The translations under genes were made by a program, and so were the position numbers. A stretch of 61,470 nt of DNA from a virus (taxonomy: Duplodnaviria > Caudoviricetes): positions 1 through 61,470 of the IMG/VR virus record IMGVR_UViG_3300034200_001057, one strand, 5' to 3'. Within the stretch, counting starts at the first letter, position 1. The number at the start of each line of letters is the position of its first letter. Shown here piece after piece: positions 1-61,470 of the stretch. The notes below the pieces were generated by a model, which worked only from the letters and a program-made list of their open reading frames with translations, had not been told where the DNA came from and did no database searches.

Positions 1-135
1 CACGTACCCAGAACCTTAAACTTTAGAGCATCGAGTATTCCGACCGAGACACCAGAGGCAAAATCAGTCCCGTACCGAACCTCATAACTCTTAATTGCAA
101 ACGAGCCCGACGCTGCCGACCATGACAACAAAACC
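1..135. repeat. Terminal direct repeat, left copy (circular-assembly overlap)
   Basis: 1-135 is identical to 61336-61470 except one base (C9 vs T61344). Confidence 0.95.
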
Positions 136-2288
136 CCATCACCATCAATGGCACTACTTACTGATGGGGTTGACGGAGTAGTAACAGTCACGTCTGCAAA
201 AACACTATTACTCGAATAGTTTACCGAAGTGTCCACGGCTCGAACAAAAAATCGGTATGTACCCGATGTTCTAGGCTCATAATAGAATGGCGACGAGCGA
301 ACACCAGCAATAAAAGTGGATGTAAGAATGTCGCCGCCTGGTGTCGTCGATAGCCGAATTTCGTATTCTCGTACGTCAAGATCGACAACGGGGGTCCACG
401 AAACCCTGATGCCATACTCCTGTAACGTTGCTGTAACTCCTGTTGGATTACTCGGTGGAGCTGTTTTGCCGACTATCGTATGCCCCGTTACAGTAACCCA
501 GTTTCCAGTCTGCCCCATTGCCGAGACCGCTCTGATTCTTACGTCGTAGCTTTGCCCGTCGTGAACATCGAGGATGTAGGTATTCGTGCTTAGTCCCGGA
601 ACGCTTGAAGAATTGAGCCATGTAGCATCCGCGCTCTTTTTGTACTGAATCTCGTACCGTCCGCCGTTAGTTACGAACGCATCGATGCTTGCCGTCCACG
701 AAACATAGAGCCGAGCAAAAATAGTTCCATCTTGCCTAATGTAGAGATGCGACGTACCCGAGGCAAGAGTCAGTGCGGTAGGGTCTGATACGGTAAACGG
801 ATTAGGAAGGTCTGTGTTTGGCGCAAGGTCGAAGGTAGTTTCGTTCCCTGTGTTCCAAGCGTATACGCCCGATGACGTCTCCTGTAGAGCAAGCTTTACC
901 GCAAAGTATGGATTCCCTGTTGGGTCTTGTTCGATAATAAGAGCCGAACGAATGACCTCAAATACTTTTGAGGACCATCCGAATCGAGCGTAAGTGAGCG
1001 TTACCCACTCCCCTGGTTCTGCCTGGTACGCATCCATTCTTGCGGTAAACTCAACGATGATCCCCTGCCTAATTGACTCAAGCTCAATCTTCGCGAGCCT
1101 CTGCGCTGCCGATGCCGAGGTAGTCATCGTATAGGTTAGGTCCTCGTATATTCGCGTTCCGCCGTCCTCCGTTTGGTACGTAGCATTTGCAACCACGGGG
1201 AAATCTGATTCTTCGTAGTTGTTAAGGTTGGAAATAAAGTTACCGCGTACGGCGTTGAATGAATCGATTCGCGGTGTCTTAGTAACCACCTCAATGTCAC
1301 TAAGAATCATGTCGGCTGTAATATTGAGAACTGTAGACGCTCTCGCCTTACCTGCCCAAAGACTGAACTTTCCCTCTGTGTAAGGAAGCCGGCCATGCAT
1401 CGCACCAACCATCTCCTCGATGATACTTCCTGGAGATTGATCAGCATTAAAATGCGTGTTTATAAGGTACCTAAACTCAGTACCACCGCCAGCGAGTGAG
1501 ATTGCATCTTCGCAGTCGCTTACTGCCTGATTTAGCCTAGTAGAATTAAACTCGCCGGATGTTGCCCCGAGGCCCCATCTTGCGTTGAGCATGTAATCAT
1601 AGAGAACCATCGCGGCATTTGCTGCACCTGGTGCATTAGTGGACGTTCTTGGATCGGTGACGCTGTACTTACCCGAAACTAGAAACGAAATATCAGGCGT
1701 TCCATCTTTGAATACAGTCTCATTCCATTTCAATCGGAAGTACACATGAGCATGTCCTCGTTGCCTATGGTCTGAAGTCCATTTTGTTGGAACATCGGCA
1801 ACCGCCTCGCTTAATGCCGACTGAGAATCAGATCCGTAATTGATCTGCATCTTGACAAGACCGTCGAAGATACCATCGGCTTGAACTACTCCAGTCGGTC
1901 GCGTGGATAGTGCCGTTTTCCACGGTACTTCAATACCGTTGAAAAACACCTTTCGGATTAGGTTTATTTCATGCGCCGCAATCGTAACGACGAGATGAAG
2001 GTAAAGGTCCTTTTGGTCAACCGGCCCCGAGGTGTGAATGAATGTAATCGCTCCACCAGTAACCACATCCCCGTAGATAATCTTCCACGGAGTATTTGGA
2101 TCAACTGATGCCTCCTCTCTGCCGCGAAGATAACGGTTGATCGCTCTTCGCTTTCGCATCTTTGCGATACGTTGCTGAAGGTTTTTATTATTTCTTGGTA
2201 AGTTATGCTTAGTAAGGTATTCCCTCGCGGCCTTTCGTTCTTCCGCAGTGATAGGGCCAAGCGTAAGCCAATAGTTTTGGTTAGCCAT
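1..2288 (-). CDS. Tail tip / central tail fibre (gpJ-like host-specificity protein), N-terminal part; continues across the junction into 61335-59469 (about 1384 aa in total)
   Basis: ATG at 2288 (MANQNYWLTLGP...PWKIIYGDVVTGG...LYLHLVVTIAAHEI) overlaps the upstream stop. It is in frame with ORF 59469..61466 (2288-131 = 719 codons) and is presumably missing from the ORF track because it runs off the edge. Confidence 0.85.
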   Translation of the reverse strand, partial: MANQNYWLTLGPITAEERKAAREYLTKHNLPRNNKNLQQRIAKMRKRRAINRYLRGREEASVDPNTPWKIIYGDVVTGGAITFIHTSGPVDQKDLYLHLVVTIAAHEINLIRKVFFNGIEVPWKTALSTRPTGVVQADGIFDGLVKMQINYGSDSQSALSEAVADVPTKWTSDHRQRGHAHVYFRLKWNETVFKDGTPDISFLVSGKYSVTDPRTSTNAPGAANAAMVLYDYMLNARWGLGATSGEFNSTRLNQAVSDCEDAISLAGGGTEFRYLINTHFNADQSPGSIIEEMVGAMHGRLPYTEGKFSLWAGKARASTVLNITADMILSDIEVVTKTPRIDSFNAVRGNFISNLNNYEESDFPVVANATYQTEDGGTRIYEDLTYTMTTSASAAQRLAKIELESIRQGIIVEFTARMDAYQAEPGEWVTLTYARFGWSSKVFEVIRSALIIEQDPTGNPYFAVKLALQETSSGVYAWNTGNETTFDLAPNTDLPNPFTVSDPTALTLASGTSHLYIRQDGTIFARLYVSWTASIDAFVTNGGRYEIQYKKSADATWLNSSSVPGLSTNTYILDVHDGQSYDVRIRAVSAMGQTGNWVTVTGHTIVGKTAPPSNPTGVTATLQEYGIRVSWTPVVDLDVREYEIRLSTTPGGDILTSTFIAGVRSSPFYYEPRTSGTYRFFVRAVDTSVNYSSNSVFADVTVTTPSTPSVSSAIDGDGVLLSWSAASGSFAIKSYEVRYGTDFASGVSVGILDALKFKVLGT

Positions 2289-2913
2289 TAGTCCTCTTTT
2301 GACTTCCCCTAGTCCCGCCGTTCTGCCGCTTGTTGTCCTTCTTCTGCTTTTCTTTCTTGCCTCCCCATTGGCCGCTCCAATTGCTTGCAGCTACCACGTA
2401 CTCGAAACCTCTATCACCAGAGAAAAGAGCTTGCTGAGAATCGTGCGTCCATCTTCCTTCTCTTGGCCGGTCCATGTCTACTAGCCTTGATTCGTAGTTA
2501 AGGCGAGCCGTGGTTTGGTCTGCGCTTTCTGTGATTTCAGCATGAGAGTATCCGCCCTGCCACCAGAGATATGGATCGGCAATCACTACGTTATCAATAT
2601 TCACGTATCCGATGTAGAGCTTCCCCGTTGCCCCTTGCTTTTGGTCGCCTAGTACGAGCGAAATAACCGAAGCAGGAATACCGGATAGGTTGACCGTCAT
2701 CGAAAGAGCCTCAACCTCAATCGACTCATCGCCTTGCTCGATGCCTTGAAGCCATCCGTTCCCTAGCCACGTTTGAGAGCTCCAGGAAAGGCTACCGTAT
2801 CCGTTCCAGATTCTTAGGGTGCTCGTAGCAAACACTCCCTCAAAAAGAATGATGGGTCGATTGCTTGACGCTGTAGCTTGTGCGATGAATCCAGCGGTTA
2901 AATTACGTGGCAC
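2281..2913 (-). CDS. Minor tail / baseplate hub protein
   Basis: Lies between the distal tail and tip genes; motifs WNGYGSLSW and QQALFSGDRGFEYV are typical of siphophage minor tail proteins. Confidence 0.7.
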   Translation of the reverse strand: MPRNLTAGFIAQATASSNRPIILFEGVFATSTLRIWNGYGSLSWSSQTWLGNGWLQGIEQGDESIEVEALSMTVNLSGIPASVISLVLGDQKQGATGKLYIGYVNIDNVVIADPYLWWQGGYSHAEITESADQTTARLNYESRLVDMDRPREGRWTHDSQQALFSGDRGFEYVVAASNWSGQWGGKKEKQKKDNKRQNGGTRGSQKRTNG

Positions 2914-2915
2914 AC

Positions 2916-3527
2916 CTAGATCGCCTCCACCGCTGAAAACGAAATAGAGTAAACAAGCTCTCTATCAATCTCGTTAAGGCGAACCTCTGAATCGGCAAGC
3001 CGAAAGAGGCCGACGCAGTTACTTGTGATGATCGGGGTATCAATCACCGATGCCTCTCGAAGCCTAGGCCATATCTCAATATTGACGTTACCGAGCCCAT
3101 CTGAGGTTGCATCAACAAGCACTTTATAGAGTCGCTGCCCAATCTGAATATAGTCGCCAGCTCTTAAAACGGCAGAACTAAAGGACCACCCTTTTGTTGA
3201 TAGAGTGTTCCCCGTTTGCCCGTTAGCTTGACACAGTGGCGTTCCTGCCACGGTCCCGCGTGCGGTCTTACCTAACGGGTCACCCATGAGAAACGTTCCC
3301 TTAGGCCCCATTAGAGCCGTTAGAAAGGCAATCCATGGTTCTGCTTTGCTCCTCGCTACGGCAAGCCCTACGCTTACCTCTGCCGCCCATAGCTGCCCCT
3401 GGTGCTCTTGTGTTTGAGTCGCGAAGGTAAAGGGGCTCCTAAGTAACCCAACGGCGTTAAAAGAGGTAAGAGCGAATCGCTCAATACCTATCGTTGAAGG
3501 AAGAGTTAGTGGGTATGAGATACTCAT
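2916..3527 (-). CDS. Distal tail protein-like
   Basis: Directly after the tape measure gene; SPFTFATQ...GQLW...WIAFL..LMG pattern. Confidence 0.65.
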   Translation of the reverse strand: MSISYPLTLPSTIGIERFALTSFNAVGLLRSPFTFATQTQEHQGQLWAAEVSVGLAVARSKAEPWIAFLTALMGPKGTFLMGDPLGKTARGTVAGTPLCQANGQTGNTLSTKGWSFSSAVLRAGDYIQIGQRLYKVLVDATSDGLGNVNIEIWPRLREASVIDTPIITSNCVGLFRLADSEVRLNEIDRELVYSISFSAVEAI

Positions 3528-6500
3528 GTAGTCCTCCGTGACCTACTAGCAGAGCGACTAATCGAGTCAAGCACCCGCCTTTCTGAGTTCCTAAGTGCCG
3601 ACCGAATAGACTTCTCCACGCCAGGTGCAGCCCCTCGAGCGTCGATATGGATTGAATACCCACCGCCCCCGTGACCGTTTGCCGCAATATTACCAAACAT
3701 CGCAACGCCTAGCTTGCCGTTTTTTCGAGTAAGAGGAAGTACCGCTTCTGGTCCCGCCTCGCCCATAAGTGCCCGAGTAGGGCCAGTGAGAATTCCGCCC
3801 TTTGCCATCGTTACGTCAGTTTCAAGCTCATCAACCGGATCGGATGGAGCTTTACCACCCTGAGCCTTCGTGTTTGCGTTTAACGCTCGTGTGTTCGCAT
3901 CAGTACTAGCCGTATTCGAAGAGATTGAGTCGCCAATCTTCTTTCCAGTATCGGTAAACTTAACGCCAAGGGCTTGCATGTCGGCAACGATACCGCCGGC
4001 AGTTCTATCCGAGAGCTGCATGAGCTCCCCGATGCTTGTCACTCCTCTTTGCTGAAGTGCCTTGAAGAATGCATCCACTGTTGCAGGGTCGAAGGTCTTG
4101 AGTAATTCAACTCGCAGTTGCTCGAAGTTCTTTATGCCGGCTTCAGCCGCTTCAACGGCAATGTCTCGAATAGACTGCACCGCTTCGAATCCGCGAGCAC
4201 CAGAGCCAAGAAGATTATCCATTGCTTGACCGAACGCTCCGACCGCAGCGAGGCCAGGTTTGAACGCCTCCGCAACGCCTTGAATATCCGATTCAATCTC
4301 TAGCCAGGTTCTCTCTCCCTTTAGTCCTGTTTCAACAAGCTGCTTTTCAATCTCTTCAAAGGAAAGTCCCAATCTTTTTACGAGCATCCTCGCATTGTCG
4401 ATATTGAACTTTAAGTTCTCACCAAGTAAGAATCCAATTTGGGCACCAACGTCCTCAGTGATTCCGAGGATTTCTTTAAACGCCTCACCCAATCCCGAGA
4501 AGGTTCTACTAACCTCTTTCGTTTGGCTGTTAAGAGTATCAGCCCACTTTCCATCGTTGAATCGGCCCGATGAGCCTTCCATGAAGTTCGTAAGCCGACT
4601 ACTCCCTCCATTGCCATCACGTACCGTTAAGCCGCCCATCTCCCGAAGGCGATCTTCCATGTAGTTTGCGAACGAGTGCCGTGATTGGGTTTCTCTGTTT
4701 TGGGGGCCGCGACCAAACATGCCGCCAATAGCCTTTCCAATTTCTGCACCAAACTGACCGCCAAGAACAATTTGACCTAAGGCAGCACCAGTTCCCGACG
4801 CGTTATTGTTCTCAGCATCAATTTCTCTAGCACCGCGAAGAGATTGGAAAATCTGAAAGGCAACTTGCGCACCTTGCTGAATTGCAGCGAGCGTAGCGCC
4901 ACCACTGCCGGTCGATCCACCAAATGACCCATTCTCTAATCCTGGACCCTGTATACCGGCTCCATGAGCATCTGCCGTCGAGAGATTGGAGCCAAGGAAA
5001 TCTAGAAGTCCACCACCATTACCACTACCCCCACCGCTTCCAAACAATCCGCCGAGGGCTTCACCAATATCATCTGCAAATCCTGCTGCAATCTGTGCGA
5101 ATATTGGCGAGAGACCAAGAATGGAGCCACTAAAAAGATCTTCGAATGTCGCTACCCAGGATTCTGATTGTGCCTTTCGTGCCTGAAACTCAGCGTCGAT
5201 GGCCTGAGCGTTTAGCCGCATCTGCTCGTCGTTGTACTCTTCTAGTGCTTTGAGGCGCTCTTTTCCCTCATTATCCGCAGCTTTCGAAGCTCCCTTTTCT
5301 TTCTCCTCACCGAGTCGCTTCTCAAAGTTGATTGCGTTGCGTTGTGCCTTGTTGTCGTTCCATCCAAGTGGTTTGTTTAATGGAAATGGCGCTCCTGGAT
5401 TACTTGCCATCAGTTGATCTTTTTCGATTAGATCAATTGCAACTTTTAGGTCATTTTGCTTTTGCTTTATGGCCTCTCTGAGTGACTGGATTTCTTTATT
5501 TGTATCACCAGCGATATTAGTATTGAGTTTACTATCGAGCCATCTTGCAGCCGGGCTGTTTATTCCCCTACTTCCCTGAAGCTCTAAAACTTTTATCTGT
5601 CCCTCAAGAGCGGTGATCTCTTGTTGTAACTTCCCTCCGTAGTTGTTGTAGATATCCTTTGTAGTTCCATTTCCTGTAGCCAAGCGAATAACTTGAGCGA
5701 TTTGTGAGATCTTATCGGCAACCGATTGCAAGTTTGGCAACGCTGAAGCGATAGTGCTTATCATCGATGCAACATCATTACCGACCGACACCCAGTCGAT
5801 TTTCTTTATTTCGTTTGCTAGATCGTTGTAGACTCTTGCTAAATCTTGATTATCATTAATCGCAATCGCTATTTGTCCGCGAGCTTCTTCAATCGCCGCT
5901 GCAAATGCCTCTTGTCCTTGAGTGACCGACTCGCCAAGCTCCCCCATCTCAGCAATACGAGTGGTAAGCTGCTCAAACGCAAGTGCCGAATTTTCTGCCT
6001 TAGAACCGGCTTCTCCTAACTCAAATCCGAACTTCTTTAGGGCCTCCGCCTTACCCGAACCTATAGCTTCGATAAGTTGATTAAGAACAGGTACCGTATC
6101 CTGTCCAGTAGCGTCAGCAAATTGATTTGCGTACTTTGCAAGGTCGGCAAACTTCTCATTGAGGTTAGGAATACCGCGAAGCATTCCTTCGTTCGCTGCT
6201 TGCATGAGGTCGAACGCATTGACCGTGCCGAGGACTGCCTCTTGAGCTTTCTTGATTGCTCCAGAACTACCGCCTAGAGCCTTAAAATTGTCCGCTATTG
6301 CGCCGAGCTTGTCGCCCTCGCCGGCAAGGTTCCCAATGGCTTTAGAGATGTTGAGTATCTCGCGAGATACACCCTTTGCAAGCTCCTGCCCGAACCCCTC
6401 AAAGAACCCCCGCATTACCGAACCAAAGCCGGACGTTGCCTTCTTTAGAACGCCCTGAGCCTGATCCATATCGCGCTGAAGGTTTGCAATGTTTGCGCGT

Positions 6501-6538
6501 ATATCAATCAGGAGATTGTACATCCCCTTGTCAGCCAT
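3524..6538 (-). CDS. Tape measure protein
   Basis: 1004 aa, Ala/Gly-rich helical; N-terminal LLIDIRAN; C-terminal MAKGG...MGEAGPEAVLPL motif; follows the tail chaperones. Confidence 0.92.
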   Translation of the reverse strand: MADKGMYNLLIDIRANIANLQRDMDQAQGVLKKATSGFGSVMRGFFEGFGQELAKGVSREILNISKAIGNLAGEGDKLGAIADNFKALGGSSGAIKKAQEAVLGTVNAFDLMQAANEGMLRGIPNLNEKFADLAKYANQFADATGQDTVPVLNQLIEAIGSGKAEALKKFGFELGEAGSKAENSALAFEQLTTRIAEMGELGESVTQGQEAFAAAIEEARGQIAIAINDNQDLARVYNDLANEIKKIDWVSVGNDVASMISTIASALPNLQSVADKISQIAQVIRLATGNGTTKDIYNNYGGKLQQEITALEGQIKVLELQGSRGINSPAARWLDSKLNTNIAGDTNKEIQSLREAIKQKQNDLKVAIDLIEKDQLMASNPGAPFPLNKPLGWNDNKAQRNAINFEKRLGEEKEKGASKAADNEGKERLKALEEYNDEQMRLNAQAIDAEFQARKAQSESWVATFEDLFSGSILGLSPIFAQIAAGFADDIGEALGGLFGSGGGSGNGGGLLDFLGSNLSTADAHGAGIQGPGLENGSFGGSTGSGGATLAAIQQGAQVAFQIFQSLRGAREIDAENNNASGTGAALGQIVLGGQFGAEIGKAIGGMFGRGPQNRETQSRHSFANYMEDRLREMGGLTVRDGNGGSSRLTNFMEGSSGRFNDGKWADTLNSQTKEVSRTFSGLGEAFKEILGITEDVGAQIGFLLGENLKFNIDNARMLVKRLGLSFEEIEKQLVETGLKGERTWLEIESDIQGVAEAFKPGLAAVGAFGQAMDNLLGSGARGFEAVQSIRDIAVEAAEAGIKNFEQLRVELLKTFDPATVDAFFKALQQRGVTSIGELMQLSDRTAGGIVADMQALGVKFTDTGKKIGDSISSNTASTDANTRALNANTKAQGGKAPSDPVDELETDVTMAKGGILTGPTRALMGEAGPEAVLPLTRKNGKLGVAMFGNIAANGHGGGGYSIHIDARGAAPGVEKSIRSALRNSERRVLDSISRSASRSRRTT

Positions 6539-6863
6539 TTTCCTCCGAAGGTGGTGGTGGAGCTTGCGGGAAGCATGACTTGAGAAGGGCGATCATTTCT
6601 TCCGCTGATTGCTCTTCGTTTTCTACTTCCTCATCTCCATAATCAGGCATGAACTGCTTAGGTGTAAACGGGGGATCGTCCTTACCCCTTGAAGTATTTG
6701 CAATTACCGACGAGATTATGGCCGCTCTAAAGTCAAGCCGCATATTGTCCTGGTCGTACCGCTCCGATAGCGCAGAGAATTGGGCAGGGGTTAGCTCCCA
6801 GAACTGCTCATCAGTCAGCCCAAAATCATAAACACCGATAGACCAGAGCGTTAGCCAGTCCAT
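6531..6863 (-). CDS. Tail assembly chaperone, C-terminal (gpT-like) frameshift extension
   Basis: FGLTDEQFWELTPAQF motif; lies in the -1 frame relative to the upstream chaperone. Confidence 0.8.
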   Translation of the reverse strand: MDWLTLWSIGVYDFGLTDEQFWELTPAQFSALSERYDQDNMRLDFRAAIISSVIANTSRGKDDPPFTPKQFMPDYGDEEVENEEQSAEEMIALLKSCFPQAPPPPSEENG

Positions 6864-6898
6864 CTCGTCGTCGTTTGATTGCTCTTTGCCGCCTTTTT

Positions 6899-7231
6899 TT
6901 ACTCGGCGGCCACGTCGTTTTTTATTTTTTCGGGGAGCTCTGCCTTCTTGAACATGTCTCGAACGAGCTGTTGAACATCACCGAGATGTTGACCAGTCAT
7001 AAGGTCCGCAACATCATCGATTGACTTGCCGCTCTTCTCTCCACCGATTGCCGCCCATACGAGAGTGACGAGATCGGTAGCAGAGGCATTTACCCAAAGC
7101 ATTGGATCGAGTCCGTTCTTGCCGGATGCCTTTTCAAAGCGAACAAAAAGAGAGAACGAGGGAACGAGCTTAAACTTATCCTCACCCAAGACAAGAAACG
7201 TCTCAGGTAGGGCGTGTTGTGCGTTATCCAT
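6899..7231 (-). CDS. Tail assembly chaperone (gpG-like)
   Basis: Between the major tail and tape measure genes; ends ...KIKNDVAAE over a slippery site. Confidence 0.8.
   Translation of the reverse strand: MDNAQHALPETFLVLGEDKFKLVPSFSLFVRFEKASGKNGLDPMLWVNASATDLVTLVWAAIGGEKSGKSIDDVADLMTGQHLGDVQQLVRDMFKKAELPEKIKNDVAAE
6917..6923 (-). other. Programmed -1 ribosomal frameshift heptamer A-AAA-AAC
   Basis: In-frame X-XXY-YYZ heptamer; the -1 frame is open (KKRRGRRVKKGGKEQSNDDE) into the ATG at 6863. Confidence 0.8.
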
Positions 7232-7240
7232 AAACTCCTA

Positions 7241-7669
7241 TTATGTCCAGGTCGGCCAGCCAGTGACCTTAATTGTTACGTTCGCAGATACCGCCTGTTC
7301 AAGCTCGGCAGATATCTCGAACCCAGTAACAATACCAGAAAATGCGAGAATAACCGTAGGACTAAATTGAAATTCAAGCCTAAAAGCTGTGGTTATTCCA
7401 TTATAGAGGTCAGTCACAAGAAGCTGATGACCAGTGCCACCGCCATTAGGAATATAGTTCACAGTGAATGAGAGTGTTCCTGCATCGCGAAGCGTTGCAA
7501 CGAACTCACGAACACCAGCGGAATCAAAGGAAGTTACCTCAGTGATTCCACCTGCGAGCCCAGGACCACGCACCCCTTTTACTTCTGCGATTGTGTTAAA
7601 TGTTGTAGATCCGGGTGTGCTCTCTCTCTTGAGAACGCACTTCGATCCAGGTTTAGCTGATGTTGGCAT
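7241..7669 (-). CDS. Major tail tube protein, paralogue 1 (short)
   Basis: IAEVKGVRGPG...EVTSFDS...LRDAGTLSFTVNY...TIKVTG tail-tube pattern. Confidence 0.85.
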   Translation of the reverse strand: MPTSAKPGSKCVLKRESTPGSTTFNTIAEVKGVRGPGLAGGITEVTSFDSAGVREFVATLRDAGTLSFTVNYIPNGGGTGHQLLVTDLYNGITTAFRLEFQFSPTVILAFSGIVTGFEISAELEQAVSANVTIKVTGWPTWT

Positions 7670-7681
7670 TTATCCTCCGTG

Positions 7682-8446
7682 TTAGAACCAAGTAGGCCAT
7701 CCAGTGACTTTGATAGTGACATTCGCTGATACTGCTTGCTCTAATTCCGCAGATATCTCAAATCCAGTGACAATGCCAGAGAATGAGAGCTCTGTGCTAA
7801 AGGTGTCAGAGAACGTGAAGTTAAAATTACGAGTCAATCCGTCCTCTGCATCCTCAATAAGAAGCTGATGACCTGTGCCGGCTCCGTTTGGAATGTAGTT
7901 CACTGAGAATGAAACTGTTCCCGCATCGCGAAGTGTCGAAATAAACTCACGAATCCCAGCGGAATCAAAGGAGGTTACTTCAGTAATTCCACCAGCTAGA
8001 CCAGGTCCACGAAATCCGCGAACCTCTGCAACCGCCGTAAAGGTTTCACCGTCTACACCGCCTGAAAGAGATGCAGAACCAGCCGCAGCAATCGTGCCGG
8101 TTCCGTCTGATACTGCGCGAGCATCCCAGTTAGCAATGAAAGTCGCGTTTGCGTACAGAGCTGCGATAATCTGTGCAACGGTAGAGCTTGCACTGCCGCC
8201 GCCGTTAGTGGCGCTGTTGATTGTTACCGCTGAGGTGGTAACCGTTACCGAGAGAGGAGTATTGGTTCCAGAAACTACAATCGAACATGTCTTTGAGTTA
8301 CCGGCAGTACCAGGCGTACCCCAGTAAAGAATGAGCCCAGAAGAGCCCGACCCCATAGTGCGGGAAGCCCTCACGGCAAGCGTGCCTGAATCCGCGTTTC
8401 CTCTCTTAAGTACACACCGTGAGCCAGTGATTGATCCCGTTGGCAT
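7682..8446 (-). CDS. Major tail tube protein, paralogue 2 with a ~110-aa inserted domain
   Basis: C-terminal ~120 aa is closely similar to paralogue 1; Ser/Thr/Gly-rich insertion after CVLKRG. Confidence 0.85.
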   Translation of the reverse strand: MPTGSITGSRCVLKRGNADSGTLAVRASRTMGSGSSGLILYWGTPGTAGNSKTCSIVVSGTNTPLSVTVTTSAVTINSATNGGGSASSTVAQIIAALYANATFIANWDARAVSDGTGTIAAAGSASLSGGVDGETFTAVAEVRGFRGPGLAGGITEVTSFDSAGIREFISTLRDAGTVSFSVNYIPNGAGTGHQLLIEDAEDGLTRNFNFTFSDTFSTELSFSGIVTGFEISAELEQAVSANVTIKVTGWPTWF

Positions 8447-8470
8447 ATGCTCCTATAAGTTATCTTCAAA

Positions 8471-8860
8471 TCAGTAATACCAGAAACGAGCCGAGCACGA
8501 AACGTGGAAGGTTTCGGTATCCGACTCGTACAACTCAATAAAGCTCCACTCCAGTACGTTATCAATCCGAATATCGGAGTAGGTTCCCGAGTAGCCGTGT
8601 AGTGCAACCCTTACGCTTTCCGCAAGGTCTTGCGTTGCTTTCGCTGTCTTACCCCAACAGTCAATCGAAATGACGGGCATCTTTAGCCCAGAATACCCAG
8701 TGAAGCTTTCAACCTGGTCGCCGTAGGTAGTTTGGTAGGTAATAGCAGGTAGGACCGGATTATCAGGCATTCTAACGCGATAAATGCGCGTTCCTACGAC
8801 TGAGGAGACCGAAACGTCATTGGCTAGAATGTTGTAAATTGCGTCCTCTATCGTTGCCAT
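8471..8860 (-). CDS. Tail terminator / tail completion protein (DUF3168-like)
   Basis: IEDAIYNILAND..V..VVGTRIY...PAITY...IDCWG pattern; synteny. Confidence 0.8.
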   Translation of the reverse strand: MATIEDAIYNILANDVSVSSVVGTRIYRVRMPDNPVLPAITYQTTYGDQVESFTGYSGLKMPVISIDCWGKTAKATQDLAESVRVALHGYSGTYSDIRIDNVLEWSFIELYESDTETFHVSCSARFWYY

Positions 8861-9357
8861 TATTTCTTAGGGTTCATTATCTTATCTTGCGCTTTTTCAA
8901 TCTGCTTTCGTATCTCAGGAACCAGATTCTCTTTCACAACTTCAATGAGCCTATCCTTCGCCGCTTCGAACGTAGGGCCAACGAATGGCCGGGCTGGAAC
9001 GTGGCCGATTACCTCGCCCTTCCTCCCTTGCCCTTTTCTCCTTAGCATGTGCCCAAACTCGACGAACTTCGTATAGAAAACACCTTTTACGCCGGCATTA
9101 GCACCAACCTGATCCGCCCTTCCGCGCCGAGCTCTAAAGCCCTTCTTCATCGCACCCACGGGGTACTTTTCTGCGAACTTTCGACCCTTTGGATTACTGG
9201 TCCCGCCGACTGGAGCCGCTTTTTTTAGCTCAGGGACAATCTCCTGCGCTGCCCGAAACGTAGCGTTTCGCATCGCATTCTTCTGAAGATTCGGGCCTAG
9301 CTGCTTTAGTAGGTCAAGCAACCCATCGAGCCCCTGAATGAACTCATCATCTCGCAT
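8860..9357 (-). CDS. HK97 gp10-like neck protein
   Basis: IQGLDGL...FVEFG...PARPFVGPTFE motif. Confidence 0.85.
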   Translation of the reverse strand: MRDDEFIQGLDGLLDLLKQLGPNLQKNAMRNATFRAAQEIVPELKKAAPVGGTSNPKGRKFAEKYPVGAMKKGFRARRGRADQVGANAGVKGVFYTKFVEFGHMLRRKGQGRKGEVIGHVPARPFVGPTFEAAKDRLIEVVKENLVPEIRKQIEKAQDKIMNPKK

Positions 9358-9671
9358 TAGTAAACCGCCTCCGCCGTAATATCGAGCTCTTCCTTGTAGC
9401 CAATCTCGGCAAGTCCAGTAATTCTCCAGGTTAGGCCGTTATAAACAATCTGCATCTCAGGCCCTACGTCATCACGGTAGTAAATGCGGAAGTTGCTTAC
9501 CCGCATCGAGTGCTTTGCTTCAGTAGCGTACCGCTCATCCATCTTCATAGGCTTTTCGCTTGCCCATACCTTGCAGAGGTTGCGCCAGGTTGAATTAACG
9601 TCACCGTTATCGTTGACGGTGATTCGCTCCTGAATCGTTATGAATCGGTCCTTGCGCCCAGGGTTTTGCAT
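9357..9671 (-). CDS. Head closure / head-tail adaptor
   Basis: PGRKDRFITIQ...W...KVWA...FRIYYRDDV..EMQIVY pattern. Confidence 0.85.
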   Translation of the reverse strand: MQNPGRKDRFITIQERITVNDNGDVNSTWRNLCKVWASEKPMKMDERYATEAKHSMRVSNFRIYYRDDVGPEMQIVYNGLTWRITGLAEIGYKEELDITAEAVY

Positions 9672-9673
9672 GC

Positions 9674-10255
9674 CTACGCCTCATGAATCTTGTAGGCATC
9701 CATCGCAAAGTCGAGCGTCTTAGGGATATCCATAGCCGACCCGCCGCCAACTACTACCGGCGCTCGGTTCAAAAAGTAGTGAGATGCTAGAGCGATGACG
9801 ACAAATCGGAGCCCCTCAGGAATACTCGTGTATGAATCTCCGTATCCCGCTGTAAAATTGACCCGCACCGCATCAAAACGGTCATCTGCTGTAGGGTAGC
9901 TCTGATTCTCCCTTACCATTACACGTGGACGAATCGAAGTAGTATCAACGTAGTAGCTACTAGCTGACCAGGTGAATTCGTTTCCACCGTAGTAGTAAAG
10001 AACATTTTGAACGCTCACCAGTGGTGATAGCGGTAGGAAAATAGGATAGTCAGATCGCGGGAAGAATGGCTCCTCTAGTCGCACCGTTCGTGAAATCAAT
10101 GCCCGCCCAGTCTTAGACTCAACAACATGCGTTGCAGCCCTAACGTACATAGTTAGAAGCACATCTTCTTCGCTATGCGTAACTCGGAGTGAGCTTTTTA
10201 ACTCTGCCAAATTCACGGCAAGAGCCAATGGAATCGAAGTTTGAACCCAGGGCAT
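9674..10255 (-). CDS. Head-tail connector protein
   Basis: VNLAELKSSLRV..SEED.LL..Y..AA...VE..TGR; FTAGYG; HYFLNR. Confidence 0.85.
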   Translation of the reverse strand: MPWVQTSIPLALAVNLAELKSSLRVTHSEEDVLLTMYVRAATHVVESKTGRALISRTVRLEEPFFPRSDYPIFLPLSPLVSVQNVLYYYGGNEFTWSASSYYVDTTSIRPRVMVRENQSYPTADDRFDAVRVNFTAGYGDSYTSIPEGLRFVVIALASHYFLNRAPVVVGGGSAMDIPKTLDFAMDAYKIHEA

Positions 10256-10269
10256 TACGCTCCGAAATG

Positions 10270-10302
10270 AAAAGTGGCCCCCGCCGACTTGCGACGAGGG
10301 CC
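10270..10302 (-). terminator. Probable intrinsic terminator after the capsid genes
   Basis: Minus strand GGCCC...GGGCC GC-rich stem followed by ACTTTT. Confidence 0.5.
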
Positions 10303-10319
10303 TGTAAATTAACTACTAA

Positions 10320-10787
10320 TTAGATCGCAACAGGCTGATCTAATCCTCCGTACCGTGCATCGGACAAGAGAGCAATAACGCATCCATTAACTGGATCGTT
10401 AGTTAGCTCTGTGCAAAGCAGGTGCACCCATGGCTTTGTCTCTGGAAGGTCAGCAGAAAGAACCTCAATCTCGTATATAACATCCTGAGCGGCAGTGGTT
10501 GCAAATCCGGTAGTTGTCGCATTAAGAACAGGGCCAAGCGCATCACTTGCGCCGGTTGTCATCCTACGATAACGAAACGGAATGGCTTGAGCGCCAGCCT
10601 GTGCACTATCTGTGGATGCAAGCACTGTGAGTGTTGCATTTCCAGTTGTTCCACCTTGCTGAAACACAAGAAACGTAAGTTTATCGTGATTAGCCATGCT
10701 GATGGAATCGGTCGCTGGGTTTGTGTTCCAACGGTCTGCCGCTGGAGCAAGGGCTTTGATTGGTTTTGCTACGTATTCACTTAACAT
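10320..10787 (-). CDS. Putative capsid-associated (decoration-like) protein
   Basis: 155-aa beta-rich ORF with SD directly downstream of the capsid gene; function inferred from position only. Confidence 0.5.
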   Translation of the reverse strand: MLSEYVAKPIKALAPAADRWNTNPATDSISMANHDKLTFLVFQQGGTTGNATLTVLASTDSAQAGAQAIPFRYRRMTTGASDALGPVLNATTTGFATTAAQDVIYEIEVLSADLPETKPWVHLLCTELTNDPVNGCVIALLSDARYGGLDQPVAI

Positions 10788-10848
10788 ATTGATTATTCCT
10801 TTAATTCTTTAGCGATAGCAGGGGCATTACGCCCCCACCATCAGTTTA

Positions 10849-12201
10849 TTATGGTCGTGTTGCAACAACTACAGTCGTGCTGAGAGTGTTTGACCCCTTA
10901 AACGGTGTCAGTGGCGACCTACGAACTGGTTGCCCATCAACGCGGTAAGTGAACTTGAGCACCTGCTCATCCTGAAGGAATCGCACGTGAACAGACACAG
11001 CCGACTTAGGACCGCCCTTATCAACAACAACGTATGCCTTAGGATCGGTGAAGATGATATCTCCAACGGTTCCCATTGCCGAGCAATGCTCACTAGCGTA
11101 CGCAGCCCTACCGAGAATGCGATCAACAGCGACCTCTTCTCTCATATTGCCAGTTGTTCCGCCCATGATCAAAACAGGGTAGCTGTTTGAACCGATTGTC
11201 AATGCAAGCGACATAAGCTCAGCTTCGCAACCTTGGTTATATAACCAGATTGCGCTGCCGCGATTTCGCTTAATCAGGCGAGAGAACATCTTCGATATGT
11301 TCTGAGCAACGATACCAGCAGCCGACTGAGATGACTCCTTCGCCTGAGTTACTAAGGCACCGTTCTGAAGTATTCCAAGTGGCTTACCAGCTCCGTTACC
11401 GTTAATGAAGGCATCGTCTAGCTTGAATGCAAGCTCTGACTGGAATGCTTGACTAACCCATGCGCCAAGGAATGGAGCATCAGCGATGATTTCCTCAGTG
11501 AGGTAAGCAGCACCAACGATCTTCTTGGTATTTAGCTCCATAAGCCCAAATCTTGGCTTAGTAGCTGCGATGTCATCGGCTTCGCCTTCCCAGTACATCT
11601 GAATTCCGCCTTGGCGAGATCCGTCAACACGGGAGGTCTCATCAACGTAAGGGATCTTGATTCCGTTGGCACCGTTGCTGAGAGGAAGACGTCGAACTTG
11701 ACTAGCGAATGGTGCCTCTTGGTATCCGTTATCAACGATCTCGTTAGCGAAATCCTTCTGAACGAATACTCCACCATCTGCTCCAACGCCTTCGCCTATT
11801 CCAGTAGCGGTACGCATCATCTTGTTGCTCAGGTCAATCTTGGACCGAAGCTCATTTGAGCGAGAGCTATGTGGGTTCTTCTCAACGTGGATGATGGCTT
11901 GCATCTGCTCACCGAAAGAACGCCATACCTTGCAGTCGCCGTTCTCATCCTCGCCCTCGTTACGAGTAACCTGAATGGATACAGGCTCAGTCGTAGCTTT
12001 GGCACGCTCTTCCTTTTCCTTAGCAAGAACTTCAGCTCGCTCAATGTTTCTCTTGAGGCTCTTAACTTCAGCTTCGAGAGAATCAAATTCCTTGCCCTCG
12101 TCCTCGTTAAGTCCACGCTTCTCTTTCTGTGCTGTCTCTGCTAGTGATTCCATTCGCAGAACGGCATCGTTCAATAATTTTCTTAATTCCTTTAAGTCCA
12201 C
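10849..12201 (-). CDS. Major capsid protein, HK97 fold with N-terminal delta domain
   Basis: Coiled-coil N-terminus; DGGVFVQKDF, WEGEA, GNGAGKPLGIL, F.YRVDGQP motifs. Confidence 0.95.
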   Translation of the reverse strand: MDLKELRKLLNDAVLRMESLAETAQKEKRGLNEDEGKEFDSLEAEVKSLKRNIERAEVLAKEKEERAKATTEPVSIQVTRNEGEDENGDCKVWRSFGEQMQAIIHVEKNPHSSRSNELRSKIDLSNKMMRTATGIGEGVGADGGVFVQKDFANEIVDNGYQEAPFASQVRRLPLSNGANGIKIPYVDETSRVDGSRQGGIQMYWEGEADDIAATKPRFGLMELNTKKIVGAAYLTEEIIADAPFLGAWVSQAFQSELAFKLDDAFINGNGAGKPLGILQNGALVTQAKESSQSAAGIVAQNISKMFSRLIKRNRGSAIWLYNQGCEAELMSLALTIGSNSYPVLIMGGTTGNMREEVAVDRILGRAAYASEHCSAMGTVGDIIFTDPKAYVVVDKGGPKSAVSVHVRFLQDEQVLKFTYRVDGQPVRRSPLTPFKGSNTLSTTVVVATRP

Positions 12202-12383
12202 GACATTCCTATGGTTTTATACTAAACGTTACTCCCCTTTCTCCCAGGGTTTTGGGTACAACTGTGCTGTTTGGTTTGTTGAGCTGAGAAACGATCGATG
12301 GATCGTTGGCTGGCTACGTGATAACGCGAGCCGGATTCAATGGAACCGTTCACACTATCGCCTGATAATTCGAATATGCAGAA

Positions 12384-13031
12384 TTAGAGACTAGCGCGCA
12401 AGCACCGAACTTTTAGAAGATACGAAGAAGGGTCAACAGTAACGATGACTGGAGCTTCTGGCTCTTTCGCTCGTTGCCACTCTTCGCGAGCTTGCTTGTA
12501 TGTTTCCTCTGATGCCGACCGTAGGCCGACCGAGGTCTCCTGATACGCGGGGAAGGTAACAGGGCTCACATCGTAAAGGTCCACGTCAAGAATCTCGCAG
12601 TGGTCCATCACCCCGCGCTCTTCTGAGAATGTCCACTTTGTTCGCTTTGGAATAAACGCGAACGACATCTGATCAACGTTTCCATTCCGAATATTCTCGA
12701 CTACATCCCTAGCCTGTTGAGTGTCGGGAGGCATAGTCTCGGTCCATAGCCCCTTCTCATCTTCCCTAAGTAGGAGCGAACCGTTCTTGGTTCGTCCAAG
12801 AACAATGTTCATGTCGTGATTGAATAGGCTTCGAGTGTCATGCTTCTCTTCAATCGCTCGAGTAAACGCACCGGGAGCGATACTCTCTTCGAACATTCCC
12901 CAGATTACAGTGCGAACATTGAACAATGCAGCGTAGCCGGCAATGACAGATGGTTTACCCTCTTCGCGGGTCTCGATTACTGGTTGGTGAGAAAAGAATC
13001 TTCGTTCAAGCTGGGGTTTCATACTCTCCAT
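12384..13031 (-). CDS. HK97-family prohead protease
   Basis: GYAALFN...EESIAPGAF...LFNHD..IVLGRT...QMSFAF...DVSPVTFPAY. Confidence 0.95.
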   Translation of the reverse strand: MESMKPQLERRFFSHQPVIETREEGKPSVIAGYAALFNVRTVIWGMFEESIAPGAFTRAIEEKHDTRSLFNHDMNIVLGRTKNGSLLLREDEKGLWTETMPPDTQQARDVVENIRNGNVDQMSFAFIPKRTKWTFSEERGVMDHCEILDVDLYDVSPVTFPAYQETSVGLRSASEETYKQAREEWQRAKEPEAPVIVTVDPSSYLLKVRCLRASL

Positions 13032-14679
13032 CAGTATAGTTCAAAAGGTTATCAGTCCAATAGTCACCAACTTTCATCTCATTGCGCTCATAGCCCATCG
13101 ATGGATTGTTTTGCCACTCTTCTAATCGCTCGCCGATTTCTTTTCCGTAGCGTGCAACTAATTTCTCAATCCACATATCGGGTTCTGCATTGTTTGATAC
13201 AAGAAAGAACGCTCGACCGATGGATCTGATGCAATTTCTTGTGAATTCGAGGTGATCTTCTAGGAATTTATCCTTCCAAACGATGAATTCTTCGCTGTTT
13301 TTGCTTCGTGCTGCGCTCTTTACAAGGCCGATTTCCTTCCGAATTACCCTCGCCCAAGCCTCTTTGACTGCTCCACGGAACGCAATTCGGACCTCTTCTG
13401 TGTCTTCTTCGTCCTCTTTTTCGGGCTCTTTTGGCTCAATTTCCTCTGTTTTTGGCTCATTTTGGGGCTCTTCTGGCTGAATTCCCTCCTGCCCAGCGGG
13501 AACCATGTTCATCGGAGAGAGGTATACATCACCCTCAGGGCCAATGGGATTCATGTCCTCAAGCATTCGAATGTCGTTGATCGAGAATAATCCCCATTGC
13601 CGCCCGGCAGTATAGAACGCAGCTCTTGCGGTAGAGTCACCACGCATCAATGCATTCGCCTGATGCTTTACGAAGTACTCCTCATCGTTTCCATCGAGTA
13701 GGTCGCGAACAATCGCTTGCTCCCACCGCTGCATCCAGGGGGCGAGGCAGTAAGAAATGAATTCTTGGGACTGCATTTCAATGTTATTGTTCGTTGATCG
13801 CGAGAGGTCGCCAAGCAGATGAGGCGGTACGCCGTATATGCGTGAAATTTCCTCAACTTGAAATCTTCGCTGTTCAAGGAACTGAGCATCACTCTGAGGA
13901 ATGCCCATCTGACGCCATTTAAGCCCACCTTCAAGAATCGCCGTATTCCTTCCGCGATTCTCACCACCGTATAGCTTCTTCCAACTGTCGCGAAGGTTGC
14001 TCTTGGCCTGGTCGCTCATCGTTCCGTCGTACTCAAGTACGCCAGAAGGGAACGCCCCGCCCTCGAAGAAATTAGTTCCAAAGCTTTCAAGCGAAAGTCC
14101 CGCCTCTATCGCCTTTTTTGCCGCTGCAATTGGCGAGAGCCCAACTAAGCCCTCATCCCGATACGCCCTGAGGTGAAGCACTTCATAGCCAGGTAGTATC
14201 TCGTCCTCGCCGGCGTCACTCCTTACGACATAGACAACTTTCTTGCTCTCAAGCTTAGGGATAATCCGGGTTGGATGAATCGGATAGAGCTCCAACACGT
14301 CGCCCGCTCGATTGCGAATAATCTGAGCGTAGGCGTTACCATAGAGCAACATGTGCCCCGTCATCATCTCTCGAAATTCAAACGATGTGGTTTTAAGATT
14401 GTTAGGCTTAGTCTTAAGCACCCTATACAGTGGATGCGTAATTGCCTTCTCTTTGCCGCCGTCCTTAAGATGCACATAGGTAATAAGGGGTAAAGTCGCG
14501 AGATTGCCCGCGATAACCCGCACCGCAGCAAATACGGCTGAGAACTGTAGGGCAGTTTCCGGGGTAACAACCGTCTTGCCGCTCAGATTCAGCAGAAACG
14601 GTGATGTAAAGTAGCGATCATCGGGGATAGTCGATGCGTCGCGCTTGGTAAAGGGCAGGTGCAATCCTAGGATCTTCAT
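13006..14679 (-). CDS. HK97-family portal protein
   Basis: ALQFSAVFAAVRVIA, GNAYA, GLSPI, DAQFLEQRRFQVEEISRIYGVPPHL. Confidence 0.96.
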   Translation of the reverse strand: MKILGLHLPFTKRDASTIPDDRYFTSPFLLNLSGKTVVTPETALQFSAVFAAVRVIAGNLATLPLITYVHLKDGGKEKAITHPLYRVLKTKPNNLKTTSFEFREMMTGHMLLYGNAYAQIIRNRAGDVLELYPIHPTRIIPKLESKKVVYVVRSDAGEDEILPGYEVLHLRAYRDEGLVGLSPIAAAKKAIEAGLSLESFGTNFFEGGAFPSGVLEYDGTMSDQAKSNLRDSWKKLYGGENRGRNTAILEGGLKWRQMGIPQSDAQFLEQRRFQVEEISRIYGVPPHLLGDLSRSTNNNIEMQSQEFISYCLAPWMQRWEQAIVRDLLDGNDEEYFVKHQANALMRGDSTARAAFYTAGRQWGLFSINDIRMLEDMNPIGPEGDVYLSPMNMVPAGQEGIQPEEPQNEPKTEEIEPKEPEKEDEEDTEEVRIAFRGAVKEAWARVIRKEIGLVKSAARSKNSEEFIVWKDKFLEDHLEFTRNCIRSIGRAFFLVSNNAEPDMWIEKLVARYGKEIGERLEEWQNNPSMGYERNEMKVGDYWTDNLLNYTDGEYETPA

Positions 14680-14752
14680 CCGATGACGTCAAAATAAGAC
14701 CAGTTAGTTGCAATCATAGAACAAGTGCCTAATACCCGGATAGTCATATTCC

Positions 14753-16441
14753 TTAAATGAAGGCAATCCCGCCCGACTCGTAGGGGCTAACCTTCTCAAT
14801 CTTCAACACCGCCCGAGCCAATCCCATAATCAGTGCCACAATCCCATCGATTCTTTCCGCCGACTTCTCCTTATCGGGCTTTATGTTCCCGGCAGGGTCC
14901 ATCTTTACCGAGACGTTATCGAACATCCACCGAAGCACCTCATTCCCATTGTGCCGGAGCTTGGCCGACATCACTTCGGACTCTAAAGACTTCATCGGTG
15001 ACGACATACTCGCGAACCCTTGCCGCATCTCTACCACATTGAGGCCATCCTCTTCGCGTAGCTGCTGAACAAGGTGAACCGCGTTCCACGGATCGAAAGC
15101 AATCTCCTTAATGCGGTAGACTTTCGAGAGGTCGTTAATCTTCTTCCTCAGAAACGAGTAATCAATCACGTTCCCCGGTGTAGCTTCAATCAATCCCTGC
15201 TTAATCCAAAGTGGATAGGGTACCCGGTCCCGTCTAGCACGTAGGTCCGCGTTCTCTTCGGGTACCCAGAAGAAAGGAAAGACCCTATGGATGCCATTTT
15301 CCATCGGGAAAACAAGCGTAAGGGCTGAAATATCCGTAGTTGTAGAGAGGTCTAGGCCAGCGAAACACTCTCTACCGAGGAGCTTTCTGATGTCAAAGTC
15401 CTCTTTGCATGCGTCCCATCGCTCAACAGGTATCCATTTTGAACGGGAATTACACCAAATATTGAGCCGTTTGGTCTTAAAATTGTTCTGCGCTGCCGGT
15501 ATTTCCTTTGCTTTCTGCGCTAATTCCCTTAGCTCATCGATGTTTACCGATACCCCAAGGTTTGGATTGCTCTTTATCCATACCTTTTCATCAAGCCAAT
15601 TGTCCTCATCGTCCTGCGTATATATTAAAGGGAAGTAAACATCATCCTGCCGAATCCCCTTAAGTACTTGCTCCCCATGATTGCGGAACTCTAACGCGAT
15701 TGAATCCGCCGTGTTGATTCCCGCCGTAGTAATCATCCACATCATCGGCTGCTGCCGTGCTCCCATACCCGTCTCGATAACGTCCACCACTCCACGGGTT
15801 CTGTGGGCATGAATTTCGTCTATTAAGCCGGCACTAGGGCTTAAGCCGTCGAGTGTATTGTGGTCGGCTGATAGTGGCTCGAACTTAGAAAACGATTCAG
15901 GCACCGAAAGATTGTTTCTAAAGACCTGAACCATCTGAGACAATGAAGGCGATACCTTAACCATCTTCGTTGCAGCACTGTGGATAATCCTTGCCTGATC
16001 CTTTGTCGTCGCTGCACTATAGACCTGAGCTCCTGCCTCACCGTCAGCTATTAGAAAGTAAAGCCCGAGGCCGGCAGTAACCGTGCTCTTCGCATTCTTT
16101 CGCGCTACTTCAATATAAGCACGACGAAACCGCCGAATGCCTTCACCCTTTCGCATCCAACCGAACGGGACCCAGAACATGAACTGTTGCCAGTCCTCAA
16201 GAACAATGGGGCTTCCCGCCCATTTTCCCTCGACGTGATTGCAGAACTGAAAGAAATCAAGGATGCGTTGAGCCGCATCAGGGTCAAAGTAGTACGGGAA
16301 ATCCGGGTCCGACTCTGAACGCTCTAGGTCTTTTACGTGCCGCTCAACCGCAAGGCGGATGAATTTACACGTAAGGAGCCGACCGCTTAGAACATCGTCA
16401 ATATATCGCAGTGCTGGATGCTGCCCGTCACTTCTTTCCAC
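14753..16441 (-). CDS. terL: Terminase large subunit
   Basis: RRFRRAYIEVARKNAKS (Walker A), IDEIHAH (Walker B), GLDLS, RIDGIVALIM. Confidence 0.97.
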   Translation of the reverse strand: MERSDGQHPALRYIDDVLSGRLLTCKFIRLAVERHVKDLERSESDPDFPYYFDPDAAQRILDFFQFCNHVEGKWAGSPIVLEDWQQFMFWVPFGWMRKGEGIRRFRRAYIEVARKNAKSTVTAGLGLYFLIADGEAGAQVYSAATTKDQARIIHSAATKMVKVSPSLSQMVQVFRNNLSVPESFSKFEPLSADHNTLDGLSPSAGLIDEIHAHRTRGVVDVIETGMGARQQPMMWMITTAGINTADSIALEFRNHGEQVLKGIRQDDVYFPLIYTQDDEDNWLDEKVWIKSNPNLGVSVNIDELRELAQKAKEIPAAQNNFKTKRLNIWCNSRSKWIPVERWDACKEDFDIRKLLGRECFAGLDLSTTTDISALTLVFPMENGIHRVFPFFWVPEENADLRARRDRVPYPLWIKQGLIEATPGNVIDYSFLRKKINDLSKVYRIKEIAFDPWNAVHLVQQLREEDGLNVVEMRQGFASMSSPMKSLESEVMSAKLRHNGNEVLRWMFDNVSVKMDPAGNIKPDKEKSAERIDGIVALIMGLARAVLKIEKVSPYESGGIAFI

Positions 16442-16895
16442 CAGCTAGATACTTTTGTAGCGGATCGCTCTCTCCGCCTTCAGCTTTTGCAGTGAGACGC
16501 GCCCGGCTGCATGGTGTCATACCGTACTCAGTAATGAACTGGCGAACGAAGCCAATGAACTGCGCCGCGTGAATTGCGTAAGGGTTACGCTCAGGGCCAC
16601 TCTTCCCCTTAATCACACGCCCGAACTTATTCATATTCTCGTGAGCTATCTTTACTTCCGCTAAGGCTTGAGCAAGGGCAACCATACCAAGCCTATCAGC
16701 TTCAGTACCAACACGCATCGATGTGACAAGTCCGGTTATTTCGCGATAAAACTCTTTAGCATCATCGTGTAACCAATCCGGTGGTTCATCACCCGCTTCG
16801 AGTAGCGGGGATTCTGGTACGTCGTCGATTGCACGTTTACCAGGGTTCCCCGCTAAGAGTTTTAATGGTGGTGGTGTTGGTTTCCGACCTTTCAT
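16428..16895 (-). CDS. terS: Terminase small subunit, P27 family
   Basis: GRKPTP..LKLLAGNPGKR, PPDWL, NPY, EYGMTPCSRARL. Confidence 0.95.
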   Translation of the reverse strand: MKGRKPTPPPLKLLAGNPGKRAIDDVPESPLLEAGDEPPDWLHDDAKEFYREITGLVTSMRVGTEADRLGMVALAQALAEVKIAHENMNKFGRVIKGKSGPERNPYAIHAAQFIGFVRQFITEYGMTPCSRARLTAKAEGGESDPLQKYLAGGKK

Positions 16896-16896
16896 T

Positions 16897-17595
16897 TTAC
16901 TTCGTTCTTATTTCATCCAAGTATTTAGCTGATACGCCATTTACTATTGTCCTATTTAACATCGGATGATCTTCATCATTAGGTCCCGTATCGCTATCGG
17001 GATGCCACGCCGTGACTAGTAGCTCTTCATCGTCAGTATAAAACATATGCTTGCCGTTCGTCTCTAAGAACCAGACAGTTCCCGGCGTAAGTGGTACTTC
17101 ACCATCTGGAAAAATTGCTCTCCCTCGTCCCGCAATAGTCATTCCGCATCGCACACTTGGGTGTATGTGCATCGTTTGCCGGACATGTTTTGGAAAATGA
17201 AGGAGGTTAAAACAAGGATCGCCAATCTTTGGCGGTGCAATTATTAGAGAGTCTCTACAGCCATCAATGTATTTTAGCCTGCCGGTATCTTCTGCTGGGC
17301 CACCAATTGTATTTAGGTGTTTATAACCTTCGAGTTCAATTACAACGGCGCAATCGGAAAAGAGCTCTGCTGGCGTTTGTACCGCGAAATACATTCGTGG
17401 CTGCAAAGCGACTTCGTATGTATTATACTTTATCCTCCCTTCACTTAAGGTCATTCCGTAAATAGTTCCGCCCTCATTACTCGAGGCATAGTATCCATCA
17501 ACGGCGGTTACCTTAGCTGTTCCCGCATTACTATTTCCATGAATTAAGCGTTCCCCCGATACAACTTCGGTTTCCCCCGGTCTAAGCATTCTCAT
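16897..17595 (-). CDS. Cupin-domain protein
   Basis: QTMHIHPSVRCG...GKHMFYT metal-binding cupin motifs; ATGA overlap with the upstream stop. Confidence 0.75.
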   Translation of the reverse strand: MRMLRPGETEVVSGERLIHGNSNAGTAKVTAVDGYYASSNEGGTIYGMTLSEGRIKYNTYEVALQPRMYFAVQTPAELFSDCAVVIELEGYKHLNTIGGPAEDTGRLKYIDGCRDSLIIAPPKIGDPCFNLLHFPKHVRQTMHIHPSVRCGMTIAGRGRAIFPDGEVPLTPGTVWFLETNGKHMFYTDDEELLVTAWHPDSDTGPNDEDHPMLNRTIVNGVSAKYLDEIRTK

Positions 17596-18122
17596 CCTGG
17601 TACCCATCCTTTATTAAATGACTGGTGCTCCCTTGCAACTACATTAGGAAGTCCAGCTTTTTCAGCTAATCGCAATACTTCTTCATCTTCCATACCTAAT
17701 AGAACGCAAATTTCATCAACAGTTCTAGAAGATTCAAGAAGCTCTTTTACAAGGTCTGCCATTGAGACTACGGCATGCTCACCTCTCGCTCGATTGTGCC
17801 GAATCGTTGACATGATACGATCCTCTCTAGACTTAAAGATTCGCACTATTGGTACTAATCCATTTGTAAGTCTCGCGACCTCTAAATCACTAGACGTTCG
17901 CCAACGATGCTCTCCATCAACAATAACAGGTTTATTCCCACTACCATCATCGAAAACAACAATTGGTTGCGTCCATCCGTCTTGAAGAATCGATACTTTA
18001 AGTAGTTTATGCTCAGGTGGGGCTTGCTTATTAGGGTTATAGTCATTTGGGGCAATCTCGTCTCGATGCACCCACTCTACCTTGCTTAACGGCTGACTTG
18101 CTAATTTACTTAAAGATTCCAT
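17592..18122 (-). CDS. ParB/Srx-like protein, IbrB/YbdM family
   Basis: PNDYNPN..APPE..LL..SI..DGWTQPIVV, IVDGEHRW, STIRHNRARGEH. Confidence 0.88.
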   Translation of the reverse strand: MESLSKLASQPLSKVEWVHRDEIAPNDYNPNKQAPPEHKLLKVSILQDGWTQPIVVFDDGSGNKPVIVDGEHRWRTSSDLEVARLTNGLVPIVRIFKSREDRIMSTIRHNRARGEHAVVSMADLVKELLESSRTVDEICVLLGMEDEEVLRLAEKAGLPNVVAREHQSFNKGWVPG

Positions 18123-19263
18123 TTTTCTTCCTTGCTCGAATCGCGTTGTTTGTCATTTTTTGTGTTTGTCTTCCGAACTTATCCCCACCAACCTTAGCCG
18201 CGATAAAAAGGTTTTTCCAGGAATGGCCTGTTAATGGGTCGGGTTCAACATCAGGTATCGTAGGTCCTCCACCTCTATTCTTATGATTCGTTATACAACT
18301 CTGGATTGCTTTCGCAGCTTCCGCCCTCGACCGTGGATCTAACTGCTGAAGTCGATTTAAGGTAAGGTCTTTCCACGTAGTCCCTTCGGGTAAGTCATCA
18401 GCCTTTACACTACACCCATACAAATCAGTATTTGCATATCTTGCCGCCGTTGCCGCCCCATGAACCCTATCGACCATCTTTGCCCATAGTTCCGGCCAAC
18501 AGACTTTATACTTATAAAGACCACGAATAGGCTGCTCCCCATAAGGTGGCGAACATCTTTGAACCGATAATGGAATACCAGCTAGAGTCTGTTTTTCATA
18601 CGCTCTATTGTAGTCCCATCCTTTAAGCTCTGGAGCTAACCATACATCCTCAGTCGCCCAATCGTAAATTGGATAGACATTTCTTGTATATGGGTACATA
18701 TCTCCTGGGGGCATAATCCATGCGCGATCTCCTTTCTTATTTGCTATATGACTAAAGCGAGTAAGTGATTCTTGAGTCCTTATCCCCATTACCATAGCAA
18801 CAGAGCCTTTTCGTGGATCGAATATCTTCCCGGATTGACCTGGAATACCACATCGTTTTGCTACTAATGGCGTTGTGATTGCGGTAGCTGGTAAGTCCCG
18901 CACCCATTTATCCTTATCTTCTGGAGCCCATGGGTACCAATAAGGCTGCTTAGTTGAACAAGCGTTCCTATGCTCTATAGGTAAGCAATACCATAGAAAC
19001 TTTACATCATCTCTCTTACTAACGCGGTCAAGATACTCGACGGTATCGGGAGGAATTGCTTCTTCGTCAAATGTAAATACAGTTACCGGCAATTTCTTTT
19101 TTGCTGTTGCAACCTCGAGAGCGAGATTCATACATACAGTTGAATCTTTCCCTCCACTAAATGATATCCCGACCTGATCGAAGGTATCAAAAATGTACTC
19201 CATTCTTTCGAGCGAGAGAGAGTAACAATCTTTGTCAACATGCTGTTTTTTATTCAGCTTCAT
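18106..19263 (-). CDS. PAPS-reductase-like PP-loop protein, IbrA/YbdN (DUF3440) family
   Basis: SFSGGKDS, GIRTQESLTRF, YPIYDWATEDVW, WPELWAKMVDRVHGA. Confidence 0.9.
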   Translation of the reverse strand: MKLNKKQHVDKDCYSLSLERMEYIFDTFDQVGISFSGGKDSTVCMNLALEVATAKKKLPVTVFTFDEEAIPPDTVEYLDRVSKRDDVKFLWYCLPIEHRNACSTKQPYWYPWAPEDKDKWVRDLPATAITTPLVAKRCGIPGQSGKIFDPRKGSVAMVMGIRTQESLTRFSHIANKKGDRAWIMPPGDMYPYTRNVYPIYDWATEDVWLAPELKGWDYNRAYEKQTLAGIPLSVQRCSPPYGEQPIRGLYKYKVCWPELWAKMVDRVHGAATAARYANTDLYGCSVKADDLPEGTTWKDLTLNRLQQLDPRSRAEAAKAIQSCITNHKNRGGGPTIPDVEPDPLTGHSWKNLFIAAKVGGDKFGRQTQKMTNNAIRARKKNGIFK

Positions 19264-19885
19264 TACCTAACTCCTCTAACCAATTGCGACAAATTACTTC
19301 TAAGGCTTCACCAGTTGAGGTAACTCCCTTAGCCTTACTTATTCCAATTGCTTTTCTAATTACTACCTCTTGCTCTATAGAGACAGGGAATGACATCGTA
19401 AGTACGTTATCTGTTGTTTTATTATCGTCATTCGCCTTTTCCGGCACATCGTCACCGGCTTCGACCATAGCTTTAATCTGTACCTCAGCGAATTCGCTCT
19501 CAGTAAATCCGAGCATCTCTACTGTAAAACCTTCGGAAGATAGTTCCTCAATTTCGAGCTGAAGCAATTCTGAATTCCAGGCCGCATTTAGCGGGAGCTT
19601 ATTATCAGCAATTGATAGAGCCTTAGCCTGAGCATCTGTTAGATAGTCTAGAATAATGCATGGTACTTTTTCTAAATTAAGAAGGTGTGCCGCTTCAAGT
19701 CGACCATGCCCCGCAATTATTGTCTTATCCGATTTAATTAGGATTGGATTCGTAAACCCGAACTCTCGAATAGAGGCCGCGATCTGTTGAACCTGTTGAG
19801 GCGAATGACTTCTTGTGTTGCGTATGTATGGAACGAGCTCATTGATTGCAACTTGCTCAATCTTTAACGCCTTATTTTTCTGCAT
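19250..19885 (-). CDS. ParB N-terminal-domain protein
   Basis: LVPYIRNTRSHS..QV.QIAASIREFGFTNPILI..IIAGHGRLEAA...IADNKL; no methyltransferase domain attached. Confidence 0.9.
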   Translation of the reverse strand: MQKNKALKIEQVAINELVPYIRNTRSHSPQQVQQIAASIREFGFTNPILIKSDKTIIAGHGRLEAAHLLNLEKVPCIILDYLTDAQAKALSIADNKLPLNAAWNSELLQLEIEELSSEGFTVEMLGFTESEFAEVQIKAMVEAGDDVPEKANDDNKTTDNVLTMSFPVSIEQEVVIRKAIGISKAKGVTSTGEALEVICRNWLEELGNEAE

Positions 19886-19904
19886 TAAGTTCCTCTAAAT
19901 TTCA

Positions 19905-19995
19905 AAGTTCCCAATTTCGCGGTCGTGTAAATAAGGACTAGCGGCGATCGGCAGCCGGTAAGGTATAGAGGATTTTGATCCCCCCTCCGTATCTC
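19905..19995 (-). other. Candidate cos / packaging-initiation region
   Basis: Non-coding gap after the HNH gene with minus-strand GGAGGGGGATCAAAATCC...ACCG...CGCGAAATT, resembling cos regions of HNH/P27-terS phages (inference). Confidence 0.4.
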
Positions 19996-20070
19996 ACTGA
20001 AATCACTCGCCGTTTTATTTTTCATCATGGGTATACCGTTGTTTGTCTTTCCATTTCCCCGCGCCAGCCT

Positions 20071-20439
20071 CTAGAACGATACCTTACCTCTTGACTCATC
20101 ACTGCGCTTCACAGCATGGCATGCATCGCACAACGGCTGGAGGTTCGAGTCGGATAACCTCGCACCGCCTGAGCGAATGCCCTGGATATGGTCCACCATA
20201 GTGGCCGGTGTTACCCGTCCGTTCCTTCTACACTCTCGGCACCATGGCTCTAAGCGTAGTACCGCCTTACGCTTGCTCTGCCAAATCGCCGAATCATAGA
20301 ACCGCTTATCATCACGTATCTCAGGCCGTGCGTTACGCTCTGCCCATAAAGCCTTACGGTGTAGGTCACAGTAGTTCCCTGTAGTGGCGTAGCCAGCACA
20401 TCCACCGTGTACGCATGCTCGAGGGGCTTTAGTTGGCAT
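20071..20439 (-). CDS. Terminase-associated HNH endonuclease (HK97 gp74-like)
   Basis: MPTKAPRAC..GGC, EPWCREC, VDHI, NLQPLCDACHAVK; start reassigned to ATG 20439. Confidence 0.92.
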   Translation of the reverse strand: MPTKAPRACVHGGCAGYATTGNYCDLHRKALWAERNARPEIRDDKRFYDSAIWQSKRKAVLRLEPWCRECRRNGRVTPATMVDHIQGIRSGGARLSDSNLQPLCDACHAVKRSDESRGKVSF

Positions 20440-20653
20440 GATACCCTGGTTTGAATAGACACTTACGCCCATCGCTATCAGCGAACACGAAGCCACCGTT
20501 AGCCACGCATGCCCTATCCTCGCTAGCCTCTCGCTCTCTGTTCTCCTTAATGACCGCACGCTGTGCTTGGTTTAAGTGGTAAATACCCCAAAAGCATACG
20601 GCAATCATCAGGGATGCAGAAAACCCAATAATCACATATTCAGCCCTTTCCAT
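20429..20653 (-). CDS. Small membrane protein
   Basis: N-terminal hydrophobic helix; SD upstream; overlaps both neighbours. Confidence 0.55.
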   Translation of the reverse strand: MERAEYVIIGFSASLMIAVCFWGIYHLNQAQRAVIKENREREASEDRACVANGGFVFADSDGRKCLFKPGYHAN

Positions 20654-20864
20654 CGCTCTCCTTGAACACATCGGGCCTAATCAACGCACGAGGCACGCCC
20701 ATCTCTTTCTCAATCCGTAACGCTACACGGACAGGTACAGGCAGTGAGCCACTGAGGTACCGGCTGATGGTGCTCTGGTCTATCCCTAGCTTCTCCGCCA
20801 GCTCTCGCTGTACGCCGCCTACTTTCCTCAGTGCCAATGCTATACCCTCGTTACTATCTGCCAT
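20640..20864 (-). CDS. Cro/YdaS-like HTH regulator
   Basis: GGVQRELAEKLGIDQSTISRYL...IRPDVF. Confidence 0.85.
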   Translation of the reverse strand: MADSNEGIALALRKVGGVQRELAEKLGIDQSTISRYLSGSLPVPVRVALRIEKEMGVPRALIRPDVFKESDGKG

Positions 20865-21207
20865 TCTTCCATATTGCCACGCTACCGCATCGACGCGCAA
20901 CCTTTTCCTTCCGTCTCTCTTCTGCCTCACGTACAACGTGGGTCATGATGACGCGGTAGAACCACTCAGGGTCAAAGGGAAGATGGTCGCATATCCACCG
21001 AAAGGAAAAGGGTATTCTTTCGTTGCAGTAAAAGAACTTCTCAGCTTCTCGCCTATGGTGCGTTTGGGTCTTAGCCTTCCCGACGTAATCGAGGATTGCA
21101 CGCTCAACGATTGCAAGAAGTAGGTTGTGTTCGGGGAGTAGGTATACCTGGAGGTTGAGCTCTGACCATAGGGCCATCTGATGATCTTGTGGTTTCATCC
21201 CGTCCAT
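20854..21207 (-). CDS. Hypothetical phage protein (possible transcription regulator)
   Basis: PEHNLLLAIVERAILDY...FSFRWICDHL; co-oriented within the operon. Confidence 0.55.
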   Translation of the reverse strand: MDGMKPQDHQMALWSELNLQVYLLPEHNLLLAIVERAILDYVGKAKTQTHHRREAEKFFYCNERIPFSFRWICDHLPFDPEWFYRVIMTHVVREAEERRKEKVARRCGSVAIWKNGR

Positions 21208-21251
21208 AACCTGATGCGTACACGTTCACACCGAAAGGTATCAGGGAATGG

Positions 21252-21758
21252 TTAAACAAACAAATCAATTTTGATGGAGTAGTGGGTACAGAAGTAGCTC
21301 AGGGCCTCCTGCCAATCATAGGCCACATAACAACCGTAGCCTTGAGCTGCCATAGCATCGAGGAACTCTTGTTGCTCTTTGGTCACGGTGTTGGGTCGTC
21401 GCTTCATTTCAAGAATGAACCCGTGGTGTTCAGGGGTAGGTATCAGCGAGATGATGTCTGAGACGCCACTGAGCATGCCTTCCTTCCACGCCCTGAGCCG
21501 CATAGTCTTTGACCGTAGGAAGCCATTCGGTACCGCGAATGCCCAGCGTGCCGCCGGATGGTCGACTCTTCGGAGTATCGAGATAAGCGTCGCCTGGTGC
21601 CAGTGCTCTGAGTTATGGCCGCTTGGGAGCTTTGCAGGTTTGCGGGCTGAGCGTTCTAGGGCTCTCTTGGGGCGGTAGGTCGTTTTGGGTCTGGTTGGTC
21701 TTGGTGCCACTGTCTTGAGGGTAGCACCTGTGAGTCGTTTCAGGCTAGGTAGTACCAA
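21252..21758 (-). CDS. VRR-NUC (PD-(D/E)xK) nuclease
   Basis: SEHWHQ, FAVPNG, EGMLSGVSD, LEMKR, EQQEFL..M..QGY. Confidence 0.85.
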   Translation of the reverse strand: MVLPSLKRLTGATLKTVAPRPTRPKTTYRPKRALERSARKPAKLPSGHNSEHWHQATLISILRRVDHPAARWAFAVPNGFLRSKTMRLRAWKEGMLSGVSDIISLIPTPEHHGFILEMKRRPNTVTKEQQEFLDAMAAQGYGCYVAYDWQEALSYFCTHYSIKIDLFV

Positions 21759-21759
21759 C

Positions 21760-22143
21760 CATGACGGTAGTTACTTCAGTGACAGTACATACAGTTCCTA
21801 TTCTCTATATATTTCACTTGGTAGTCTTTTTGGTAGTTTTAGCCATTCCTACCATATTTACTACCATTTACTTCTTATAGTTCTTTATTTTACTGTCACT
21901 ACTGTCACTAAAAAGAACTAGATAATAAAAACAATAGAATACAGGTGACAGTTGACCTGTACAGTGCTGTCACCCCTTACTGTCACTGTCATCGCTAACC
22001 TATTGAATGCTGGAAGCAAAGGACTACGACGGTAGTAATTCGCTACGCCTACCTCTACCGATATGGCTACTCAAAAGACTACCGAAACTACTACGAAAGT
22101 AGCATGGTAGTGTCATGTCACTAAATTGCTGTCACTAGCTGTC
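21760..22143. repeat. Putative replication origin with CTGTCAC and GGTAGT/ACTAC iterons
   Basis: AT-rich non-coding tract directly downstream of the primase-helicase, with about 7 CTGTCAC/GTGACAG and many CTAC/GTAG units in both orientations. Confidence 0.65.
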
Positions 22144-24462
22144 TTAGAAAGGAGGGTCTGAGAGGTCCTGTAGTGTCACTGTATCGAAGGCCCCGTCTTT
22201 ATTTAGGACCATACCCGAGTACCCGCGCCCCATCCCGTGATGGTAGCTTTCCGCCCTTGTACCTATAGAGCTCTTAAGGCGCTTACTAAAAGACTCCTTA
22301 GTGCCCGTCCTGAACTGAGCACCTTGGCACCATTCTTTAAAGTAAGCCCAAATGTCATTAAAGGGGGCTTTAGCGTATGGGTCATTGACGAATGCGACAC
22401 AATCACGAATGAAGCACTTAACCGCATCGTTACTGATGTCGATGTCTTCAACCATACGCTTTCCGGCTTCTGACTGAATAAGTTTCTCCCCGGCCATAAT
22501 CGCCCTTGAGCCTTCGAGCGCCCAATTAAGGATACCGGGAATCTCTCCCTGAAGTTTCTCACCTAGCTTTGTATCCTCGCGACCGATAAAGGATTCCTGG
22601 AAGTCGAAGCCAATCATTCGGTTAGTCATCGAGTTCTCATCGTTGATGAAGTTCGGCATACCGTTGCAAACGAACATAATCTTGCATGGGAGTGTCTGAG
22701 TGAGCATAGGCATACCTTTCCTGTTGATAGGAATGGAATCATTGCCGGTAATGGTCTTGATGCGTTCTGTGGCTATGTGGCACTTATCCCCATGGGCCTT
22801 CTCAGCATCGTTAAAGATAGCGGCACGTTTTCCAAGCACGGACTCGAGGCCGAACTCGTTCCCGAAGGAGTGCATGGCGCATGCTGCATAATTGTTGTGT
22901 CCTATAAGGGACTCAATCACTCGCACGATGGTTCCTTTACCTGCACGAGATTTCCCTTTGAAGACGGCGAACTTTTGTTGACTCATATCGGCTATGAGAA
23001 GGTAGCCAATCCAACGCCGTAGGGCCTCTTTCTGCTCTTCGTCTTTTCCCCAGATGGAATCAAGGAACCATTTGAATGTAGGACAATCGGCTTCTGGGGT
23101 GTAGGGAAAGGGGAGGCAGGTAAATGAGAACCAATCTGAGCTATGTGGGTAAAGGTGCCCGGTGCTAATCTCGAGAATACCATTAGAGCAAGAGATAAAC
23201 TCACCCGTGCGACCTGTGAACCAACTATCAGGCTTTAGTTCTCTATCGGGGTTAGTACCTTGGATAACGAGCTTAAGCATCTTTGTCATTCCGAGGAGCT
23301 GTGAGGCATTTACTAGCTTATGAAGGTTATTGTCCGAGGCTTCAATGTCGGCAAGGACAACGCCGGCCATTGCCTCATCGGTCATGTACTTCCATCGCCT
23401 TTCTCGTGGAATATAGCTATAGAACTGCCCCGAGGAAGCGATAGTCATCCTTGGATTGCGAGCGATAAACGTCTGAGCACAGATGACTGGGTGCTTTGGC
23501 TGATAAAGAGGTAATGGCGGGGGTGTTTCTTCAATTGCCGCCTCTATTTCTTCTTCGGTAGGCATATCGGGGAATAAGGCGTTTAATGCATTATTGCCGG
23601 GCTTATTCTGACAGTGTTTATAGGCATTAAGTATCTTTGTCTTTAGTTCCTCAGTGCTCCATGGCGGTATACACCTTGGATTATAGTTCTCGATTAGGAC
23701 CTTAAGGGCCATTTTCTTAGAGAGCCCGAAGTCGGCACAGATTGCAGCGGCTCTATAGGTCTGATTATCACCACCCTTACCTTGTATTGCTTCCTCGTGC
23801 CCTTTAAGGACATCAATACATCTCTGTACATTTGCTTCTGAGTCATCGTAGGATAGGACGCCACCGTCATCACTTTCACGACTTTTCTTAAGGTTCTCGA
23901 ATGCGGCGAGCTCGTTAATAATCCACTGAGGGAGAATATCTGCCTCATACTTTACATCGATTAGAGTAAGGCCGTTGTCAATCTTGTATTGGTCGCCGCT
24001 CCTATGAATACTTGGCCAGGTAACTACCTGTTTACCACCGTCAGCTAGTACATCAACGCCAGGGAATAGCCTGATTCTTGAGGGGACGTATATATCTGGT
24101 CCAGGGTGCCTGAAGTAGAGGTGGAGATTGTTCCCTCTGCGTTCAAGAATGAAAGCACCTAATTGTTGCTCGTGCTCGAAGAACCATGCTTGCCCTGATG
24201 CTCCATCGAGGTCGATGCAAACGATGCCGGATGACGCGCCGGTAATAACTCCGACATTCTGATTCTTCTTAGAGTTAAATTCAGCCGTAAACTCTGAAGG
24301 TGTTAACCTCCTATTTTGCCAATTGACGAGAGTGGGCTGCTTTCCTGCATCGCGTTTCCCGCACTTAGGGGAAGAGATAACAGTAACGTTAATACCCGCT
24401 TCAATATAACTTAATGCCGTTGAAAGGCATGATTCTTGAGACTCCGAGACCTCGACTTGCAT
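22144..24462 (-). CDS. Bifunctional primase-polymerase (Prim-Pol) fused to D5/P4-type SF3 helicase
   Basis: NVGVITG..SGIVCIDLD, LHLYF, PSIHRSG; PriCT-like NPRCIPPW; Walker A GKSRAGKGT; MFVCN.MP. Confidence 0.92.
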   Translation of the reverse strand: MQVEVSESQESCLSTALSYIEAGINVTVISSPKCGKRDAGKQPTLVNWQNRRLTPSEFTAEFNSKKNQNVGVITGASSGIVCIDLDGASGQAWFFEHEQQLGAFILERRGNNLHLYFRHPGPDIYVPSRIRLFPGVDVLADGGKQVVTWPSIHRSGDQYKIDNGLTLIDVKYEADILPQWIINELAAFENLKKSRESDDGGVLSYDDSEANVQRCIDVLKGHEEAIQGKGGDNQTYRAAAICADFGLSKKMALKVLIENYNPRCIPPWSTEELKTKILNAYKHCQNKPGNNALNALFPDMPTEEEIEAAIEETPPPLPLYQPKHPVICAQTFIARNPRMTIASSGQFYSYIPRERRWKYMTDEAMAGVVLADIEASDNNLHKLVNASQLLGMTKMLKLVIQGTNPDRELKPDSWFTGRTGEFISCSNGILEISTGHLYPHSSDWFSFTCLPFPYTPEADCPTFKWFLDSIWGKDEEQKEALRRWIGYLLIADMSQQKFAVFKGKSRAGKGTIVRVIESLIGHNNYAACAMHSFGNEFGLESVLGKRAAIFNDAEKAHGDKCHIATERIKTITGNDSIPINRKGMPMLTQTLPCKIMFVCNGMPNFINDENSMTNRMIGFDFQESFIGREDTKLGEKLQGEIPGILNWALEGSRAIMAGEKLIQSEAGKRMVEDIDISNDAVKCFIRDCVAFVNDPYAKAPFNDIWAYFKEWCQGAQFRTGTKESFSKRLKSSIGTRAESYHHGMGRGYSGMVLNKDGAFDTVTLQDLSDPPF

Positions 24463-24469
24463 AGGGCTC

Positions 24470-24649
24470 CTAGTTGTTGCTTGTTTTAGTGTTCAATGAT
24501 TCTTCCAGAGCCCGAAGGCCGCGAGCAAGTACCTTATTGTTGGAAAGCATTAGTTTCTTAGAGAGCTTTAAGAGTAGTCTCTCCTCTTCTTTTGTTAGTC
24601 GTACGCTATGTGGTCTTGTTGGTTGTACCCAAGGTTTTTTTGTGTTCAT
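24470..24649 (-). CDS. Small ribbon-helix-helix (CopG-like) regulator, not in the ORF track
   Basis: MNTKKPWVQPTRPHSVRLTKEEERLLLKLSKKLMLSNNKVLARGLRAL (59 aa); its stop abuts the primase SD. Confidence 0.6.
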   Translation of the reverse strand: MNTKKPWVQPTRPHSVRLTKEEERLLLKLSKKLMLSNNKVLARGLRALEESLNTKTSNN

Positions 24650-24746
24650 AAATGACTTAAAAAAGTAGTTGCCTATTGAATCCCTATAGTGCTATAAGTT
24701 CGATCAGTAATCAACATATAAAGTGTTGCGCGAACGAATACGCACT

Positions 24747-26057
24747 ATGGAAGAAAGGAACCCATTCCCATATCAGGAGGAAGGAGCAAGGGCACTTACC
24801 TCTTTTATTACCTCTAATTCATCTCGAGGCGCATTACTTGCCGACCCACCAGGGGCAGGAAAGACGGTCCAAGCTATTCTTACTGCTAGGTATCTTCAGG
24901 CATTAACTATCCTTGTAATCTGCCCCGCCTCTTTAAGATTAAATTGGCAAAGAGAATTCAAGATGTGGTGGCCTGAGAAAACAACTAGCGTTATACGCAA
25001 GGGGAAGGATGAGCCAGAGGGGGAGGTAGTTATTATCTCCTATAACCTTGCATCACGTAGCGAAGTCTCTACTTTGCTCGGACGAATGCAGTGGGACTTT
25101 TTAATACTCGATGAAGCCCATGCGTGTAAGAACCCAGCTTCGAATACTTCTAGGGCATGTCTCGTTACTATCTGGAACTCGTGCCGCTATCGCCTTGCAA
25201 TGACTGGTACCCCAGTGCCAAACGGTCGTGCATTTGAAGCGTGGACGCTATTCTCGAGGCTGCTACCGAGTCGCTTTGGTGAATCTTCCCGTTACATAGA
25301 ACGGTACTGTATTCCCGAACATACAGATTGGGGAGTCACGTACCCGCATAGTAAGAACCTAGAGGAGCTTGGCCGCATTGCCCGAGAGTACTTTATGGTC
25401 CGCCGTCGTAGGGAAGAAATCCTTGGGCAATTGCCTGACCTAATTCGGTGCCGTGTGCCTCTTGAGGTTCCTCGATTGAAGGTGCAGGATGCTATCAAAG
25501 ATCTAGATGTCGATACCGAGGATGTCGTTTACTCTATAGACATGAACATCCCTCTTAGAAGTGATGCGTTGAGCACTGCCCGAAGGAAGCTAGGGATACT
25601 AAAGGTTGAGCCGGCTATTGAGTACGTAAAGAGCGTAGTACTTGAGGAGACCAACAAGGTCGTTGTGTTCTGCCATCATCGTGAAGTGTTCTTTCCTCTT
25701 CTTGAGGGCTTGAAGAGGGAAGGCGTTGTGTCGATTAATGGAACCACTTCTCTCGATGACCGACAGAGGGCAATTGACGCATTTCAGAATGATGACAAGG
25801 TAAGGGTGTTTCTCGCATCGATTACCGCAGCCTCAACGGGCATTACGCTTACGGCGGCAAGTACTGTGGTATTCGTTGAGGCCGATTGGGTGCCTTCAGT
25901 TAATGAGCAAGCAGAGGGGCGTATAAACAGAATCGGCCAACGGGCCGACCTCATGCGAGCGATCTACCTCGTAGTACCTGATTCGCTTGATGAGGCAGTG
26001 ATGTGGAGCGTTCATAGGAAACAAAGGAATATTGGGAAAGTTTTACAGGAGAGATAA
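24747..26057 (+). CDS. SNF2-family helicase
   Basis: PFPYQEEG, LADPPGAGKT, ICPASL..NW, LDEAH, MTGTP, QAEGRINRIGQ. Confidence 0.93.
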   Translation: MEERNPFPYQEEGARALTSFITSNSSRGALLADPPGAGKTVQAILTARYLQALTILVICPASLRLNWQREFKMWWPEKTTSVIRKGKDEPEGEVVIISYNLASRSEVSTLLGRMQWDFLILDEAHACKNPASNTSRACLVTIWNSCRYRLAMTGTPVPNGRAFEAWTLFSRLLPSRFGESSRYIERYCIPEHTDWGVTYPHSKNLEELGRIAREYFMVRRRREEILGQLPDLIRCRVPLEVPRLKVQDAIKDLDVDTEDVVYSIDMNIPLRSDALSTARRKLGILKVEPAIEYVKSVVLEETNKVVVFCHHREVFFPLLEGLKREGVVSINGTTSLDDRQRAIDAFQNDDKVRVFLASITAASTGITLTAASTVVFVEADWVPSVNEQAEGRINRIGQRADLMRAIYLVVPDSLDEAVMWSVHRKQRNIGKVLQER

Positions 26058-26058
26058 A

Positions 26059-26283
26059 ATGGATAGAGAGGAAATTGATTTACTTGGGTTGCGGTCGGTC
26101 ATAAAGCGACATGGAATCAATGCCGCTACACCTATGGTGCAGTCGTTAGCGGACGTATGCCAGGAGCTTCGAGCAAGGATAAGGAAGCTTGAAAGCGAAA
26201 ACACCCAAATGATGTGGGAAACATTGGCATTAGAGGGAGAGGTTGACGAACTCAAGAGGTTCATCAAGAAGTTTGAAAATTAA
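26059..26283 (+). CDS. Hypothetical coiled-coil protein
   Basis: SD GGAG, ATG 26059; heptad pattern. Confidence 0.55.
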   Translation: MDREEIDLLGLRSVIKRHGINAATPMVQSLADVCQELRARIRKLESENTQMMWETLALEGEVDELKRFIKKFEN

Positions 26284-26356
26284 CTGTACCCGATGCGACC
26301 ACGCGCCCAAGTCCGGGAAATGGTCATTAGGGGAATGTGTACGAGGAGTACATAGT

Positions 26357-26941
26357 ATGGGAAAGGATGTATACGGCGAAAGATTTAACACACCGATTGG
26401 GCGTGTAAGTTATCCGCATGTGTTTAAGAAGGGACAGGGTAAGGATGGAAAGGAGGGGAAGTTTGAAATAACGCTTCTACTTCCTAAGAAAACTACCGAC
26501 ATTGCTGACCTAGAGAAACGCATTGATGAGGTTGGGACTAAGGCATTCAGTGGCGCTTGGGTCAACATTAAGAAGAAAAAGCCCGTTGTCAGAGATGGCG
26601 ATGAGTGGGCCGACGAGAAGAAGGCAGAAGGGAAGGATGCTGAGGTCTATCGTGGTAACTGGTACATCAAGGCACGAACTTCGAAGCGACCTGGTGTAGT
26701 TGGTCCTGATAAGACCCCGATTGCTGAGGAGGATGAGCTCTTTTACGGCGGCTGTTACGCAAGGGCTAATGTGACCCCAGGCAGTTATGACAATGAGTCA
26801 AAGGGGGTTACGCTCTACCTTAACGCGGTCCAGAAGGTAAGAGACGGCGAAAGGTTTGGCGGTGGAGGCGTTGATCCTGATTCAGTGTTCGATGCCTTTG
26901 AGGATTCAGCGTCATCGAGCACGGAGGAAGATGGCTTCTAG
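26357..26941 (+). CDS. Single-stranded DNA-binding protein (DUF2815 / T7 gp2.5-like)
   Basis: GRVSYPHVF, RDGD, FYGGCYARANV, GVTLYLNAVQKVRDGERFGG, acidic tail ending in F. Confidence 0.9.
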   Translation: MGKDVYGERFNTPIGRVSYPHVFKKGQGKDGKEGKFEITLLLPKKTTDIADLEKRIDEVGTKAFSGAWVNIKKKKPVVRDGDEWADEKKAEGKDAEVYRGNWYIKARTSKRPGVVGPDKTPIAEEDELFYGGCYARANVTPGSYDNESKGVTLYLNAVQKVRDGERFGGGGVDPDSVFDAFEDSASSSTEEDGF

Positions 26942-27830
26942 TACTAAGAAGGAAGTTAAGGGAGCGCCGCCGAAGGGCGGTGCCCCTACAATTATCACAG
27001 AGAAACCAAAGAGCGACCACGCATTTAGGAGGCATGCGCTCTGTAGTGCATCGAGTTCTGAGAGGTGGTTGAATTGTCCAGGATCGGTGTCTCTCTCTTT
27101 ACAGGCTCCACCGGATAAACCGAGCCCAGCGGCGGCTGAGGGTACGAGGTGCCATGAGCTTGCAGAGAAGATACTAGAGGAGTGGGCGAAGAACGGAAGG
27201 AAGCTCGACAATGAACTAATTGAAATTAAGCGTAGACGCTACTCCGACACTAGGGATGAAAAGACCGGATGGGACATGGTCGACTATGCGATGACATACG
27301 TAAATACATGCATAGCGACTATAGAGGAAGAGTTCGATAAAGGGACGAAGGTTGATCATCGCCTCGAGCATCGACTCACACTTAATGCCGATATGAAGAT
27401 GTTTGGTATTGCCGACTTTCTTGCTACGGGATTTAAAGGCGGTGAGCCGTTCGGGGTTGTGTGTGACCTAAAGTATGGAAAGACGAGAGTAAAGGCAGAT
27501 GGGAATAGCCAACTAGCTTTTTATGCCGTTGCGTTAAAGAAGAATAGTAAGAAGGCCCTAAAGTCTGTGAAGGCTAGAGTTGTACAGCCTCGCATTGGGC
27601 ACTGGTTATCTGAGGTTGAGTATACTAGTGAAGAGTTAAACGCATGGGATGAGCGGTTAACCCTTGGGGCTGAGAAAGCATTGCTTCAAATTGGAAGCAC
27701 GAAACCAGAATTAAAAACAGGAAAGTGGTGTTTTTTTTGTCCCGCATCGAGCATTTGCTCAGCGAAAGCGAATGAGTCAGTGACTTGTTTTGATGAGGTG
27801 ACTAAGGATGATATCGGTATCTTTGGATAG
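26931..27830 (+). CDS. Cas4-like PD-(D/E)xK exonuclease (DUF2800)
   Basis: HALCSASSSERWLNCPGS, AAEGTRCHELAE, FGIADF, DLKYG, QLAFYA, WCFFCPA..C. Confidence 0.9.
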   Translation: MASSTKKEVKGAPPKGGAPTIITEKPKSDHAFRRHALCSASSSERWLNCPGSVSLSLQAPPDKPSPAAAEGTRCHELAEKILEEWAKNGRKLDNELIEIKRRRYSDTRDEKTGWDMVDYAMTYVNTCIATIEEEFDKGTKVDHRLEHRLTLNADMKMFGIADFLATGFKGGEPFGVVCDLKYGKTRVKADGNSQLAFYAVALKKNSKKALKSVKARVVQPRIGHWLSEVEYTSEELNAWDERLTLGAEKALLQIGSTKPELKTGKWCFFCPASSICSAKANESVTCFDEVTKDDIGIFG

Positions 27831-27837
27831 AGGGGGA

Positions 27838-28197
27838 ATGAGTAGCAAAGGAGTCAAACTACCAGGCGAAGAGGGCGAATGGGAGCCGTTTGAATTCACG
27901 TTTACTGGAGAGCCTGGTGATAGTGCGATGGTTGAGATCCATAATTGGCCGGGGTCGAATAACGTGCGGGTGTATGTGCGGGTGCGAGAGGCGGAGGCGG
28001 TGAAGCTAAAACCTTTCGATGCTGTATCGGTCCACCACCATGGGCGTAATGTGATTTGGACTGGTGAGACAGGGCAGTTTGCAAGTGGCCAGGTGTGTCA
28101 TATTGGCAAGGATGACATGGGCAATGAGACTCGGTTCTCACTTGAAGAAGTCGTGTTGGTATGGCGCAACGGTGAGGTAGTATGGCCGAAGTCCTAA
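27838..28197 (+). CDS. Hypothetical protein
   Basis: SD-preceded ATG; continues the replication operon. Confidence 0.5.
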   Translation: MSSKGVKLPGEEGEWEPFEFTFTGEPGDSAMVEIHNWPGSNNVRVYVRVREAEAVKLKPFDAVSVHHHGRNVIWTGETGQFASGQVCHIGKDDMGNETRFSLEEVVLVWRNGEVVWPKS

Positions 28198-28418
28198 CCC
28201 CCGCAAGCCTCAAAGAACTCATCGACGCTTACGCCGGTGATGTTGCTGATGTACTGCCAGTACATATCGGGGATGCCGCGTACTCGCCATTGGCGTAAGG
28301 CGAACTGGGAGACATCTTTCTTGAACGATTCGGTGAGCTTGTAGGATAGAACGATGTCGCCGCCAGCTAGTGAGATGACGCGATCAACGAACACTCTGTT
28401 GATTATTTTTTTTCTCAT
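28194..28418 (-). CDS. Cro-like HTH regulator, probably leaderless
   Basis: VISLAGG..LS..L...VSQFALRQWRVRGIP..YW; ATG 6 nt downstream of a predicted -10. Confidence 0.7.
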   Translation of the reverse strand: MRKKIINRVFVDRVISLAGGDIVLSYKLTESFKKDVSQFALRQWRVRGIPDMYWQYISNITGVSVDEFFEACGG

Positions 28419-28424
28419 TCTTTT

Positions 28425-28457
28425 ATGTTGACACGGTATGCAGTTACGTGTCAACCT
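28425..28457. promoter_or_regulatory. Overlapping divergent promoters / operator palindrome GTTGACACG-N11-CGTGTCAAC
   Basis: Perfect 9-bp inverted repeat 28427-28455 giving a TTGACA on each strand, between the Cro-like gene and the rightward operon. Confidence 0.65.
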
Positions 28458-28483
28458 GGAAACGCATTAAACATAGGAGGCAA

Positions 28484-28765
28484 ATGAAGAACTTACTTTT
28501 ATCAACCATAATTCTCTTGTGTACCGTCTCATCGGTACAGGCTCAATCATGCTACTCGATATCTCCGGGGACGCTTGCAATCAATCACCGCGTTGGGATA
28601 CTTCGAGGCGTGAACTTTACTGCAACGGTTAGTTGCTCACGGTTCGCGCCTATCTTTGTCTTTTGGCGTGGCGGTGCGATGTGTGAGGGACGAACGTTCT
28701 ATGGTCGCACGTTCTCGGGGATGCCGTTTGCATGCAGCGTGCGAAGCATTCGGAGGACCCGATGA
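28484..28765 (+). CDS. Small secreted Cys-containing protein
   Basis: SD AGGAGG; signal peptide MKNLLLSTIILLCTVSSVQA. Confidence 0.6.
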   Translation: MKNLLLSTIILLCTVSSVQAQSCYSISPGTLAINHRVGILRGVNFTATVSCSRFAPIFVFWRGGAMCEGRTFYGRTFSGMPFACSVRSIRRTR

Positions 28766-28941
28766 TGTACGAGGTACGTAGTCTTGATGGCGCAATCTTT
28801 GGAGTAGGACCGACTGAGCTCGACGCATGGATTAATGCGTTACGAAAGCGAGGGAAGCTTACTGACCTAAGATGCTTCTTGAAGTTGGTTCAGGCTATGA
28901 AGGAGGAGGGCACAACTCTGACTGTGTTGAAAATCTCATGA
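28762..28941 (+). CDS. Hypothetical protein
   Basis: GGAGG SD; ATGA-coupled to both neighbours. Confidence 0.5.
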   Translation: MMYEVRSLDGAIFGVGPTELDAWINALRKRGKLTDLRCFLKLVQAMKEEGTTLTVLKIS

Positions 28942-29192
28942 GCAGCGAACTGGACTGCACCCGAAAGCTCACGATGATCGCCAACACAGTCCACGGCGAA
29001 AAAGAGATTATGTGGGCTATGAGGGCAACAGACCTGATTCTTGCGTTGCATGATATTCGGGAGACATTTGTTCGCCTTAGGAACGATGGCGACACGGAGC
29101 CCGAGGTACTGCTTGGGGAGAATGGTTACGAGATAGTAAAACGTGCTCTTGATGACTATGGGCTTATTGACCTCTTGGAGACCGTAACCTAA
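28938..29192 (+). CDS. Hypothetical protein
   Basis: Translationally coupled ORF (MSSELDC...). Confidence 0.5.
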   Translation: MSSELDCTRKLTMIANTVHGEKEIMWAMRATDLILALHDIRETFVRLRNDGDTEPEVLLGENGYEIVKRALDDYGLIDLLETVT

Positions 29193-29494
29193 TGGCAACG
29201 AGAACCAAGGGAGTACCAACTGCACTTGATGGCTATGTTGCCTACCCCAGAGAATGCCGTGACCTCACGGGGAGGTTCATCGGGGCACTCACGGTGATGG
29301 GATACGTAGGGACCGATAAGACGTGTAACTGGTGGGAGTGCCTCTGCACTCAGTGCCTAAGAGTCGTACGGATTAGGGACCAGCACCTAAGAACGGGAGT
29401 CGTGAGAAGTTGTGGGAAGAAGGGGTGTAGGGCAGAGGCGAAGGTTTGGAGGAAGCTTATGAAGCAACAGGCGAAAGGGTGCCGCAGGATATGA
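29192..29494 (+). CDS. Cys-rich domain like the N-terminus of phage HNH/AP2 proteins
   Basis: RDLTGRFIGALTV, WECLCTQC, HLRTGVVRSCG. Confidence 0.6.
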   Translation: MATRTKGVPTALDGYVAYPRECRDLTGRFIGALTVMGYVGTDKTCNWWECLCTQCLRVVRIRDQHLRTGVVRSCGKKGCRAEAKVWRKLMKQQAKGCRRI

Positions 29495-29500
29495 CCGACT

Positions 29501-29786
29501 AACAGCGGAATACAGTCCCGATACTCGGTTCAAGTCCGAGGTTGTTTCGAGAATCAATCGGGGAGTAGTGCGCTCCTAAAGTAGTTGCACCTGGACCGTT
29601 GAGAGGCGGTTTGCTTATGGGCGAAGACATTTTAGAGAGTTTATGAGGATGCCCGCGCAAGACCCGGAAACTCTTTCGACACCTTAGCTCTTTCGTGTCG
29701 TAAAAGAAAAAGGTGAGCCGTGCGGATGAGAGGCCGCGTCTTATTGAGCGTGGGAGAAAGGGGAAACAACCTCCCCACGTTCACCA
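29501..29786 (+). ncRNA. Candidate structured ncRNA with a tRNA-like T-arm minihelix
   Basis: AACAGC...CTCGG-TTCAAGT-CCGAG-GTTGTT followed by about 5 hairpins with G-U pairs on the + strand and GNRA loops; ends ...TCACCA. Confidence 0.5.
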
Positions 29787-29840
29787 CGATTAACCCCCGC
29801 AATTTTTCCGTAACCGTCTTGAGTTAACCGTAGGAGCATT

Positions 29841-29933
29841 ATGATCAACGAAGAGAACCACCTCGACGCATTCATCGTCATGGTACTTACCCTTTGCCTT
29901 GCCCTTACCTTATTCGAGATGTTCTATGGTTAA
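29841..29933 (+). CDS. 30-aa single-pass membrane peptide, not in the ORF track
   Basis: AGGAG SD; MINEENHLDAFIVMVLTLCLALTLFEMFYG; overlaps the next start. Confidence 0.5.
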   Translation: MINEENHLDAFIVMVLTLCLALTLFEMFYG

Positions 29934-30126
29934 CTTCAATCGATTACCACCACTTCAAGAGGACGTTCACTTCTACGAGGTCGAAGCCCCGCGATTGATG
30001 CGAGAGGCCCTCGCTGAACTTGCAGCCGACACTGAGAAACATATCACTATCGACATCGTGCACGGTGCATCATCGATGCTCGTGGTGTTTGACCGCATCA
30101 TTAAGCAGAGGCAGAGCGAAAGATGA
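29926..30126 (+). CDS. Hypothetical protein
   Basis: Coupled ORF MVNFNRLPP... Confidence 0.45.
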   Translation: MVNFNRLPPLQEDVHFYEVEAPRLMREALAELAADTEKHITIDIVHGASSMLVVFDRIIKQRQSER

Positions 30127-30467
30127 CTCAGTATCGATACGAACGAAACGTACAGAGTGCCTCCCAGAGCATTGTTGACGTTGCAGCGCGTGGTGACCTT
30201 GAGGACCTTCGCGCTCATGTAGAGAACTTACTTCTGAGGGGCGGATACTCTGCGCCAAACCTCTCGTTTGTTCTTGCAAGAGCACTCGCCGCAATGGATA
30301 AGCGATGCGAGTTCTTCGAGGTTACGTTGCATGATGCGATGAACAACCATCTTGATTACCTTCTCACACTAGGACCGGAGAAGGTCAGCAGCGAGCACAT
30401 TGAGGGAGCGATGGAGCTTTACAACCTCGTCGATTTACTAGTGAAACAATATAAATCAGGTGCGTGA
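30123..30467 (+). CDS. Hypothetical protein
   Basis: ATGA-coupled 114-aa helical ORF. Confidence 0.5.
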   Translation: MTQYRYERNVQSASQSIVDVAARGDLEDLRAHVENLLLRGGYSAPNLSFVLARALAAMDKRCEFFEVTLHDAMNNHLDYLLTLGPEKVSSEHIEGAMELYNLVDLLVKQYKSGA

Positions 30468-30470
30468 TTC

Positions 30471-30507
30471 TTTTTTGTTGACACCATAGAGGAAGGTGTG
30501 GCAAAGT
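30471..30507 (+). promoter_or_regulatory. Repeated sigma70-like promoter, copy 1
   Basis: TTTTTTG-TTGACA-18 nt (ending GTGG)-CAAAGT. Confidence 0.6.
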
Positions 30508-30540
30508 ACGAATACCGAAACAAAATAAACATGGGGGCAC

Positions 30541-30795
30541 ATGTACGAAGAACGAAAACAGGATGACTCTCTTGAGTCACTCTCTCCACCGCAATCACGG
30601 CCACTCAACATATATCTTAACGGCGACTCTATCGCCATATACTGCCGTGATAAGCCAATAGTCCGCGTAACTGCTGAGGACTATGACACTCTCTATAGTG
30701 CAATCAATCTTCTTAACGGGATTATCGGCAATGAGCTTTCTCTCGAAGAGATTAGGGAAGTGCGTAATATCTTATTGGAGGTAGTGGGGTCATGA
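30541..30795 (+). CDS. Hypothetical protein
   Basis: First ORF after the promoter; GGGGG SD. Confidence 0.5.
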   Translation: MYEERKQDDSLESLSPPQSRPLNIYLNGDSIAIYCRDKPIVRVTAEDYDTLYSAINLLNGIIGNELSLEEIREVRNILLEVVGS

Positions 30796-31037
30796 AGACT
30801 GTTGTGATTGATGGGGTGGAGTATGAGGAAGTAAAGCGAGAGGGTTCATTCTTGGAAGGTTGGATAATTGCTTTTCAGCCCCTTCCTCCCAAACGAAAGA
30901 CCATCGTGCAAGTAGCGGCGGATGTGCATGAATATAAAGAGGATGAATATCGAAAGCTTTACCTATCTAGCACCGCAGTCTACGACTACATCGAACAACG
31001 CCTACAGGCCATCGAAAAAAAGCTGGAGGAGAAATGA
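30792..31037 (+). CDS. Hypothetical protein
   Basis: MKTVVIDGVEY; ATGA-coupled. Confidence 0.5.
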   Translation: MKTVVIDGVEYEEVKREGSFLEGWIIAFQPLPPKRKTIVQVAADVHEYKEDEYRKLYLSSTAVYDYIEQRLQAIEKKLEEK

Positions 31038-31143
31038 GCAGAATCAACTGGGCAAACCTCGCTGTACTTCTTTTTTTCGCTGCGTATTTTTCAGCGGTAG
31101 GCTACGGGCTCGTCTCGCTTGTGCGATGGATGGGAGGGGAGGG

Positions 31144-31494
31144 GTGAGCGAAGAATCAAAGATTGCATACGGGTGGTGTTTAATTGGCATCAACGGGCAC
31201 CCAGTTTCCGATTCGGTATCAGAACTACCGGAAATTGAGGAGCGAGAGCAGGAGTGCGTAGTGATGTGGCGGCATGACTACGAGCACTTAACCGAATCTC
31301 TGAAACATCGTGAGGAACTGTACTGGAAACTTACGGCTGAGTTTGACGCGATGCGGGGGGAGCTGGTCACGCTATCGAACGCAATCAGGATGCTCGACAA
31401 CTACTTGGCAAACGATGCCCAAATGGACCATGCGCTCGAACTGGAGGCGCTGAAGATTTCGGACAGGTATAAGACCACGGAGGACCATGACTAA
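31144..31494 (+). CDS. Hypothetical protein
   Basis: GTG start after GGAGGGG; coiled-coil C-terminus; the longer ORF-track start is unlikely. Confidence 0.45.
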   Translation: MSEESKIAYGWCLIGINGHPVSDSVSELPEIEEREQECVVMWRHDYEHLTESLKHREELYWKLTAEFDAMRGELVTLSNAIRMLDNYLANDAQMDHALELEALKISDRYKTTEDHD

Positions 31495-31795
31495 CGACGA
31501 CGAAGGCCAATACTGGGCAGAGATGCAAGCGGAAGCACAAGCAGCAGAGGCCGAGGCAGCAATGGCAGCGGAAGCAGAGTATCAGCAGGAGATAGAGCGA
31601 CAATTGACCGTTGGGCAGATGTCTGACATTCAATGCCCGAAGTGTGGATGCAGAACGCTGATTAATCGGCGTGGTGATGTTTGGTGCTCGTTTGTTGGAG
31701 GGATAAACCAGGCGGCCTGTGATTACTCGACCAAGATGCTACCGGAGGAAATACAGAAGCTCGTTAGTAAGCACTTTTGGGAGCTGTTGGCATGA
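31487..31795 (+). CDS. Zinc-ribbon protein
   Basis: CPKCG...WCS...ACDY; GGAGG SD. Confidence 0.55.
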   Translation: MTNDDEGQYWAEMQAEAQAAEAEAAMAAEAEYQQEIERQLTVGQMSDIQCPKCGCRTLINRRGDVWCSFVGGINQAACDYSTKMLPEEIQKLVSKHFWELLA

Positions 31796-32055
31796 CTAAC
31801 GACAAGCAAACAGCGGAAGAGGCGGCGAGGGGGTATTGCGACCAGTATTCTTGGAATGACCCACGAGAGGAAGATGCCGAGGCCGCTTTCCTCGCTGGCG
31901 TCCGCTGGGCTCAAGAGCGGGAGAAGGTGCTTTGGACCGGATGGGCAATGATAAACAACGACGGCACGATAACTCAGGACTCGCCTATTCTTGACACCGA
32001 GCCTTGGAAGACGGGGAAGTATGTTCGTGTCAATATTGTGGAGGTACCGGAATGA
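31792..32055 (+). CDS. Hypothetical protein
   Basis: AAFLAGVRWAQ; ATGA-coupled. Confidence 0.5.
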   Translation: MTNDKQTAEEAARGYCDQYSWNDPREEDAEAAFLAGVRWAQEREKVLWTGWAMINNDGTITQDSPILDTEPWKTGKYVRVNIVEVPE

Positions 32056-32782
32056 AGAAGCAGAGGGAGCCGAGGGCGATGTGGTTTGTGTTTAACGACG
32101 AGCGTAATCATTCGTTTGTGACGTACGATTGGAAAGAAGCAAGAGCTTGGAAAAGGCATGGGTATGCTCCAGTGAAATACGTGCGCGAGGTTAAGAGGAG
32201 AAAGAAGTGAGTAACTTTAATCCATTTGGGAATGATAGCCTTGGATGGTGGGCGGATACATCAATGCTGATAGGCATATTCTGCGGTATTGTTATTTACT
32301 TTCTAGGATGGGGCCTTTTTATCGCCTCGCCACTTGTGCTGGTGTACCAGGTGTTTTTTAAGTAACGGAGGGCCGAGAGCGATGAGCAGCGATAGCGGAG
32401 AGAGTGAGGTGGTAATGTCGATAGACGGCGAGGGGAATGGATTTTTTCCGCTGTGTGATTTCTGTGAGTCGCACTATATCTCGGATTCCACGTGGTCGGG
32501 GGAACTGTGGAGCGAAGAAGATGGAGACAACGAGCCCCCGGAGGATTCAGTTCCATGCGTCGTGTTGTGGCCTAATAGCTAGGTCGGAGATTTTAGGATG
32601 GGTATGGAAGGGCGTAAAATCATTCAAATAGCAATTGGTGACCTCGGATACATCGTAGCCATGTGTGACGATGGGACTGTGTGGTTTCGTAGGGGAGTTT
32701 GGGACAATAGCGATCCGTGGTATCAGATACCGCCTATTCCTAGAGTCGAAGAACTAACCCCGCCTAGCGAGTAAGGAGAAGT

Positions 32783-33034
32783 ATGCCCGACAGAACAAAG
32801 ACACACGGAGAGTACAAGGACCAAGCAGAGATGGCCGAGAGATTGCGAGAGACAATGCGCCTTGGATATCCAAGGTTTCCCAGGTACCAGAGTGCTGCAC
32901 TGACGTTGATTGCGGAAAAGCTTTCTCGCATCATCACGGGCGATAGCAACTTTGAGGACCATTGGCTCGACATCGCGGGCTATTGCGAACGAGTTTTAGA
33001 AATATTGCGTAAGGGGGCACATGGAAACGAATAA
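32783..33034 (+). CDS. DUF6378-like small helical protein
   Basis: THGEY...ALTLIAEKLSRIITGD..FEDHWLDIAGY. Confidence 0.7.
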   Translation: MPDRTKTHGEYKDQAEMAERLRETMRLGYPRFPRYQSAALTLIAEKLSRIITGDSNFEDHWLDIAGYCERVLEILRKGAHGNE

Positions 33035-33662
33035 ACTAGTAGCAGCAAGGAACGCATACGTTTCCCAGGTACTTGAGTGGCGACAACCGCAGATGCCGGA
33101 GACCACGGAGTACATTTATCAGCTAGAGCAATACATCGGTGAATGCGAGCACTACCTCAGAGCATTTCACAAGCTGCCGCCGGTGACCGACCTACGCTCT
33201 TATGCGTTGAGCAAAGAACCGCTCGTGCAGGTCAGCGACAGCGGCAGCGAAAGTGGACCCGCGACCGTTGACGAGAATGTGCTCCTCGCTACTGAAGAGT
33301 TGGCACAACCACTGACTCCCAGTGCTACGGGAAGCATTGAAGTCCATCGAGAGCCAAAGCCCCTCTTCGACGCATCGAGCGTGGAGAGTGGAAAGGAGTT
33401 CAGCGGATTGAGTATCGAAGAGTCGAGGGGCGGGCATGTTCCTCCGAAGGATATTGACTCCCTTCAGTATCTCATAGACCTCATCACCGACATAGAGCTT
33501 GACATGACCAACGCATTCATTCACCGTGAGAAGAGTATCAATAGTGTGATTGACGGCACCATCACGGCTGTGATTAGTGCAGTCAACAAGGAGCGTATAC
33601 GCGTAGTCTCGCAGTTTGCCGCGACGCTCCGGGAAAAGATTTCAGCGTCAAGAGGTTTCTAG
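33021..33662 (+). CDS. Hypothetical protein
   Basis: 213-aa ORF with SD; followed by a 10-bp stem (CGTCAAGAGG/CCTCTTGACG). Confidence 0.55.
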   Translation: METNKLVAARNAYVSQVLEWRQPQMPETTEYIYQLEQYIGECEHYLRAFHKLPPVTDLRSYALSKEPLVQVSDSGSESGPATVDENVLLATEELAQPLTPSATGSIEVHREPKPLFDASSVESGKEFSGLSIEESRGGHVPPKDIDSLQYLIDLITDIELDMTNAFIHREKSINSVIDGTITAVISAVNKERIRVVSQFAATLREKISASRGF

Positions 33663-33804
33663 GTTGCCTCCTTCCCCTCTTGACGTTGTTTCGGCCTGTG
33701 TGGTCCCGAGCAGGTAGCCCGTAAGGGTTCGGGGCTCTTAAAACACCATTATTTCTTTGCACTTTTTGTGCTTCTCTAGTTATTCCGCATACTTAGCAAG
33801 ATGC

Positions 33805-33841
33805 TTTTTTGTTGACACTTCTTCTGCATTCGTGGCATCAT
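33805..33841 (+). promoter_or_regulatory. Repeated sigma70-like promoter, copy 2
   Basis: TTTTTTG-TTGACA(33812)-18 nt-CATCAT(33836) with extended -10 TG. Confidence 0.65.
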
Positions 33842-33889
33842 AACTGTATTGAAGATGAGCGAACCGAAACGCGCTCGAATGGAGGAAAA

Positions 33890-34090
33890 ATGACAATCCG
33901 ATACCACATCAAAGTAAGCACCGAGACAACAGCAAGCAAGGCAGCTCAAGGTTACGGCGCATTCGACGGCGTGACAATAGTGTCAGCATGTCTCGACACT
34001 CTCAGATTGGACGTAAACGAGGACGACGCTGAATGGCTTGAAACCGTCCTCGACGAGGATACCGATGTAGTAAGTTACTCGGCAGACTAA
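33890..34090 (+). CDS. Small acidic early protein
   Basis: GGAGG SD, hairpin upstream. Confidence 0.55.
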   Translation: MTIRYHIKVSTETTASKAAQGYGAFDGVTIVSACLDTLRLDVNEDDAEWLETVLDEDTDVVSYSAD

Positions 34091-34131
34091 ACGACTACAA
34101 CGCCGGAGCAATCCGGCACCTGGAGGCAAAA

Positions 34132-34308
34132 ATGAAAAAGCACGCAATCTGGACAGCGTACAAACAAGGTAATCAGTGGGTAGTCAATGACGGTATATAC
34201 ACTAGCCCCCTACATTACAGCGTTAAAACGTTCCGCGATGTTCAGGCTCAAGCGAAGCACGTTGAGCAACGAGACGGAATCAAGATAACCCTTAAGAAAG
34301 GCAAGTAA
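34132..34308 (+). CDS. 58-aa basic early protein, not in the ORF track
   Basis: GGAGG SD; MKKHAIWTAYKQGNQWVVNDG... Confidence 0.55.
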   Translation: MKKHAIWTAYKQGNQWVVNDGIYTSPLHYSVKTFRDVQAQAKHVEQRDGIKITLKKGK

Positions 34309-34354
34309 GAAACAACGCCGAGCCCCCGAAAGGCTCGGCAGCATGGAGGCAAAG

Positions 34355-34606
34355 ATGAAAACATTCAACGCTCAAGATTACGCAACGGAGTTTTACGACG
34401 GTTACTGGTCGGCACCCGAGGTCCTTTTTGCAATTGAACAGGTTGCAGAAGAGAAACTACCTGGAGCATTAGCGCAAAAGATTTGGGCGGAACCTGGACC
34501 GGATGAGTTCGTAAGGGTTGAGGCCATGGCGTTCACACTTAACACCACCGACAGCATTTTACGTTGGGGCATGTCTGAGATATACCGCGATAGAGTAACG
34601 GCATAG
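34355..34606 (+). CDS. Hypothetical early protein
   Basis: GGAGG SD, hairpin upstream. Confidence 0.55.
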   Translation: MKTFNAQDYATEFYDGYWSAPEVLFAIEQVAEEKLPGALAQKIWAEPGPDEFVRVEAMAFTLNTTDSILRWGMSEIYRDRVTA

Positions 34607-34614
34607 GAGGCATC

Positions 34615-34917
34615 ATGAACAAAGAACCGAAAACAACACACGCATGGGCATGGTCAGACAATGAGCATCCCGAGCTTCGCAACATATCCAGGACAAAGTA
34701 CTGCCAGGAAGTTGGACCGGTAGTCGTTATCTGGGAAGATGATTACGAGGCAATGAGAAAGGAATTAAAGCAGCTTCGAGCGTTAACCGCCGAGTACAAA
34801 GCCCTAATCAAAGTATGCGAGCGATGCGGAAAGAAAGACTTTCATGAGTTCGTGCGATGTGGTTCATTGGGGCTGGACTACTGCGAATCGTGCTACGACG
34901 AAATGTGTCCGAAGTAA
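34615..34917 (+). CDS. Zinc-finger protein
   Basis: CERCG...RC...YCESCY. Confidence 0.55.
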   Translation: MNKEPKTTHAWAWSDNEHPELRNISRTKYCQEVGPVVVIWEDDYEAMRKELKQLRALTAEYKALIKVCERCGKKDFHEFVRCGSLGLDYCESCYDEMCPK

Positions 34918-34928
34918 CACGGAGGCCA

Positions 34929-35183
34929 ATGCACCAAAGTAATAAACTACGCTGCCGCCTGCATCGCGGACTTCTCGAAGAGTCTCTTGCCACTACGTTC
35001 GAATTCTCCACGCTGGAGCAGTTGGCCGAGAACCTTAACTGCAAACCCCGCGAACTAAAGTTTTCATACTACGGCTATGATGACAGATGCGATTGGGATG
35101 TTTGGCTTGTATTTGAAAACGAATTCCCTATTGCTATGATTGATAGACTGATACCCACAGAGGCCAATGCATCACAACCTTGA
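34929..35183 (+). CDS. Hypothetical protein
   Basis: GGAGG SD before MHQSNK; R.HRG.LEESLAT, YYGYDDRCDW. Confidence 0.5.
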   Translation: MHQSNKLRCRLHRGLLEESLATTFEFSTLEQLAENLNCKPRELKFSYYGYDDRCDWDVWLVFENEFPIAMIDRLIPTEANASQP

Positions 35184-35601
35184 AACCATCACAATCCGCG
35201 AAGTAGCTTTGACCTACCCCCGCCACGTTGAGCGATTAAAGAAAGCCACGGGTCAAGAAGATGCCGCAGCCATTGTCCGCGAGATTGTCGCAGGTAGACC
35301 GCAGGAGCATTTTATTGTTCTTCACCTCGACACAAAAAACCAAGTGGTGTCCTACTCGATTGCGGGAATCGGAACGGTTGACAGTTGCTTGATTCATCCC
35401 CGAGAAGTTTTCGGCGTTGCTCTCCGTGCCAATGCCTCAAATATCATCATCGCTCACAATCACCCCTCAGGAGATTGCACACCGTCGCCACAGGACCGCG
35501 AAGTAACACGACGTTTGAAGGATGTAGGCGAGATTATAGGATGCCAAGTACTTGATTCTCTTATAGTTTCTCAGGAGTCGTTTCATTCACTCATGCACTG
35601 A
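35167..35601 (+). CDS. RadC-like JAB/MPN domain protein
   Basis: QEHFIVLHLDTKN, GTVDSCLIHPREVF, AHNHPSGDCTPSPQD, VLDSLIV. Confidence 0.92.
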   Translation: MHHNLETITIREVALTYPRHVERLKKATGQEDAAAIVREIVAGRPQEHFIVLHLDTKNQVVSYSIAGIGTVDSCLIHPREVFGVALRANASNIIIAHNHPSGDCTPSPQDREVTRRLKDVGEIIGCQVLDSLIVSQESFHSLMH

Positions 35602-35613
35602 AAGAAATGATTC

Positions 35614-35650
35614 TTTTTTGTTGACACCTATCTTTAAGGTGTGGCATCAT
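35614..35650 (+). promoter_or_regulatory. Repeated sigma70-like promoter, copy 3
   Basis: TTTTTTG-TTGACA(35621)-18 nt-CATCAT(35645); shares GTGGCATCATAACTRTATTGA with copy 2. Confidence 0.65.
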
Positions 35651-35714
35651 AACTATATTGACAGTGAGCAATGCCGAAACGTTGCGAGCTGGTAAACAAA
35701 TGAATGGAGGCAAT

Positions 35715-36005
35715 ATGCAAGTAGCAGAAACAATTCTTTCCCAACTCGGTGGACGTCAGTTTATCGCAATGACAGGTTCTAAGAACTTTGGAGGAACTGA
35801 GAACTCTCTTTCTTTCAAGCTCTCTCGCAACAAGGCAGGAGCAACCCACGCAAGAATCGTACTTACCCCGATGGATGAATACGATTTTGAGTTTCTTGCA
35901 GTCCGAGGAACAACGGTAAAGACAGTGAAGAAGGTAGAGGGTATTTACTGCGACCAACTCAGAAGCACGTTCGAAGAAGTAACAGGACTCTATACTTCAC
36001 TTTAA
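35715..36005 (+). CDS. Hypothetical early protein
   Basis: MQVAETILSQLGG..FIAMTG.KNF...IYCDQL...FEEVTGLYTSL; GGAGG SD. Confidence 0.65.
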   Translation: MQVAETILSQLGGRQFIAMTGSKNFGGTENSLSFKLSRNKAGATHARIVLTPMDEYDFEFLAVRGTTVKTVKKVEGIYCDQLRSTFEEVTGLYTSL

Positions 36006-36058
36006 TGATACCGCCCCCGACCGAAACGGGGGCAACTTAAACAACAACATGGAGGCAC

Positions 36059-37021
36059 ATGAAAACAGCAGAGCAATTAAAACACGAAGCAGAGCAAGCA
36101 AAGAAAGCAGCAGAACGCGAGTTCCAAACATCAGAGTACCCACGACTAGGAAAAGCAGCATACACCGGACTCGCTCATGCTCTTGAGCAACAAGCCGAGG
36201 TACTATCTCAACCAGCACCAGAGCCCAAAGACTCAAACAGCTACGAAGAGCGACGAGCGGCAAGGCTCGAAAGACTCCGACGCCGTGCGGCACATCTTCG
36301 AGTTGAAGCAGCAAGGGCAGATGTTCGAGCCCATGACATTGGAAGAAACATCCCTTTCGGTCAGCCGATTCTAGTTGGTCACCACTCCGAGCGAGGACAT
36401 AGAAACGCAATCGAGAAAATGCATCGTTCCTACGAGAAGGGGCGAGAGCTACGAGATGCCGCAAGCGATGCAGCACATGCAGCAAGTGCAGCGGAAAAGA
36501 ACAATGCTATATCTTCAGATGACCCAAGAGCCATCGAGAAGCTATCGCAGAAAATCGCGCATCTCGAAAAGGAACGCGAGGACATGAAAGCCTTTAACAA
36601 GTTGATGAAGAAGAACGACATCGAGGGCATGAAGGCGCTAGGGTTCTCAGAGGAGAGAATTCACAAGCTCTTGAATCCTCAGTTTTCCTACTACGGAAAA
36701 GGCTTTCGCCCCTATGAGCTTTCTCTGTGTGGTGCAGAGATACGCCGCTGTAAAGCACGGATTGCCGAGATTCAGCGAAATCAACAAAGTACGGTAATCA
36801 ATCACACCGCTTCATGGTTCAAGGCGTTCGAGGACCAAGGCGAGAATCGTATATGCTTCACCTTCGACGGCAAGCCAGCCGAGGAAGTTCGCAATGTGCT
36901 AAAATCCCGAGCTTTCAAGTGGTCACCATACCGCACCGCATGGGTTCGCATGATTAACGCATCGGGCCGATACGCAGCAAAGGACATCATTGCAGAACTG
37001 ATAAAGCTTAAAGGCGAATAA
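36059..37021 (+). CDS. DUF3560-domain protein
   Basis: YEERRAARLER, IPFGQPILVGHHSERGHR, ISSDDP.AIEKL, FDGKP.EEVR..LKSRAFKWSP...AWVR. Confidence 0.8.
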   Translation: MKTAEQLKHEAEQAKKAAEREFQTSEYPRLGKAAYTGLAHALEQQAEVLSQPAPEPKDSNSYEERRAARLERLRRRAAHLRVEAARADVRAHDIGRNIPFGQPILVGHHSERGHRNAIEKMHRSYEKGRELRDAASDAAHAASAAEKNNAISSDDPRAIEKLSQKIAHLEKEREDMKAFNKLMKKNDIEGMKALGFSEERIHKLLNPQFSYYGKGFRPYELSLCGAEIRRCKARIAEIQRNQQSTVINHTASWFKAFEDQGENRICFTFDGKPAEEVRNVLKSRAFKWSPYRTAWVRMINASGRYAAKDIIAELIKLKGE

Positions 37022-37038
37022 CCAAGGAGGACCCCACC

Positions 37039-37218
37039 ATGCACCGCTACACAATCGAGAAAGTACAAAACATCCGCCGCGTTTACCTTTATGAGGTACT
37101 CGCACCGAGCGAGGAACTAGCGTTACTCAAGATGAACGAGGTCACCCCGGTAGGGGTAGACAATGACCTTGAGTCCGAGGAGGTCAACGTACTGAGTGAT
37201 GAGAACCTAGAGGAATAA
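37039..37218 (+). CDS. 59-aa acidic protein, not in the ORF track
   Basis: AAGGAGG SD; followed by the hairpin GCCCC-TGTAAAAT-GGGGC. Confidence 0.5.
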   Translation: MHRYTIEKVQNIRRVYLYEVLAPSEELALLKMNEVTPVGVDNDLESEEVNVLSDENLEE

Positions 37219-37286
37219 GGAAACGCCCCTGTAAAATGGGGCTTAACACATGTTGCATTGTTGTAGCGTTAACCTGAGATAGCCTA

Positions 37287-38135
37287 TTGGCTTCGGTGTC
37301 TTACCTGTTGTACTCTTTGTCTGTGATTGAACGTACTTGCCTTGGATGCGCATCTCTTTTTAGAATTTCGAAGCCATCTCGCCAACAGTATTGCTCGCAA
37401 AAATGTCGTCTTGCGACAAAGCAACAGAGATTCAAGAAAGCAAATCCTAATTATTGGACTTCTTGGGAAAATGCAAACCGTGAAAAGCGTCGTGCTCAAA
37501 ATCGCAGACTCTATTCACTTGACAAAACCAAGCACATTGAACGATCAAAACAATGGCACGCTGCTAACCCCAATTACCGACGAGAATATAAGCGACGAAA
37601 CCGCGAAGCGATTAACGCTGCGAATCGCAATTATTACGCACTCAACATCGAGCAAATAAGACTCTACCAAAAAGCTTGGCGGATGAAGAATGCCGATAAA
37701 CTTCGAGCATTAGCAAAAGTATACCGAGAACGGGATATCGCTAAAACGAGAGCACAGACTCGTGAGTATCACAGAAAACACCCACACTGGAAGCGTGCAA
37801 GCGAAGCACGGCGAAGAGCCAAGAAGAAAGGTGTCACGCCGGAACAGCATAAACAAGTTCTAGAGTTTTATCGTCATGTGAGTTTAGCAGAAGTAATTGA
37901 GTGTGTTTGGTGTAATAAAAACATACCAAAAGGACTAAGACACGTTGATCACATTGTGCCGCTTTCTCGCGGAGGTCTTCATCGCAGGGATAACTTATGC
38001 TGTGCATGCTTTGATTGTAACGTGCGAAAAAGAGACAAACTTCCCGATGAATGGCTGAAGGAAATTGGGAAACCCTTAGACTACCTTGCGTCAGTGATAG
38101 CAGAATCTATAACGCCGGAATCTGCTGAAACGTAA
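37287..38135 (+). CDS. HNH homing-endonuclease-like protein
   Basis: N-terminal CxxC..YCSxxC; basic helical repeats; CVWC...HVDHIVPLSRGGLH..DNL..AC..CN..K. Start uncertain. Confidence 0.88.
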   Translation: MASVSYLLYSLSVIERTCLGCASLFRISKPSRQQYCSQKCRLATKQQRFKKANPNYWTSWENANREKRRAQNRRLYSLDKTKHIERSKQWHAANPNYRREYKRRNREAINAANRNYYALNIEQIRLYQKAWRMKNADKLRALAKVYRERDIAKTRAQTREYHRKHPHWKRASEARRRAKKKGVTPEQHKQVLEFYRHVSLAEVIECVWCNKNIPKGLRHVDHIVPLSRGGLHRRDNLCCACFDCNVRKRDKLPDEWLKEIGKPLDYLASVIAESITPESAET

Positions 38136-39105
38136 CGGAATCAGTTTCACGCACGTAACTGAATCGAATCCACCAAGCACCCAAAGCTTTAGGCTCGAAG
38201 CCTTTTTCTACAGCCCACCCGTAATCTTCGCAGCCAGTATCATCCTTGTACGATGGGCATCCAAGTAAAAGAACTTTATCTTGATACGATTGCCCATTCT
38301 GTGAAATGCGGTAACGAGCGGCAATATCACTCCAGGAATTGTGCGCGTGACCAGTCACAATAACATCCGCATCGGGATGAGTTCGAAGTCTCTCGCGTTG
38401 TGCACTGAGGTTTGATGCAGATTTACCTGAGCTGTGACCGTGATGGTAGTGAAGATTGATTTCACGACAAGTAACTCCATCGCGTCGCTTAAAATTGAAT
38501 TGCACCCATCCTGCATATGCGCCGTTAAACACATTTGCCCCTCTTGAATTGAGCAGCGTAACGACTCTTTCCGTGGGACAAAATTCATGTTTCTCGGTCA
38601 TTTTAGTCTCATGGTTACCTTGAGCCATTACTGCAAAGGAATTAGCATAAGGTTGTAACCATTCAGCGTAGTCGTTCACGACTGCATCAAAGTAGTTGGG
38701 GACCATATGTTCACTTCGAACGCTTCCTTTATACGAGCGAGGATCGAATTTGCCTCCCATTAGGTCCAGGGCATCGCCGAGGTCACAGGTAACAGCCCCG
38801 CGTTCGATTGCTTGTTTCAGATGTTTCTCTTGCAACTCTCTGTTGCTTTTTGGCGAATCCCAATGACGATCAGAAGTTATTAGAGCCCAGAAATCCCAAT
38901 TGTGGTTCCGCTCTATTTCAACGTCGATTCTAAAGACGTTTCTACTTCGTTGACTTACCGTCCACGTCTTCTTGCTTTCGATACCCGAGACGCCAGAGCG
39001 TCCTGGTGATGTCGATTGCAACGGCTTCGACCCATTCTTCTGATTTGTGCCAATCTGCCGCGTGGAGGATTTCGTGGATGACGACTTCGAGCGTTTCTTT
39101 TTCAC
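38107..39105 (-). CDS. Calcineurin-like metallophosphoesterase
   Basis: SDRHWD, LGDALD, GNHE, HHGH, TGHAH; true start uncertain because it overlaps the upstream gene. Confidence 0.85.
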   Translation of the reverse strand: MKKKRSKSSSTKSSTRQIGTNQKNGSKPLQSTSPGRSGVSGIESKKTWTVSQRSRNVFRIDVEIERNHNWDFWALITSDRHWDSPKSNRELQEKHLKQAIERGAVTCDLGDALDLMGGKFDPRSYKGSVRSEHMVPNYFDAVVNDYAEWLQPYANSFAVMAQGNHETKMTEKHEFCPTERVVTLLNSRGANVFNGAYAGWVQFNFKRRDGVTCREINLHYHHGHSSGKSASNLSAQRERLRTHPDADVIVTGHAHNSWSDIAARYRISQNGQSYQDKVLLLGCPSYKDDTGCEDYGWAVEKGFEPKALGAWWIRFSYVRETDSVTFQQIPAL

Positions 39106-39232
39106 TCATTCCCTGTTTGACGCGAATCACCCGACCGGGCTCCCGTGGGTCCTCGCATTTGCCCATCACGGCATTCCCCAAGAAAGGGACGAATCGAAGT
39201 TCGTATCGTTTTCCTAGGATGGTGATGTGCAT
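38942..39232 (-). CDS. Small HEXXH zinc metallopeptidase-like protein
   Basis: VVIHEILHA...EEWV. Confidence 0.7.
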   Translation of the reverse strand: MHITILGKRYELRFVPFLGNAVMGKCEDPREPGRVIRVKQGMSEKETLEVVIHEILHAADWHKSEEWVEAVAIDITRTLWRLGYRKQEDVDGKSTK

Positions 39233-39289
39233 ACTCGCCTGCCGTTATGGTTGCACAATTTCACGCGTCTAGGCTAGTAGGGTAACACC

Positions 39290-39481
39290 CTGCGCCGCTT
39301 TCTGCGCCGCCCACAAAAAAACCCCGGAATTTCCCAGGGATTAATGGACAGTTAGCGGATGGGGAGGAAGTAGAACCTTTTCAGCATTGTCTAGTTTTCC
39401 TGTGAATTTACTAGACGACCACCCGAACTGTGCCGACCGTTTCCGACGCTTGCCAACGCTTACTGCGCCGCATTCTGCGCC
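39290..39481. other. attP-like site: tRNA-Ser 3'-end-like core flanked by arm-type repeats
   Basis: CTGCGCCGC-W-TT-CTGCGCC at 39290-39310 and 39463-39481; minus-strand GGTTCTACTTCCTCCCCATCCGC at 39355-39377; three 10-bp direct repeats at 39431-39460. Confidence 0.7.
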
Positions 39482-40620
39482 TTTTCCCAGTCTGATTCAG
39501 TGACAAGGAGGTAACTCTTTTGAGCTACCTTCGGGCTATTGCCTAGCCAGGCACAGACCACCGAGAGGGGGAATTGCCGCTCTAGTTCCGTTTGCCGCGA
39601 GGCCCTCATGCTGTGGAATAACCGTGCCCAGGGCTCGACATTGGCTTTCTTGAGCTTCTTGAGGAACTGGGTCCTAAGGTTCGCATTCCGCCAGCCCACG
39701 CCGGTATTTGCCGCTGCACGGTATGCGGGCTTGTTGACCACGTAGCCCTCCTTTTGCCGTAGGGGTTCCAGAACCGCACGAAGCTCAGGAAATAGGGGGC
39801 ATTCCCGCAATCCTCGCCCCTCGTGGTGCTCGACCTTGGGCTCAGGAATCCACAGTCTACCTGTACCGAAGTCCACCTGGTCCCATTTCAAGGATAGGGT
39901 TTCCGATGGTGTCCTTAGCCCGCCGTATCGAGCGAGTGCGATAATCTTTTTCCACTCGTTATCGACCACCTTCATGATGGTTTCAATCGTTGCCCTTGGC
40001 ACTTCCACGTTGTTTTTCGGAATTGCGGCCGGAGCCTTTAGGCGGTCAAAAGGCGAATAGGCGACCAGCTCCCAATCGACGGCCCAGGCAAACATCTGTT
40101 TCACAATCCGCACGTTTTTTGCAACGGTCAGAGCCTTACGGTGCCCACGCTTTAGCTTTTCCAGGTACTCCGTTGCGTGACCTCGCGTGATGTCCTTCAC
40201 GGCGATACCGGGCGGAAGGTTCTTCAGAAGTATCCCTTCCACCTGCCGCCATTGGGCGATTGTGCCGGGCTTCCGTTTACCATCCCCACCAACTTCACGA
40301 ATAAAGCGATCCGTGAGTTCAGAGAGAAGCATTCCGCTGTTCTCATCTTTTTTCATCTGTGCCACTACCTCTTCCGGTAGTAGTCCCGCTGTTCGCAATT
40401 TTGCGAGCAGCTTACCGTCAACCTTCCCGAGCCATTCCGCTGTACCTCTATCAACGCCAGAAGCCCCAGTGAGCTTTGCACTCACCAGGGCTTCCACCTT
40501 GAGTTTTACGGTCTCAGCGTCTCTCTTCGATACCTTCCCGAGTCGGATTGCTTTTCGCTTTCCGTCCTCATCGACGAACTGAATCCGCTTACCGCTCTTG
40601 TCGTTGCTGATTGATGCCAC
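39460..40620 (-). CDS. int: Tyrosine integrase
   Basis: GTG start MASISNDKSGKRIQF; GGLRTPSE, PKVEHH, FHSMRASRQTEL, WLGNS..VA.KSYL; resembles Planctomycetota-type integrases (from recall). Confidence 0.93.
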   Translation of the reverse strand: MASISNDKSGKRIQFVDEDGKRKAIRLGKVSKRDAETVKLKVEALVSAKLTGASGVDRGTAEWLGKVDGKLLAKLRTAGLLPEEVVAQMKKDENSGMLLSELTDRFIREVGGDGKRKPGTIAQWRQVEGILLKNLPPGIAVKDITRGHATEYLEKLKRGHRKALTVAKNVRIVKQMFAWAVDWELVAYSPFDRLKAPAAIPKNNVEVPRATIETIMKVVDNEWKKIIALARYGGLRTPSETLSLKWDQVDFGTGRLWIPEPKVEHHEGRGLRECPLFPELRAVLEPLRQKEGYVVNKPAYRAAANTGVGWRNANLRTQFLKKLKKANVEPWARLFHSMRASRQTELERQFPLSVVCAWLGNSPKVAQKSYLLVTESDWEKAQNAAQ

Positions 40621-40795
40621 TTTCCCTCTCCCTCTCCTCGATAAACCTTTGCAGCTCAGAAATTGAGTACCGCCATCCCCCAATTCCTATGCGTACCGCT
40701 TTGATGAGGCCACCCCTACGCAAGCTGAAGAGGGTTCTCTCGGAAATGGAAAGCATCTTTGCCGCCTCCCTCTGTGTCAGTAGTAGTGGTTCCAT
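40589..40795 (-). CDS. xis: Excisionase-like HTH_17 protein
   Basis: LLLTQREAAKMLSISERTL..L...G.IKAVRIG..WRY....LQRFI; overlaps the integrase start. Confidence 0.85.
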   Translation of the reverse strand: MEPLLLTQREAAKMLSISERTLFSLRRGGLIKAVRIGIGGWRYSISELQRFIEERERESGINQQRQER

Positions 40796-42111
40796 TATCC
40801 CTCCCCGTTCTTACCCTCGAAGATGTTGAATAAATCCTGATTGACCGAAACTCCTAATCGCTTCATATCCGCTAATGACATCGCTGGAAGCTCTAGGTCT
40901 CCCTCGCTGAGTAGCGGTCTGTTCTCTGTTCTCTTTAGTGTTACCGATTGCATAAACCTCGCGTTGAACTTCTGCACGACATCGGGAAAGTCGGCATACC
41001 CTTCAATCACATCCTTCTTCGCATTGGGCCACTTCAACCCATGCCGAATCTCGGACGGTAATACGTTGCGGTAGGATTTATACGAGGCCGACCACTTCCC
41101 CTCATGCGATTGAACGTCTTCACGAATTTCAACTTCACCGAGGCATTCACTCGCCCATTTTGAGGTTTCAATGCATCGTGATTTTAAGAAAACCTTGTAA
41201 TCACAGAGCCCGAGAATCTCTTCCGCAAGCTCTCGCCCGTATATGTGACGAACGCCACCGATGGTATGCGCCGACAACACAAGACCGAGACCGAACTTTC
41301 TTCCTTGCCCCGCTACGGTAGGAAGACAGTTCAATCGCTTTCCGAGCAATCGAAACTCGTCACCCATCAGCATTTTGATGTCCGTGGATTGCTTCGACAT
41401 TTCAATCGCCGCGACGCACTCAATCAAAAAGCTGAATACACCGCTCACTGCTGGAGCGTGCATCAATAGCCATTCCATAACCAACACCCCAGGTGATTCC
41501 AACGGTATGTTGAGCCTTGGAGGTTTGGCATTCATGTCCATCGCCGCGTATGCTGCCAGCGGTGCGAGTCGAGATATGACCGTTGCGGTCACATCCTTTT
41601 TTGCATCGCCACTACCTACCGACGTCTTCACCACATCGAGCCTTGCAGCTTTACGAAGATGGTTTAGTAGTTCCGGCCACATTGCCAGCCGCACCATATC
41701 CGCGAGGTATGCCTCGCCCGGTGCTATCTTGTTCAAGACTTCGCAAGAAGCAACAAATACGATCTTCGCCATGTCGCTAAAGAACCTCGATGACTCTTTC
41801 CCCGAGTCCTCGAAAATCTTTTCAGCGAATAGCTCACGAAGTAACGGATTAGCAATCAGCCCGGCATAGTTGATACCTACGCCATCAGCGTAACGCATCG
41901 TGATTGGATGAATAGGTAGCCCGCGTGGTGCGTGGTACCGATACCAGTCCACCGCCTCATCCGAATTATCGAGGTCATAGAGTGTGGCACCGTGTTGCAT
42001 CAATGAACGCTTAAAGCCTTTCATCATTGCCGACTTTCCACTCTGAGGAGCCCCTACGAGAAGAACTCTCGCAGGGGCTACTGGAATATCAAAGGGGCCG
42101 AGGTGGAGCAC
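40795..42111 (-). CDS. Type IV coupling protein (TraD/TrwB-like ATPase) without an N-terminal TM anchor
   Basis: Walker A GAPQSGKS, Walker B MGDEF, GRKFGLGLVL...YGRELAEEILGLC..KVFL...ETSKWASECLGEVEI. Confidence 0.82.
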   Translation of the reverse strand: MLHLGPFDIPVAPARVLLVGAPQSGKSAMMKGFKRSLMQHGATLYDLDNSDEAVDWYRYHAPRGLPIHPITMRYADGVGINYAGLIANPLLRELFAEKIFEDSGKESSRFFSDMAKIVFVASCEVLNKIAPGEAYLADMVRLAMWPELLNHLRKAARLDVVKTSVGSGDAKKDVTATVISRLAPLAAYAAMDMNAKPPRLNIPLESPGVLVMEWLLMHAPAVSGVFSFLIECVAAIEMSKQSTDIKMLMGDEFRLLGKRLNCLPTVAGQGRKFGLGLVLSAHTIGGVRHIYGRELAEEILGLCDYKVFLKSRCIETSKWASECLGEVEIREDVQSHEGKWSASYKSYRNVLPSEIRHGLKWPNAKKDVIEGYADFPDVVQKFNARFMQSVTLKRTENRPLLSEGDLELPAMSLADMKRLGVSVNQDLFNIFEGKNGEG

Positions 42112-42113
42112 GC

Positions 42114-42437
42114 TTACACCTTCACCGTTTTATTCATCGCACCGCCACGCACTGTTTTGCGGATAACCTTTCCGCCTTGCGTCAAGGCGGTCATGGTTCC
42201 TGCGAAGGAAACGAATCCCACCATTGCACAGAACAGAACCCACATCCAATTTGCAGTACCACCCCAGTTGAGCAATGTCATCGCAATAGTTAGAGCAACG
42301 GTCGCACTCGTACCGAACAACACAATCGCGAGTATCATGAGCCCCACTCCAATCAAGATATTGCGAACAATCCGCAACGGCGTTAGCACCATGTACCAAA
42401 ATACCGTGGATGCCCCATTCTTTATTATCTCAGTCAT
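42114..42437 (-). CDS. Small membrane protein (2-3 TM)
   Basis: Hydrophobic segments; coupled to the relaxase and the T4CP. Confidence 0.65.
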   Translation of the reverse strand: MTEIIKNGASTVFWYMVLTPLRIVRNILIGVGLMILAIVLFGTSATVALTIAMTLLNWGGTANWMWVLFCAMVGFVSFAGTMTALTQGGKVIRKTVRGGAMNKTVKV

Positions 42438-43741
42438 AACTTTTGCCTTTCGCTTTGCTCTTGTCGTTTAATCATTTCCTGAACGATATGTTCGTTTCGA
42501 ACCTTGAGACGCCAGCCCCTTTGAGTAGCTAACGCCTTCAACTCTTCAAATTGCTTCTTGCTCTTAATATCCTGCCCATTCACCGCGACTCTCGTCTTTG
42601 GTGGAATGTTCACCTTGGGTTTTGCTTCCTTGTAAGCCCTTTGACCTACTGCCGCCGCGTGTTTTAGTGACTTCAAATGAGTACGCCGCATCACCTTCAT
42701 TGCGTGCTTATGACGATCCCACCGCGATGGGTCTTTTGTATCGTCGATAAACTTCTGCACGTCGTTGACCGTCATCTTCATCTGTTCGCGATTACGTGAG
42801 ACCTTGTAAGCCTTCACGTACTCACCAACTGGAATCTTCAGATAGTCCTCAACAATCGCCTGGAGTCTCCCACGCTCATGCTCTTGAACCTTCTTTGCTT
42901 CCACCTTTGGCCCGTGAGTATGGTATGCCTCACGTTGCCACTCCTTGGATTTCTCCTCGAAGTTCACATCCTCGACCTTGGCCTTCTTCTCCCGAGTGTT
43001 CTGATAGGCATAAGCCTTTGCAGATGCACTACGGGACTTAATGTTTTCCTGCTTCAGATACTCTTCAGCTCTCTGCGCTCTCGTGTTGTCACGCTCTTGA
43101 GTAACGCCCTCAACTACCGCCATACCGCGAGAGTCAATCGACATCTTGATGCCGAATGCTTGCTCCATGCGGTCAGCGATAACGCATTGGAAGATGCGCT
43201 TGTCCCGCTCCGATACTTCAAAGAAAGTAGAGGTATCGAGACTGCGAATCTTTCCGTCCTCAGTTTGTCCGCGTTGCTCAAAGATTGAATGGCCGTGAAC
43301 CAGGCACTTCCCCTCTCGGGAAAGAACCCCGAAAGCATGAAAGCCAAGAACATTAGCTTTCTCTTTCTTATGGCCGTCAGCACCACGACGAGCGAAGATG
43401 TGTTGCTCAATTCGTTGCTCAAGAGCTTTCATCGCAGGTACCATGACCTCCGACGCTACTTTCTTAGCAACCTCAAAACCACCCGCTGCAACAAAGTTAG
43501 TGATTGAGTTATCGACTATATGCACGAGACCAACGAGGCGCTTTGCCTCATTCGCTCTTGGTGGATAGAGTCGTTTACCATCAGGGCCGAGACGATCACA
43601 AAATGCATCAGCACTCTGTTTATCGTTCTTGTACCCAAACTCGCGAGCCGCTCTAGAAAAAGCGAGGCCCTCAAATTCGAGAGCCTCGCTCGCAACTTCC
43701 TTTGCATACTCGCGGTCCATTGAACCGCTTGCACGCATCAT
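42434..43741 (-). CDS. MobF/TrwC-like relaxase, divergent, no helicase domain
   Basis: LSREGKCLVHGH (cf. TSRxxDPxLHxH), EDGKIRSLD, AFGIKM, VEGVTQE, YQNTREKK. Confidence 0.72.
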   Translation of the reverse strand: MMRASGSMDREYAKEVASEALEFEGLAFSRAAREFGYKNDKQSADAFCDRLGPDGKRLYPPRANEAKRLVGLVHIVDNSITNFVAAGGFEVAKKVASEVMVPAMKALEQRIEQHIFARRGADGHKKEKANVLGFHAFGVLSREGKCLVHGHSIFEQRGQTEDGKIRSLDTSTFFEVSERDKRIFQCVIADRMEQAFGIKMSIDSRGMAVVEGVTQERDNTRAQRAEEYLKQENIKSRSASAKAYAYQNTREKKAKVEDVNFEEKSKEWQREAYHTHGPKVEAKKVQEHERGRLQAIVEDYLKIPVGEYVKAYKVSRNREQMKMTVNDVQKFIDDTKDPSRWDRHKHAMKVMRRTHLKSLKHAAAVGQRAYKEAKPKVNIPPKTRVAVNGQDIKSKKQFEELKALATQRGWRLKVRNEHIVQEMIKRQEQSERQKL

Positions 43742-43956
43742 GATGTAAGGGATTCCTTGCCGTGGAATTCGGCGAGTGCCAATCTCACCTGTTCCTTGAT
43801 GAACGATTTTGAGTAATGTTCATCCACCAGCCAGCGAATCAATTCACTGACTGTTATCCCTCTCTCTCGTGCCTCGTCGGAAAGATTCAAAGCCCTTTGT
43901 GGACTAAGTTTACAACCGACGTTCACGAGGAGAGGTTTCTCCCCGTCAACCTTCAT
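43738..43956 (-). CDS. Ribbon-helix-helix protein (TrwA/MobC-like relaxosome accessory)
   Basis: VNVGCKLS....NLSDEARERGITVSELIRWLV; ATGA overlap with the relaxase. Confidence 0.75.
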   Translation of the reverse strand: MKVDGEKPLLVNVGCKLSPQRALNLSDEARERGITVSELIRWLVDEHYSKSFIKEQVRLALAEFHGKESLTS

Positions 43957-43959
43957 AAA

Positions 43960-44133
43960 ACCTACCTTTTTGTCAAAGATCAGTTGTCGAGCTGGTGGGA
44001 CCAACCCACCAAGCACGACTGATTATTTCCAAATGTTGGGGTAATTCAACCCTGTTTCAGAAAGTTTCCGGGAATTTTTCCGGGTAACCGTACACTGACT
44101 AGCGACTACGTTACCCCGCGATACAATGCGGAT
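43960..44133. promoter_or_regulatory. Divergent intergenic region, candidate oriT / operator
   Basis: Inverted repeats GGTGGG-ACCAA-CCCACC, CCGGGAA-TTT-TTCCGG and GGGTAAC...GTTACCC directly upstream of the RHH-relaxase operon. Confidence 0.45.
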
Positions 44134-44868
44134 ATGGACCCAGAAACAGCAGAACAACAAATTCACTCGGGCGTAACGCTACTCAAAGACCGACGCGAGC
44201 ACCTCCGCTATCTCCTAAAGAGAATCAGGGAGAATAAGGCCGGAGGTCGAAGCGGGGCATCCGTGGCCCGACTCATGAAAGTGCGACAGAGCTATCTTGT
44301 GAAAGTGGAATCAGGGGCAATTGAGGCCAGCGAGGAATACGTAACTAAGTTCAGCGAGGCGCTAGAGCTTCCACAACCTTGGGCAGACTTTCTCCTTTTT
44401 CTTGCTCAACAGGGACGATTCGCACTCCATAAGCTGCTCGATACCTCTCCACTTCAAACACAACAGAGCTACTTACAGCAGAGTCTCTTTCAGATGATGC
44501 CGACCCGCATTTACATCGGGGCACGGGCATCGATACCCATCACGGAGCTTCATCGCGTTGTGGCTCTTAACCCGATGCTGATTGTCACCCGCGACTATCT
44601 TCGCCGAGAAATTGCCGCTCTCGATGTACCGAAAGAGTCCGTTCCATTTCTTCAGTACAGCCCTAATCCCATGTGTCTTGATTATTCAGCGTTAGCCGAA
44701 AAGGATAAACAGTTCTTTCCTAGGATGTCCACCGACCAGTTCATTTACGAAAAGACATTGGTAGTGATTGATGTGTGGGAGTGGCAGATACTAGAGACAA
44801 AATGGGTTGAGGAGTTCACTGAGAGTTTTGATCGATTACGGGTACTTCAGAAACCATTTAATTCTTGA
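44134..44868 (+). CDS. XRE-family HTH regulator (candidate repressor)
   Basis: LKRIRE...SGASVARLMKVRQSYLVKVESG; divergent from the mob/int operon. Confidence 0.72.
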   Translation: MDPETAEQQIHSGVTLLKDRREHLRYLLKRIRENKAGGRSGASVARLMKVRQSYLVKVESGAIEASEEYVTKFSEALELPQPWADFLLFLAQQGRFALHKLLDTSPLQTQQSYLQQSLFQMMPTRIYIGARASIPITELHRVVALNPMLIVTRDYLRREIAALDVPKESVPFLQYSPNPMCLDYSALAEKDKQFFPRMSTDQFIYEKTLVVIDVWEWQILETKWVEEFTESFDRLRVLQKPFNS

Positions 44869-44933
44869 TTGCAAAGAGGCTGTCTACAACGTTTCTAAAA
44901 AACCTATGTAGCCAACCTCCCGCAGATTAAAGA

Positions 44934-45248
44934 TCACCTCCCTCCTGATAGCTCGATAATCTTGTGATACGCGAGCCGTAAGAGTTCCGAGGCTGCAAGG
45001 GCATCATCACGGCCAAGCGTTGCCGCTTGTTGCCATTGTCCCTTGTTATCCTTGTAGGAGCGAGTGAGGGTGAAGGAATACCATTTCCCCTCTTTCGCTT
45101 CGTTCTCCCAAATCACAACGCGAAGGCGACCGGCGATCAGCGTTGCCGCTGGTGGTTGCCTTGAGCCTCCTTCGTTTTCAATGGGTGGATCATCTTGGTG
45201 CGAAGCATTATTCTGCTGTCGCCCATTTCCGTTATTGAACCTCGACAC
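44934..45248 (-). CDS. Small putative ssDNA-binding protein
   Basis: LRVVIWENE...WYSFTLTRSYKD..GQWQ; beta-rich PC4/SSB-like pattern (inference). Confidence 0.55.
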   Translation of the reverse strand: MSRFNNGNGRQQNNASHQDDPPIENEGGSRQPPAATLIAGRLRVVIWENEAKEGKWYSFTLTRSYKDNKGQWQQAATLGRDDALAASELLRLAYHKIIELSGGR

Positions 45249-45274
45249 TGAAACACTTTCCTTTCAATGAGGAA

Positions 45275-46045
45275 CTAAGAAGCAAGAGCCAACGTGGTTT
45301 CTTGCGGCAACAGATGCGCCGATAGCTTCATCGTCAATGATGCGTATCGTTGCGGATTCGCGTTACTCTTTGGCTTCAGTGCCGAAGTGAACGCGTTGAA
45401 CAAACTCCAGAGAGTACGATCCTCGAACTCTTTGAATCCTGGAACTCTCCACTCTGTGAGGACCTTGGGAATATCTTGCGAAGTGATAATGTCTTGATCC
45501 ATCGCACGAACAATCAGCGATTCCGCCTTCATGTCCGTTACGTGCTCATTACGCATTACCGCGATACGCTTTGATTCCTCTTCCTGGAATTGCGAGAGCC
45601 TCGATACTGCCTCACCGATGTCGATTCCGAATCGGAGTGCGCCGTGTTTGGTATGCTTCCGTGTGACCAATAAATCCCCGTAGAAACTGAGATTGTCACA
45701 AACCAGAACTCTTGAACCGGCCACGAACCCGATTGGGAAACTCTTATCGACTGAGTTTCTTATCCCCACTGATAACGTAACGCCATCAGCGAGAGTAGAC
45801 GCAAGGTCAAGCGTTCCAAAGAATCGCTTCCCTTCCTTTGCAACAGTAAGCTGCTCACGCCGTACCTCGAAACCAAAATCACGCATCGTATCCATCGCTT
45901 TGATGTATACATCGATGTGTGACACTGGATACCACCGCCCTTGAGGTGGTGGAGCTTCGTACTTGATGAGTTCAGCAACCGTGACAAGCTCAGTACCGCT
46001 ACCACGTAGCAGGGTACTCTGTGTTTCCATCTGCATGTCTCCCAA
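45275..46045 (-). CDS. DUF932-family protein
   Basis: PVSH, RFFG, GIRNSVDKS, GSRVLVCDNLSF, RKHT, TLWSLFNAFT. Confidence 0.8.
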   Translation of the reverse strand: MGDMQMETQSTLLRGSGTELVTVAELIKYEAPPPQGRWYPVSHIDVYIKAMDTMRDFGFEVRREQLTVAKEGKRFFGTLDLASTLADGVTLSVGIRNSVDKSFPIGFVAGSRVLVCDNLSFYGDLLVTRKHTKHGALRFGIDIGEAVSRLSQFQEEESKRIAVMRNEHVTDMKAESLIVRAMDQDIITSQDIPKVLTEWRVPGFKEFEDRTLWSLFNAFTSALKPKSNANPQRYASLTMKLSAHLLPQETTLALAS

Positions 46046-46075
46046 TGAGAATTGGGAAACTGTCCATTGATAACC

Positions 46076-46513
46076 TTATCGCTGCAAACAGCCTCCCGAG
46101 AGATTCGGAAGGCCGAGCCCTATAATGCTTCTACCCACTGTCAGGTTGACACTATAGGGAATGGGAAGCAAGTAATTTTGAGGCATAGGGCCAAAATCGA
46201 ATGGTTGGGAGTTGTCAAGGATTGCTTGATAACTGAAAAGGTATTGGTCCCAGGATTGGAATTGCACCAACTCGCCCCACCATACGGTGAACCGTTTGCT
46301 GTATGCGTGTGGCGTATGCATCCGCACTCTCTGTCCACGCCGCCTGAGATAATTGCGGGCAAAGTGAATAGTGTGCTTATGCTGTCGCTGGACCTCTACT
46401 TCCTCAGACCGCACATCAACCTTTAGCCGCTTGCCCGCCGACGGATAATAACCCTCTAAAGAAAAGGAAGCAAACGAAAAGGGCCGACCCTTTCGCCGCT
46501 TCCCCGTAGTCAT
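46076..46513 (-). CDS. Hypothetical protein
   Basis: 145-aa ORF co-oriented with neighbours. Confidence 0.4.
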   Translation of the reverse strand: MTTGKRRKGRPFSFASFSLEGYYPSAGKRLKVDVRSEEVEVQRQHKHTIHFARNYLRRRGQRVRMHTPHAYSKRFTVWWGELVQFQSWDQYLFSYQAILDNSQPFDFGPMPQNYLLPIPYSVNLTVGRSIIGLGLPNLSGGCLQR

Positions 46514-46577
46514 TCGACTTCGGGCACTGATTATTCCTTGAAGGGACCGGCCCTATCTCCGCTTTACCAGTGCTCTG

Positions 46578-47309
46578 CTATCTTGCCATGAATTGCAGGA
46601 GGTCGAGAAGCTCTTTTGATGATGGTTCCAATAGTGCCCGAGATGCCGGTAACTTCTTGCCGAGCACTTCCTCCCAGGGGATAGGCTCCATCTTAAAGTC
46701 ACGCCGGTTAGCGTTCAGCACCTTGATAAGCGAAAATAAGTTCTCACGCACCCCACGATACTGGAAGAAATAGCTCTTGTTGAACCAATTGACCCACCAT
46801 GCACTCGGTCGCCGATGCCCCCAGGTCATGATGAACCGCTTCAATCTCCGCTGATACTCTCGGTGGAGAGATACAGTCACCTTGCCGGTTTCTCGATTTA
46901 CACTGACCGCATAGCCCGCCAGGTAAAAGGGAGTATCGAAGGCACATCGGGGCTTCTCATTGGGGAAGAACTCCGAGCGGCCATGAGTTGCAAACAGGTA
47001 TCCAACATTGCCGCATCGAACGTACTTCACCGATGCTAATCCTTTGCGTCTGTTGCGGGATACTGTGTGACGCGGTAGGAAAGTCTCGTACTTGAAAATC
47101 AGCTTGGCGTCGATGGTCTCAGGGTCTTTCCCTGTAGGGATGACAAAAGAGGTATAGAAAATATACCCTTTCGTTGCGAGGTTTCTTGCATAGTAATGAA
47201 CAAGGGAATACTTGCCCGAAATGAGGTAACGATAATCGGTCATTACCTCATTGTTGGGGATTGTAGTGTTGAAGCACAATCCCCGGAAAGCTCCATCGCT
47301 AAAAACCAT
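46578..47309 (-). CDS. Hypothetical basic protein of integrative-element type (possible replication initiator)
   Basis: GYIFY...IPTGKDPETIDAKLIFKY...RRKGLASVKYVR...LFATHG; function unassigned. Confidence 0.55.
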   Translation of the reverse strand: MVFSDGAFRGLCFNTTIPNNEVMTDYRYLISGKYSLVHYYARNLATKGYIFYTSFVIPTGKDPETIDAKLIFKYETFLPRHTVSRNRRKGLASVKYVRCGNVGYLFATHGRSEFFPNEKPRCAFDTPFYLAGYAVSVNRETGKVTVSLHREYQRRLKRFIMTWGHRRPSAWWVNWFNKSYFFQYRGVRENLFSLIKVLNANRRDFKMEPIPWEEVLGKKLPASRALLEPSSKELLDLLQFMAR

Positions 47310-47509
47310 CTGCGAGACTTGTAATGCTCTTCACTTTTGCGCGTGACGGTATATCCCTACACCAGCGTTACTGTCCCGCCCATCCTCCTGATGGTCGGTT
47401 TCGTGATAACGGTTAATCGACTGCCCTGCCAATTCCCCGTGCCAATCCTCTTGCTTAACCTTGAGGCCCCGCCTGTAGCCTATCTTAACCATTGCTAAAA
47501 CTCTTGGCT

Positions 47510-48030
47510 CCTATGTCCCGACGCGCAATCCTTCTCTCCCGTTAAAACCTTCCGCGATTGCGGATGAAAGAGAAGGTCCCGAATTGACGGCGATTGTCAC
47601 GAGTGTGGTCACGTTGCTAGAGTCTGCATAGGACTCGGGCCGAGTAGGTACCATTGAATCTTCCGACCCTATGGCACTCACCCAGGTTTGGGCTTTCAGG
47701 CAGTGAACGCACGAAGTACGCCTTACCGATACCCTACCCGCACCTTTCGCTGTATGGCTCCGTCTCCAAAACACTGTGTACCTCATGGCGTTAAGCTATT
47801 CACCATGCAGCCTCACGACTACATGGCTCCCGCACAAGGCAGGGTACAACTATTAAGACCGACTCAATAGTTGCCCCCTGATACGGTCCGACCGTACTTC
47901 AATCGACGCTCCATCGTCGCTAGAAAACTTGTATTCCCTATTTGGACGCACCCGGCGGATAAGTCTCCCTATACCGGGCGCTACCAGAATTCTGGTTGAT
48001 GATGTTGCGACAAGGCAAGCGTAACACACT
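47510..48030 (-). ncRNA. Candidate large structured ncRNA (about 520 nt)
   Basis: About 9 hairpins, several of which pair fully only on the minus strand through G-U wobbles; GNRA loop; no convincing ORF. Confidence 0.55.
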
Positions 48031-48031
48031 G

Positions 48032-48556
48032 TTACCCTCTGAGCCGCCCTGCCTCTGCGAGGACGTTCTTCGAGTATTGGATTGACTCTTTACACCTCCC
48101 AATACACTTAGGGCCGCCATTGTAGCTTTGGAGTGCCTTTACTTCGTTGCCGTTGTAGGTATCCAACTCTTCTCGCAGTATTTGCGCCGAGCATCGAAGG
48201 TTCTTGATTGGGTCCCATAGCTCATCGGGCTTTCTGAGGCCACATCGCTTTGTATTGAATGGCATTACTTGGCCGAGACCGCGAGCCCCCACATGCGATA
48301 CTGCCCGAGGGTTCTTCCTGCTCTCGACATGCACCAGGGCATGAAGCATATGGCGAGGTATCCCTTCCCTATCCGCTGCCTCATCAATCAGACCGTCGAT
48401 GATGGGCCGACTTATCGCCACTGGTCGCCCAAAGTTCCTCGCCGACTCTAGAGAGAGCCGAGCCGACATAGGAATACCGCCATTCTTAGCCCAGAAAAGG
48501 CCGAGGCCAATGGCCGCAATTAGCAACCACTGGCCCCCATTGTTTTGCGAACTCAT
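48032..48556 (-). CDS. Lytic transglycosylase (SLT) with N-terminal membrane anchor
   Basis: ALVHVESRKNPRAVSHVGARGLGQVMP, NLRCSA, ALQSYNGGP. Confidence 0.92.
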   Translation of the reverse strand: MSSQNNGGQWLLIAAIGLGLFWAKNGGIPMSARLSLESARNFGRPVAISRPIIDGLIDEAADREGIPRHMLHALVHVESRKNPRAVSHVGARGLGQVMPFNTKRCGLRKPDELWDPIKNLRCSAQILREELDTYNGNEVKALQSYNGGPKCIGRCKESIQYSKNVLAEAGRLRG

Positions 48557-48705
48557 CGCTTGCCGCTGACTACTGCTTTGCTTTGCTCGAACATCGGCGA
48601 GAACGCATCGTAGGTGGTTACAAAACCCACGGCGAGTAGGTAGTAAATCACCGCGATGATGATGCTGGATGGTGTGAATAGTTGATTCTTTATTGCGTCA
48701 AACAT
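48553..48705 (-). CDS. 50-aa membrane peptide, not in the ORF track
   Basis: AAGGAG SD; MFDAIKNQLFTPSSIIIAVIYYLLAVGFV; ATGA overlap with the SLT. Confidence 0.6.
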   Translation of the reverse strand: MFDAIKNQLFTPSSIIIAVIYYLLAVGFVTTYDAFSPMFEQSKAVVSGKR

Positions 48706-48772
48706 GATATTTTCTCCTTGATTACCGTACCCCGGACCTCACACGGCTGTAAAGTCCAGGGATAAACCGTTG

Positions 48773-49018
48773 TTATTTTAGGTCGTTATCGACTTGGGCA
48801 GTCTGCTCTGAGCACCGAGACGGTAACAGGTAGCAGATAGCCGGCTTCGGGTTGCGGTAGGTCTTTTGTGATTCCTGCCGCTCATCGACGCGATAGACTC
48901 CGAGCCGACCGCCGAGCTCAATCCCGGCACATCCTGAACCGAAACACATCATGCCGGCCAGGACCGCCGCGAAACCTAACCACTGTAATGTCGATAGTCC
49001 TTCATTCTTCTTGTACAT
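48773..49018 (-). CDS. Small lipoprotein
   Basis: GGAGG SD; hydrophobic signal ending GSGC. Confidence 0.6.
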   Translation of the reverse strand: MYKKNEGLSTLQWLGFAAVLAGMMCFGSGCAGIELGGRLGVYRVDERQESQKTYRNPKPAICYLLPSRCSEQTAQVDNDLK

Positions 49019-49041
49019 AGTTGCCTCCATTCCTTTTGTTT

Positions 49042-49269
49042 TCAATTAACCACTTCCAATCCAAGCCCCGCGAGGCCCATTGACCGAAACTCTTCCACGA
49101 TTGCATCAACTACTTCGCCAGGAGTGCATCCTGCCGCGTGTAGCTGTTCCCACTTCCAATCTTCGCAGAATGAATGCGTCTTTCTGCCCATCGTGAAAAT
49201 CATCATCATATCCAATCGGTCCCGCCATTCTTCGAAAGTAATTCGCGATGGTCGTCTAATCTTGTTCAT
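49042..49269 (-). CDS. Hypothetical protein
   Basis: GGAGG SD before MNKIRRP. Confidence 0.5.
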   Translation of the reverse strand: MNKIRRPSRITFEEWRDRLDMMMIFTMGRKTHSFCEDWKWEQLHAAGCTPGEVVDAIVEEFRSMGLAGLGLEVVN

Positions 49270-49280
49270 TTCTTGCCTCC

Positions 49281-49568
49281 CTATACATTGTCCAATACCG
49301 CATGACTCCAACCCATCGTATGCCGAGGGTCATCAATGGAAGTTGGTATCGGTATCAACCTCCATCGACCAGGTACCGCCCGGCATCCGTCCTCATTACA
49401 CGCCGCCTTGTACCACACCTCGACCGCTAGGAGGTCCACCAGGCCGATTACCCAGCCGTTGTGAACGAGAGGGTACCGTAGGCCCCAATCGGCCCGTGGA
49501 ATCAATTCTAGGGTCTCCTCTAGTCGTTTGCAGTGAGATACCGCGAGTAGTGTTGCGTTAGAGTGCAT
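49281..49568 (-). CDS. Hypothetical protein
   Basis: AAGGAG SD; first gene after the promoter. Confidence 0.5.
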   Translation of the reverse strand: MHSNATLLAVSHCKRLEETLELIPRADWGLRYPLVHNGWVIGLVDLLAVEVWYKAACNEDGCRAVPGRWRLIPIPTSIDDPRHTMGWSHAVLDNV

Positions 49569-49590
49569 ATCAGTGTCTCCTTGTACTGAT

Positions 49591-49634
49591 ATGATTCGAC
49601 GAGATCGCGAAAGGTATCAAGGTTTTTGTTGACA
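49591..49634 (-). promoter_or_regulatory. Promoter for the SLT operon, next to a TTTTTGTTGACAC motif copy
   Basis: Minus-strand TTGATA(49620)-18 nt-AATCAT; plus-strand TTTTTGTTGACAC at 49623-49635. Confidence 0.55.
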
Positions 49635-49702
49635 CATCTCGGAATTAGTTTCCACTTAGCTCGTAAGCTATTGAAACCACGTAGGATGATAGTGTTTGAT
49701 TC

Positions 49703-49972
49703 TTACGCCGCTGTAAGGTCTAGGCCGGTATAGTCCTTGAGTACCAATAGAGCCTTGCGGTATTGACCTTCGAGATAGTCAAGATGGTCTTTTATCTGCT
49801 TCTCCGTAGCGTCAGGAATCAGCGGAAGAGCCACGCGAACCGCCGCAAGAATCATGTTGACCGCAAGAACAACACGTCGAATATCGCCTTCGTACTTCTT
49901 GGCGTACTTAGGCAGTAACGAGGAGATGAGCTTTGAGAGTAGTGCGGATTTGATTTTGTCTAGCATGGTCAT
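49703..49972 (-). CDS. Hypothetical lysis-module protein
   Basis: Amphipathic/hydrophobic segment; last gene of the late operon. Confidence 0.45.
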   Translation of the reverse strand: MTMLDKIKSALLSKLISSLLPKYAKKYEGDIRRVVLAVNMILAAVRVALPLIPDATEKQIKDHLDYLEGQYRKALLVLKDYTGLDLTAA

Positions 49973-50168
49973 AGTTTCTCACAATCCAACGCCACCCGAC
50001 AATCACCCCTGTGCCATTTCTGCAATCGCCACTCTTCTCCTCATGGTCCTCGCAGATGTCGCTTTTCTTTCGGTCCCATACATCCACTGATAGCCGAGAA
50101 CATCCATTTAAGAAAAAGAGAAGAACAATAAACACAGTCACGATAAAGGTTGAGGGCTCGATGGTCAT
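49908..50168 (-). CDS. Lipoprotein (possible o-spanin-like)
   Basis: Signal peptide with LNGC lipobox in the lysis region. Confidence 0.5.
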   Translation of the reverse strand: MTIEPSTFIVTVFIVLLFFLNGCSRLSVDVWDRKKSDICEDHEEKSGDCRNGTGVIVGWRWIVRNYDHARQNQIRTTLKAHLLVTA

Positions 50169-50260
50169 GATTTTTGCCGATGCTTCTAGTCCTTTCCTTG
50201 TCTAAAACTCCAACGATTACAGAGGTAATCTCTCTGATTGCCGATGTTGGTTGCCGATTG

Positions 50261-51052
50261 TTACGGCCAATCGAATGACCATTTCAATTCTCTAATGTCT
50301 CGCCGGCTTGGTCTTGCTGTTCGCTTCAATGGGTCAAGGAACTTCGAGCCACTGATTAAATTCATCCACGGTGCCCAGTAGAACTGAGCGATGCAATCAC
50401 GCCGACGAACTGGAGGAATTTGAATGTAGTTATCGCCATCCGTATCAACGATGCAAGGAGGCTTTACATCAGGGTCAGGCCCATGCTTCTCGCAAATGTA
50501 CCCCTTGAGGCACGATGCACCAACGGGATTATCGACCAATGGGAACTGTGGGAACGCCTTAGCAGTTTCATCAAGCATGACCCGCCGAGCCTCACCCGAG
50601 AACATCGACTCAAGGCATGGCGAGAGATATACCGAAGTATTCGATAGGTCCACGCCCTCTAATTGCGACCGAGTAAGAGCAAGATTGCGACGAAACCTTT
50701 TCAGCAAAGTGCCATTCCTCGCTTTCAGTTTCCTATCTGCCGACCGAATGCTTTCACCGCGAAACGGCTCATTCTTACCACATCGTCGGCCACGTTCTGG
50801 AAAACAGGTGCAGTTGGCAATGTGAATCCTTGCAATCTTTGGTTGTGGGAGAGAAAGGAACTCTTTTGCACAAGGACAGGAATCGCCAAATGTGGCAATG
50901 AGCCATCCCGTTGCTGCCACTTCTCTGCCTTCGAATACCGAAAGGGTGCGCTTGCATGACCAGTTCTTAGAGCATAGGCCGAGGTATGACGGCCCAAGGT
51001 CTTGAGCGAATACAATCGATGGGAACAATACCGCAAGGATAACTCTAAGCAT
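50261..51052 (-). CDS. Secreted Cys-rich protein
   Basis: Signal peptide MLRVILAVLFPSIVFA; about 12 Cys; overlaps the endolysin stop. Confidence 0.6.
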   Translation of the reverse strand: MLRVILAVLFPSIVFAQDLGPSYLGLCSKNWSCKRTLSVFEGREVAATGWLIATFGDSCPCAKEFLSLPQPKIARIHIANCTCFPERGRRCGKNEPFRGESIRSADRKLKARNGTLLKRFRRNLALTRSQLEGVDLSNTSVYLSPCLESMFSGEARRVMLDETAKAFPQFPLVDNPVGASCLKGYICEKHGPDPDVKPPCIVDTDGDNYIQIPPVRRRDCIAQFYWAPWMNLISGSKFLDPLKRTARPSRRDIRELKWSFDWP

Positions 51053-51476
51053 ACGGAAACTCCTCCCGAACAATCATCGCGATTACTCTTTCAGCACGAG
51101 AGCCGACTTGTTTGAACCACAACGAGGCACGAAGCCCCTTCTCGACATTGGGCCAATCTTCCCTGAGTGTTGCCCGTAGCGTATTCCTGAAGTTGAGCAA
51201 TCGAACCTGCCCGAGATTGAACGCAAGATTCAGCCATCCGAGCTTTCGATTCTCGGACCACCTATCCCATAGCCCCTTACCGAAAATGGCTACACATGCC
51301 CGTGTTGCGCGTTCTACGTCGTTGTTGAGGAGGTAATATGCTTCATCTTCAGATATGCCGACGTCATCGAGGTTGCGTCCTAGGCCCACGGAAAGCTTGC
51401 CGGCAGTGCATCGATAGGGCTTAGTTCTCATGCCCTCATCGAGAATAAACATCTTTCGAATCTTTGAGGTATCCAT
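51045..51476 (-). CDS. Endolysin, T4-lysozyme-like muramidase
   Basis: DEGMRTKPYRCTAGKLSVGLGRNLDD.GIS..EA, LAFNLG, SLWFKQVGSRAERV; start reassigned to 51476. Confidence 0.9.
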   Translation of the reverse strand: MDTSKIRKMFILDEGMRTKPYRCTAGKLSVGLGRNLDDVGISEDEAYYLLNNDVERATRACVAIFGKGLWDRWSENRKLGWLNLAFNLGQVRLLNFRNTLRATLREDWPNVEKGLRASLWFKQVGSRAERVIAMIVREEFPYA

Positions 51477-51477
51477 G

Positions 51478-51834
51478 CTACCTCCCCGCCTTATCGCTGT
51501 GCCCTTCTTTGCTGGAGATTTCGATACCAAGCCAAGGGATTTTAACATCCATGTTGGCATCTTTGAGATTAGCCGCGATACCATAGGCCCCCGTGATAAC
51601 TAGAAAGGCAATGAACACCACCATGGGCACTTGGTTTCTTCCCGCCGCAAGGTTAGTAACGTTCTCTAGTTGCTCAAAGAATTGAGCAACTACGGCGGTA
51701 TTTTTCTCGATGCTCTTTAGTGTTTCCGCGTTGCCGTTGTGAGTCAATTCCATCCTCTGCACCGTGGCATGTGTCTCTTTGGTGAGCTGATAAATTGCGT
51801 CTAACTTGTCGAGGTCACCTAGTGGAGCTGTCAT
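51478..51834 (-). CDS. Holin-like membrane protein
   Basis: Coiled-coil N-terminus plus one TM helix, immediately upstream of the endolysin. Confidence 0.5.
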   Translation of the reverse strand: MTAPLGDLDKLDAIYQLTKETHATVQRMELTHNGNAETLKSIEKNTAVVAQFFEQLENVTNLAAGRNQVPMVVFIAFLVITGAYGIAANLKDANMDVKIPWLGIEISSKEGHSDKAGR

Positions 51835-51879
51835 ACTCCTTAAGGTAACATAGGATGGAATACCCATGCACCGTAGGAA

Positions 51880-52206
51880 CTAATCAACGGCAAGCGTAAA
51901 AGTGACTTCGACGGTCTGCGATGGTGTTGCTGTTGTTGATGCCGTTGCAACTCCAGAGTAGGATACGCCCGACGTTCCACCGGCCACCCGAAACTGAATC
52001 GCCTTACCTATCGCAACGCTTTCGCCCTTAACCTCGATAACTGCCGAGTTTGATTGGATGTTTGAGAAAGTAAGTCCTGCTGGTGTCGCAGTTACAGAGC
52101 TCACGCTAGCAATGGTCTCAGCATCCTCAAGACAATCAACCAAAGATATGGCCCCGTTCCTTACCTCGTTGGGTCTTTTGCTTGGTATCTCTTGAGTTGT
52201 TGCCAT
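51880..52206 (-). CDS. Small Ig-like virion / tail accessory protein
   Basis: KRPNEVRN..I.....LEDAETI.SV, QFRVAGGTSGVSY. Confidence 0.55.
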   Translation of the reverse strand: MATTQEIPSKRPNEVRNGAISLVDCLEDAETIASVSSVTATPAGLTFSNIQSNSAVIEVKGESVAIGKAIQFRVAGGTSGVSYSGVATASTTATPSQTVEVTFTLAVD

Positions 52207-52217
52207 ATGCCACCATC

Positions 52218-54299
52218 CTAATTCTGTTGAGCTTTCCACGCCAGCCGGCTTGATTCCCTAGTTGACCATTGGAGATCATCTTGAAGAGCTGGTACACCTT
52301 TCCAGTGAATTGCACCGTTGGAAGTAACCCACTCAAGAGATGTGGAAGGGATCAAAAGTCCACCGTCAACAACAGCCCCAAAGAAGGCAGTTGAACTTTC
52401 AATCCTTGAGGCTTCAATCGCTACACTACCGACAATGATGGTAGCAGGGTAGAAGGTGCCACCGCTTGCAATCGCGAATGCTTCAATGACGTTTGATGCC
52501 GACACCGTCGCACTAAAGAACTGAGCCGACGATGTTGGAGCCCCAGTAACAATCGCAACCGAGCCGGCAGTGACCGAAGGATTGAAGAACGTAGTTCCCG
52601 ATACTGGTGCCGCTGTTACTACGTCATTCCTTGCCGATACCGTAGCGTTAAAGAAAGAGGTACTCGCCGACGGTGCCGCCGTTGCGATTGTCTGCCCCTG
52701 TAGGATTGTGGCAGGGTAGAACGACGCCGACGAAGCTGGGGCCGCTGTCGAAATAGTTACTACCCCCGGTGTGACCGTTGCGTTGTAAAACGCTGTCGAG
52801 GCCGAAGGGGATGCGGTAACAATTGCCCCCGATGCCGAGACCGTCGCATTGTAGAAAGCAGTAGAGGCAGTTGGTGCAGCGGTCACAATCGTTGCTGAAC
52901 CTTGTGACACTGTCGCATCGTAGAAAGTAGTTCCCGCTGCTGGTGCCGCCGTAGTGATAGTAACCGCCCCAGCCGACACTGTAGCATTATAGAATGTAGT
53001 GCTCGCAGTCGGTGTTGCGGTTGATATCGTTGCTACACCAGGCGTAACCGTAGCATTGTAGAACGATGTCGATGCCGTTGGTGCATTAGTAACTATAAGA
53101 GCCCCGCCGTTGCTGACGACAGCGTCATAGAAGGCAGTAGAAGACGAAGGGGCCGCAGTAGTTACGGTAACAGTGCCAGGAGTTACTGTTGCATTATAGA
53201 AAGATACTGAGGATGTTGGTGCCGCAGTAACAATCGCGCTACTAGCCGAGACCGTCGCATTGTAGAAGCTAGTGTCTGAGACTGGCGATGCCGTTACAAT
53301 CGTACTCTGTGCAGTAATTGCCGCATTGTAGAAAGTGGTTGAAGCTGATGGTGCATCAGTGACAATCGTCGCCGCACCAGAGCTGACCGTAGCATTGTAG
53401 AACTCTGTCGATGCCGTTGGTGCCGCTGTGGTGATGTTCTGAATACTCCCACCACTATCTGCCACAAGGATGAGAGGCGATGGTCGAGGCGAAAGAATCT
53501 CAAAGGGAGTGCTGATGAATCGCTGAATTTCCGCATCGCTCCACCTACGAGCCGACGTAAGAGCAAAATCAAATTCGCCGGGGATGTAAGTCGCTCCACT
53601 GTTATCACTAAGGATTTGCCGGCCAATCGTTACGCCGCGAGTATCGTAGGTGATTGAGCCCGAGTATGTAGCAGAGGATTGAACAGATGAAACTCTTGTG
53701 TTCGTTCGCCGGTCAAAAACGAATAGGTCAATAAAATCACCAGACGCCCATCGAGCCACGAGAATATACGGGACATTTGCCGTGAGCGAGCAATTACCGT
53801 TCGGTGTTGTCTGCTGAGTACCGCTGATCTTTATTCGAGCTTGAGTATCGGTAAACGTATTCCAGACTTGACTGCGAACACCCCATGATGCATCGGCAAA
53901 ATCATTGAGCTTGGCGTAGTAGTACGCTCCATCGGTAGGGTTTGCCGTAATCAGGACACCGATAACGATGGTGATTGCATTGGTTGGTAACTCTTGTGTA
54001 ACGCTTCTATCCCCCGCGAACCGAGAGGTAGTACCGTTAAACGATACGGTTCCGCGATTGTTCCAAGTAGTATCTGTACCCGTAAGCGGAAGAGTGCCGC
54101 CTAGAGCATCGAAAGCTCTATCGCCGCCACGCTCATTAAGAAAGTAGGCACAAGCAAGCCCCTGAGTAAGGGGATGCGTAAAGTCAACCCTTGTCCCTAT
54201 GGCCGGCTTATCTCGAAGCTGCTTTCTCCTCGCTACAATCTTCGGTCTGCCCGCCGAGGCTTCAGCCCCGCTTTGTGGCGCGAGTAAAGTTAGCAGCAT
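52218..54299 (-). CDS. Tail fibre-like protein: LamG/ConA-like domain plus about 16 Thr/Ala/Ser-rich FYNATV repeats
   Basis: HPLTQGL..Y.LNE.GG...SFNGT N-terminal domain; 21-24-aa repeats in the C-terminal half. Confidence 0.7.
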   Translation of the reverse strand: MLLTLLAPQSGAEASAGRPKIVARRKQLRDKPAIGTRVDFTHPLTQGLACAYFLNERGGDRAFDALGGTLPLTGTDTTWNNRGTVSFNGTTSRFAGDRSVTQELPTNAITIVIGVLITANPTDGAYYYAKLNDFADASWGVRSQVWNTFTDTQARIKISGTQQTTPNGNCSLTANVPYILVARWASGDFIDLFVFDRRTNTRVSSVQSSATYSGSITYDTRGVTIGRQILSDNSGATYIPGEFDFALTSARRWSDAEIQRFISTPFEILSPRPSPLILVADSGGSIQNITTAAPTASTEFYNATVSSGAATIVTDAPSASTTFYNAAITAQSTIVTASPVSDTSFYNATVSASSAIVTAAPTSSVSFYNATVTPGTVTVTTAAPSSSTAFYDAVVSNGGALIVTNAPTASTSFYNATVTPGVATISTATPTASTTFYNATVSAGAVTITTAAPAAGTTFYDATVSQGSATIVTAAPTASTAFYNATVSASGAIVTASPSASTAFYNATVTPGVVTISTAAPASSASFYPATILQGQTIATAAPSASTSFFNATVSARNDVVTAAPVSGTTFFNPSVTAGSVAIVTGAPTSSAQFFSATVSASNVIEAFAIASGGTFYPATIIVGSVAIEASRIESSTAFFGAVVDGGLLIPSTSLEWVTSNGAIHWKGVPALQDDLQWSTRESSRLAWKAQQN

Positions 54300-54307
54300 G
54301 GCTTACC

Positions 54308-54469
54308 TTATAAGCTACTTAGCTGCGCTATTGTCGCTTCCGTTTCAATTATCTCCGCGTCAAGATTGACAATGCGTTCAATGTCGCCATTGGATTCTGC
54401 TTGAATCTTAGACTCGCGCAACCGTATTAAGCGATTAGTCAGTATTCGAATCAAAAACTCTACATTCAT
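54308..54469 (-). CDS. 53-aa coiled-coil protein, not in the ORF track
   Basis: AGGTGA SD; MNVEFLIRILTNRL...DAEIIETEATIAQL. Confidence 0.55.
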   Translation of the reverse strand: MNVEFLIRILTNRLIRLRESKIQAESNGDIERIVNLDAEIIETEATIAQLSSL

Positions 54470-54476
54470 ATTTCAC

Positions 54477-57110
54477 CTACCAGAAAAGAAGACATCGAAA
54501 GCATTCTTGGAACGATGCACGGTTGAGCCATAGGTATTTCAACCCGTCCCTCGTCGTGATGATTTCCATACGGTTTCCGATGATCGCAGTCGGAGCCGCG
54601 TACGGGTACATCGATCCGCCGTGCACTTTCCCGGTTACGATGTCGAGGTACATAACTCTTTGTGTGCCATCTTTGTGGAAGTAAATCCTATTACCACCGT
54701 CGTAAGCCGTCATCGATCCTGATGTTAGCGTTTCTGTAAGTGGTGCTGTGTTGATAGCAGAAATACGATCCGTAGCCAGGTTCAAACGTTCAAACCCGTA
54801 CGCACCGCCACCACGAGCGATAAACATATACCGCCCACGATAGGAAGCTAACGAAGGATTGAATCCCCAATTTGCATTTGTGCCGGTTCCCTTAGCGTTG
54901 CCTTCGAGTATCGCATACTGAGTCGTTCCCGCAGTTGGTGCCGTGATTGTGGAAACAGTCAACGTATTGGAAGTGTTCGAGGCTATAATTACCTCAATAG
55001 GTCCACCCGTTGAAGACAAGATACGAACGCGCCGACCGGCATAAATATTAACCGCCCAGCTTTTGCCCGTGTCCTGAATCGTGGTTGTTGTTTGTGTACC
55101 AGTTGCAACACCAAAGTCTAGAGCACCGATTGCAGTCCCGGTTGCGATAGAGTACCGACTGACTCCGTTAGTAGGTGCTGTAACGGTGGAGGAGAATGTA
55201 AGCGTTGTTGCCGTATTGCTCGTGACGCGAACTATCTGCCCTGCACCTGCACCACTGGCTGCTGTATATGCTGCTGTATTCATATACACTAATCGGCCAG
55301 CATGTTCGTTAGTTGTCCAGTTCTTGGTGAAGTCGGTTAGCGTTGTCGTAGACTGCGCCCCGGCAAGAGTCACACCAGCGGGAGTACCACCCATTGTGTA
55401 AGTGAATGTCGTCGCACTCGGAACAGTTGCAATTGCCGTGTTGGTTACGTTGAAGTTTGCGTCTGTAGCGCCGCGTACAGTTACTAAGTCACCCACACGG
55501 AACTGATGAGCATGGGCAGTTGTTACTGTGGCAGTCGTTGAAGCATTACTCAACGAAGCGATTGCCACTGGTTGATGCCCACCAACCGTCGCCGCAGCAC
55601 TTCGAGCAATACCCCAATCTTGCTGACGTCCCCACGTTACTACGTGTGAGTCCATGTTATGCATTACAATTCCAGCATTACCACCGCTCACCATGTAAAG
55701 CTTCTCGGTATCACCTTGGATAGCGTAGACACTCGTCGAGTCCGGGTTCGTCGTCCACGGTCTCAATACAGTTAGTGCGGTGCCCGTATTGCTGACAATC
55801 GGCTGCACTTGACCTACGCCAGTTCCCGCTAAGATGCGAACAGAGTAATTTGCCCATCGGTTCGTTGCCCAGGATTTAGTAGAGTCAGTAAGCGTTGTCG
55901 ATGCCCCCGCTGTGGCAGTCCCCGCATCGAAACCAAGAATTAAGTAACGGCTAGTCGTATCGGGAGCTGTTCCAGCCGATGACCAAGTAAGAGTGTTTGC
56001 GGTGTTGCTCGCAATCTGGCGAATCTGCCCCGCTGCCGCACCTGAGAAGATAAATACCCAGTATCCCGCCCATTGGTTTGTGGTCCAATTAGCAACGTCA
56101 ACACCGTGAGACGCATCAACAAGCGTAGTTGTAGTTCCACCAGTAGCGATTCCACGTTCCCAGATTGAAGAATTCTCGGTAGTTCTTTCAATAGAGAAGT
56201 CCGTCAAGGCTGCTGCAAAAATGTTGGTATAGGAGGGTAGAACGTACCAAGTATCAGTCAGTATGCAGTACGCTTGGTAAGTATAGAAGGGCGTTGCTGC
56301 CGCACCGGAAGCACACAACACCATACCGCTCTGAATACGAAAGACCGAAGTAGAATCTGGCGTTGTTGTCCATGCAGAGTCTACCGTGACCACTTGCGAT
56401 TCAATGCTGTAAAACGACTGAGAACCTGCTGTGGCGGAAATTGCTGGAGAGAATACTGCCGGGTTATTCCAAGGCTTATTCATCTGAGCTGTATCGCCAA
56501 TCGTCAACACCGTTGCCGTGTTGCTGAGGATGCGTCGAATCTGACCAGCACTGCCGGCAGGGGTATTAGCGACTCTCAGTGCGTAGCCCGCGTACTGGTT
56601 AACTGTAAACGTTTTGAGCGTATCCGTGATTGAAATTGCTCCCGCCGTGTTCGATACAGCGGTCGGGATGCCACTATCATGTACTACGGGCTCAGCGACA
56701 GCCGTGATAGTTCTTCGTTGCCCTGCGCCTGTTCCCGAGACAATTACTACGTCGTGGCCGACGAGACTGTTTTGCGTTACAGCCGCAATCTGAAGTGTTG
56801 TAGAAGTAGCCGCGATGACTCTATCTTCTACTCCCAACGCTCCTGCGAACTTTAGTGCGCTAAAAGTCAGAGGGGCGACCGCTGGAGACTGTAGCTGTTG
56901 GTACATATCCGCCCAGGTGTCGTACCGTGAGAAGTTTGTGGCAGATATCAGGTAGTAAATGTAACGGCCATGGTCCGAGGGCATGAAGTTGCCGTTATCC
57001 GCCGAACAGGATGAGGAAATTGCAGACGATACGGCGGGAGCAAAACGAGTCCATTCCCACGTTGGTAAATCGACTTGACGTGATAGTGTGTTCTTGTTGA
57101 GTGCTGGCAT
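54477..57110 (-). CDS. Large repeat-containing virion protein (tail fibre/spike-like)
   Basis: About 6 repeats of GxATxGxTTTLTDxxKxWxTNxWAG...GTGxGQxRxIxSNT. Confidence 0.7.
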   Translation of the reverse strand: MPALNKNTLSRQVDLPTWEWTRFAPAVSSAISSSCSADNGNFMPSDHGRYIYYLISATNFSRYDTWADMYQQLQSPAVAPLTFSALKFAGALGVEDRVIAATSTTLQIAAVTQNSLVGHDVVIVSGTGAGQRRTITAVAEPVVHDSGIPTAVSNTAGAISITDTLKTFTVNQYAGYALRVANTPAGSAGQIRRILSNTATVLTIGDTAQMNKPWNNPAVFSPAISATAGSQSFYSIESQVVTVDSAWTTTPDSTSVFRIQSGMVLCASGAAATPFYTYQAYCILTDTWYVLPSYTNIFAAALTDFSIERTTENSSIWERGIATGGTTTTLVDASHGVDVANWTTNQWAGYWVFIFSGAAAGQIRQIASNTANTLTWSSAGTAPDTTSRYLILGFDAGTATAGASTTLTDSTKSWATNRWANYSVRILAGTGVGQVQPIVSNTGTALTVLRPWTTNPDSTSVYAIQGDTEKLYMVSGGNAGIVMHNMDSHVVTWGRQQDWGIARSAAATVGGHQPVAIASLSNASTTATVTTAHAHQFRVGDLVTVRGATDANFNVTNTAIATVPSATTFTYTMGGTPAGVTLAGAQSTTTLTDFTKNWTTNEHAGRLVYMNTAAYTAASGAGAGQIVRVTSNTATTLTFSSTVTAPTNGVSRYSIATGTAIGALDFGVATGTQTTTTIQDTGKSWAVNIYAGRRVRILSSTGGPIEVIIASNTSNTLTVSTITAPTAGTTQYAILEGNAKGTGTNANWGFNPSLASYRGRYMFIARGGGAYGFERLNLATDRISAINTAPLTETLTSGSMTAYDGGNRIYFHKDGTQRVMYLDIVTGKVHGGSMYPYAAPTAIIGNRMEIITTRDGLKYLWLNRASFQECFRCLLFW

Positions 57111-57117
57111 AGGTACC

Positions 57118-57558
57118 TTAAACGAAAGTTAATTGAGACCGGATTGCATTGGCGTAAGTGTTCTTTGCAATGTTGATATACTGCTCACGATCCATACCCG
57201 CGTTAGCCGCAAGGTTGTTTACTGCGGTAATAGTTCCAGCGGTAATACTAGCCACGGTGGAAACAGTGGTAACAGCAGCCAACACCGCTGTACCAGCTAT
57301 TGAATCAACCGTAACGCGCTGACGGTTTTGTGCGTCAACGACTGCATTGGACTCTAATAGCTTCACCAGCCTTGAGAGCATTCGAAGTAAATCGTCGGAT
57401 TGATCCGCGACGACTGGTAGTGGGTTTGATTTGCTCGTATCAATTGCAATACCATCTTCGCCGAATGTTGGTTTGACGCGTTGATACAGCACTCCACCGA
57501 TATCGTCGGCTGCTACTGTAACCCCTGTTCCTGGTGTGTACCCTACATTGTCTGCCAT
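57118..57558 (-). CDS. Virion structural protein (putative)
   Basis: MADNVGYTPGTG..VAADDIGGVLYQRVK...NPLPV. Confidence 0.6.
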   Translation of the reverse strand: MADNVGYTPGTGVTVAADDIGGVLYQRVKPTFGEDGIAIDTSKSNPLPVVADQSDDLLRMLSRLVKLLESNAVVDAQNRQRVTVDSIAGTAVLAAVTTVSTVASITAGTITAVNNLAANAGMDREQYINIAKNTYANAIRSQLTFV

Positions 57559-57583
57559 TGCTTCTTCCTAAATAAAGTCAACA

Positions 57584-58066
57584 CTACACCGATTGAGCCA
57601 ATACACCCTGGTAGAATACTGCGTGGTCACCCGCCGTTGCGCTCAATGTTCCACCACATCTGTTCTCAATTACAATACCCCATCGTGCCGGCAATGAGCC
57701 ACCGAACGCCGAAGCGACCGAGAACGGGCCGCCGTTGTACGTGGTGCTATTGGCTACTACGTTTAGGATGCCAATCAGCCTAAGATTAGTAGGGGAGGTA
57801 AGAGTAATCGCGCTATCACTTCCCGATGCACCCTCCGTGTACGTTGTGCCCCCGTCCGCAGTACCGTAGGCATACACAAGACAGATACCCGTGGAAGATG
57901 TTCCCGACGATCCCGACCTTAACTTTACATGCACTAGGGCATCAAGAAAAAGGTCGGTCTCGTTATTGATGGCAGTGCCTTGACGAGCTGAGTTATTCGC
58001 GAGAGATGCGACGCCAATAGTTATCGTTTGGTTATTAGTCCCAAACTTTTGCTTTACATCTGCCAC
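57584..58066 (-). CDS. Virion structural protein (putative)
   Basis: Beta-rich Ser/Thr/Gly ORF in the late operon. Confidence 0.55.
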   Translation of the reverse strand: MADVKQKFGTNNQTITIGVASLANNSARQGTAINNETDLFLDALVHVKLRSGSSGTSSTGICLVYAYGTADGGTTYTEGASGSDSAITLTSPTNLRLIGILNVVANSTTYNGGPFSVASAFGGSLPARWGIVIENRCGGTLSATAGDHAVFYQGVLAQSV

Positions 58067-58132
58067 CGCGTTACTCTCCTCTTCTTGCCGCTATGTCTAT
58101 TTTCTCCTGCTGAGAAAACTCAATTCCAATTC

Positions 58133-58555
58133 CTAAAGCGTGAAAATACCTGAAGCATTCCAGGTAATTGTGATATCACCACCGTTAGGAGTAACGGGAA
58201 GCCCAGAGCTTACGGTATCGATATACGCAATCAAGGAAGAGGTACCCGCTGTACCCGTATCCTTGTAAATGACAAGAGCCTCAACCGATGCACCAGATAC
58301 CGCAGTAAAAGTCACATCAGCCGCATCGAATACACCGTTGGTTACAGTTTTCGAAGCGAGTGCTTGAGGAGTGCCGACTACGCCAGATACCGAGCTGTAA
58401 AATTCATGCGATCCGCTGTAGGTATAGGTTCCGGTGTCAACTAGAGCCACCCTAATTGTGTCATCCGAAAGGTCAACTGCCGTTCCGCTCGTAGTTCCAA
58501 GGGTTCCAGGGTTAAGAAGCTTTTGTTTATAAAGAGGGTAGAGTGCATTTGGCAT
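58133..58555 (-). CDS. Minor tail / virion structural protein
   Basis: GVFDAADVTF...LIAYID..LPVTPNGGDITITWNASGIFTL. Confidence 0.65.
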   Translation of the reverse strand: MPNALYPLYKQKLLNPGTLGTTSGTAVDLSDDTIRVALVDTGTYTYSGSHEFYSSVSGVVGTPQALASKTVTNGVFDAADVTFTAVSGASVEALVIYKDTGTAGTSSLIAYIDTVSSGLPVTPNGGDITITWNASGIFTL

Positions 58556-58639
58556 TGTAAAAATCTCCGTGACTTGCGCTAGTCACGATAAGAGTAACGC
58601 AATGACCTTTACCGCGCTATACGCAACAGAACCCAGAAG

Positions 58640-59461
58640 CTATGCCAAACGATAGTCACCATGCACGCGAATCGACCCAGTAGTTAAAGGGTGATTGGTT
58701 ATGTCGTGCCGGTATAGGTCGAAAGAGCCCGCCGTACCCGACTGGACGACAACTCCCGCGAAGTTCAGAGCCGAGCCGTATATGCAAGGCTCTCCAGTTT
58801 CCCCCGTAACTGGTAGTGTGAATCGAATTCTATTCGAAGCCGTAACGCTCGTAGTAAGTGAAGCAAGCAATTGAATTCTTACTATATCGCCGTCGGCCTG
58901 GTAGACTCCGTTCGTAATACTGACGCCCGAAACAGTCATCGGTGAAACACCAGTGATAGTAGGAGACCAAGACACCCATCCCCCGCCATGATTACACAAG
59001 ATGAAGTCGGTTCCATCGTAAACTAGGACCGCCTTATTTCCAGAGACAAGCTCCCCGCCCTTTAGCGTCCTCCCCTTCCATCGAATGGTTTTGGCCCCAA
59101 GGCCAGAGACGTTGATAGTTGCACCCGATGTGCTTGTATTTGAAGAGTGGATATTAGCCACCAGAACATCGCCCGCAACGTAAGATGCCCACGCTACGGT
59201 AGGAGTGGCGACGTAGGTAGGTTGGGTTCCTGTTGTAGTTACTACAGCTCTAAATGCCCTCTCGGTGCCGGCTCGTTCCGCCCACGCCGAGCCGCTCCAT
59301 CTCTCCCATGCCTTCCCTGTGGAGTTAAAACGTATAGCTCCAGTCGGGACGTTAGTATCAGTTCCATAATCCTGCTTTGCTAGGTTTGAAGCCTTCTCAT
59401 TAATGTCAGTAAGAACACTTGTATAAGTTGATGAATTTGTTGGATTGTTCCAATTGACCAT
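58640..59461 (-). CDS. Tail fibre-associated protein
   Basis: NWNNPT..STY, GATINVSGLGAKTI, GELVSG...LVYDGT, WVSWSPT. Confidence 0.65.
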   Translation of the reverse strand: MVNWNNPTNSSTYTSVLTDINEKASNLAKQDYGTDTNVPTGAIRFNSTGKAWERWSGSAWAERAGTERAFRAVVTTTGTQPTYVATPTVAWASYVAGDVLVANIHSSNTSTSGATINVSGLGAKTIRWKGRTLKGGELVSGNKAVLVYDGTDFILCNHGGGWVSWSPTITGVSPMTVSGVSITNGVYQADGDIVRIQLLASLTTSVTASNRIRFTLPVTGETGEPCIYGSALNFAGVVVQSGTAGSFDLYRHDITNHPLTTGSIRVHGDYRLA

Positions 59462-59468
59462 AATCTCC

Positions 59469-61470
59469 TTATGTTTCCACTACTCCCGATGCACTCCATC
59501 CTATTGTCCCTGATGCTCGATTCCCATCGGAATCAAACATGTACGCATAAAACCCAGTGGGGTTAGGGATATCTTGCCATCTTGCCGTAGCTGTCCTGCC
59601 ACTGTTGGCCTGTGCAGTAGCGTTGACTTGGATAACATCGACGAAATCCAAGTTGTACGGAATAAATGTACCATCTGCATCACTACCTGACACTATAGCA
59701 AATCCAGAGTCCTGCCTCGTTGTGACACCTATTTGCATATTGATTTGCGAAACCTGAACCATTCCCGATGGGGTTCCTATACGAACGGAAGGCTTAACTC
59801 TCGCCAATGCGTCCATTGCCGTAGGTGTTCGGCTTCCATAGAGCGTAGTTCTTACGTAGCGAAAACCAGCAAGGGCATGAGTGGCGGTTTTTATACCCGA
59901 CCCCGAGGATAGGTTGGTTCGAACCTGCACTACATCCCAATTAGCGGTAGGTGATGCCCTAGTTTCAACGGTATACGATAGAGAAACCTGGTCTGTAGCG
60001 TCAACTTGAACGACATCGAACGTGAATAGACCATTGCACGATGTAATGGCCTTACCACAATCCGTTACCCACTCAGCAACACCCTCGACTCCAGCCGGAG
60101 CTGGCTGTAACCACTCGCTATAACCGGCATCGATGAACCCTTGAATGGTTGTGAATCCATTGTCGAGAAAGTGAGCCTCCCAAGTCTCTCCAGATTGAGC
60201 TGGTAGGCATACGGTAGTTCCGTCCAATAGGTCCACCGCATTGCTTAACGTAGCATCCCCAGGGTCTAGTACATCACCGCCGACCTCATACCGCAGTTTG
60301 ACGTAACGGTAGTTGTTTCCATTTTGAGAACTAATGCCAGGAGCGCCGCGAGTCCATCGGTCGGCTTCCGAGTACCTCCAAAATAGCTGAGGGATAACTA
60401 CGGACGGGGATTCAAGCTCAGTAGCGGTATACGTTGTAGTTATGGCCGCCGAAGTGAACACCGCCCCTAGGTCAACAGCCCACTCAGCTATTCCAATGTT
60501 TGAGCTTCCAGGCTCTAGCCAATACTCATATCCATCATCAATAAGGTCCTGAATCGTATTAGCCCCATTAGCAGTAAAGTGGCTTTGATACGTCTCGGAG
60601 GTGTTTGCCGGCCCTACTACGCTAATACCATCGGTCTCTATACCAAGGTTGGATATGGTTAATGCGTTAGCTACTTCAAGAACCTGGTTGTATTGGAGAA
60701 CAAATCCGTTCGGTTGATACACCGATAGTAAGGTTGACGCAGCGGGGGCGACGTTACCAGCACTATCAACGGATGTAACCCAGTACGTATAGGTTCCAGC
60801 ATTCGGTTCAACCAGGGTAAAGAACGTAGCGTCCACGCTCCCCAGTAGTACCGCTGAGGTAAAGATGTCCCCTCGATAGACTCTGTATTTAACAACCGGC
60901 ATTGCACCACCAACGGGCGGTTGCCAATCAATGATGGTAGTTCCGTTAAGCTCCCGAGCGAATAGGTTGAGCACTGGACCATGCGTACCTATTGCAACGA
61001 TGTGACTACCAGCGGTACCCGTCGTTCCCGCCGAATTGATTGCAGCAATCCAAAATATCCTACTCCCCGACCACTCTCCTTTGACCCGATATTTTAACGC
61101 TGCAACCCGAGCAACGAATGTTCCTGATGCGTAGGATGCACCGTGCCTTATTTCGTAATCAATTATCGGAAGGTCGGATGATGGCTTTGACCAGTCAAGA
61201 TTTACATACTCACCCTCTCCCGACGATGTGATTGTTGGTGCCGCTGCTCCGTTTACAGTCACGACTACACTTCCCGCAGTACCCGAATTGCCGACGATGT
61301 CGGTTGCCCGTACCCAGAATGTTCGAGCACCGGACCACGTACCTAGAACCTTAAACTTTAGAGCATCGAGTATTCCGACCGAGACACCAGAGGCAAAATC
61401 AGTCCCGTACCGAACCTCATAACTCTTAATTGCAAACGAGCCCGACGCTGCCGACCATGACAACAAAACC
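59469..61470 (-). CDS. Tail tip / central fibre protein, C-terminal part with FN3-like repeats
   Basis: LSW...YEVRYG...FWVRA.D..GN repeats; continuation of the ORF starting at 2288. Confidence 0.85.
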   Translation of the reverse strand, partial: VLLSWSAASGSFAIKSYEVRYGTDFASGVSVGILDALKFKVLGTWSGARTFWVRATDIVGNSGTAGSVVVTVNGAAAPTITSSGEGEYVNLDWSKPSSDLPIIDYEIRHGASYASGTFVARVAALKYRVKGEWSGSRIFWIAAINSAGTTGTAGSHIVAIGTHGPVLNLFARELNGTTIIDWQPPVGGAMPVVKYRVYRGDIFTSAVLLGSVDATFFTLVEPNAGTYTYWVTSVDSAGNVAPAASTLLSVYQPNGFVLQYNQVLEVANALTISNLGIETDGISVVGPANTSETYQSHFTANGANTIQDLIDDGYEYWLEPGSSNIGIAEWAVDLGAVFTSAAITTTYTATELESPSVVIPQLFWRYSEADRWTRGAPGISSQNGNNYRYVKLRYEVGGDVLDPGDATLSNAVDLLDGTTVCLPAQSGETWEAHFLDNGFTTIQGFIDAGYSEWLQPAPAGVEGVAEWVTDCGKAITSCNGLFTFDVVQVDATDQVSLSYTVETRASPTANWDVVQVRTNLSSGSGIKTATHALAGFRYVRTTLYGSRTPTAMDALARVKPSVRIGTPSGMVQVSQINMQIGVTTRQDSGFAIVSGSDADGTFIPYNLDFVDVIQVNATAQANSGRTATARWQDIPNPTGFYAYMFDSDGNRASGTIGWSASGVVET
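61336..61470. repeat. Terminal direct repeat, right copy
   Basis: Matches 1-135 with one mismatch. Confidence 0.95.

What the first reader, a model, noticed from the sequence alone, without database searches (positions are those of the whole stretch)
39290..47309. Complete tailed phage whose lysogeny module is an integrative mobilisable element (phage-IME hybrid)
Seen: one minus-strand run of abutting or overlapping genes, RHH > MobF-like relaxase > membrane protein > TraD/TrwB-like coupling ATPase > excisionase > tyrosine integrase > att. It sits in a circular genome with full head, tail and lysis sets, and I saw no other integrase. Known: RHH + MOBF relaxase + T4CP without a T4SS is the signature of mobilisable elements and is not typical of tailed phages. 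Inference: the phage adopted an IME for integration. It may spread both as virions and by hijacking a host conjugation channel, or it may have repurposed the mob genes.
Basis: partly seen in the sequence, partly recalled or inferred. Interest (0 to 1): 0.9.

Follow-up and report, generated by a model that had tools for sequence, protein, structure and literature searches.

The report
Lake phage carrying conjugation-launch genes
A complete temperate tailed phage from lake water carries, beside its integrase, the DNA-nicking enzyme and coupling motor that plasmids use to enter a mating channel; a related phage has the same set, so these phages may also spread by cell contact, which is untested.

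Summary
On the minus strand, abutting or overlapping, lie a small RHH-like gene (weak support), a 435-aa helicase-less relaxase with the TrwC/TraI fold, a 107-aa membrane protein, a 438-aa anchor-less TrwB/VirD4-type coupling ATPase, an HTH_17 excisionase and the window's only tyrosine integrase. The rest of the window is a full siphovirus, and its two ends join in frame inside one tail-fibre gene, so the genome is circular or permuted. It is not a chimera. Contigs from four other lake-water runs cover both junctions. A related phage (G001, which is the same phage as G002; TerL 80%) has relaxase, membrane protein(s), T4CP, xis and int in the same order at the same site, at 29-39% identity. It is not a passenger IME: there are no bracketing repeats and no second integrase. 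"Adopted an IME for integration" is not supported, because close xis-int pairs sit in three other viral contigs without mob genes. No oriT, att site, helper T4SS or host was established. The relaxase lacks the canonical first metal-binding His and the second Tyr. The best reading is a resident mob cassette that lets the excised phage be mobilised by a helper's mating channel (about 0.5). This scan has noted similar phage-borne relaxase/T4CP sets on other DNA. I found no published case.

The parts
39233..39459 (.). Intergenic stretch downstream of the integrase. It is the presumed attP region, which was not verified. It holds a terminator-like hairpin on the minus strand at 39339-39322.
   Evidence: Sequence. 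Terminator-like site, where site counts were not above shuffles. No repeat partner elsewhere in 36-50 kb.
39460..40683 (-). Tyrosine integrase, the only one in the window. The database gene call is 386 aa, which I take to start near 40620.
   Evidence: PF00589 30.8 bits (cut-off 27.1) and phrog_1 1.7e-30. Single six-frame PF00589 match. P0179, 386 aa, 99% identical.
40589..40795 (-). Excisionase-like HTH_17 protein, 68 aa.
   Evidence: HTH_17 1.5e-12 and phrog_66 'excisionase and transcriptional regulator' 3.3e-10. Paired with the integrase in L002-L004 as well.
40795..42111 (-). TrwB/VirD4/TraD-type coupling ATPase (T4CP), 438 aa. The Walker A motif lies at residues 20-27, and there is no N-terminal membrane anchor.
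   Evidence: TrwB_AAD_bind 1.1e-18 and TraG-D_C 1.3e-10. TraD_Ftype 8.3e-12. GxxxxGKS and DEF are invariant against G001. No N-terminal hydrophobic segment.
42114..42437 (-). Small membrane protein, 107 aa, 2 nt upstream of the T4CP start. It is a candidate separate anchor for the T4CP; this is an inference.
   Evidence: Hydropathy. G001 has one or two small hydrophobic ORFs at the same position. No family hit.
42434..43741 (-). MOBF-fold relaxase, 435 aa. The relaxase domain spans about residues 1-280, followed by a C-terminal extension of about 150 aa. There is no helicase.
   Evidence: Y12 is kept in at least 90% of the 21 aligned sequences, H149 is invariant and H151 is kept in at least 90%. 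Position 138, where most relatives have the first His, is Gly.
43738..44016 (-). Small DNA-binding protein, weakly RHH-like. The likely start is ATG 43956, giving 72 aa. It overlaps the relaxase start by 4 nt. G001 has no counterpart.
   Evidence: MatP_C RHH 1.3e-3, below the cut-off.. Absent upstream of the G001 relaxase.
43957..44133 (.). Divergent intergenic region between the mob operon and the HTH gene. It has a promoter-like site at 44049-44022(-) and a 7-bp hairpin at about 43987-44010. It is a candidate control region and oriT, neither of which was shown.
   Evidence: Sequence. Promoter-like site (counts not above shuffles). No significant similarity to the G001 upstream region.
44134..44868 (+). 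XRE/HTH_3 regulator, 244 aa, divergent from the mob-xis-int operon. It is a candidate repressor. G001 lacks it.
   Evidence: HTH_3 6.5e-5 (23.3 bits, cut-off 23) and HTH_31 5.3e-5. PADLOC HTH_VI 1.9e-6. No G001 hit.
44934..47309 (-). Window-specific block of three genes: 104 aa (44934-45248), DUF932-like 256 aa (45275-46045) and 243 aa (46578-47309). Their functions are unknown and G001 lacks them.
   Evidence: DUF932 2.6e-4, below the cut-off. No hits. No G001 hit.
47779..47927 (-). Conserved, structured non-coding element inside the 47310-48031 gap between the SLT gene and the block.
   Evidence: It is the only DNA-level match between the window's 39.2-48.6 kb stretch and G001: 68% over 151 nt, E 1.5e-8. 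It shows shared multi-hairpin folds with compensatory changes. Minus-sense folding energy is far lower than plus-sense in both phages.
48032..48556 (-). SLT-domain lytic transglycosylase with a hydrophobic N-terminus. It is the last gene of the late/lysis run and flanks the mob block in both phages.
   Evidence: SLT 9.3e-24. G001 homologue at 33% identity directly upstream of its relaxase region.

Best explanation
The window is the whole, circularly permuted genome of a temperate siphovirus from lake water, probably infecting a planctomycete or another PVC bacterium. Next to its own xis-int pair, and apparently in one operon with it, the phage carries a resident mobilisation cassette. The cassette comprises a small RHH-like protein, a short MOBF-fold relaxase, a small membrane protein and an anchor-less T4CP.

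Shown: the genes are intact. The relaxase has the TrwC/TraI fold with a conserved N-terminal Tyr and an HxH pair. The T4CP keeps its Walker A and B motifs. The cassette sits at the same genome position, in the same order, in a second phage lineage at 29-39% protein identity. The window has no VirB4-type ATPase and no second integrase.

Inferred: when the divergent HTH repressor is lifted, the operon is transcribed. Xis and Int excise the prophage as a circle. The relaxase, helped by the RHH protein, nicks an oriT, most likely in the 43957-44133 intergenic region, and stays bound to the 5' end. The T4CP, held at the membrane by the small membrane protein, hands this complex to the mating channel of a co-resident conjugative element. 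The 61-kb phage genome enters a recipient as single-stranded DNA, is recircularised and integrates with Int. The phage would then have two routes of spread, as virions and by mobilisation like an IME.
For: The relaxase is identified by NCBIfam MobF at 1.6e-16, by the family profile against TrwC at 4.2e-19 and TraI at 5e-18, and by fold search, where 27 of 27 PDB hits at E<=0.001 are TrwC or TraI relaxase domains and the best has TM 0.73 on the target. The T4CP has three Pfam T4CP families above their cut-offs, and its Walker motifs are invariant against G001.

The operon-like packing, with 1-4 nt overlaps, runs from the RHH gene to xis/int. A promoter-like site lies upstream and a terminator-like site lies after int (this is weak).

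The order and site are the same in G001/G002, where TerL is 80% and structural proteins are 40-76% identical but the cassette is 29-39%.

No assembly break was seen. Depth is present in 30 of 30 bins in runs X2, X3 and X5 and in 29 of 30 in X4, with no joints. Contigs bridge 38736-39362, 39237-39768, 47124-47546 and 47281-47942.

Proteins about 99% identical, with no gaps in the alignments, exist on other contigs.

The window has no VirB4, so any transfer would need a helper. This relaxase-plus-T4CP content is what PMC11389934 describes for conjugation hitchers (passage seen).
Against: No oriT, nic site or att site was identified. The candidate region has no counterpart in G001.

The relaxase is atypical. 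It has no Pfam TrwC hit and falls below the NCBIfam cut-off. Gly replaces the first metal-binding His in the window and in its three closest relatives that were aligned. There is one N-terminal Tyr only, and no helicase.

The RHH gene is absent from G001.

tblastn found no relaxase match in 72,556 plasmids, and only 22-25% identity for the T4CP. This family is therefore not tied to any known conjugative system.

The host is unknown, so whether a helper T4SS exists is unknown. An earlier unchecked note of this scan (e1-5706581) found no mating channel in planctomycetes.

Only two independent phage lineages show the cassette. Of 5 more distant records (G003-G007, 53-97% complete), 0 have it (with positive controls in 117, 118).

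No expression or transfer data exist.
Confidence: 0.5

Rival explanations
1. The cassette has been repurposed and takes no part in conjugation. The relaxase nicks the excised or replicating phage DNA to start rolling-circle replication or another DNA transaction, as recalled for the ICEBs1 relaxase NicK. The T4CP-like ATPase, with its membrane partner, pumps or tethers DNA for a phage-specific purpose.
For: The catalytic motifs are altered (first His and second Tyr missing). The family has no plasmid match and only about 30 full-length relatives among 1.84 billion representatives. No T4SS is at hand. The cassette is co-transcribed with xis-int, which would fit replication after excision.
Against: The phage already has a primase, a helicase, an SSB and a recombination nuclease. 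Keeping a T4CP with intact Walker motifs and a TraG-D_C domain together with the relaxase in both lineages is the specific signature of the step that hands DNA to a channel. Replication would not need it.
Confidence: 0.27
2. The cassette is an inactive relic of an old fusion between a phage and a mobilisable element, carried along without function.
For: Catalytic motifs deviate from the canon. The accessory RHH gene is not conserved. More distant relatives lack the cassette.
Against: Both genes are full-length open frames in two lineages that have diverged to 29-39% identity, yet they keep Y12, the HxH pair and the Walker A and B motifs. Copies about 99% identical on other contigs align without gaps. 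No insertion or deletion was listed inside 39460-44016 in four runs (table 4).
Confidence: 0.08
3. It is a passenger IME that inserted into the phage genome and could leave it on its own.
For: The block has the gene content of an IME. The window has an extra 3.3 kb of plasmid/ICE-flavoured genes (weakly DUF932-like, HTH) that G001 lacks.
Against: No direct repeats of 14 nt or more bracket the block. Its integrase is the phage's only one. The same site and order occur in G001. GC content is not distinct, at 0.49-0.535 against 0.43-0.52 elsewhere.
Confidence: 0.07
4. It is an interference device. The phage's T4CP and relaxase compete with, or sabotage, resident conjugative elements, or exploit their channel for something other than transfer of the phage.
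For: Only that the genes are there without a channel. Nothing specific supports it.
Against: No precedent was found in the papers I saw. Co-transcription with xis-int points to action on the phage's own DNA.
Confidence: 0.05
5. It is an assembly chimera of a phage and a mobilisable element.
For: IMG/VR labels the record linear and 80% complete.
Against: Four other runs show even depth and contigs that bridge both junctions. An independent related phage from other samples has the same arrangement. The ends join in frame.
Confidence: 0.03

Closest known systems
Integrative and mobilisable elements that encode their own relaxase and coupling protein but no mating channel (IMEs / iMOB 'hitchers'; PMC11389934, passages seen)
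   Same: Integrase plus excisionase, a relaxase, its own T4CP and no VirB4-type ATPase, all in one tightly packed block next to the presumed att site.
   Different: Here the 'element' is a full 61-kb tailed phage with its own heads, tails, lysis and replication genes. The integrase is the phage's only one. The oriT is not identified. The relaxase and T4CP are far from plasmid versions: tblastn found no plasmid match for the relaxase and 22-25% identity for the T4CP.
TrwC (R388) and TraI (F, pKM101, pCU1) MOBF relaxase domains
   Same: Same fold. Profile match over about 250 residues, including the SR...HxH block. An N-terminal Tyr is present.
   Different: 435 aa with no helicase domain. One Tyr instead of the Tyr pair (recalled: Y18/Y26 in TrwC). 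Gly sits where TrwC has its first metal-binding His. There is no Pfam TrwC hit and the NCBIfam score is below the cut-off.
TrwB/VirD4/TraD coupling proteins
   Same: TrwB_AAD_bind and TraG-D_C domains and Walker A and B motifs.
   Different: No N-terminal transmembrane segment. A separate small membrane protein gene lies immediately upstream in both phages. A T4CP with a separate membrane partner is recalled from SXT-type TraD/TraJ, which I did not test.
Streptococcal prophages that transfer by conjugation (Phi1207.3, PMC4260502, passages seen; Huang et al. 2023 ISME J, seen only as a citation in PMC12282955 and PMC13693407, paper not held)
   Same: A prophage that may move by cell contact as well as in particles.
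   Different: The Phi1207.3 paper contains the word 'relaxase' 0 times. The review PMC12282955 describes those prophages as mobilised by conjugation that ICEs encode. A phage-borne relaxase plus T4CP is not described in what I read.
Phage-plasmids (P1, N15; review PMC12282955, section 6, passages seen)
   Same: One replicon combines the gene sets of a phage and of a plasmid-type element.
   Different: Phage-plasmids stay extrachromosomal and carry replication and partition genes, not relaxase and T4CP. [quoted passage not shown] This phage has an integrase.

Membership tests
MOBF relaxases (TrwC/TraI type) | HUH-type relaxase domain with the TrwC/TraI fold | tested here: met
   Profile against 1omh at 4.2e-19. 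Foldseek hit 1qx0_A at E 8.1e-13 with target TM 0.73, and 27 of 27 hits at E<=0.001 are TrwC or TraI relaxase domains.
MOBF relaxases (TrwC/TraI type) | Score above the curated family thresholds | tested here: not met
   No Pfam family at E<=0.1. NCBIfam MobF scores 60.7 bits against a cut-off of 100.
MOBF relaxases (TrwC/TraI type) | N-terminal catalytic tyrosines (recalled: two, Y18 and Y26 in TrwC) | tested here: inconclusive
   The first 30 residues hold a single Tyr, Y12, kept in at least 90% of the 21 aligned family sequences. There is no second Tyr.
MOBF relaxases (TrwC/TraI type) | Three-histidine metal site (H ... HxH) | tested here: not met
   H149 is invariant and H151 is kept in at least 90% of sequences. 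The column where most relatives have the first His is Gly138 in all four sequences of alignment A2: the window, P0002, P0004 and P0006.
MOBF relaxases (TrwC/TraI type) | C-terminal helicase domain (typical of TrwC/TraI) | tested here: not met
   The protein is 435 aa. Residues from about 290 to 435 are a family-specific helical extension. The longer, distant hits of 800-1500 aa match only the N-terminal region, with best stretches ending by about query residue 300.
Type IV coupling proteins (TrwB/VirD4/TraD) | TrwB_AAD_bind and TraG-D_C domains above the cut-offs | tested here: met
   67.7 bits against 20.5 and 41.7 bits against 22. The G001 homologue scores 53.9 bits.
Type IV coupling proteins (TrwB/VirD4/TraD) | Walker A and Walker B motifs | tested here: met
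   GAPQSGKS at residues 20-27 and MGDEF at 249-253. G20, P22, S24, G25, K26, S27, D251 and E252 are invariant against G001.
Type IV coupling proteins (TrwB/VirD4/TraD) | N-terminal transmembrane anchor | tested here: not met
   Neither T4CP has a hydrophobic 19-residue window in its N-terminal part. A separate small hydrophobic protein is encoded just upstream.
Integrative and mobilisable element (IME) | Own integration and excision genes | tested here: met
   Integrase and HTH_17 excisionase.
Integrative and mobilisable element (IME) | Relaxase (with or without a T4CP) and no mating-pair-formation genes | tested here: met
   Six-frame searches with PF03135 and PF12846 found 0 matches in the window. 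Other T4SS parts were not searched one by one.
Integrative and mobilisable element (IME) | A functional oriT | not testable with these tools
   There are only candidate hairpins in 43957-44133, with no conservation in G001.
Integrative and mobilisable element (IME) | Depends wholly on a helper for transfer between cells | tested here: not met
   The replicon encodes a full virion and lysis set.
Temperate tailed phage (Caudoviricetes, siphovirus type) | Terminase, portal, HK97-type capsid with protease, tail tube, tape measure, lysis and integrase genes | tested here: met
   phrog_9 at 5.9e-183, phrog_12 at 4.1e-123, phrog_10 at 1.6e-46, Peptidase_S78 at 2.2e-46, Phage_TTP_11/12, Phage_lysozyme and PF00589.
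Phage-plasmid | Plasmid replication and partition genes for extrachromosomal lysogeny | tested here: inconclusive
   Two ParB_N proteins lie in a PAPS-reductase cassette beside the terminase, not in a par operon. An integrase is present. No plasmid Rep was searched for specifically.

The most novel reading that the evidence does not exclude
A lineage of lake-water phages, probably of planctomycetes or other PVC bacteria, has two routes of spread. The same 61-kb genome leaves the cell either packed in siphovirus particles or as relaxase-piloted single-stranded DNA. Its own two-piece coupling protein (a soluble ATPase plus a separate membrane anchor) hands that DNA to another element's mating channel. 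This would let the phage reach cells that lack its receptor. The divergent relaxase, with a two-His metal site and a single Tyr, would define a new phage-associated branch of the MOBF fold.
Probability: 0.35. Interest if true: 0.85.

Novelty: new variant of a known kind. Interest (0 to 1): 0.7.

Why it matters
Phages and conjugative elements are treated as two separate routes of gene flow. [quoted passage not shown] A phage that keeps its own relaxase and coupling protein through deep divergence would mean some phages can bypass receptor-limited host range. Host-range and gene-flow models built on virion transfer alone would then miss a route. It would also give a compact test system, a short relaxase and a split T4CP, for asking how substrates are recruited to mating channels. 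If instead the genes were repurposed, that would be a new phage use of conjugation proteins.

Tried and rejected
Chimera: rejected.

Passenger IME with its own att pair: rejected. No bracketing direct repeat of 14 nt or more was found in 36-50 kb and there is one integrase only.

A phage-borne T4SS: the 693-aa and 877-aa proteins have no Pfam or PHROG hit. They lie in the tail-fibre position after the J-like gene. PF03135 and PF12846 found nothing.

Wider relatives of the cassette. Single-protein and alignment pattern scans of IMG/VR found only G001/G002. Scans of GTDB genomes and JGI metagenomes found nothing. These scans need shared exact peptide patterns, and records near the window may be left out, so absence is weak. 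tblastn of the relaxase and of the T4CP against 50,697 GenBank phage records found no match for either.

Genomic context of the other relaxase-family members (P0002-P0030) and of the 137,909-b and 70,436-b contigs could not be seen.

Host. The only leads are these: a DUF1559/N_methyl gene just beyond the integrase in L002 (the link of DUF1559 to planctomycetes is recalled); one integrase relative named 'Planctomycetota bacterium'; Atlas neighbours with Verrucomicrobiota or Planctomycetota as the commonest phylum; and an 87-aa protein labelled as from a Hyphomicrobiaceae MAG. These conflict in part. No tRNA was found in the window.

oriT. There was no significant similarity between the window's 43742-44133 stretch and the G001 upstream region. 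Rfam gave one match at E<=1 in 39.0-48.6 kb, a chance-level 17.4-bit hit.

Binding of the T4CP to the small membrane protein: complex prediction returned no verdict (score 0.00), which is evidence neither way.

PDB sequence searches of the 104-aa and 243-aa proteins and PADLOC gave nothing useful.

Loose ends in X4 and X5 at 35255, 37419, 39068 and 52313 were not followed. They may be mosaic relatives.

Literature. The searches (0 papers; 0 papers), 103 and 104 were seen only as listings, apart from the passages cited. I read no whole paper. Supplements were closed and not seen. A published phage-borne relaxase/T4CP could exist in papers that are not held.

Full report
WHAT THE WINDOW IS. The window is one IMG/VR virus record of 61,470 b, labelled linear and 80% complete. 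It encodes a full siphovirus. The head and packaging genes are TerS (16428-16895), TerL (14753-16441; phrog_9 at 5.9e-183), portal (13006-14679), S78 prohead protease (12384-13031) and major head protein (10849-12201). The tail genes are a lambda-like tail tube (7682-8446), a 1004-aa protein in the tape-measure position (3524-6538) and a J-like central fibre. A phage lysozyme lies at 51045-51584. The replication set comprises a primase (22144-24462), a helicase (24723-26057), an Enc34-type SSB, a DUF2800 nuclease, RadC and HNH proteins. The two ends of the window belong to one gene. A 1463-aa open stretch runs across the joined ends. The N-terminal piece (2288 down to 3) aligns to residues 30-770, and the C-terminal piece (61469 down to 59472) to residues 616-1119, of a single 1123-aa J-like protein of a related phage. 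I therefore read the genome as circular or circularly permuted and essentially complete, despite the IMG/VR label.

THE OBSERVATION.
- Integrase, 39460-40683: PF00589 above its cut-off; phrog_1 at 1.7e-30.
- Excisionase-like HTH_17, 40589-40795.
- T4CP, 40795-42111: TrwB_AAD_bind 1.1e-18, TraG-D_C 1.3e-10.
- Membrane protein of 107 aa, 42114-42437 (hydropathy).
- Relaxase, 42434-43741.
- A small protein, 43738-44016 or more likely from ATG 43956, whose RHH nature is only weakly supported.
Neighbours overlap by 1-4 nt or are 2 nt apart. A promoter-like site (44049-44022) and a terminator-like site (39339-39322) bracket the run, but such sites were no more frequent than in shuffles. PF00589 has a single six-frame match in the window. 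PF03135 and PF12846 (VirB4-type ATPases) have none. The 'att' was not verified.

THE RELAXASE. Pfam gives nothing. NCBIfam MobF gives 1.6e-16 but stays below its cut-off. An exhaustive HMMER search of 1.84 billion representatives found 95 proteins at E<=0.001, 32 at <=1e-10 and 12 at <=1e-30. About 30 of them are full-length relatives of 410-445 aa. The weaker hits include long proteins of 800-1500 aa that match only the N-terminal region, with best stretches ending by about query residue 300. I aligned 21 of these sequences, chosen as the full-length ones. Their profile hits the TrwC relaxase domain at 4.2e-19 and F TraI at 5e-18 over about 250 residues. An AF2 model (pLDDT 87.9) finds only TrwC and TraI relaxase domains among its 27 PDB hits at E<=0.001. 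Y12 is kept in at least 90% of the 21 sequences, H149 is invariant and H151 is kept in at least 90%. The column where most relatives carry the first metal-binding His is Gly in the window and in the three close relatives aligned with it. There is no second N-terminal Tyr and no helicase. The protein therefore has the MOBF fold but fails several membership criteria.

THE COUPLING PROTEIN. Walker A (GAPQSGKS, residues 20-27) and Walker B (DEF, 251-253) are present, and these residues are invariant against the G001 homologue. The protein starts about 20 residues before Walker A and has no N-terminal hydrophobic segment. A small hydrophobic protein is encoded immediately upstream in both phages. 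I infer a two-piece T4CP. The complex prediction gave no verdict, so it counts neither way.

NOT A CHIMERA, NOT A PASSENGER. Logan contigs from four other lake-water runs (X2-X5; X1 may be the source and was not used) were laid on 33001-53000. Depth was present in 30 of 30 bins in X2, X3 and X5 and in 29 of 30 in X4, and no joints were seen. Contigs bridge 38736-39362, 39237-39768, 47124-47546, 47281-47942 and 47217-48014. No insertion or deletion was listed inside 39460-44016.

Of the 21 IMG/VR loci with a TerL relative and the 4 with an integrase relative, I searched 7 whole records. G001 (51.6 kb, 94% complete) and G002 (45.6 kb; 99.998% identical to G001 over 42.7 kb, so the same phage) carry relaxase (29-31% identity), T4CP (39%), an HTH xis and int (30-32%). 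The order is the same, and the site is the same: between the homologues of the 332-aa metallophosphoesterase-like gene (50%) plus the 96-aa gene (71%) on one side, and the SLT/lysis genes on the other. TerL is 80% identical and other structural proteins are 40-76%.

The other five records (G003-G007, 53-97% complete, TerL 32-49% or integrase 49%) have neither a PF10412 match nor a relaxase-profile match: 0 of 5. Both searches ring in G001 and G002. No direct repeat of 14 nt or more brackets the block.

WHERE THE BLOCK DIFFERS BETWEEN THE TWO PHAGES. G001 has no RHH gene. It also lacks the window's 44134-47309 stretch, which holds a divergent XRE-type HTH gene, a 104-aa gene, a weakly DUF932-like gene and a 243-aa gene. 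G001 has three small ORFs between the T4CP and int where the window has one. The only DNA-level similarity in the whole region is a 151-nt non-coding stretch (window 47779-47927; 68% identity, E 1.5e-8). It lies just after the SLT gene in both phages and folds into the same set of hairpins, with compensatory changes in the long stem. It folds much better in the minus sense: -81.6 against -58.8 kcal/mol in the window and -78.2 against -55.1 in G001. That pattern suggests a transcribed RNA or a minus-strand single-stranded DNA structure. Its link to the cassette is open.

DIRECTION OF THE FUSION. None has a homologue of the window's relaxase or T4CP within the DNA held for it. In L002 the pair follows phage replication genes (Prim-Pol, helicase, RusA, AAA_24, PD-(D/E)XK nuclease) and is followed by a DUF1559/N_methyl gene. 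The integrase family is very large: 1825 proteins at E<=1e-20 among the candidates scored. The xis-int pair thus looks like ordinary phage equipment of this host group. The mob genes look like an addition beside it, or both modules were exchanged independently.

OTHER COPIES. Cluster look-ups covered 24 window proteins, of which 20 were on record. A 137,909-b contig holds relatives at 90% identity or more of 11 of these 20: xis, T4CP (99%), the membrane protein, relaxase (99%), the 104-aa protein (identical), the HTH protein, the 243-aa protein, SLT, an 89-aa protein and the 877-aa protein. It holds no such relative of the other 9: TerL, portal, MCP, tape measure, primase, the 332-aa, 693-aa, 146-aa, 273-aa and 203-aa proteins... 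that list is ten names, so the split by my own tables is 10 present and 10 absent among the 20 on record, counting the T4CP and relaxase. This looks like a mosaic relative inside a larger, perhaps host, contig, but I could not fetch it.

HOST. The host is unknown. The leads point to planctomycetes or other PVC bacteria. One conflicting label names a Hyphomicrobiaceae MAG. All four runs laid on the window are lake-water metagenomes.

MECHANISM. The best-supported reading (about 0.5) is a resident mobilisation cassette co-expressed with xis-int, so that the excised phage circle can be nicked, piloted and handed to a helper's mating channel. The main rival (about 0.27) is a repurposed relaxase and ATPase acting on phage DNA without conjugation.

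COMPARISON WITH WHAT IS KNOWN. In content the block is an IME of the relaxase-plus-T4CP kind (PMC11389934, passages seen), but the replicon is a complete phage. [quoted passage not shown] The 'conjugative prophage' Phi1207.3 paper never mentions a relaxase. tblastn of the relaxase and of the T4CP found no match to either in 50,697 GenBank phage records. One ESM-Atlas cluster of T4CP-like proteins is 82% viral. This scan has already noted phage-borne relaxase/T4CP sets on other DNA, in actinophages, planctomycete prophages and an acidobacterial prophage (these are unchecked AI notes). None of them is a sequence relative of this window.

VERDICT. This is a new variant of known kinds (temperate phage crossed with IME). 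Interest is 0.7. Function is untested.

Noticed in passing
window 47310-48031 (core 47779-47927, minus strand); L044 9213-9363: A structured non-coding element after the SLT gene is conserved between the two phages at 68% over 151 nt, while the flanking proteins are only 30-40% identical. The long stem shows compensatory changes, and the minus-sense folding energy is far lower than the plus-sense in both phages. It could be an ncRNA or leader, or a single-stranded DNA signal.
   Followed up: partly
not in the window: a 137,909-b contig and a 70,436-b contig known only from cluster tables: The 137,909-b contig holds copies at 90-100% identity of the genes from xis to SLT and of the 877-aa protein, but no such copy of the head, tape-measure, primase or 332-aa genes. 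It is probably a mosaic relative, possibly integrated. The 70,436-b contig holds a 79% integrase and a copy of the 243-aa protein at 90% or more. Neither could be fetched.
   Followed up: partly
window 48032-48556 and 51045-51584: The phage has two muralytic enzymes. One is an SLT transglycosylase with a hydrophobic N-terminus, which lies directly beside the mob region in both phages. The other is a separate phage lysozyme in the lysis cassette. VirB1-like SLT enzymes also belong to mating channels (recalled).
   Followed up: no
window 16897-19885: A cassette of a cupin protein, a ParB_N protein, a PAPS-reductase/DUF3440 protein and a second ParB_N protein runs into terS. It is probably a DNA-modification set.
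   Followed up: no
L002 11294-12334: A DUF1559 protein with an N-terminal methylation motif lies directly beyond the integrase of a viral contig whose xis-int pair is the closest IMG/VR relative of the window's. It is probably host flank, and it gives a lead to a planctomycete-type host.
   Followed up: partly
window 35255, 37419, 39068, 52313: Contigs of runs X4 and X5 match the window up to these points and then continue for 255 letters or more of unrelated, GC-rich sequence. These may be mosaic relatives or other organisms that share short stretches.
   Followed up: no
window 44134-47309: A block of about 3.2 kb (divergent XRE HTH, 104-aa, weakly DUF932-like, 243-aa) is present in the window and in the 137.9-kb contig's gene set but absent from G001. 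The three minus-strand genes point towards the candidate oriT region, as leading-region genes do on plasmids (that orientation rule is recalled).
   Followed up: partly
G002 42684-45606 (L041): The last 2.9 kb of G002 has no match in G001, although the rest is 99.998% identical. It probably extends beyond the end of the G001 contig.
   Followed up: no

Follow-up and report, generated by a model that had tools for sequence, protein, structure and literature searches.

The minus strand of a virus-classed stretch of DNA of 61,470 nucleotides (IMG/VR record IMGVR_UViG_3300034200_001057, referred to below as the window) encodes a large structured RNA which, judged against the text description of Roth 2021, descends with a probability of roughly 85% from the class of circularly permuted (CP) group II intron ribozymes, together with its acpG partner. 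CP group II ribozymes, the former T-large RNA, were described in 2021 (Roth 2021, iScience, PMC8637638). As given in the text of that paper, the class has a GGGCG 5' splice site, an NU 3' splice site and a linker of 15-86 nt, and its associated protein, AcpG, was reported there to have no homology to any known protein class. The window RNA shares with this class its large size, its location on mobile DNA, an adjoining acpG, the position of domain V (D5) 5' of domains I-III (D1-D3) and a split domain IV (D4), the halves of which pair across the RNA ends. It differs in length (~725 nt vs ~900 nt), and its contig is classed as viral, with planctomycete-type hosts; neither "Planctomycetes" nor "phage" occurs in the main text of PMC8637638. 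The RNA appears to be built, in this order, of the 3' strand of D4, D5, a short remnant of domain VI (D6), D1, D2-D3 and the 5' strand of D4, and a long-range D4 helix would zip its two ends together.

Folding, extent and conservation of the RNA

An earlier note, made from the sequence alone, had proposed that positions 47510-48030 fold densely and in a strand-specific manner, and the shuffle control suggested there agrees with it. On the minus strand the MFE of this region is -207.6 kcal/mol (z -4.67); the shuffles average -175.1 kcal/mol, and 0 of 100 were as good. On the plus strand, in contrast, it is -156.3 kcal/mol (z -1.28), a value that 12 of 100 shuffles equalled or bettered. For the minus strand of 47250-48030 (781 nt), -300.1 kcal/mol was obtained (z -7.27; 0 of 20 shuffles as good). 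Furthermore, 47801-48100 is the second most over-folded minus-strand segment in a GC-corrected 300-nt sliding scan of the whole window (residual z -3.47). Pairing and conservation span ~48014 (weakly from 48029) to ~47291, with an additional hairpin at 47284-47256; the RNA is therefore ~725-780 nt long rather than 520 nt, and its 3' third had been missed in the original delimitation. No conserved protein, which the note had named as evidence against an RNA, is encoded in the region: the 91-aa and 53-aa ORFs within it have no counterpart in the related locus L005 (no plus-strand ORF of at least 60 aa at L005 4318-5013), and the conserved protein begins past the 3' end of the RNA, at 47237. On the other side, the stop codon of the SLT gene is at 48032-48034, and D5 begins ~50 nt past that stop.

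Covariation, which had also been named as a check, is seen as well. Among the 221 pairs predicted by RNAalifold for the window vs L005, 35 show changes on both sides. When the window is compared with L005, L002 and L003 (four sequences that represent two lineages), both-sided changes preserve the pairing in 61 of the 142 pairs predicted. The share of paired cells is 95.9% vs 39.0-46.3% with the partners slid by 1-3 columns; these pairing and covariation values were reached by 0 of 500 shuffles. The AcpG proteins across the lineages of the RNA are only 40% identical.

Searches for further relatives gave little. There was no match in DNA similarity searches against phages and plasmids, and the flanking proteins have no close relatives in IMG/VR. 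When 401 Planctomycetota genomes were scanned for GGAGACGGAGCCAYACNGCGAA with at most two mismatches, matches were found in seven genomes, only one of which (G001) is real, and roughly a dozen genomes matched the backwards control. A looser motif pattern in IMG/VR yielded 20 stretches with 19 new loci, and the RNA or the protein was found in 0 of these 19. The sequencing runs listed as containing the element number 24, with no RNA runs among them; the fragments in four lake-water DNA runs are near-identical and show neither joints nor useful variants.

The RNA and acpG probably form one transcript. A consensus scan found no sigma-70-like promoter on the minus strand near the RNA, and a terminator-like hairpin with a U run (46473-46497, minus strand; ~80 nt past the acpG stop), which comes from the consensus scan only, is a possible candidate for the transcript end; terminator-like sites are as frequent as expected from shuffles (2 seen vs 2.1 expected). 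The non-coding sequence downstream of acpG (46577-46270) is conserved as well; it was left out of the element because it is common only to the window and L005 and is not over-folded (z -1.09).

The same consensus scan revealed one promoter-like site on the plus strand (47594-47623). Together with the conjugation-type neighbour genes (SLT, a DUF932-like gene, a TrwB-type coupling protein and an RHH protein), this site could be taken to indicate a DNA element of the conjugation module, e.g., an Frpo/ssi-like single-strand promoter or initiation site, or an origin. We regard this as hardly credible. An Frpo-type promoter is one long imperfect hairpin with -35 and -10 boxes on the strand that is transferred, whereas the window fold has multiple domains with GNRA loops; its G-U pairs make it specific for the sense strand; promoter-like sites are not enriched (1 seen vs 2.2 expected); and plasmid loci without conjugation-type context also pair the same RNA with an adjoining acpG. 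The earlier judgement that an Frpo-type promoter is less likely is thus upheld.

Domain V, split domain IV and putative domains I-III

Domain V is a 34-nt hairpin at 47948-47981 (minus strand, as all features below), with a 9-bp lower helix, a 2-nt bulge (CC), a 5-bp upper helix and a GAGA tetraloop. Its pairing is kept through both-sided changes in 7 of 12 pairs (four sequences). In contrast to the CP group II class, the triad is CGC rather than AGC, accompanied by a G.U wobble, and the 9-bp lower helix is a further difference; the bulge is five pairs from the triad. A strict hairpin scan detected the domain V geometry in 7 of 10 upstream regions, and a relaxed rule added L004. Counted by distinct acpG-like loci, a domain V-type hairpin is present upstream on the same strand in eight of nine, the exception being L006. 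In two of these relatives, the Rfam model RF00029 matches the domain V element above its gathering score of 40 (L038, 49.4 bits; L040, 47.6 bits), and the window D5 aligns with L040 3951-3990, within the RF00029 match, at a non-significant nhmmer E of 0.087. Another hairpin, at 47827-47802 (GCCAUGUAGUC-GUGA-...), was considered for D5 and rejected, since the bulge is absent and the position is within D1.

The window itself has no match at the gathering score to Rfam 15, including its group II models, and none at E<=10 on 47200-48300, 45900-47300 or 47890-48005 (116 nt around D5). The Rfam scan recommended as a check is, in fact, blind to the CP group II class: no CP group II match was obtained with Rfam 15 on the type locus of plasmid pTT8 either. 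The missing Rfam family, the viral contig and the five tRNA genes near the RNA in L005 would all fit an undescribed class of large ncRNA unrelated to introns. GOLLD loci are often near tRNA genes, and the window RNA is similar to GOLLD and ROOL in being large, highly structured and located on a virus-classed contig. Nevertheless, a GOLLD/ROOL-like class is very improbable here: the geometry and sequence of D5 are shared with loci matching RF00029, an AcpG homologue adjoins the RNA, and the RNA motifs are collinear with those of L038; from GOLLD and ROOL the window RNA is set apart by its group II-like architecture and by having no Rfam match at any threshold tried. The functional-RNA reading of the earlier note therefore stands in part. 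A structured minus-strand RNA that is related to ribozymes, with group II domains named there among the checks, is retained; the new large ncRNA is not, as the RNA appears homologous to CP group II (T-large) RNAs and carries the associated acpG.

The two ends of the RNA are joined by the split D4, in which 47983-48014 pairs with 47291-47392. The outer closing helix consists of a 5' strand at 47998-48014 (the 3' half of D4) and of 47291-47310, corresponding to alignment columns 14-30 and 721-740 in the RNAalifold structure of the window vs L005. In L002 and L003, the inner part of this outer helix is kept by compensatory changes (AUCAUC/GAUGGU to CCUUC/GAAGG, read from the alignment). The strand directly 5' of D5 (47983-47995) pairs with 47380-47392, and 5 of 9 pairs in these helices changed on both sides (four sequences). 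This interaction resembles an omega-omega' pairing; for Gdi-1, the text of the corresponding paper describes pairing of the segment between 5' D4 and D5 with 3' D4 (NAR 2026, PMC13717195). Besides the strands 47380-47392 and 47291-47310, the 5' half of D4 (47291-47392) comprises variable hairpins at 47312-47379.

The order of the domains is permuted: D5 is the first hairpin and is followed by ~640 nt of conserved multi-helix RNA, in which D1, D2 and D3 are putatively identified. Domain I (47523-47920, with tentative boundaries) would start with GCGACGAUGGAG, which aligns with the relatives' 5' splice-site motif GGGCGAC... from its third position on; at this place L004 reads GGGGCGACGGAGAC...CUUGAAGC. 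The basal D1 helices (47909-47900 with 47596-47587) show both-sided changes in five of eight pairs, and the window D1 motifs are collinear with L038. Stems that had been listed from the sequence alone recur in the predicted and consensus structures: besides D5, these are the D1 hairpins 47840-47880, 47882-47896 and 47803-47826, and the hairpin 47530-47576 (CCUUCUCU...AGAGAAGG). The region putatively containing domains II-III (47394-47522) is assigned by position only; within it, GGCAGGGCAGUC is conserved in the window, L005, L002, L003 and L038.

The putative domain VI remnant and its proposed junction with domain I

L004, L038, L039 and L040 possess the full layout of the CP group II class as given in the text of Roth 2021, including the GGGCG 5' splice site. 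In these loci, D5 is followed by a D6 with a bulged A in CU[A]YYCN, by AU, by a linker of ~12-41 nt (read by eye) and by GGGCGA; the pTT8 locus, also read by eye, has the same D5-D6-linker-GGGCG layout. In the window, the place of domain VI is taken by a short hairpin of 20 nt (47921-47940) with the conserved loop A-Y-ACAAGU. Two of the three pairs of its helix changed on both sides (four sequences), the bulged A characteristic of D6 in this class is absent from the helix, and its 3' strand, UUUUCUA, is similar to UUCU[A], which forms the branch-site strand of D6 in L004, L038, L039 and L040. Only a spacer of A, AAU or A (window, L005 and L002/L003, respectively) separates this hairpin from GCGACG, the junction reading ...UUUUCUA-GCGACG in the window, ...UCAAU-GCGACG in L005 and ...GACA-GCGACG in L002 and L003. 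The GCGAC of the window clade aligns with positions 3-7 of GGGCGAC in L004, L039, L040 and pTT8, and the window has no AY/NU 3' splice site, no linker of 15-86 nt and no GUGYG-like 5' splice site at this junction.

The sequences thus make it likely that, in the window clade, the D6 remnant runs straight into the 5' splice-site motif at its position 3, without a linker. This reading, like the D1/D2/D3 assignments, is based on four sequences from two lineages and their visual alignment to L004 and L038-L040; the quality of an automatic MAFFT alignment of the window with L038 and L002 was too low for mapping D6 and the linker. The basal stem of D6 and the 3' splice site seem to be missing, as do the exon linker and G1-G2, the two nucleotides with which the intron begins, and we infer that no RNA circle is therefore released. 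The P1 and P2 hairpins are absent 5' of the window D5, where only ~35 conserved nt precede it; L038-L040 have ~350 nt of unannotated sequence ahead of D5. In all these respects the window clade differs from the CP group II class. Lacking a linker, G1 and P1/P2, the window RNA is probably unable to back-splice.

The alternative is that the RNA is an ordinary CP group II ribozyme, catalytically active and producing a small circle by back-splicing, and that D6, linker and splice sites are misplaced in our reading. In one such layout, D6 would be the hairpin 47840-47880, which has an unpaired A, and the 5' splice site would be GUGCG at 47835-47831, after an intervening CCUU. Indeed, an A faces a G in the hairpin 47880-47840, CCCUG comes next, GUGCG is 4 nt further on, and D5 is intact and under selection. 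However, the linker would then measure 0-2 nt vs the 15-86 nt reported in the text of PMC8637638. Moreover, the same hairpin and the G-G/U-GGAGCC motif are found inside D1 of L038, ~200 nt past the D6 and GGGCG of that locus, L002 and L003 have GGCCG at the place of GUGCG, and GGGGCGACGGAG of L004 aligns to UAGCGACGAUGGAG of the window. On these grounds the hairpin 47880-47840 was rejected as D6, and an active CP ribozyme is, in our opinion, distinctly unlikely. A search for an EBS1-IBS1 interaction gave a single candidate, which is complementary to the five nucleotides preceding GUGCG; it pairs in three of four sequences and overlaps a predicted stem.

A canonical ORF-containing group II intron with GUGUG (48029-48025) as 5' splice site was rejected as well. 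L002 and L003 have GUGCC and GUGAC there, respectively, 45900-47300 contains no group II signal, and D5 is found upstream of the ORF. The window RNA has in common with canonical bacterial group II introns the D5 geometry, the GNRA loop and an ORF in the D4-loop position, but differs from them in the permuted domains, in having neither splice sites nor an RF00029 match, and in showing no sign of mobility.

AcpG and the possible role of the ribonucleoprotein

The acpG homologue (46578-47237) encodes 219 aa from the conserved start MTDYRYL and is located directly 3' of the RNA in the same orientation, whereas the Thermus acpG is divergent. A longer ORF of 243 aa, starting at 47309, overlaps the RNA. 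Ahead of the GAGG ribosome-binding site and the start codon there is a hairpin (47256-47284) that is conserved, with changes, in L005, L002 and L003; its loop differs in one lake metagenome contig. The window protein and the Thermus AcpG are distant, and the match of a single AcpG sequence to the window-family profile is not significant (1.7% probability). Nevertheless, the two proteins are similar in length, RNA association and top structural matches, and in an hhalign comparison the window family (26 sequences) and the Thermus-type AcpG (19 sequences) match at 95.7% (E 9.4e-9, 168 columns). The acpG-like family is large: 13 homologues were found, and at E<=1e-3 there are 910 cluster representatives, which range over Planctomycetota, Cyanobacteriota plasmids and a virus-classed lake-water contig.

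Pfam, NCBIfam, PHROGs and a PDB sequence search provided no name for the protein (a weak Peptidase_M1_N match, E 5.8e-4, was below the cut-off and treated as chance). The AF2 model of the window protein has a pLDDT of 84.4, and a model from the other AcpG subfamily one of 89.6. With these two models and two programs, group II intron reverse transcriptases rank first in all four structure searches, with modest scores (8t2r_D, E 3.5e-3, and 6me0_C, Z 7.9 with 183 residues aligned, for the window protein; 6me0_C, Z 8.0 with 193 aligned, and 8fli_B, E 0.043, for the second model); no Foldseek match has E<=1e-3, and the highest Z for AcpG is 8.0, values below 8 possibly reflecting a mere common arrangement according to the tool's own note. 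For the second model, short helical-bundle matches tie with the reverse transcriptase rows. At the position of motif C, the window protein has Y-V-R-C-G-N, the hairpin turn of the family being Y-[VIL]-R-x-G-x. No member of either subfamily carries YxDD, and the Pfam RVT domain was found in 0 of 14 members scanned.

Because the predicted fold seems to have a palm and thumb like those of a reverse transcriptase, YxDD is absent and the gene takes the place of the intron-encoded ORF in D4, AcpG may well be a vestigial maturase, an identification that we somewhat favour on the basis of the models. The likeness would be to the intron-encoded proteins of canonical group II introns, from which AcpG (~220 aa) differs by having no YxDD and no Pfam RVT_1, DNA-binding or endonuclease domain; this putative palm and thumb also differs from the picture in Roth 2021, which reports no known homology. 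The idea that AcpG may be a maturase-like RNA-binding protein, derived from the reverse transcriptase encoded by the intron, is testable. A full-text literature search for AcpG and TTHC007 gave only Roth 2021 as relevant, and this idea was not found. DRT2, DRT9 and retron reverse transcriptases, which are among the structural matches of AcpG, also have a structured ncRNA directly upstream of a protein with a reverse transcriptase fold, to which the predicted fold of AcpG would correspond. However, these enzymes carry YxDD and polymerise actively, and their RNAs are much smaller, whereas the window system has no catalytic aspartates and its RNA contains a group II D5.

Selection acts on D5 and the whole fold, while the splice sites and the exon appear to have been lost, which argues that the conserved function of the RNA is not circle production. 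In the text of their paper, Roth et al. suspected, from poorly conserved circle sequences, that the circle is not the function (PMC8637638). The RNA is probably a folded ribonucleoprotein rather than a self-splicing element, and AcpG would bind to and stabilise it. What the complex does may be guessed: it could act in trans on plasmid or phage nucleic acids, or merely control the expression of acpG. In a rival explanation, the ribozyme has decayed and serves only as a structured 5' leader for acpG translation or stability, with neither catalysis nor a ribonucleoprotein function. The RNA end ~50 nt ahead of the acpG start, the conserved hairpin abutting the ribosome-binding site and the lost splice sites would be in line with such a leader. 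Still, seven compensatory pair changes have left the 34-nt geometry of the catalytic D5 exactly intact, bulge and GNRA loop included, and ~700 nt of conserved tertiary-type architecture exceeds the needs of a leader, so that we consider this explanation unlikely.

As a tentative proposal, less likely than not, that goes beyond common descent with the CP group II class, the window clade may be a domesticated permuted intron that has no splice sites. Its D6 and D1 would be fused in the manner of a branched product or of an intron circle that was reverse-transcribed, and the opening of D4 would lie just after the protein gene. AcpG would then be a shrunken, polymerase-dead maturase, and the ribonucleoprotein would keep the group II active site and act on substrates in trans. 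If the domesticated-intron reading is true, the ribonucleoprotein might, for example, cleave incoming RNA or DNA in a guided manner in plasmid and phage settings, and the window clade would be a living intermediate for the origin of CP group II ribozymes from ORF-containing introns.

Structure, strand and extent of the RNA

The region at 47510-48030, proposed in the earlier note as a strand-specific, densely structured candidate for a new large ncRNA, is an RNA and not a gene. Its minus strand folds with an MFE of -207.6 kcal/mol versus a mean of -175.1 for dinucleotide shuffles (z -4.67; 0 of 100 as good), whereas for the plus strand, where 12 of 100 shuffles do as well, z is -1.28. The dense structure and its strand specificity are thus real, and the stems recur in the predicted structures. 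The proposed 3' border, however, is wrong: conserved pairing on the minus strand runs from ~48014 to ~47291, and a 781-nt stretch (48030-47250, minus) folds with z -7.27. The segment 47801-48100 ranks second among over-folded minus-strand 300-mers in a whole-window scan. The top over-folded minus-strand stretch in a GC-corrected sliding scan is 43400-44100 (residual z down to -3.51), which overlaps an RHH gene (44016-43738) as well as the beginning of a 435-aa ORF (43741-42434), and could contain an oriT or a regulatory RNA. This ORF, just upstream of the gene for a TrwB-type coupling protein, may encode a relaxase.

The RNA is preceded by the gene for an SLT lytic transglycosylase (48556-48032, minus; Pfam E 9e-24) and followed by the gene 47237-46578 (minus), so bounded because all homologues begin at an internal MTDYRYL. 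Two ORFs of 91 and 53 aa within the RNA region are absent from the closest relative, metagenome contig L005, whose downstream protein is 74% identical. The non-coding stretch is ~80% identical between the two, with many compensatory changes (both sides altered in 35 of 221 predicted pairs). Using nhmmer, the same RNA was found upstream of the same gene in an IMG/VR provirus (L002) and a Gemmataceae MAG (L003), where protein identity is only 40%. Across the window, L005, L002 and L003, both sides have changed in 61 of the 142 consensus pairs, and 95.9% of cells are paired, compared with 39.0-46.3% if partners are slid by 1-3 columns; none of 500 shuffles reached the observed values. The consensus was derived from the same four sequences, which works in its favour, the margin being large nonetheless.

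All genes around the RNA are on the minus strand, in a 61,470-bp record classified in IMG/VR as viral, linear and an estimated 80% complete. The surroundings mix conjugation-type genes (SLT; DUF932-like, 46045-45275; RHH; the 435-aa unknown; TrwB/TraG coupling protein, 42111-40795; tyrosine integrase, 40683-39460) with phage-type genes (tail/host-specificity protein, 59469-61466; endolysin-like protein, 51584-51045). Within 36000-61470 a conjugation-like block, which also has a DUF3560 gene (36059-37021), adjoins tail and lysis genes. The contig could be a phage-plasmid; it could also be an integrative element put together with a prophage or beside one. At least 23 DNA runs from lakes or fresh water contain the stretch; none of the runs listed is of RNA, which is uninformative on expression. 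Downstream of the 47237-46578 gene, the window (46050-46577) shares with L005 (5730-6960) non-coding sequence that is conserved as two blocks, 46577-46290 and ~46190-46060; in L005, five genes for tRNAs (Ile, Leu, His, Trp, Asn) are inserted between them. This stretch was not found in L002, L003 or the other loci and is not over-folded on the minus strand (z -1.09), and a 145-aa ORF there (46513-46076, minus) is probably spurious.

Domain V and the partner gene acpG

An Rfam scan, proposed in the earlier note, gave no match on the window at any threshold; this is explained by Rfam 15 also missing a circularly permuted (CP) RNA of group II type, that of the Thermus plasmid pTT8. The downstream protein proved more informative. 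Its family has 910 representatives (E<=1e-3) among 1.84 billion proteins and is unnamed in Pfam, NCBIfam and PHROGs. The available text of Roth et al. (PMC8637638) describes a ~260-aa protein often encoded beside CP RNAs, AcpG (TTHC007 of pTT8), and reports no detectable homology to any known protein class. The lone pTT8 AcpG sequence gave no significant match to the window family. However, 81 relatives of it were collected, and hhalign of 19 of them versus 26 members of the window's family gave 95.7% (E 9.4e-9, 168 columns), which identifies the window gene, at the level of sequence profiles, as an acpG homologue. A full-text literature search for AcpG/TTHC007 returned only Roth et al. 2021 as relevant, and the text available of two later structural papers mentions no such protein (0 occurrences in PMC13717195).

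Using tblastn, acpG-like genes were found on plasmids of a planctomycete (pK2D_1; L038), Calothrix and Leptolyngbya, each preceded by a gap of 1.4-1.7 kb in the gene annotation. The group II intron domain V-VI (D5-D6) model RF00029 scored above gathering at two of these three loci (L038, 49.4 bits; L040, 47.6 bits), inside the gap, on the gene's strand and >1 kb upstream. With nhmmer, the window hairpin 47981-47948 (minus) aligned to a part of the L040 element, though not significantly (E 0.087). The 34 nt of the window hairpin have the exact geometry of group II D5: the lower helix, of 9 bp, carries a CGC triad with a G.U wobble; five pairs above this triad is a bulge of 2 nt, followed by an upper helix of 5 bp and a GAGA loop. 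Our hairpin scan revealed this geometry upstream of the acpG-like gene in eight of nine distinct loci, L006 having none. Furthermore, 47983-48014, made up of the 5' terminus and the segment before D5, is paired to 47291-47392 at the 3' end, with compensatory changes. This fits what cryo-EM revealed, a D4 that is split and has omega-omega' pairing (PMC13717195, in the part available), and the overall layout agrees with CP group II ribozymes as described in the accessible part of Roth et al. (PMC8637638). The structured RNA is real and looks functional, as the earlier note had supposed. It does not found a class of its own, but belongs with its acpG gene to the CP group II ribozyme family, as a new and probably splice-site-less variant.

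A motif, GUGAAUAGCU, follows a GNRA-capped hairpin in the window (47802-47827), L005 and L038, with CGCAUAGCUCG in pTT8. By resemblance, this could be the 'highly conserved hexanucleotide' that the available text of Roth et al. (PMC8637638) places in D1 and links to the lambda contact with D5.

Splice sites probably missing from the window's clade

After D5, other acpG-like loci (L004, L038, L039, L040) have a 2-nt joiner, a long D6 (3' strand UUCU[A]YYCN), AU, a linker (~12-41 nt in our own reading) and GGGCGA; pTT8, read by eye, has the same layout. For comparison, in the available text of Roth et al. (PMC8637638) the RNA of C. testosteroni is given the splice sites GGGCG and NU, and CP linkers a length of 15-86 nt. 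In contrast, the window, L005, L002 and L003 have D5, ~7 nt, a short hairpin (loop with conserved A-Y-ACAAGU, 3' strand resembling UUUCUA), 0 to 2 nt and GCGACG(AU)GGAG. As the L004 5' splice site is GG-GCGACGGAG, the window GCGAC would be intron positions 3-7. Aligned in this way, the clade probably lacks the basal D6 stem with its bulged A, the 3' splice site, the linker and G1-G2, a mapping drawn from four clade sequences and our reading of four outgroups, the automatic alignment being poor. P1/P2 are also missing, because D5 begins ~50 nt past the SLT stop.

An ordinary back-splicing ribozyme, mis-mapped in our analysis, is quite improbable: the candidate splice site GUGCG (47835-47831) was rejected as lying inside D1, and L002/L003 have GGCCG there. 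In L038, the same hairpin with its GGAGCC motif recurs ~200 nt beyond the splice sites of that locus.

The unannotated plasmid gaps (L038, 3779-5487; L039, 3418-4973 and 5568-6914; L040, 3607-5000) carry full CP group II ribozymes with D5, D6 with a bulged A, AU, linker and GGGCG, and adjoin 'hypothetical' acpG-like genes downstream. These RNAs appear unannotated in the listed records, the PLSDB gene table omitting RNA genes.

AcpG as a putative maturase relative

The window AcpG model (pLDDT 84.4) has as best Foldseek match the group II intron RNP chain 8t2r_D (E 3.5e-3); in VIA-align it matches 6me0_C (Z 7.9; 183 residues, rmsd 4.3) and 7uim_D (7.7), followed by DRT9, G2L4, a DGR RT, a spliceosome chain and DRT2. 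The Thermus-type model (pLDDT 89.6) gave 8fli_B (E 0.043) and 6me0_C (E 0.44) in Foldseek, and 6me0_C (Z 8.0; 193 residues), G2L4 (7.6), 7uim_D (7.2), DGR RT (7.2) and DRT9 (7.1) in VIA-align, where short helical-bundle matches tie with the RT rows. These scores are modest, and by the tool's own warning Z under 8 can reflect a common arrangement. All long alignments (150-220 residues) are nevertheless to reverse-transcriptase-type chains, and two distant subfamilies and two programs agree. A beta-hairpin, Y-[VIL]-R-x-G-x, occupies the place of motif C; the family has no YxDD and Pfam finds no RVT domain. Like the intron-encoded protein ORF of canonical group II introns, the window acpG directly follows the 5' strand of D4. 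Taken together, the predicted folds, the missing YxDD and the D4 position tip the balance slightly towards a shrunken, polymerase-dead maturase relative.

Transcription of the RNA would most likely be by read-through from the SLT operon. A consensus scan for promoters gave no candidate on the minus strand, but those of planctomycetes may deviate from the consensus used. In the folded RNA, the helix of D4 would clamp a core of group II type. The transcript would also serve for translation of acpG, and its end may be a weak terminator-like hairpin (46497-46473). That the RNA is only a leader for acpG is unlikely. AcpG would bind it as maturases do, and no circle would form because the splice sites are missing. 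We favour, at a probability of roughly 45%, that the RNA works as an RNP, either with other molecules as its targets or at the mobile element's DNA/RNA level. For AcpG, the window locus gives a testable idea of its nature.
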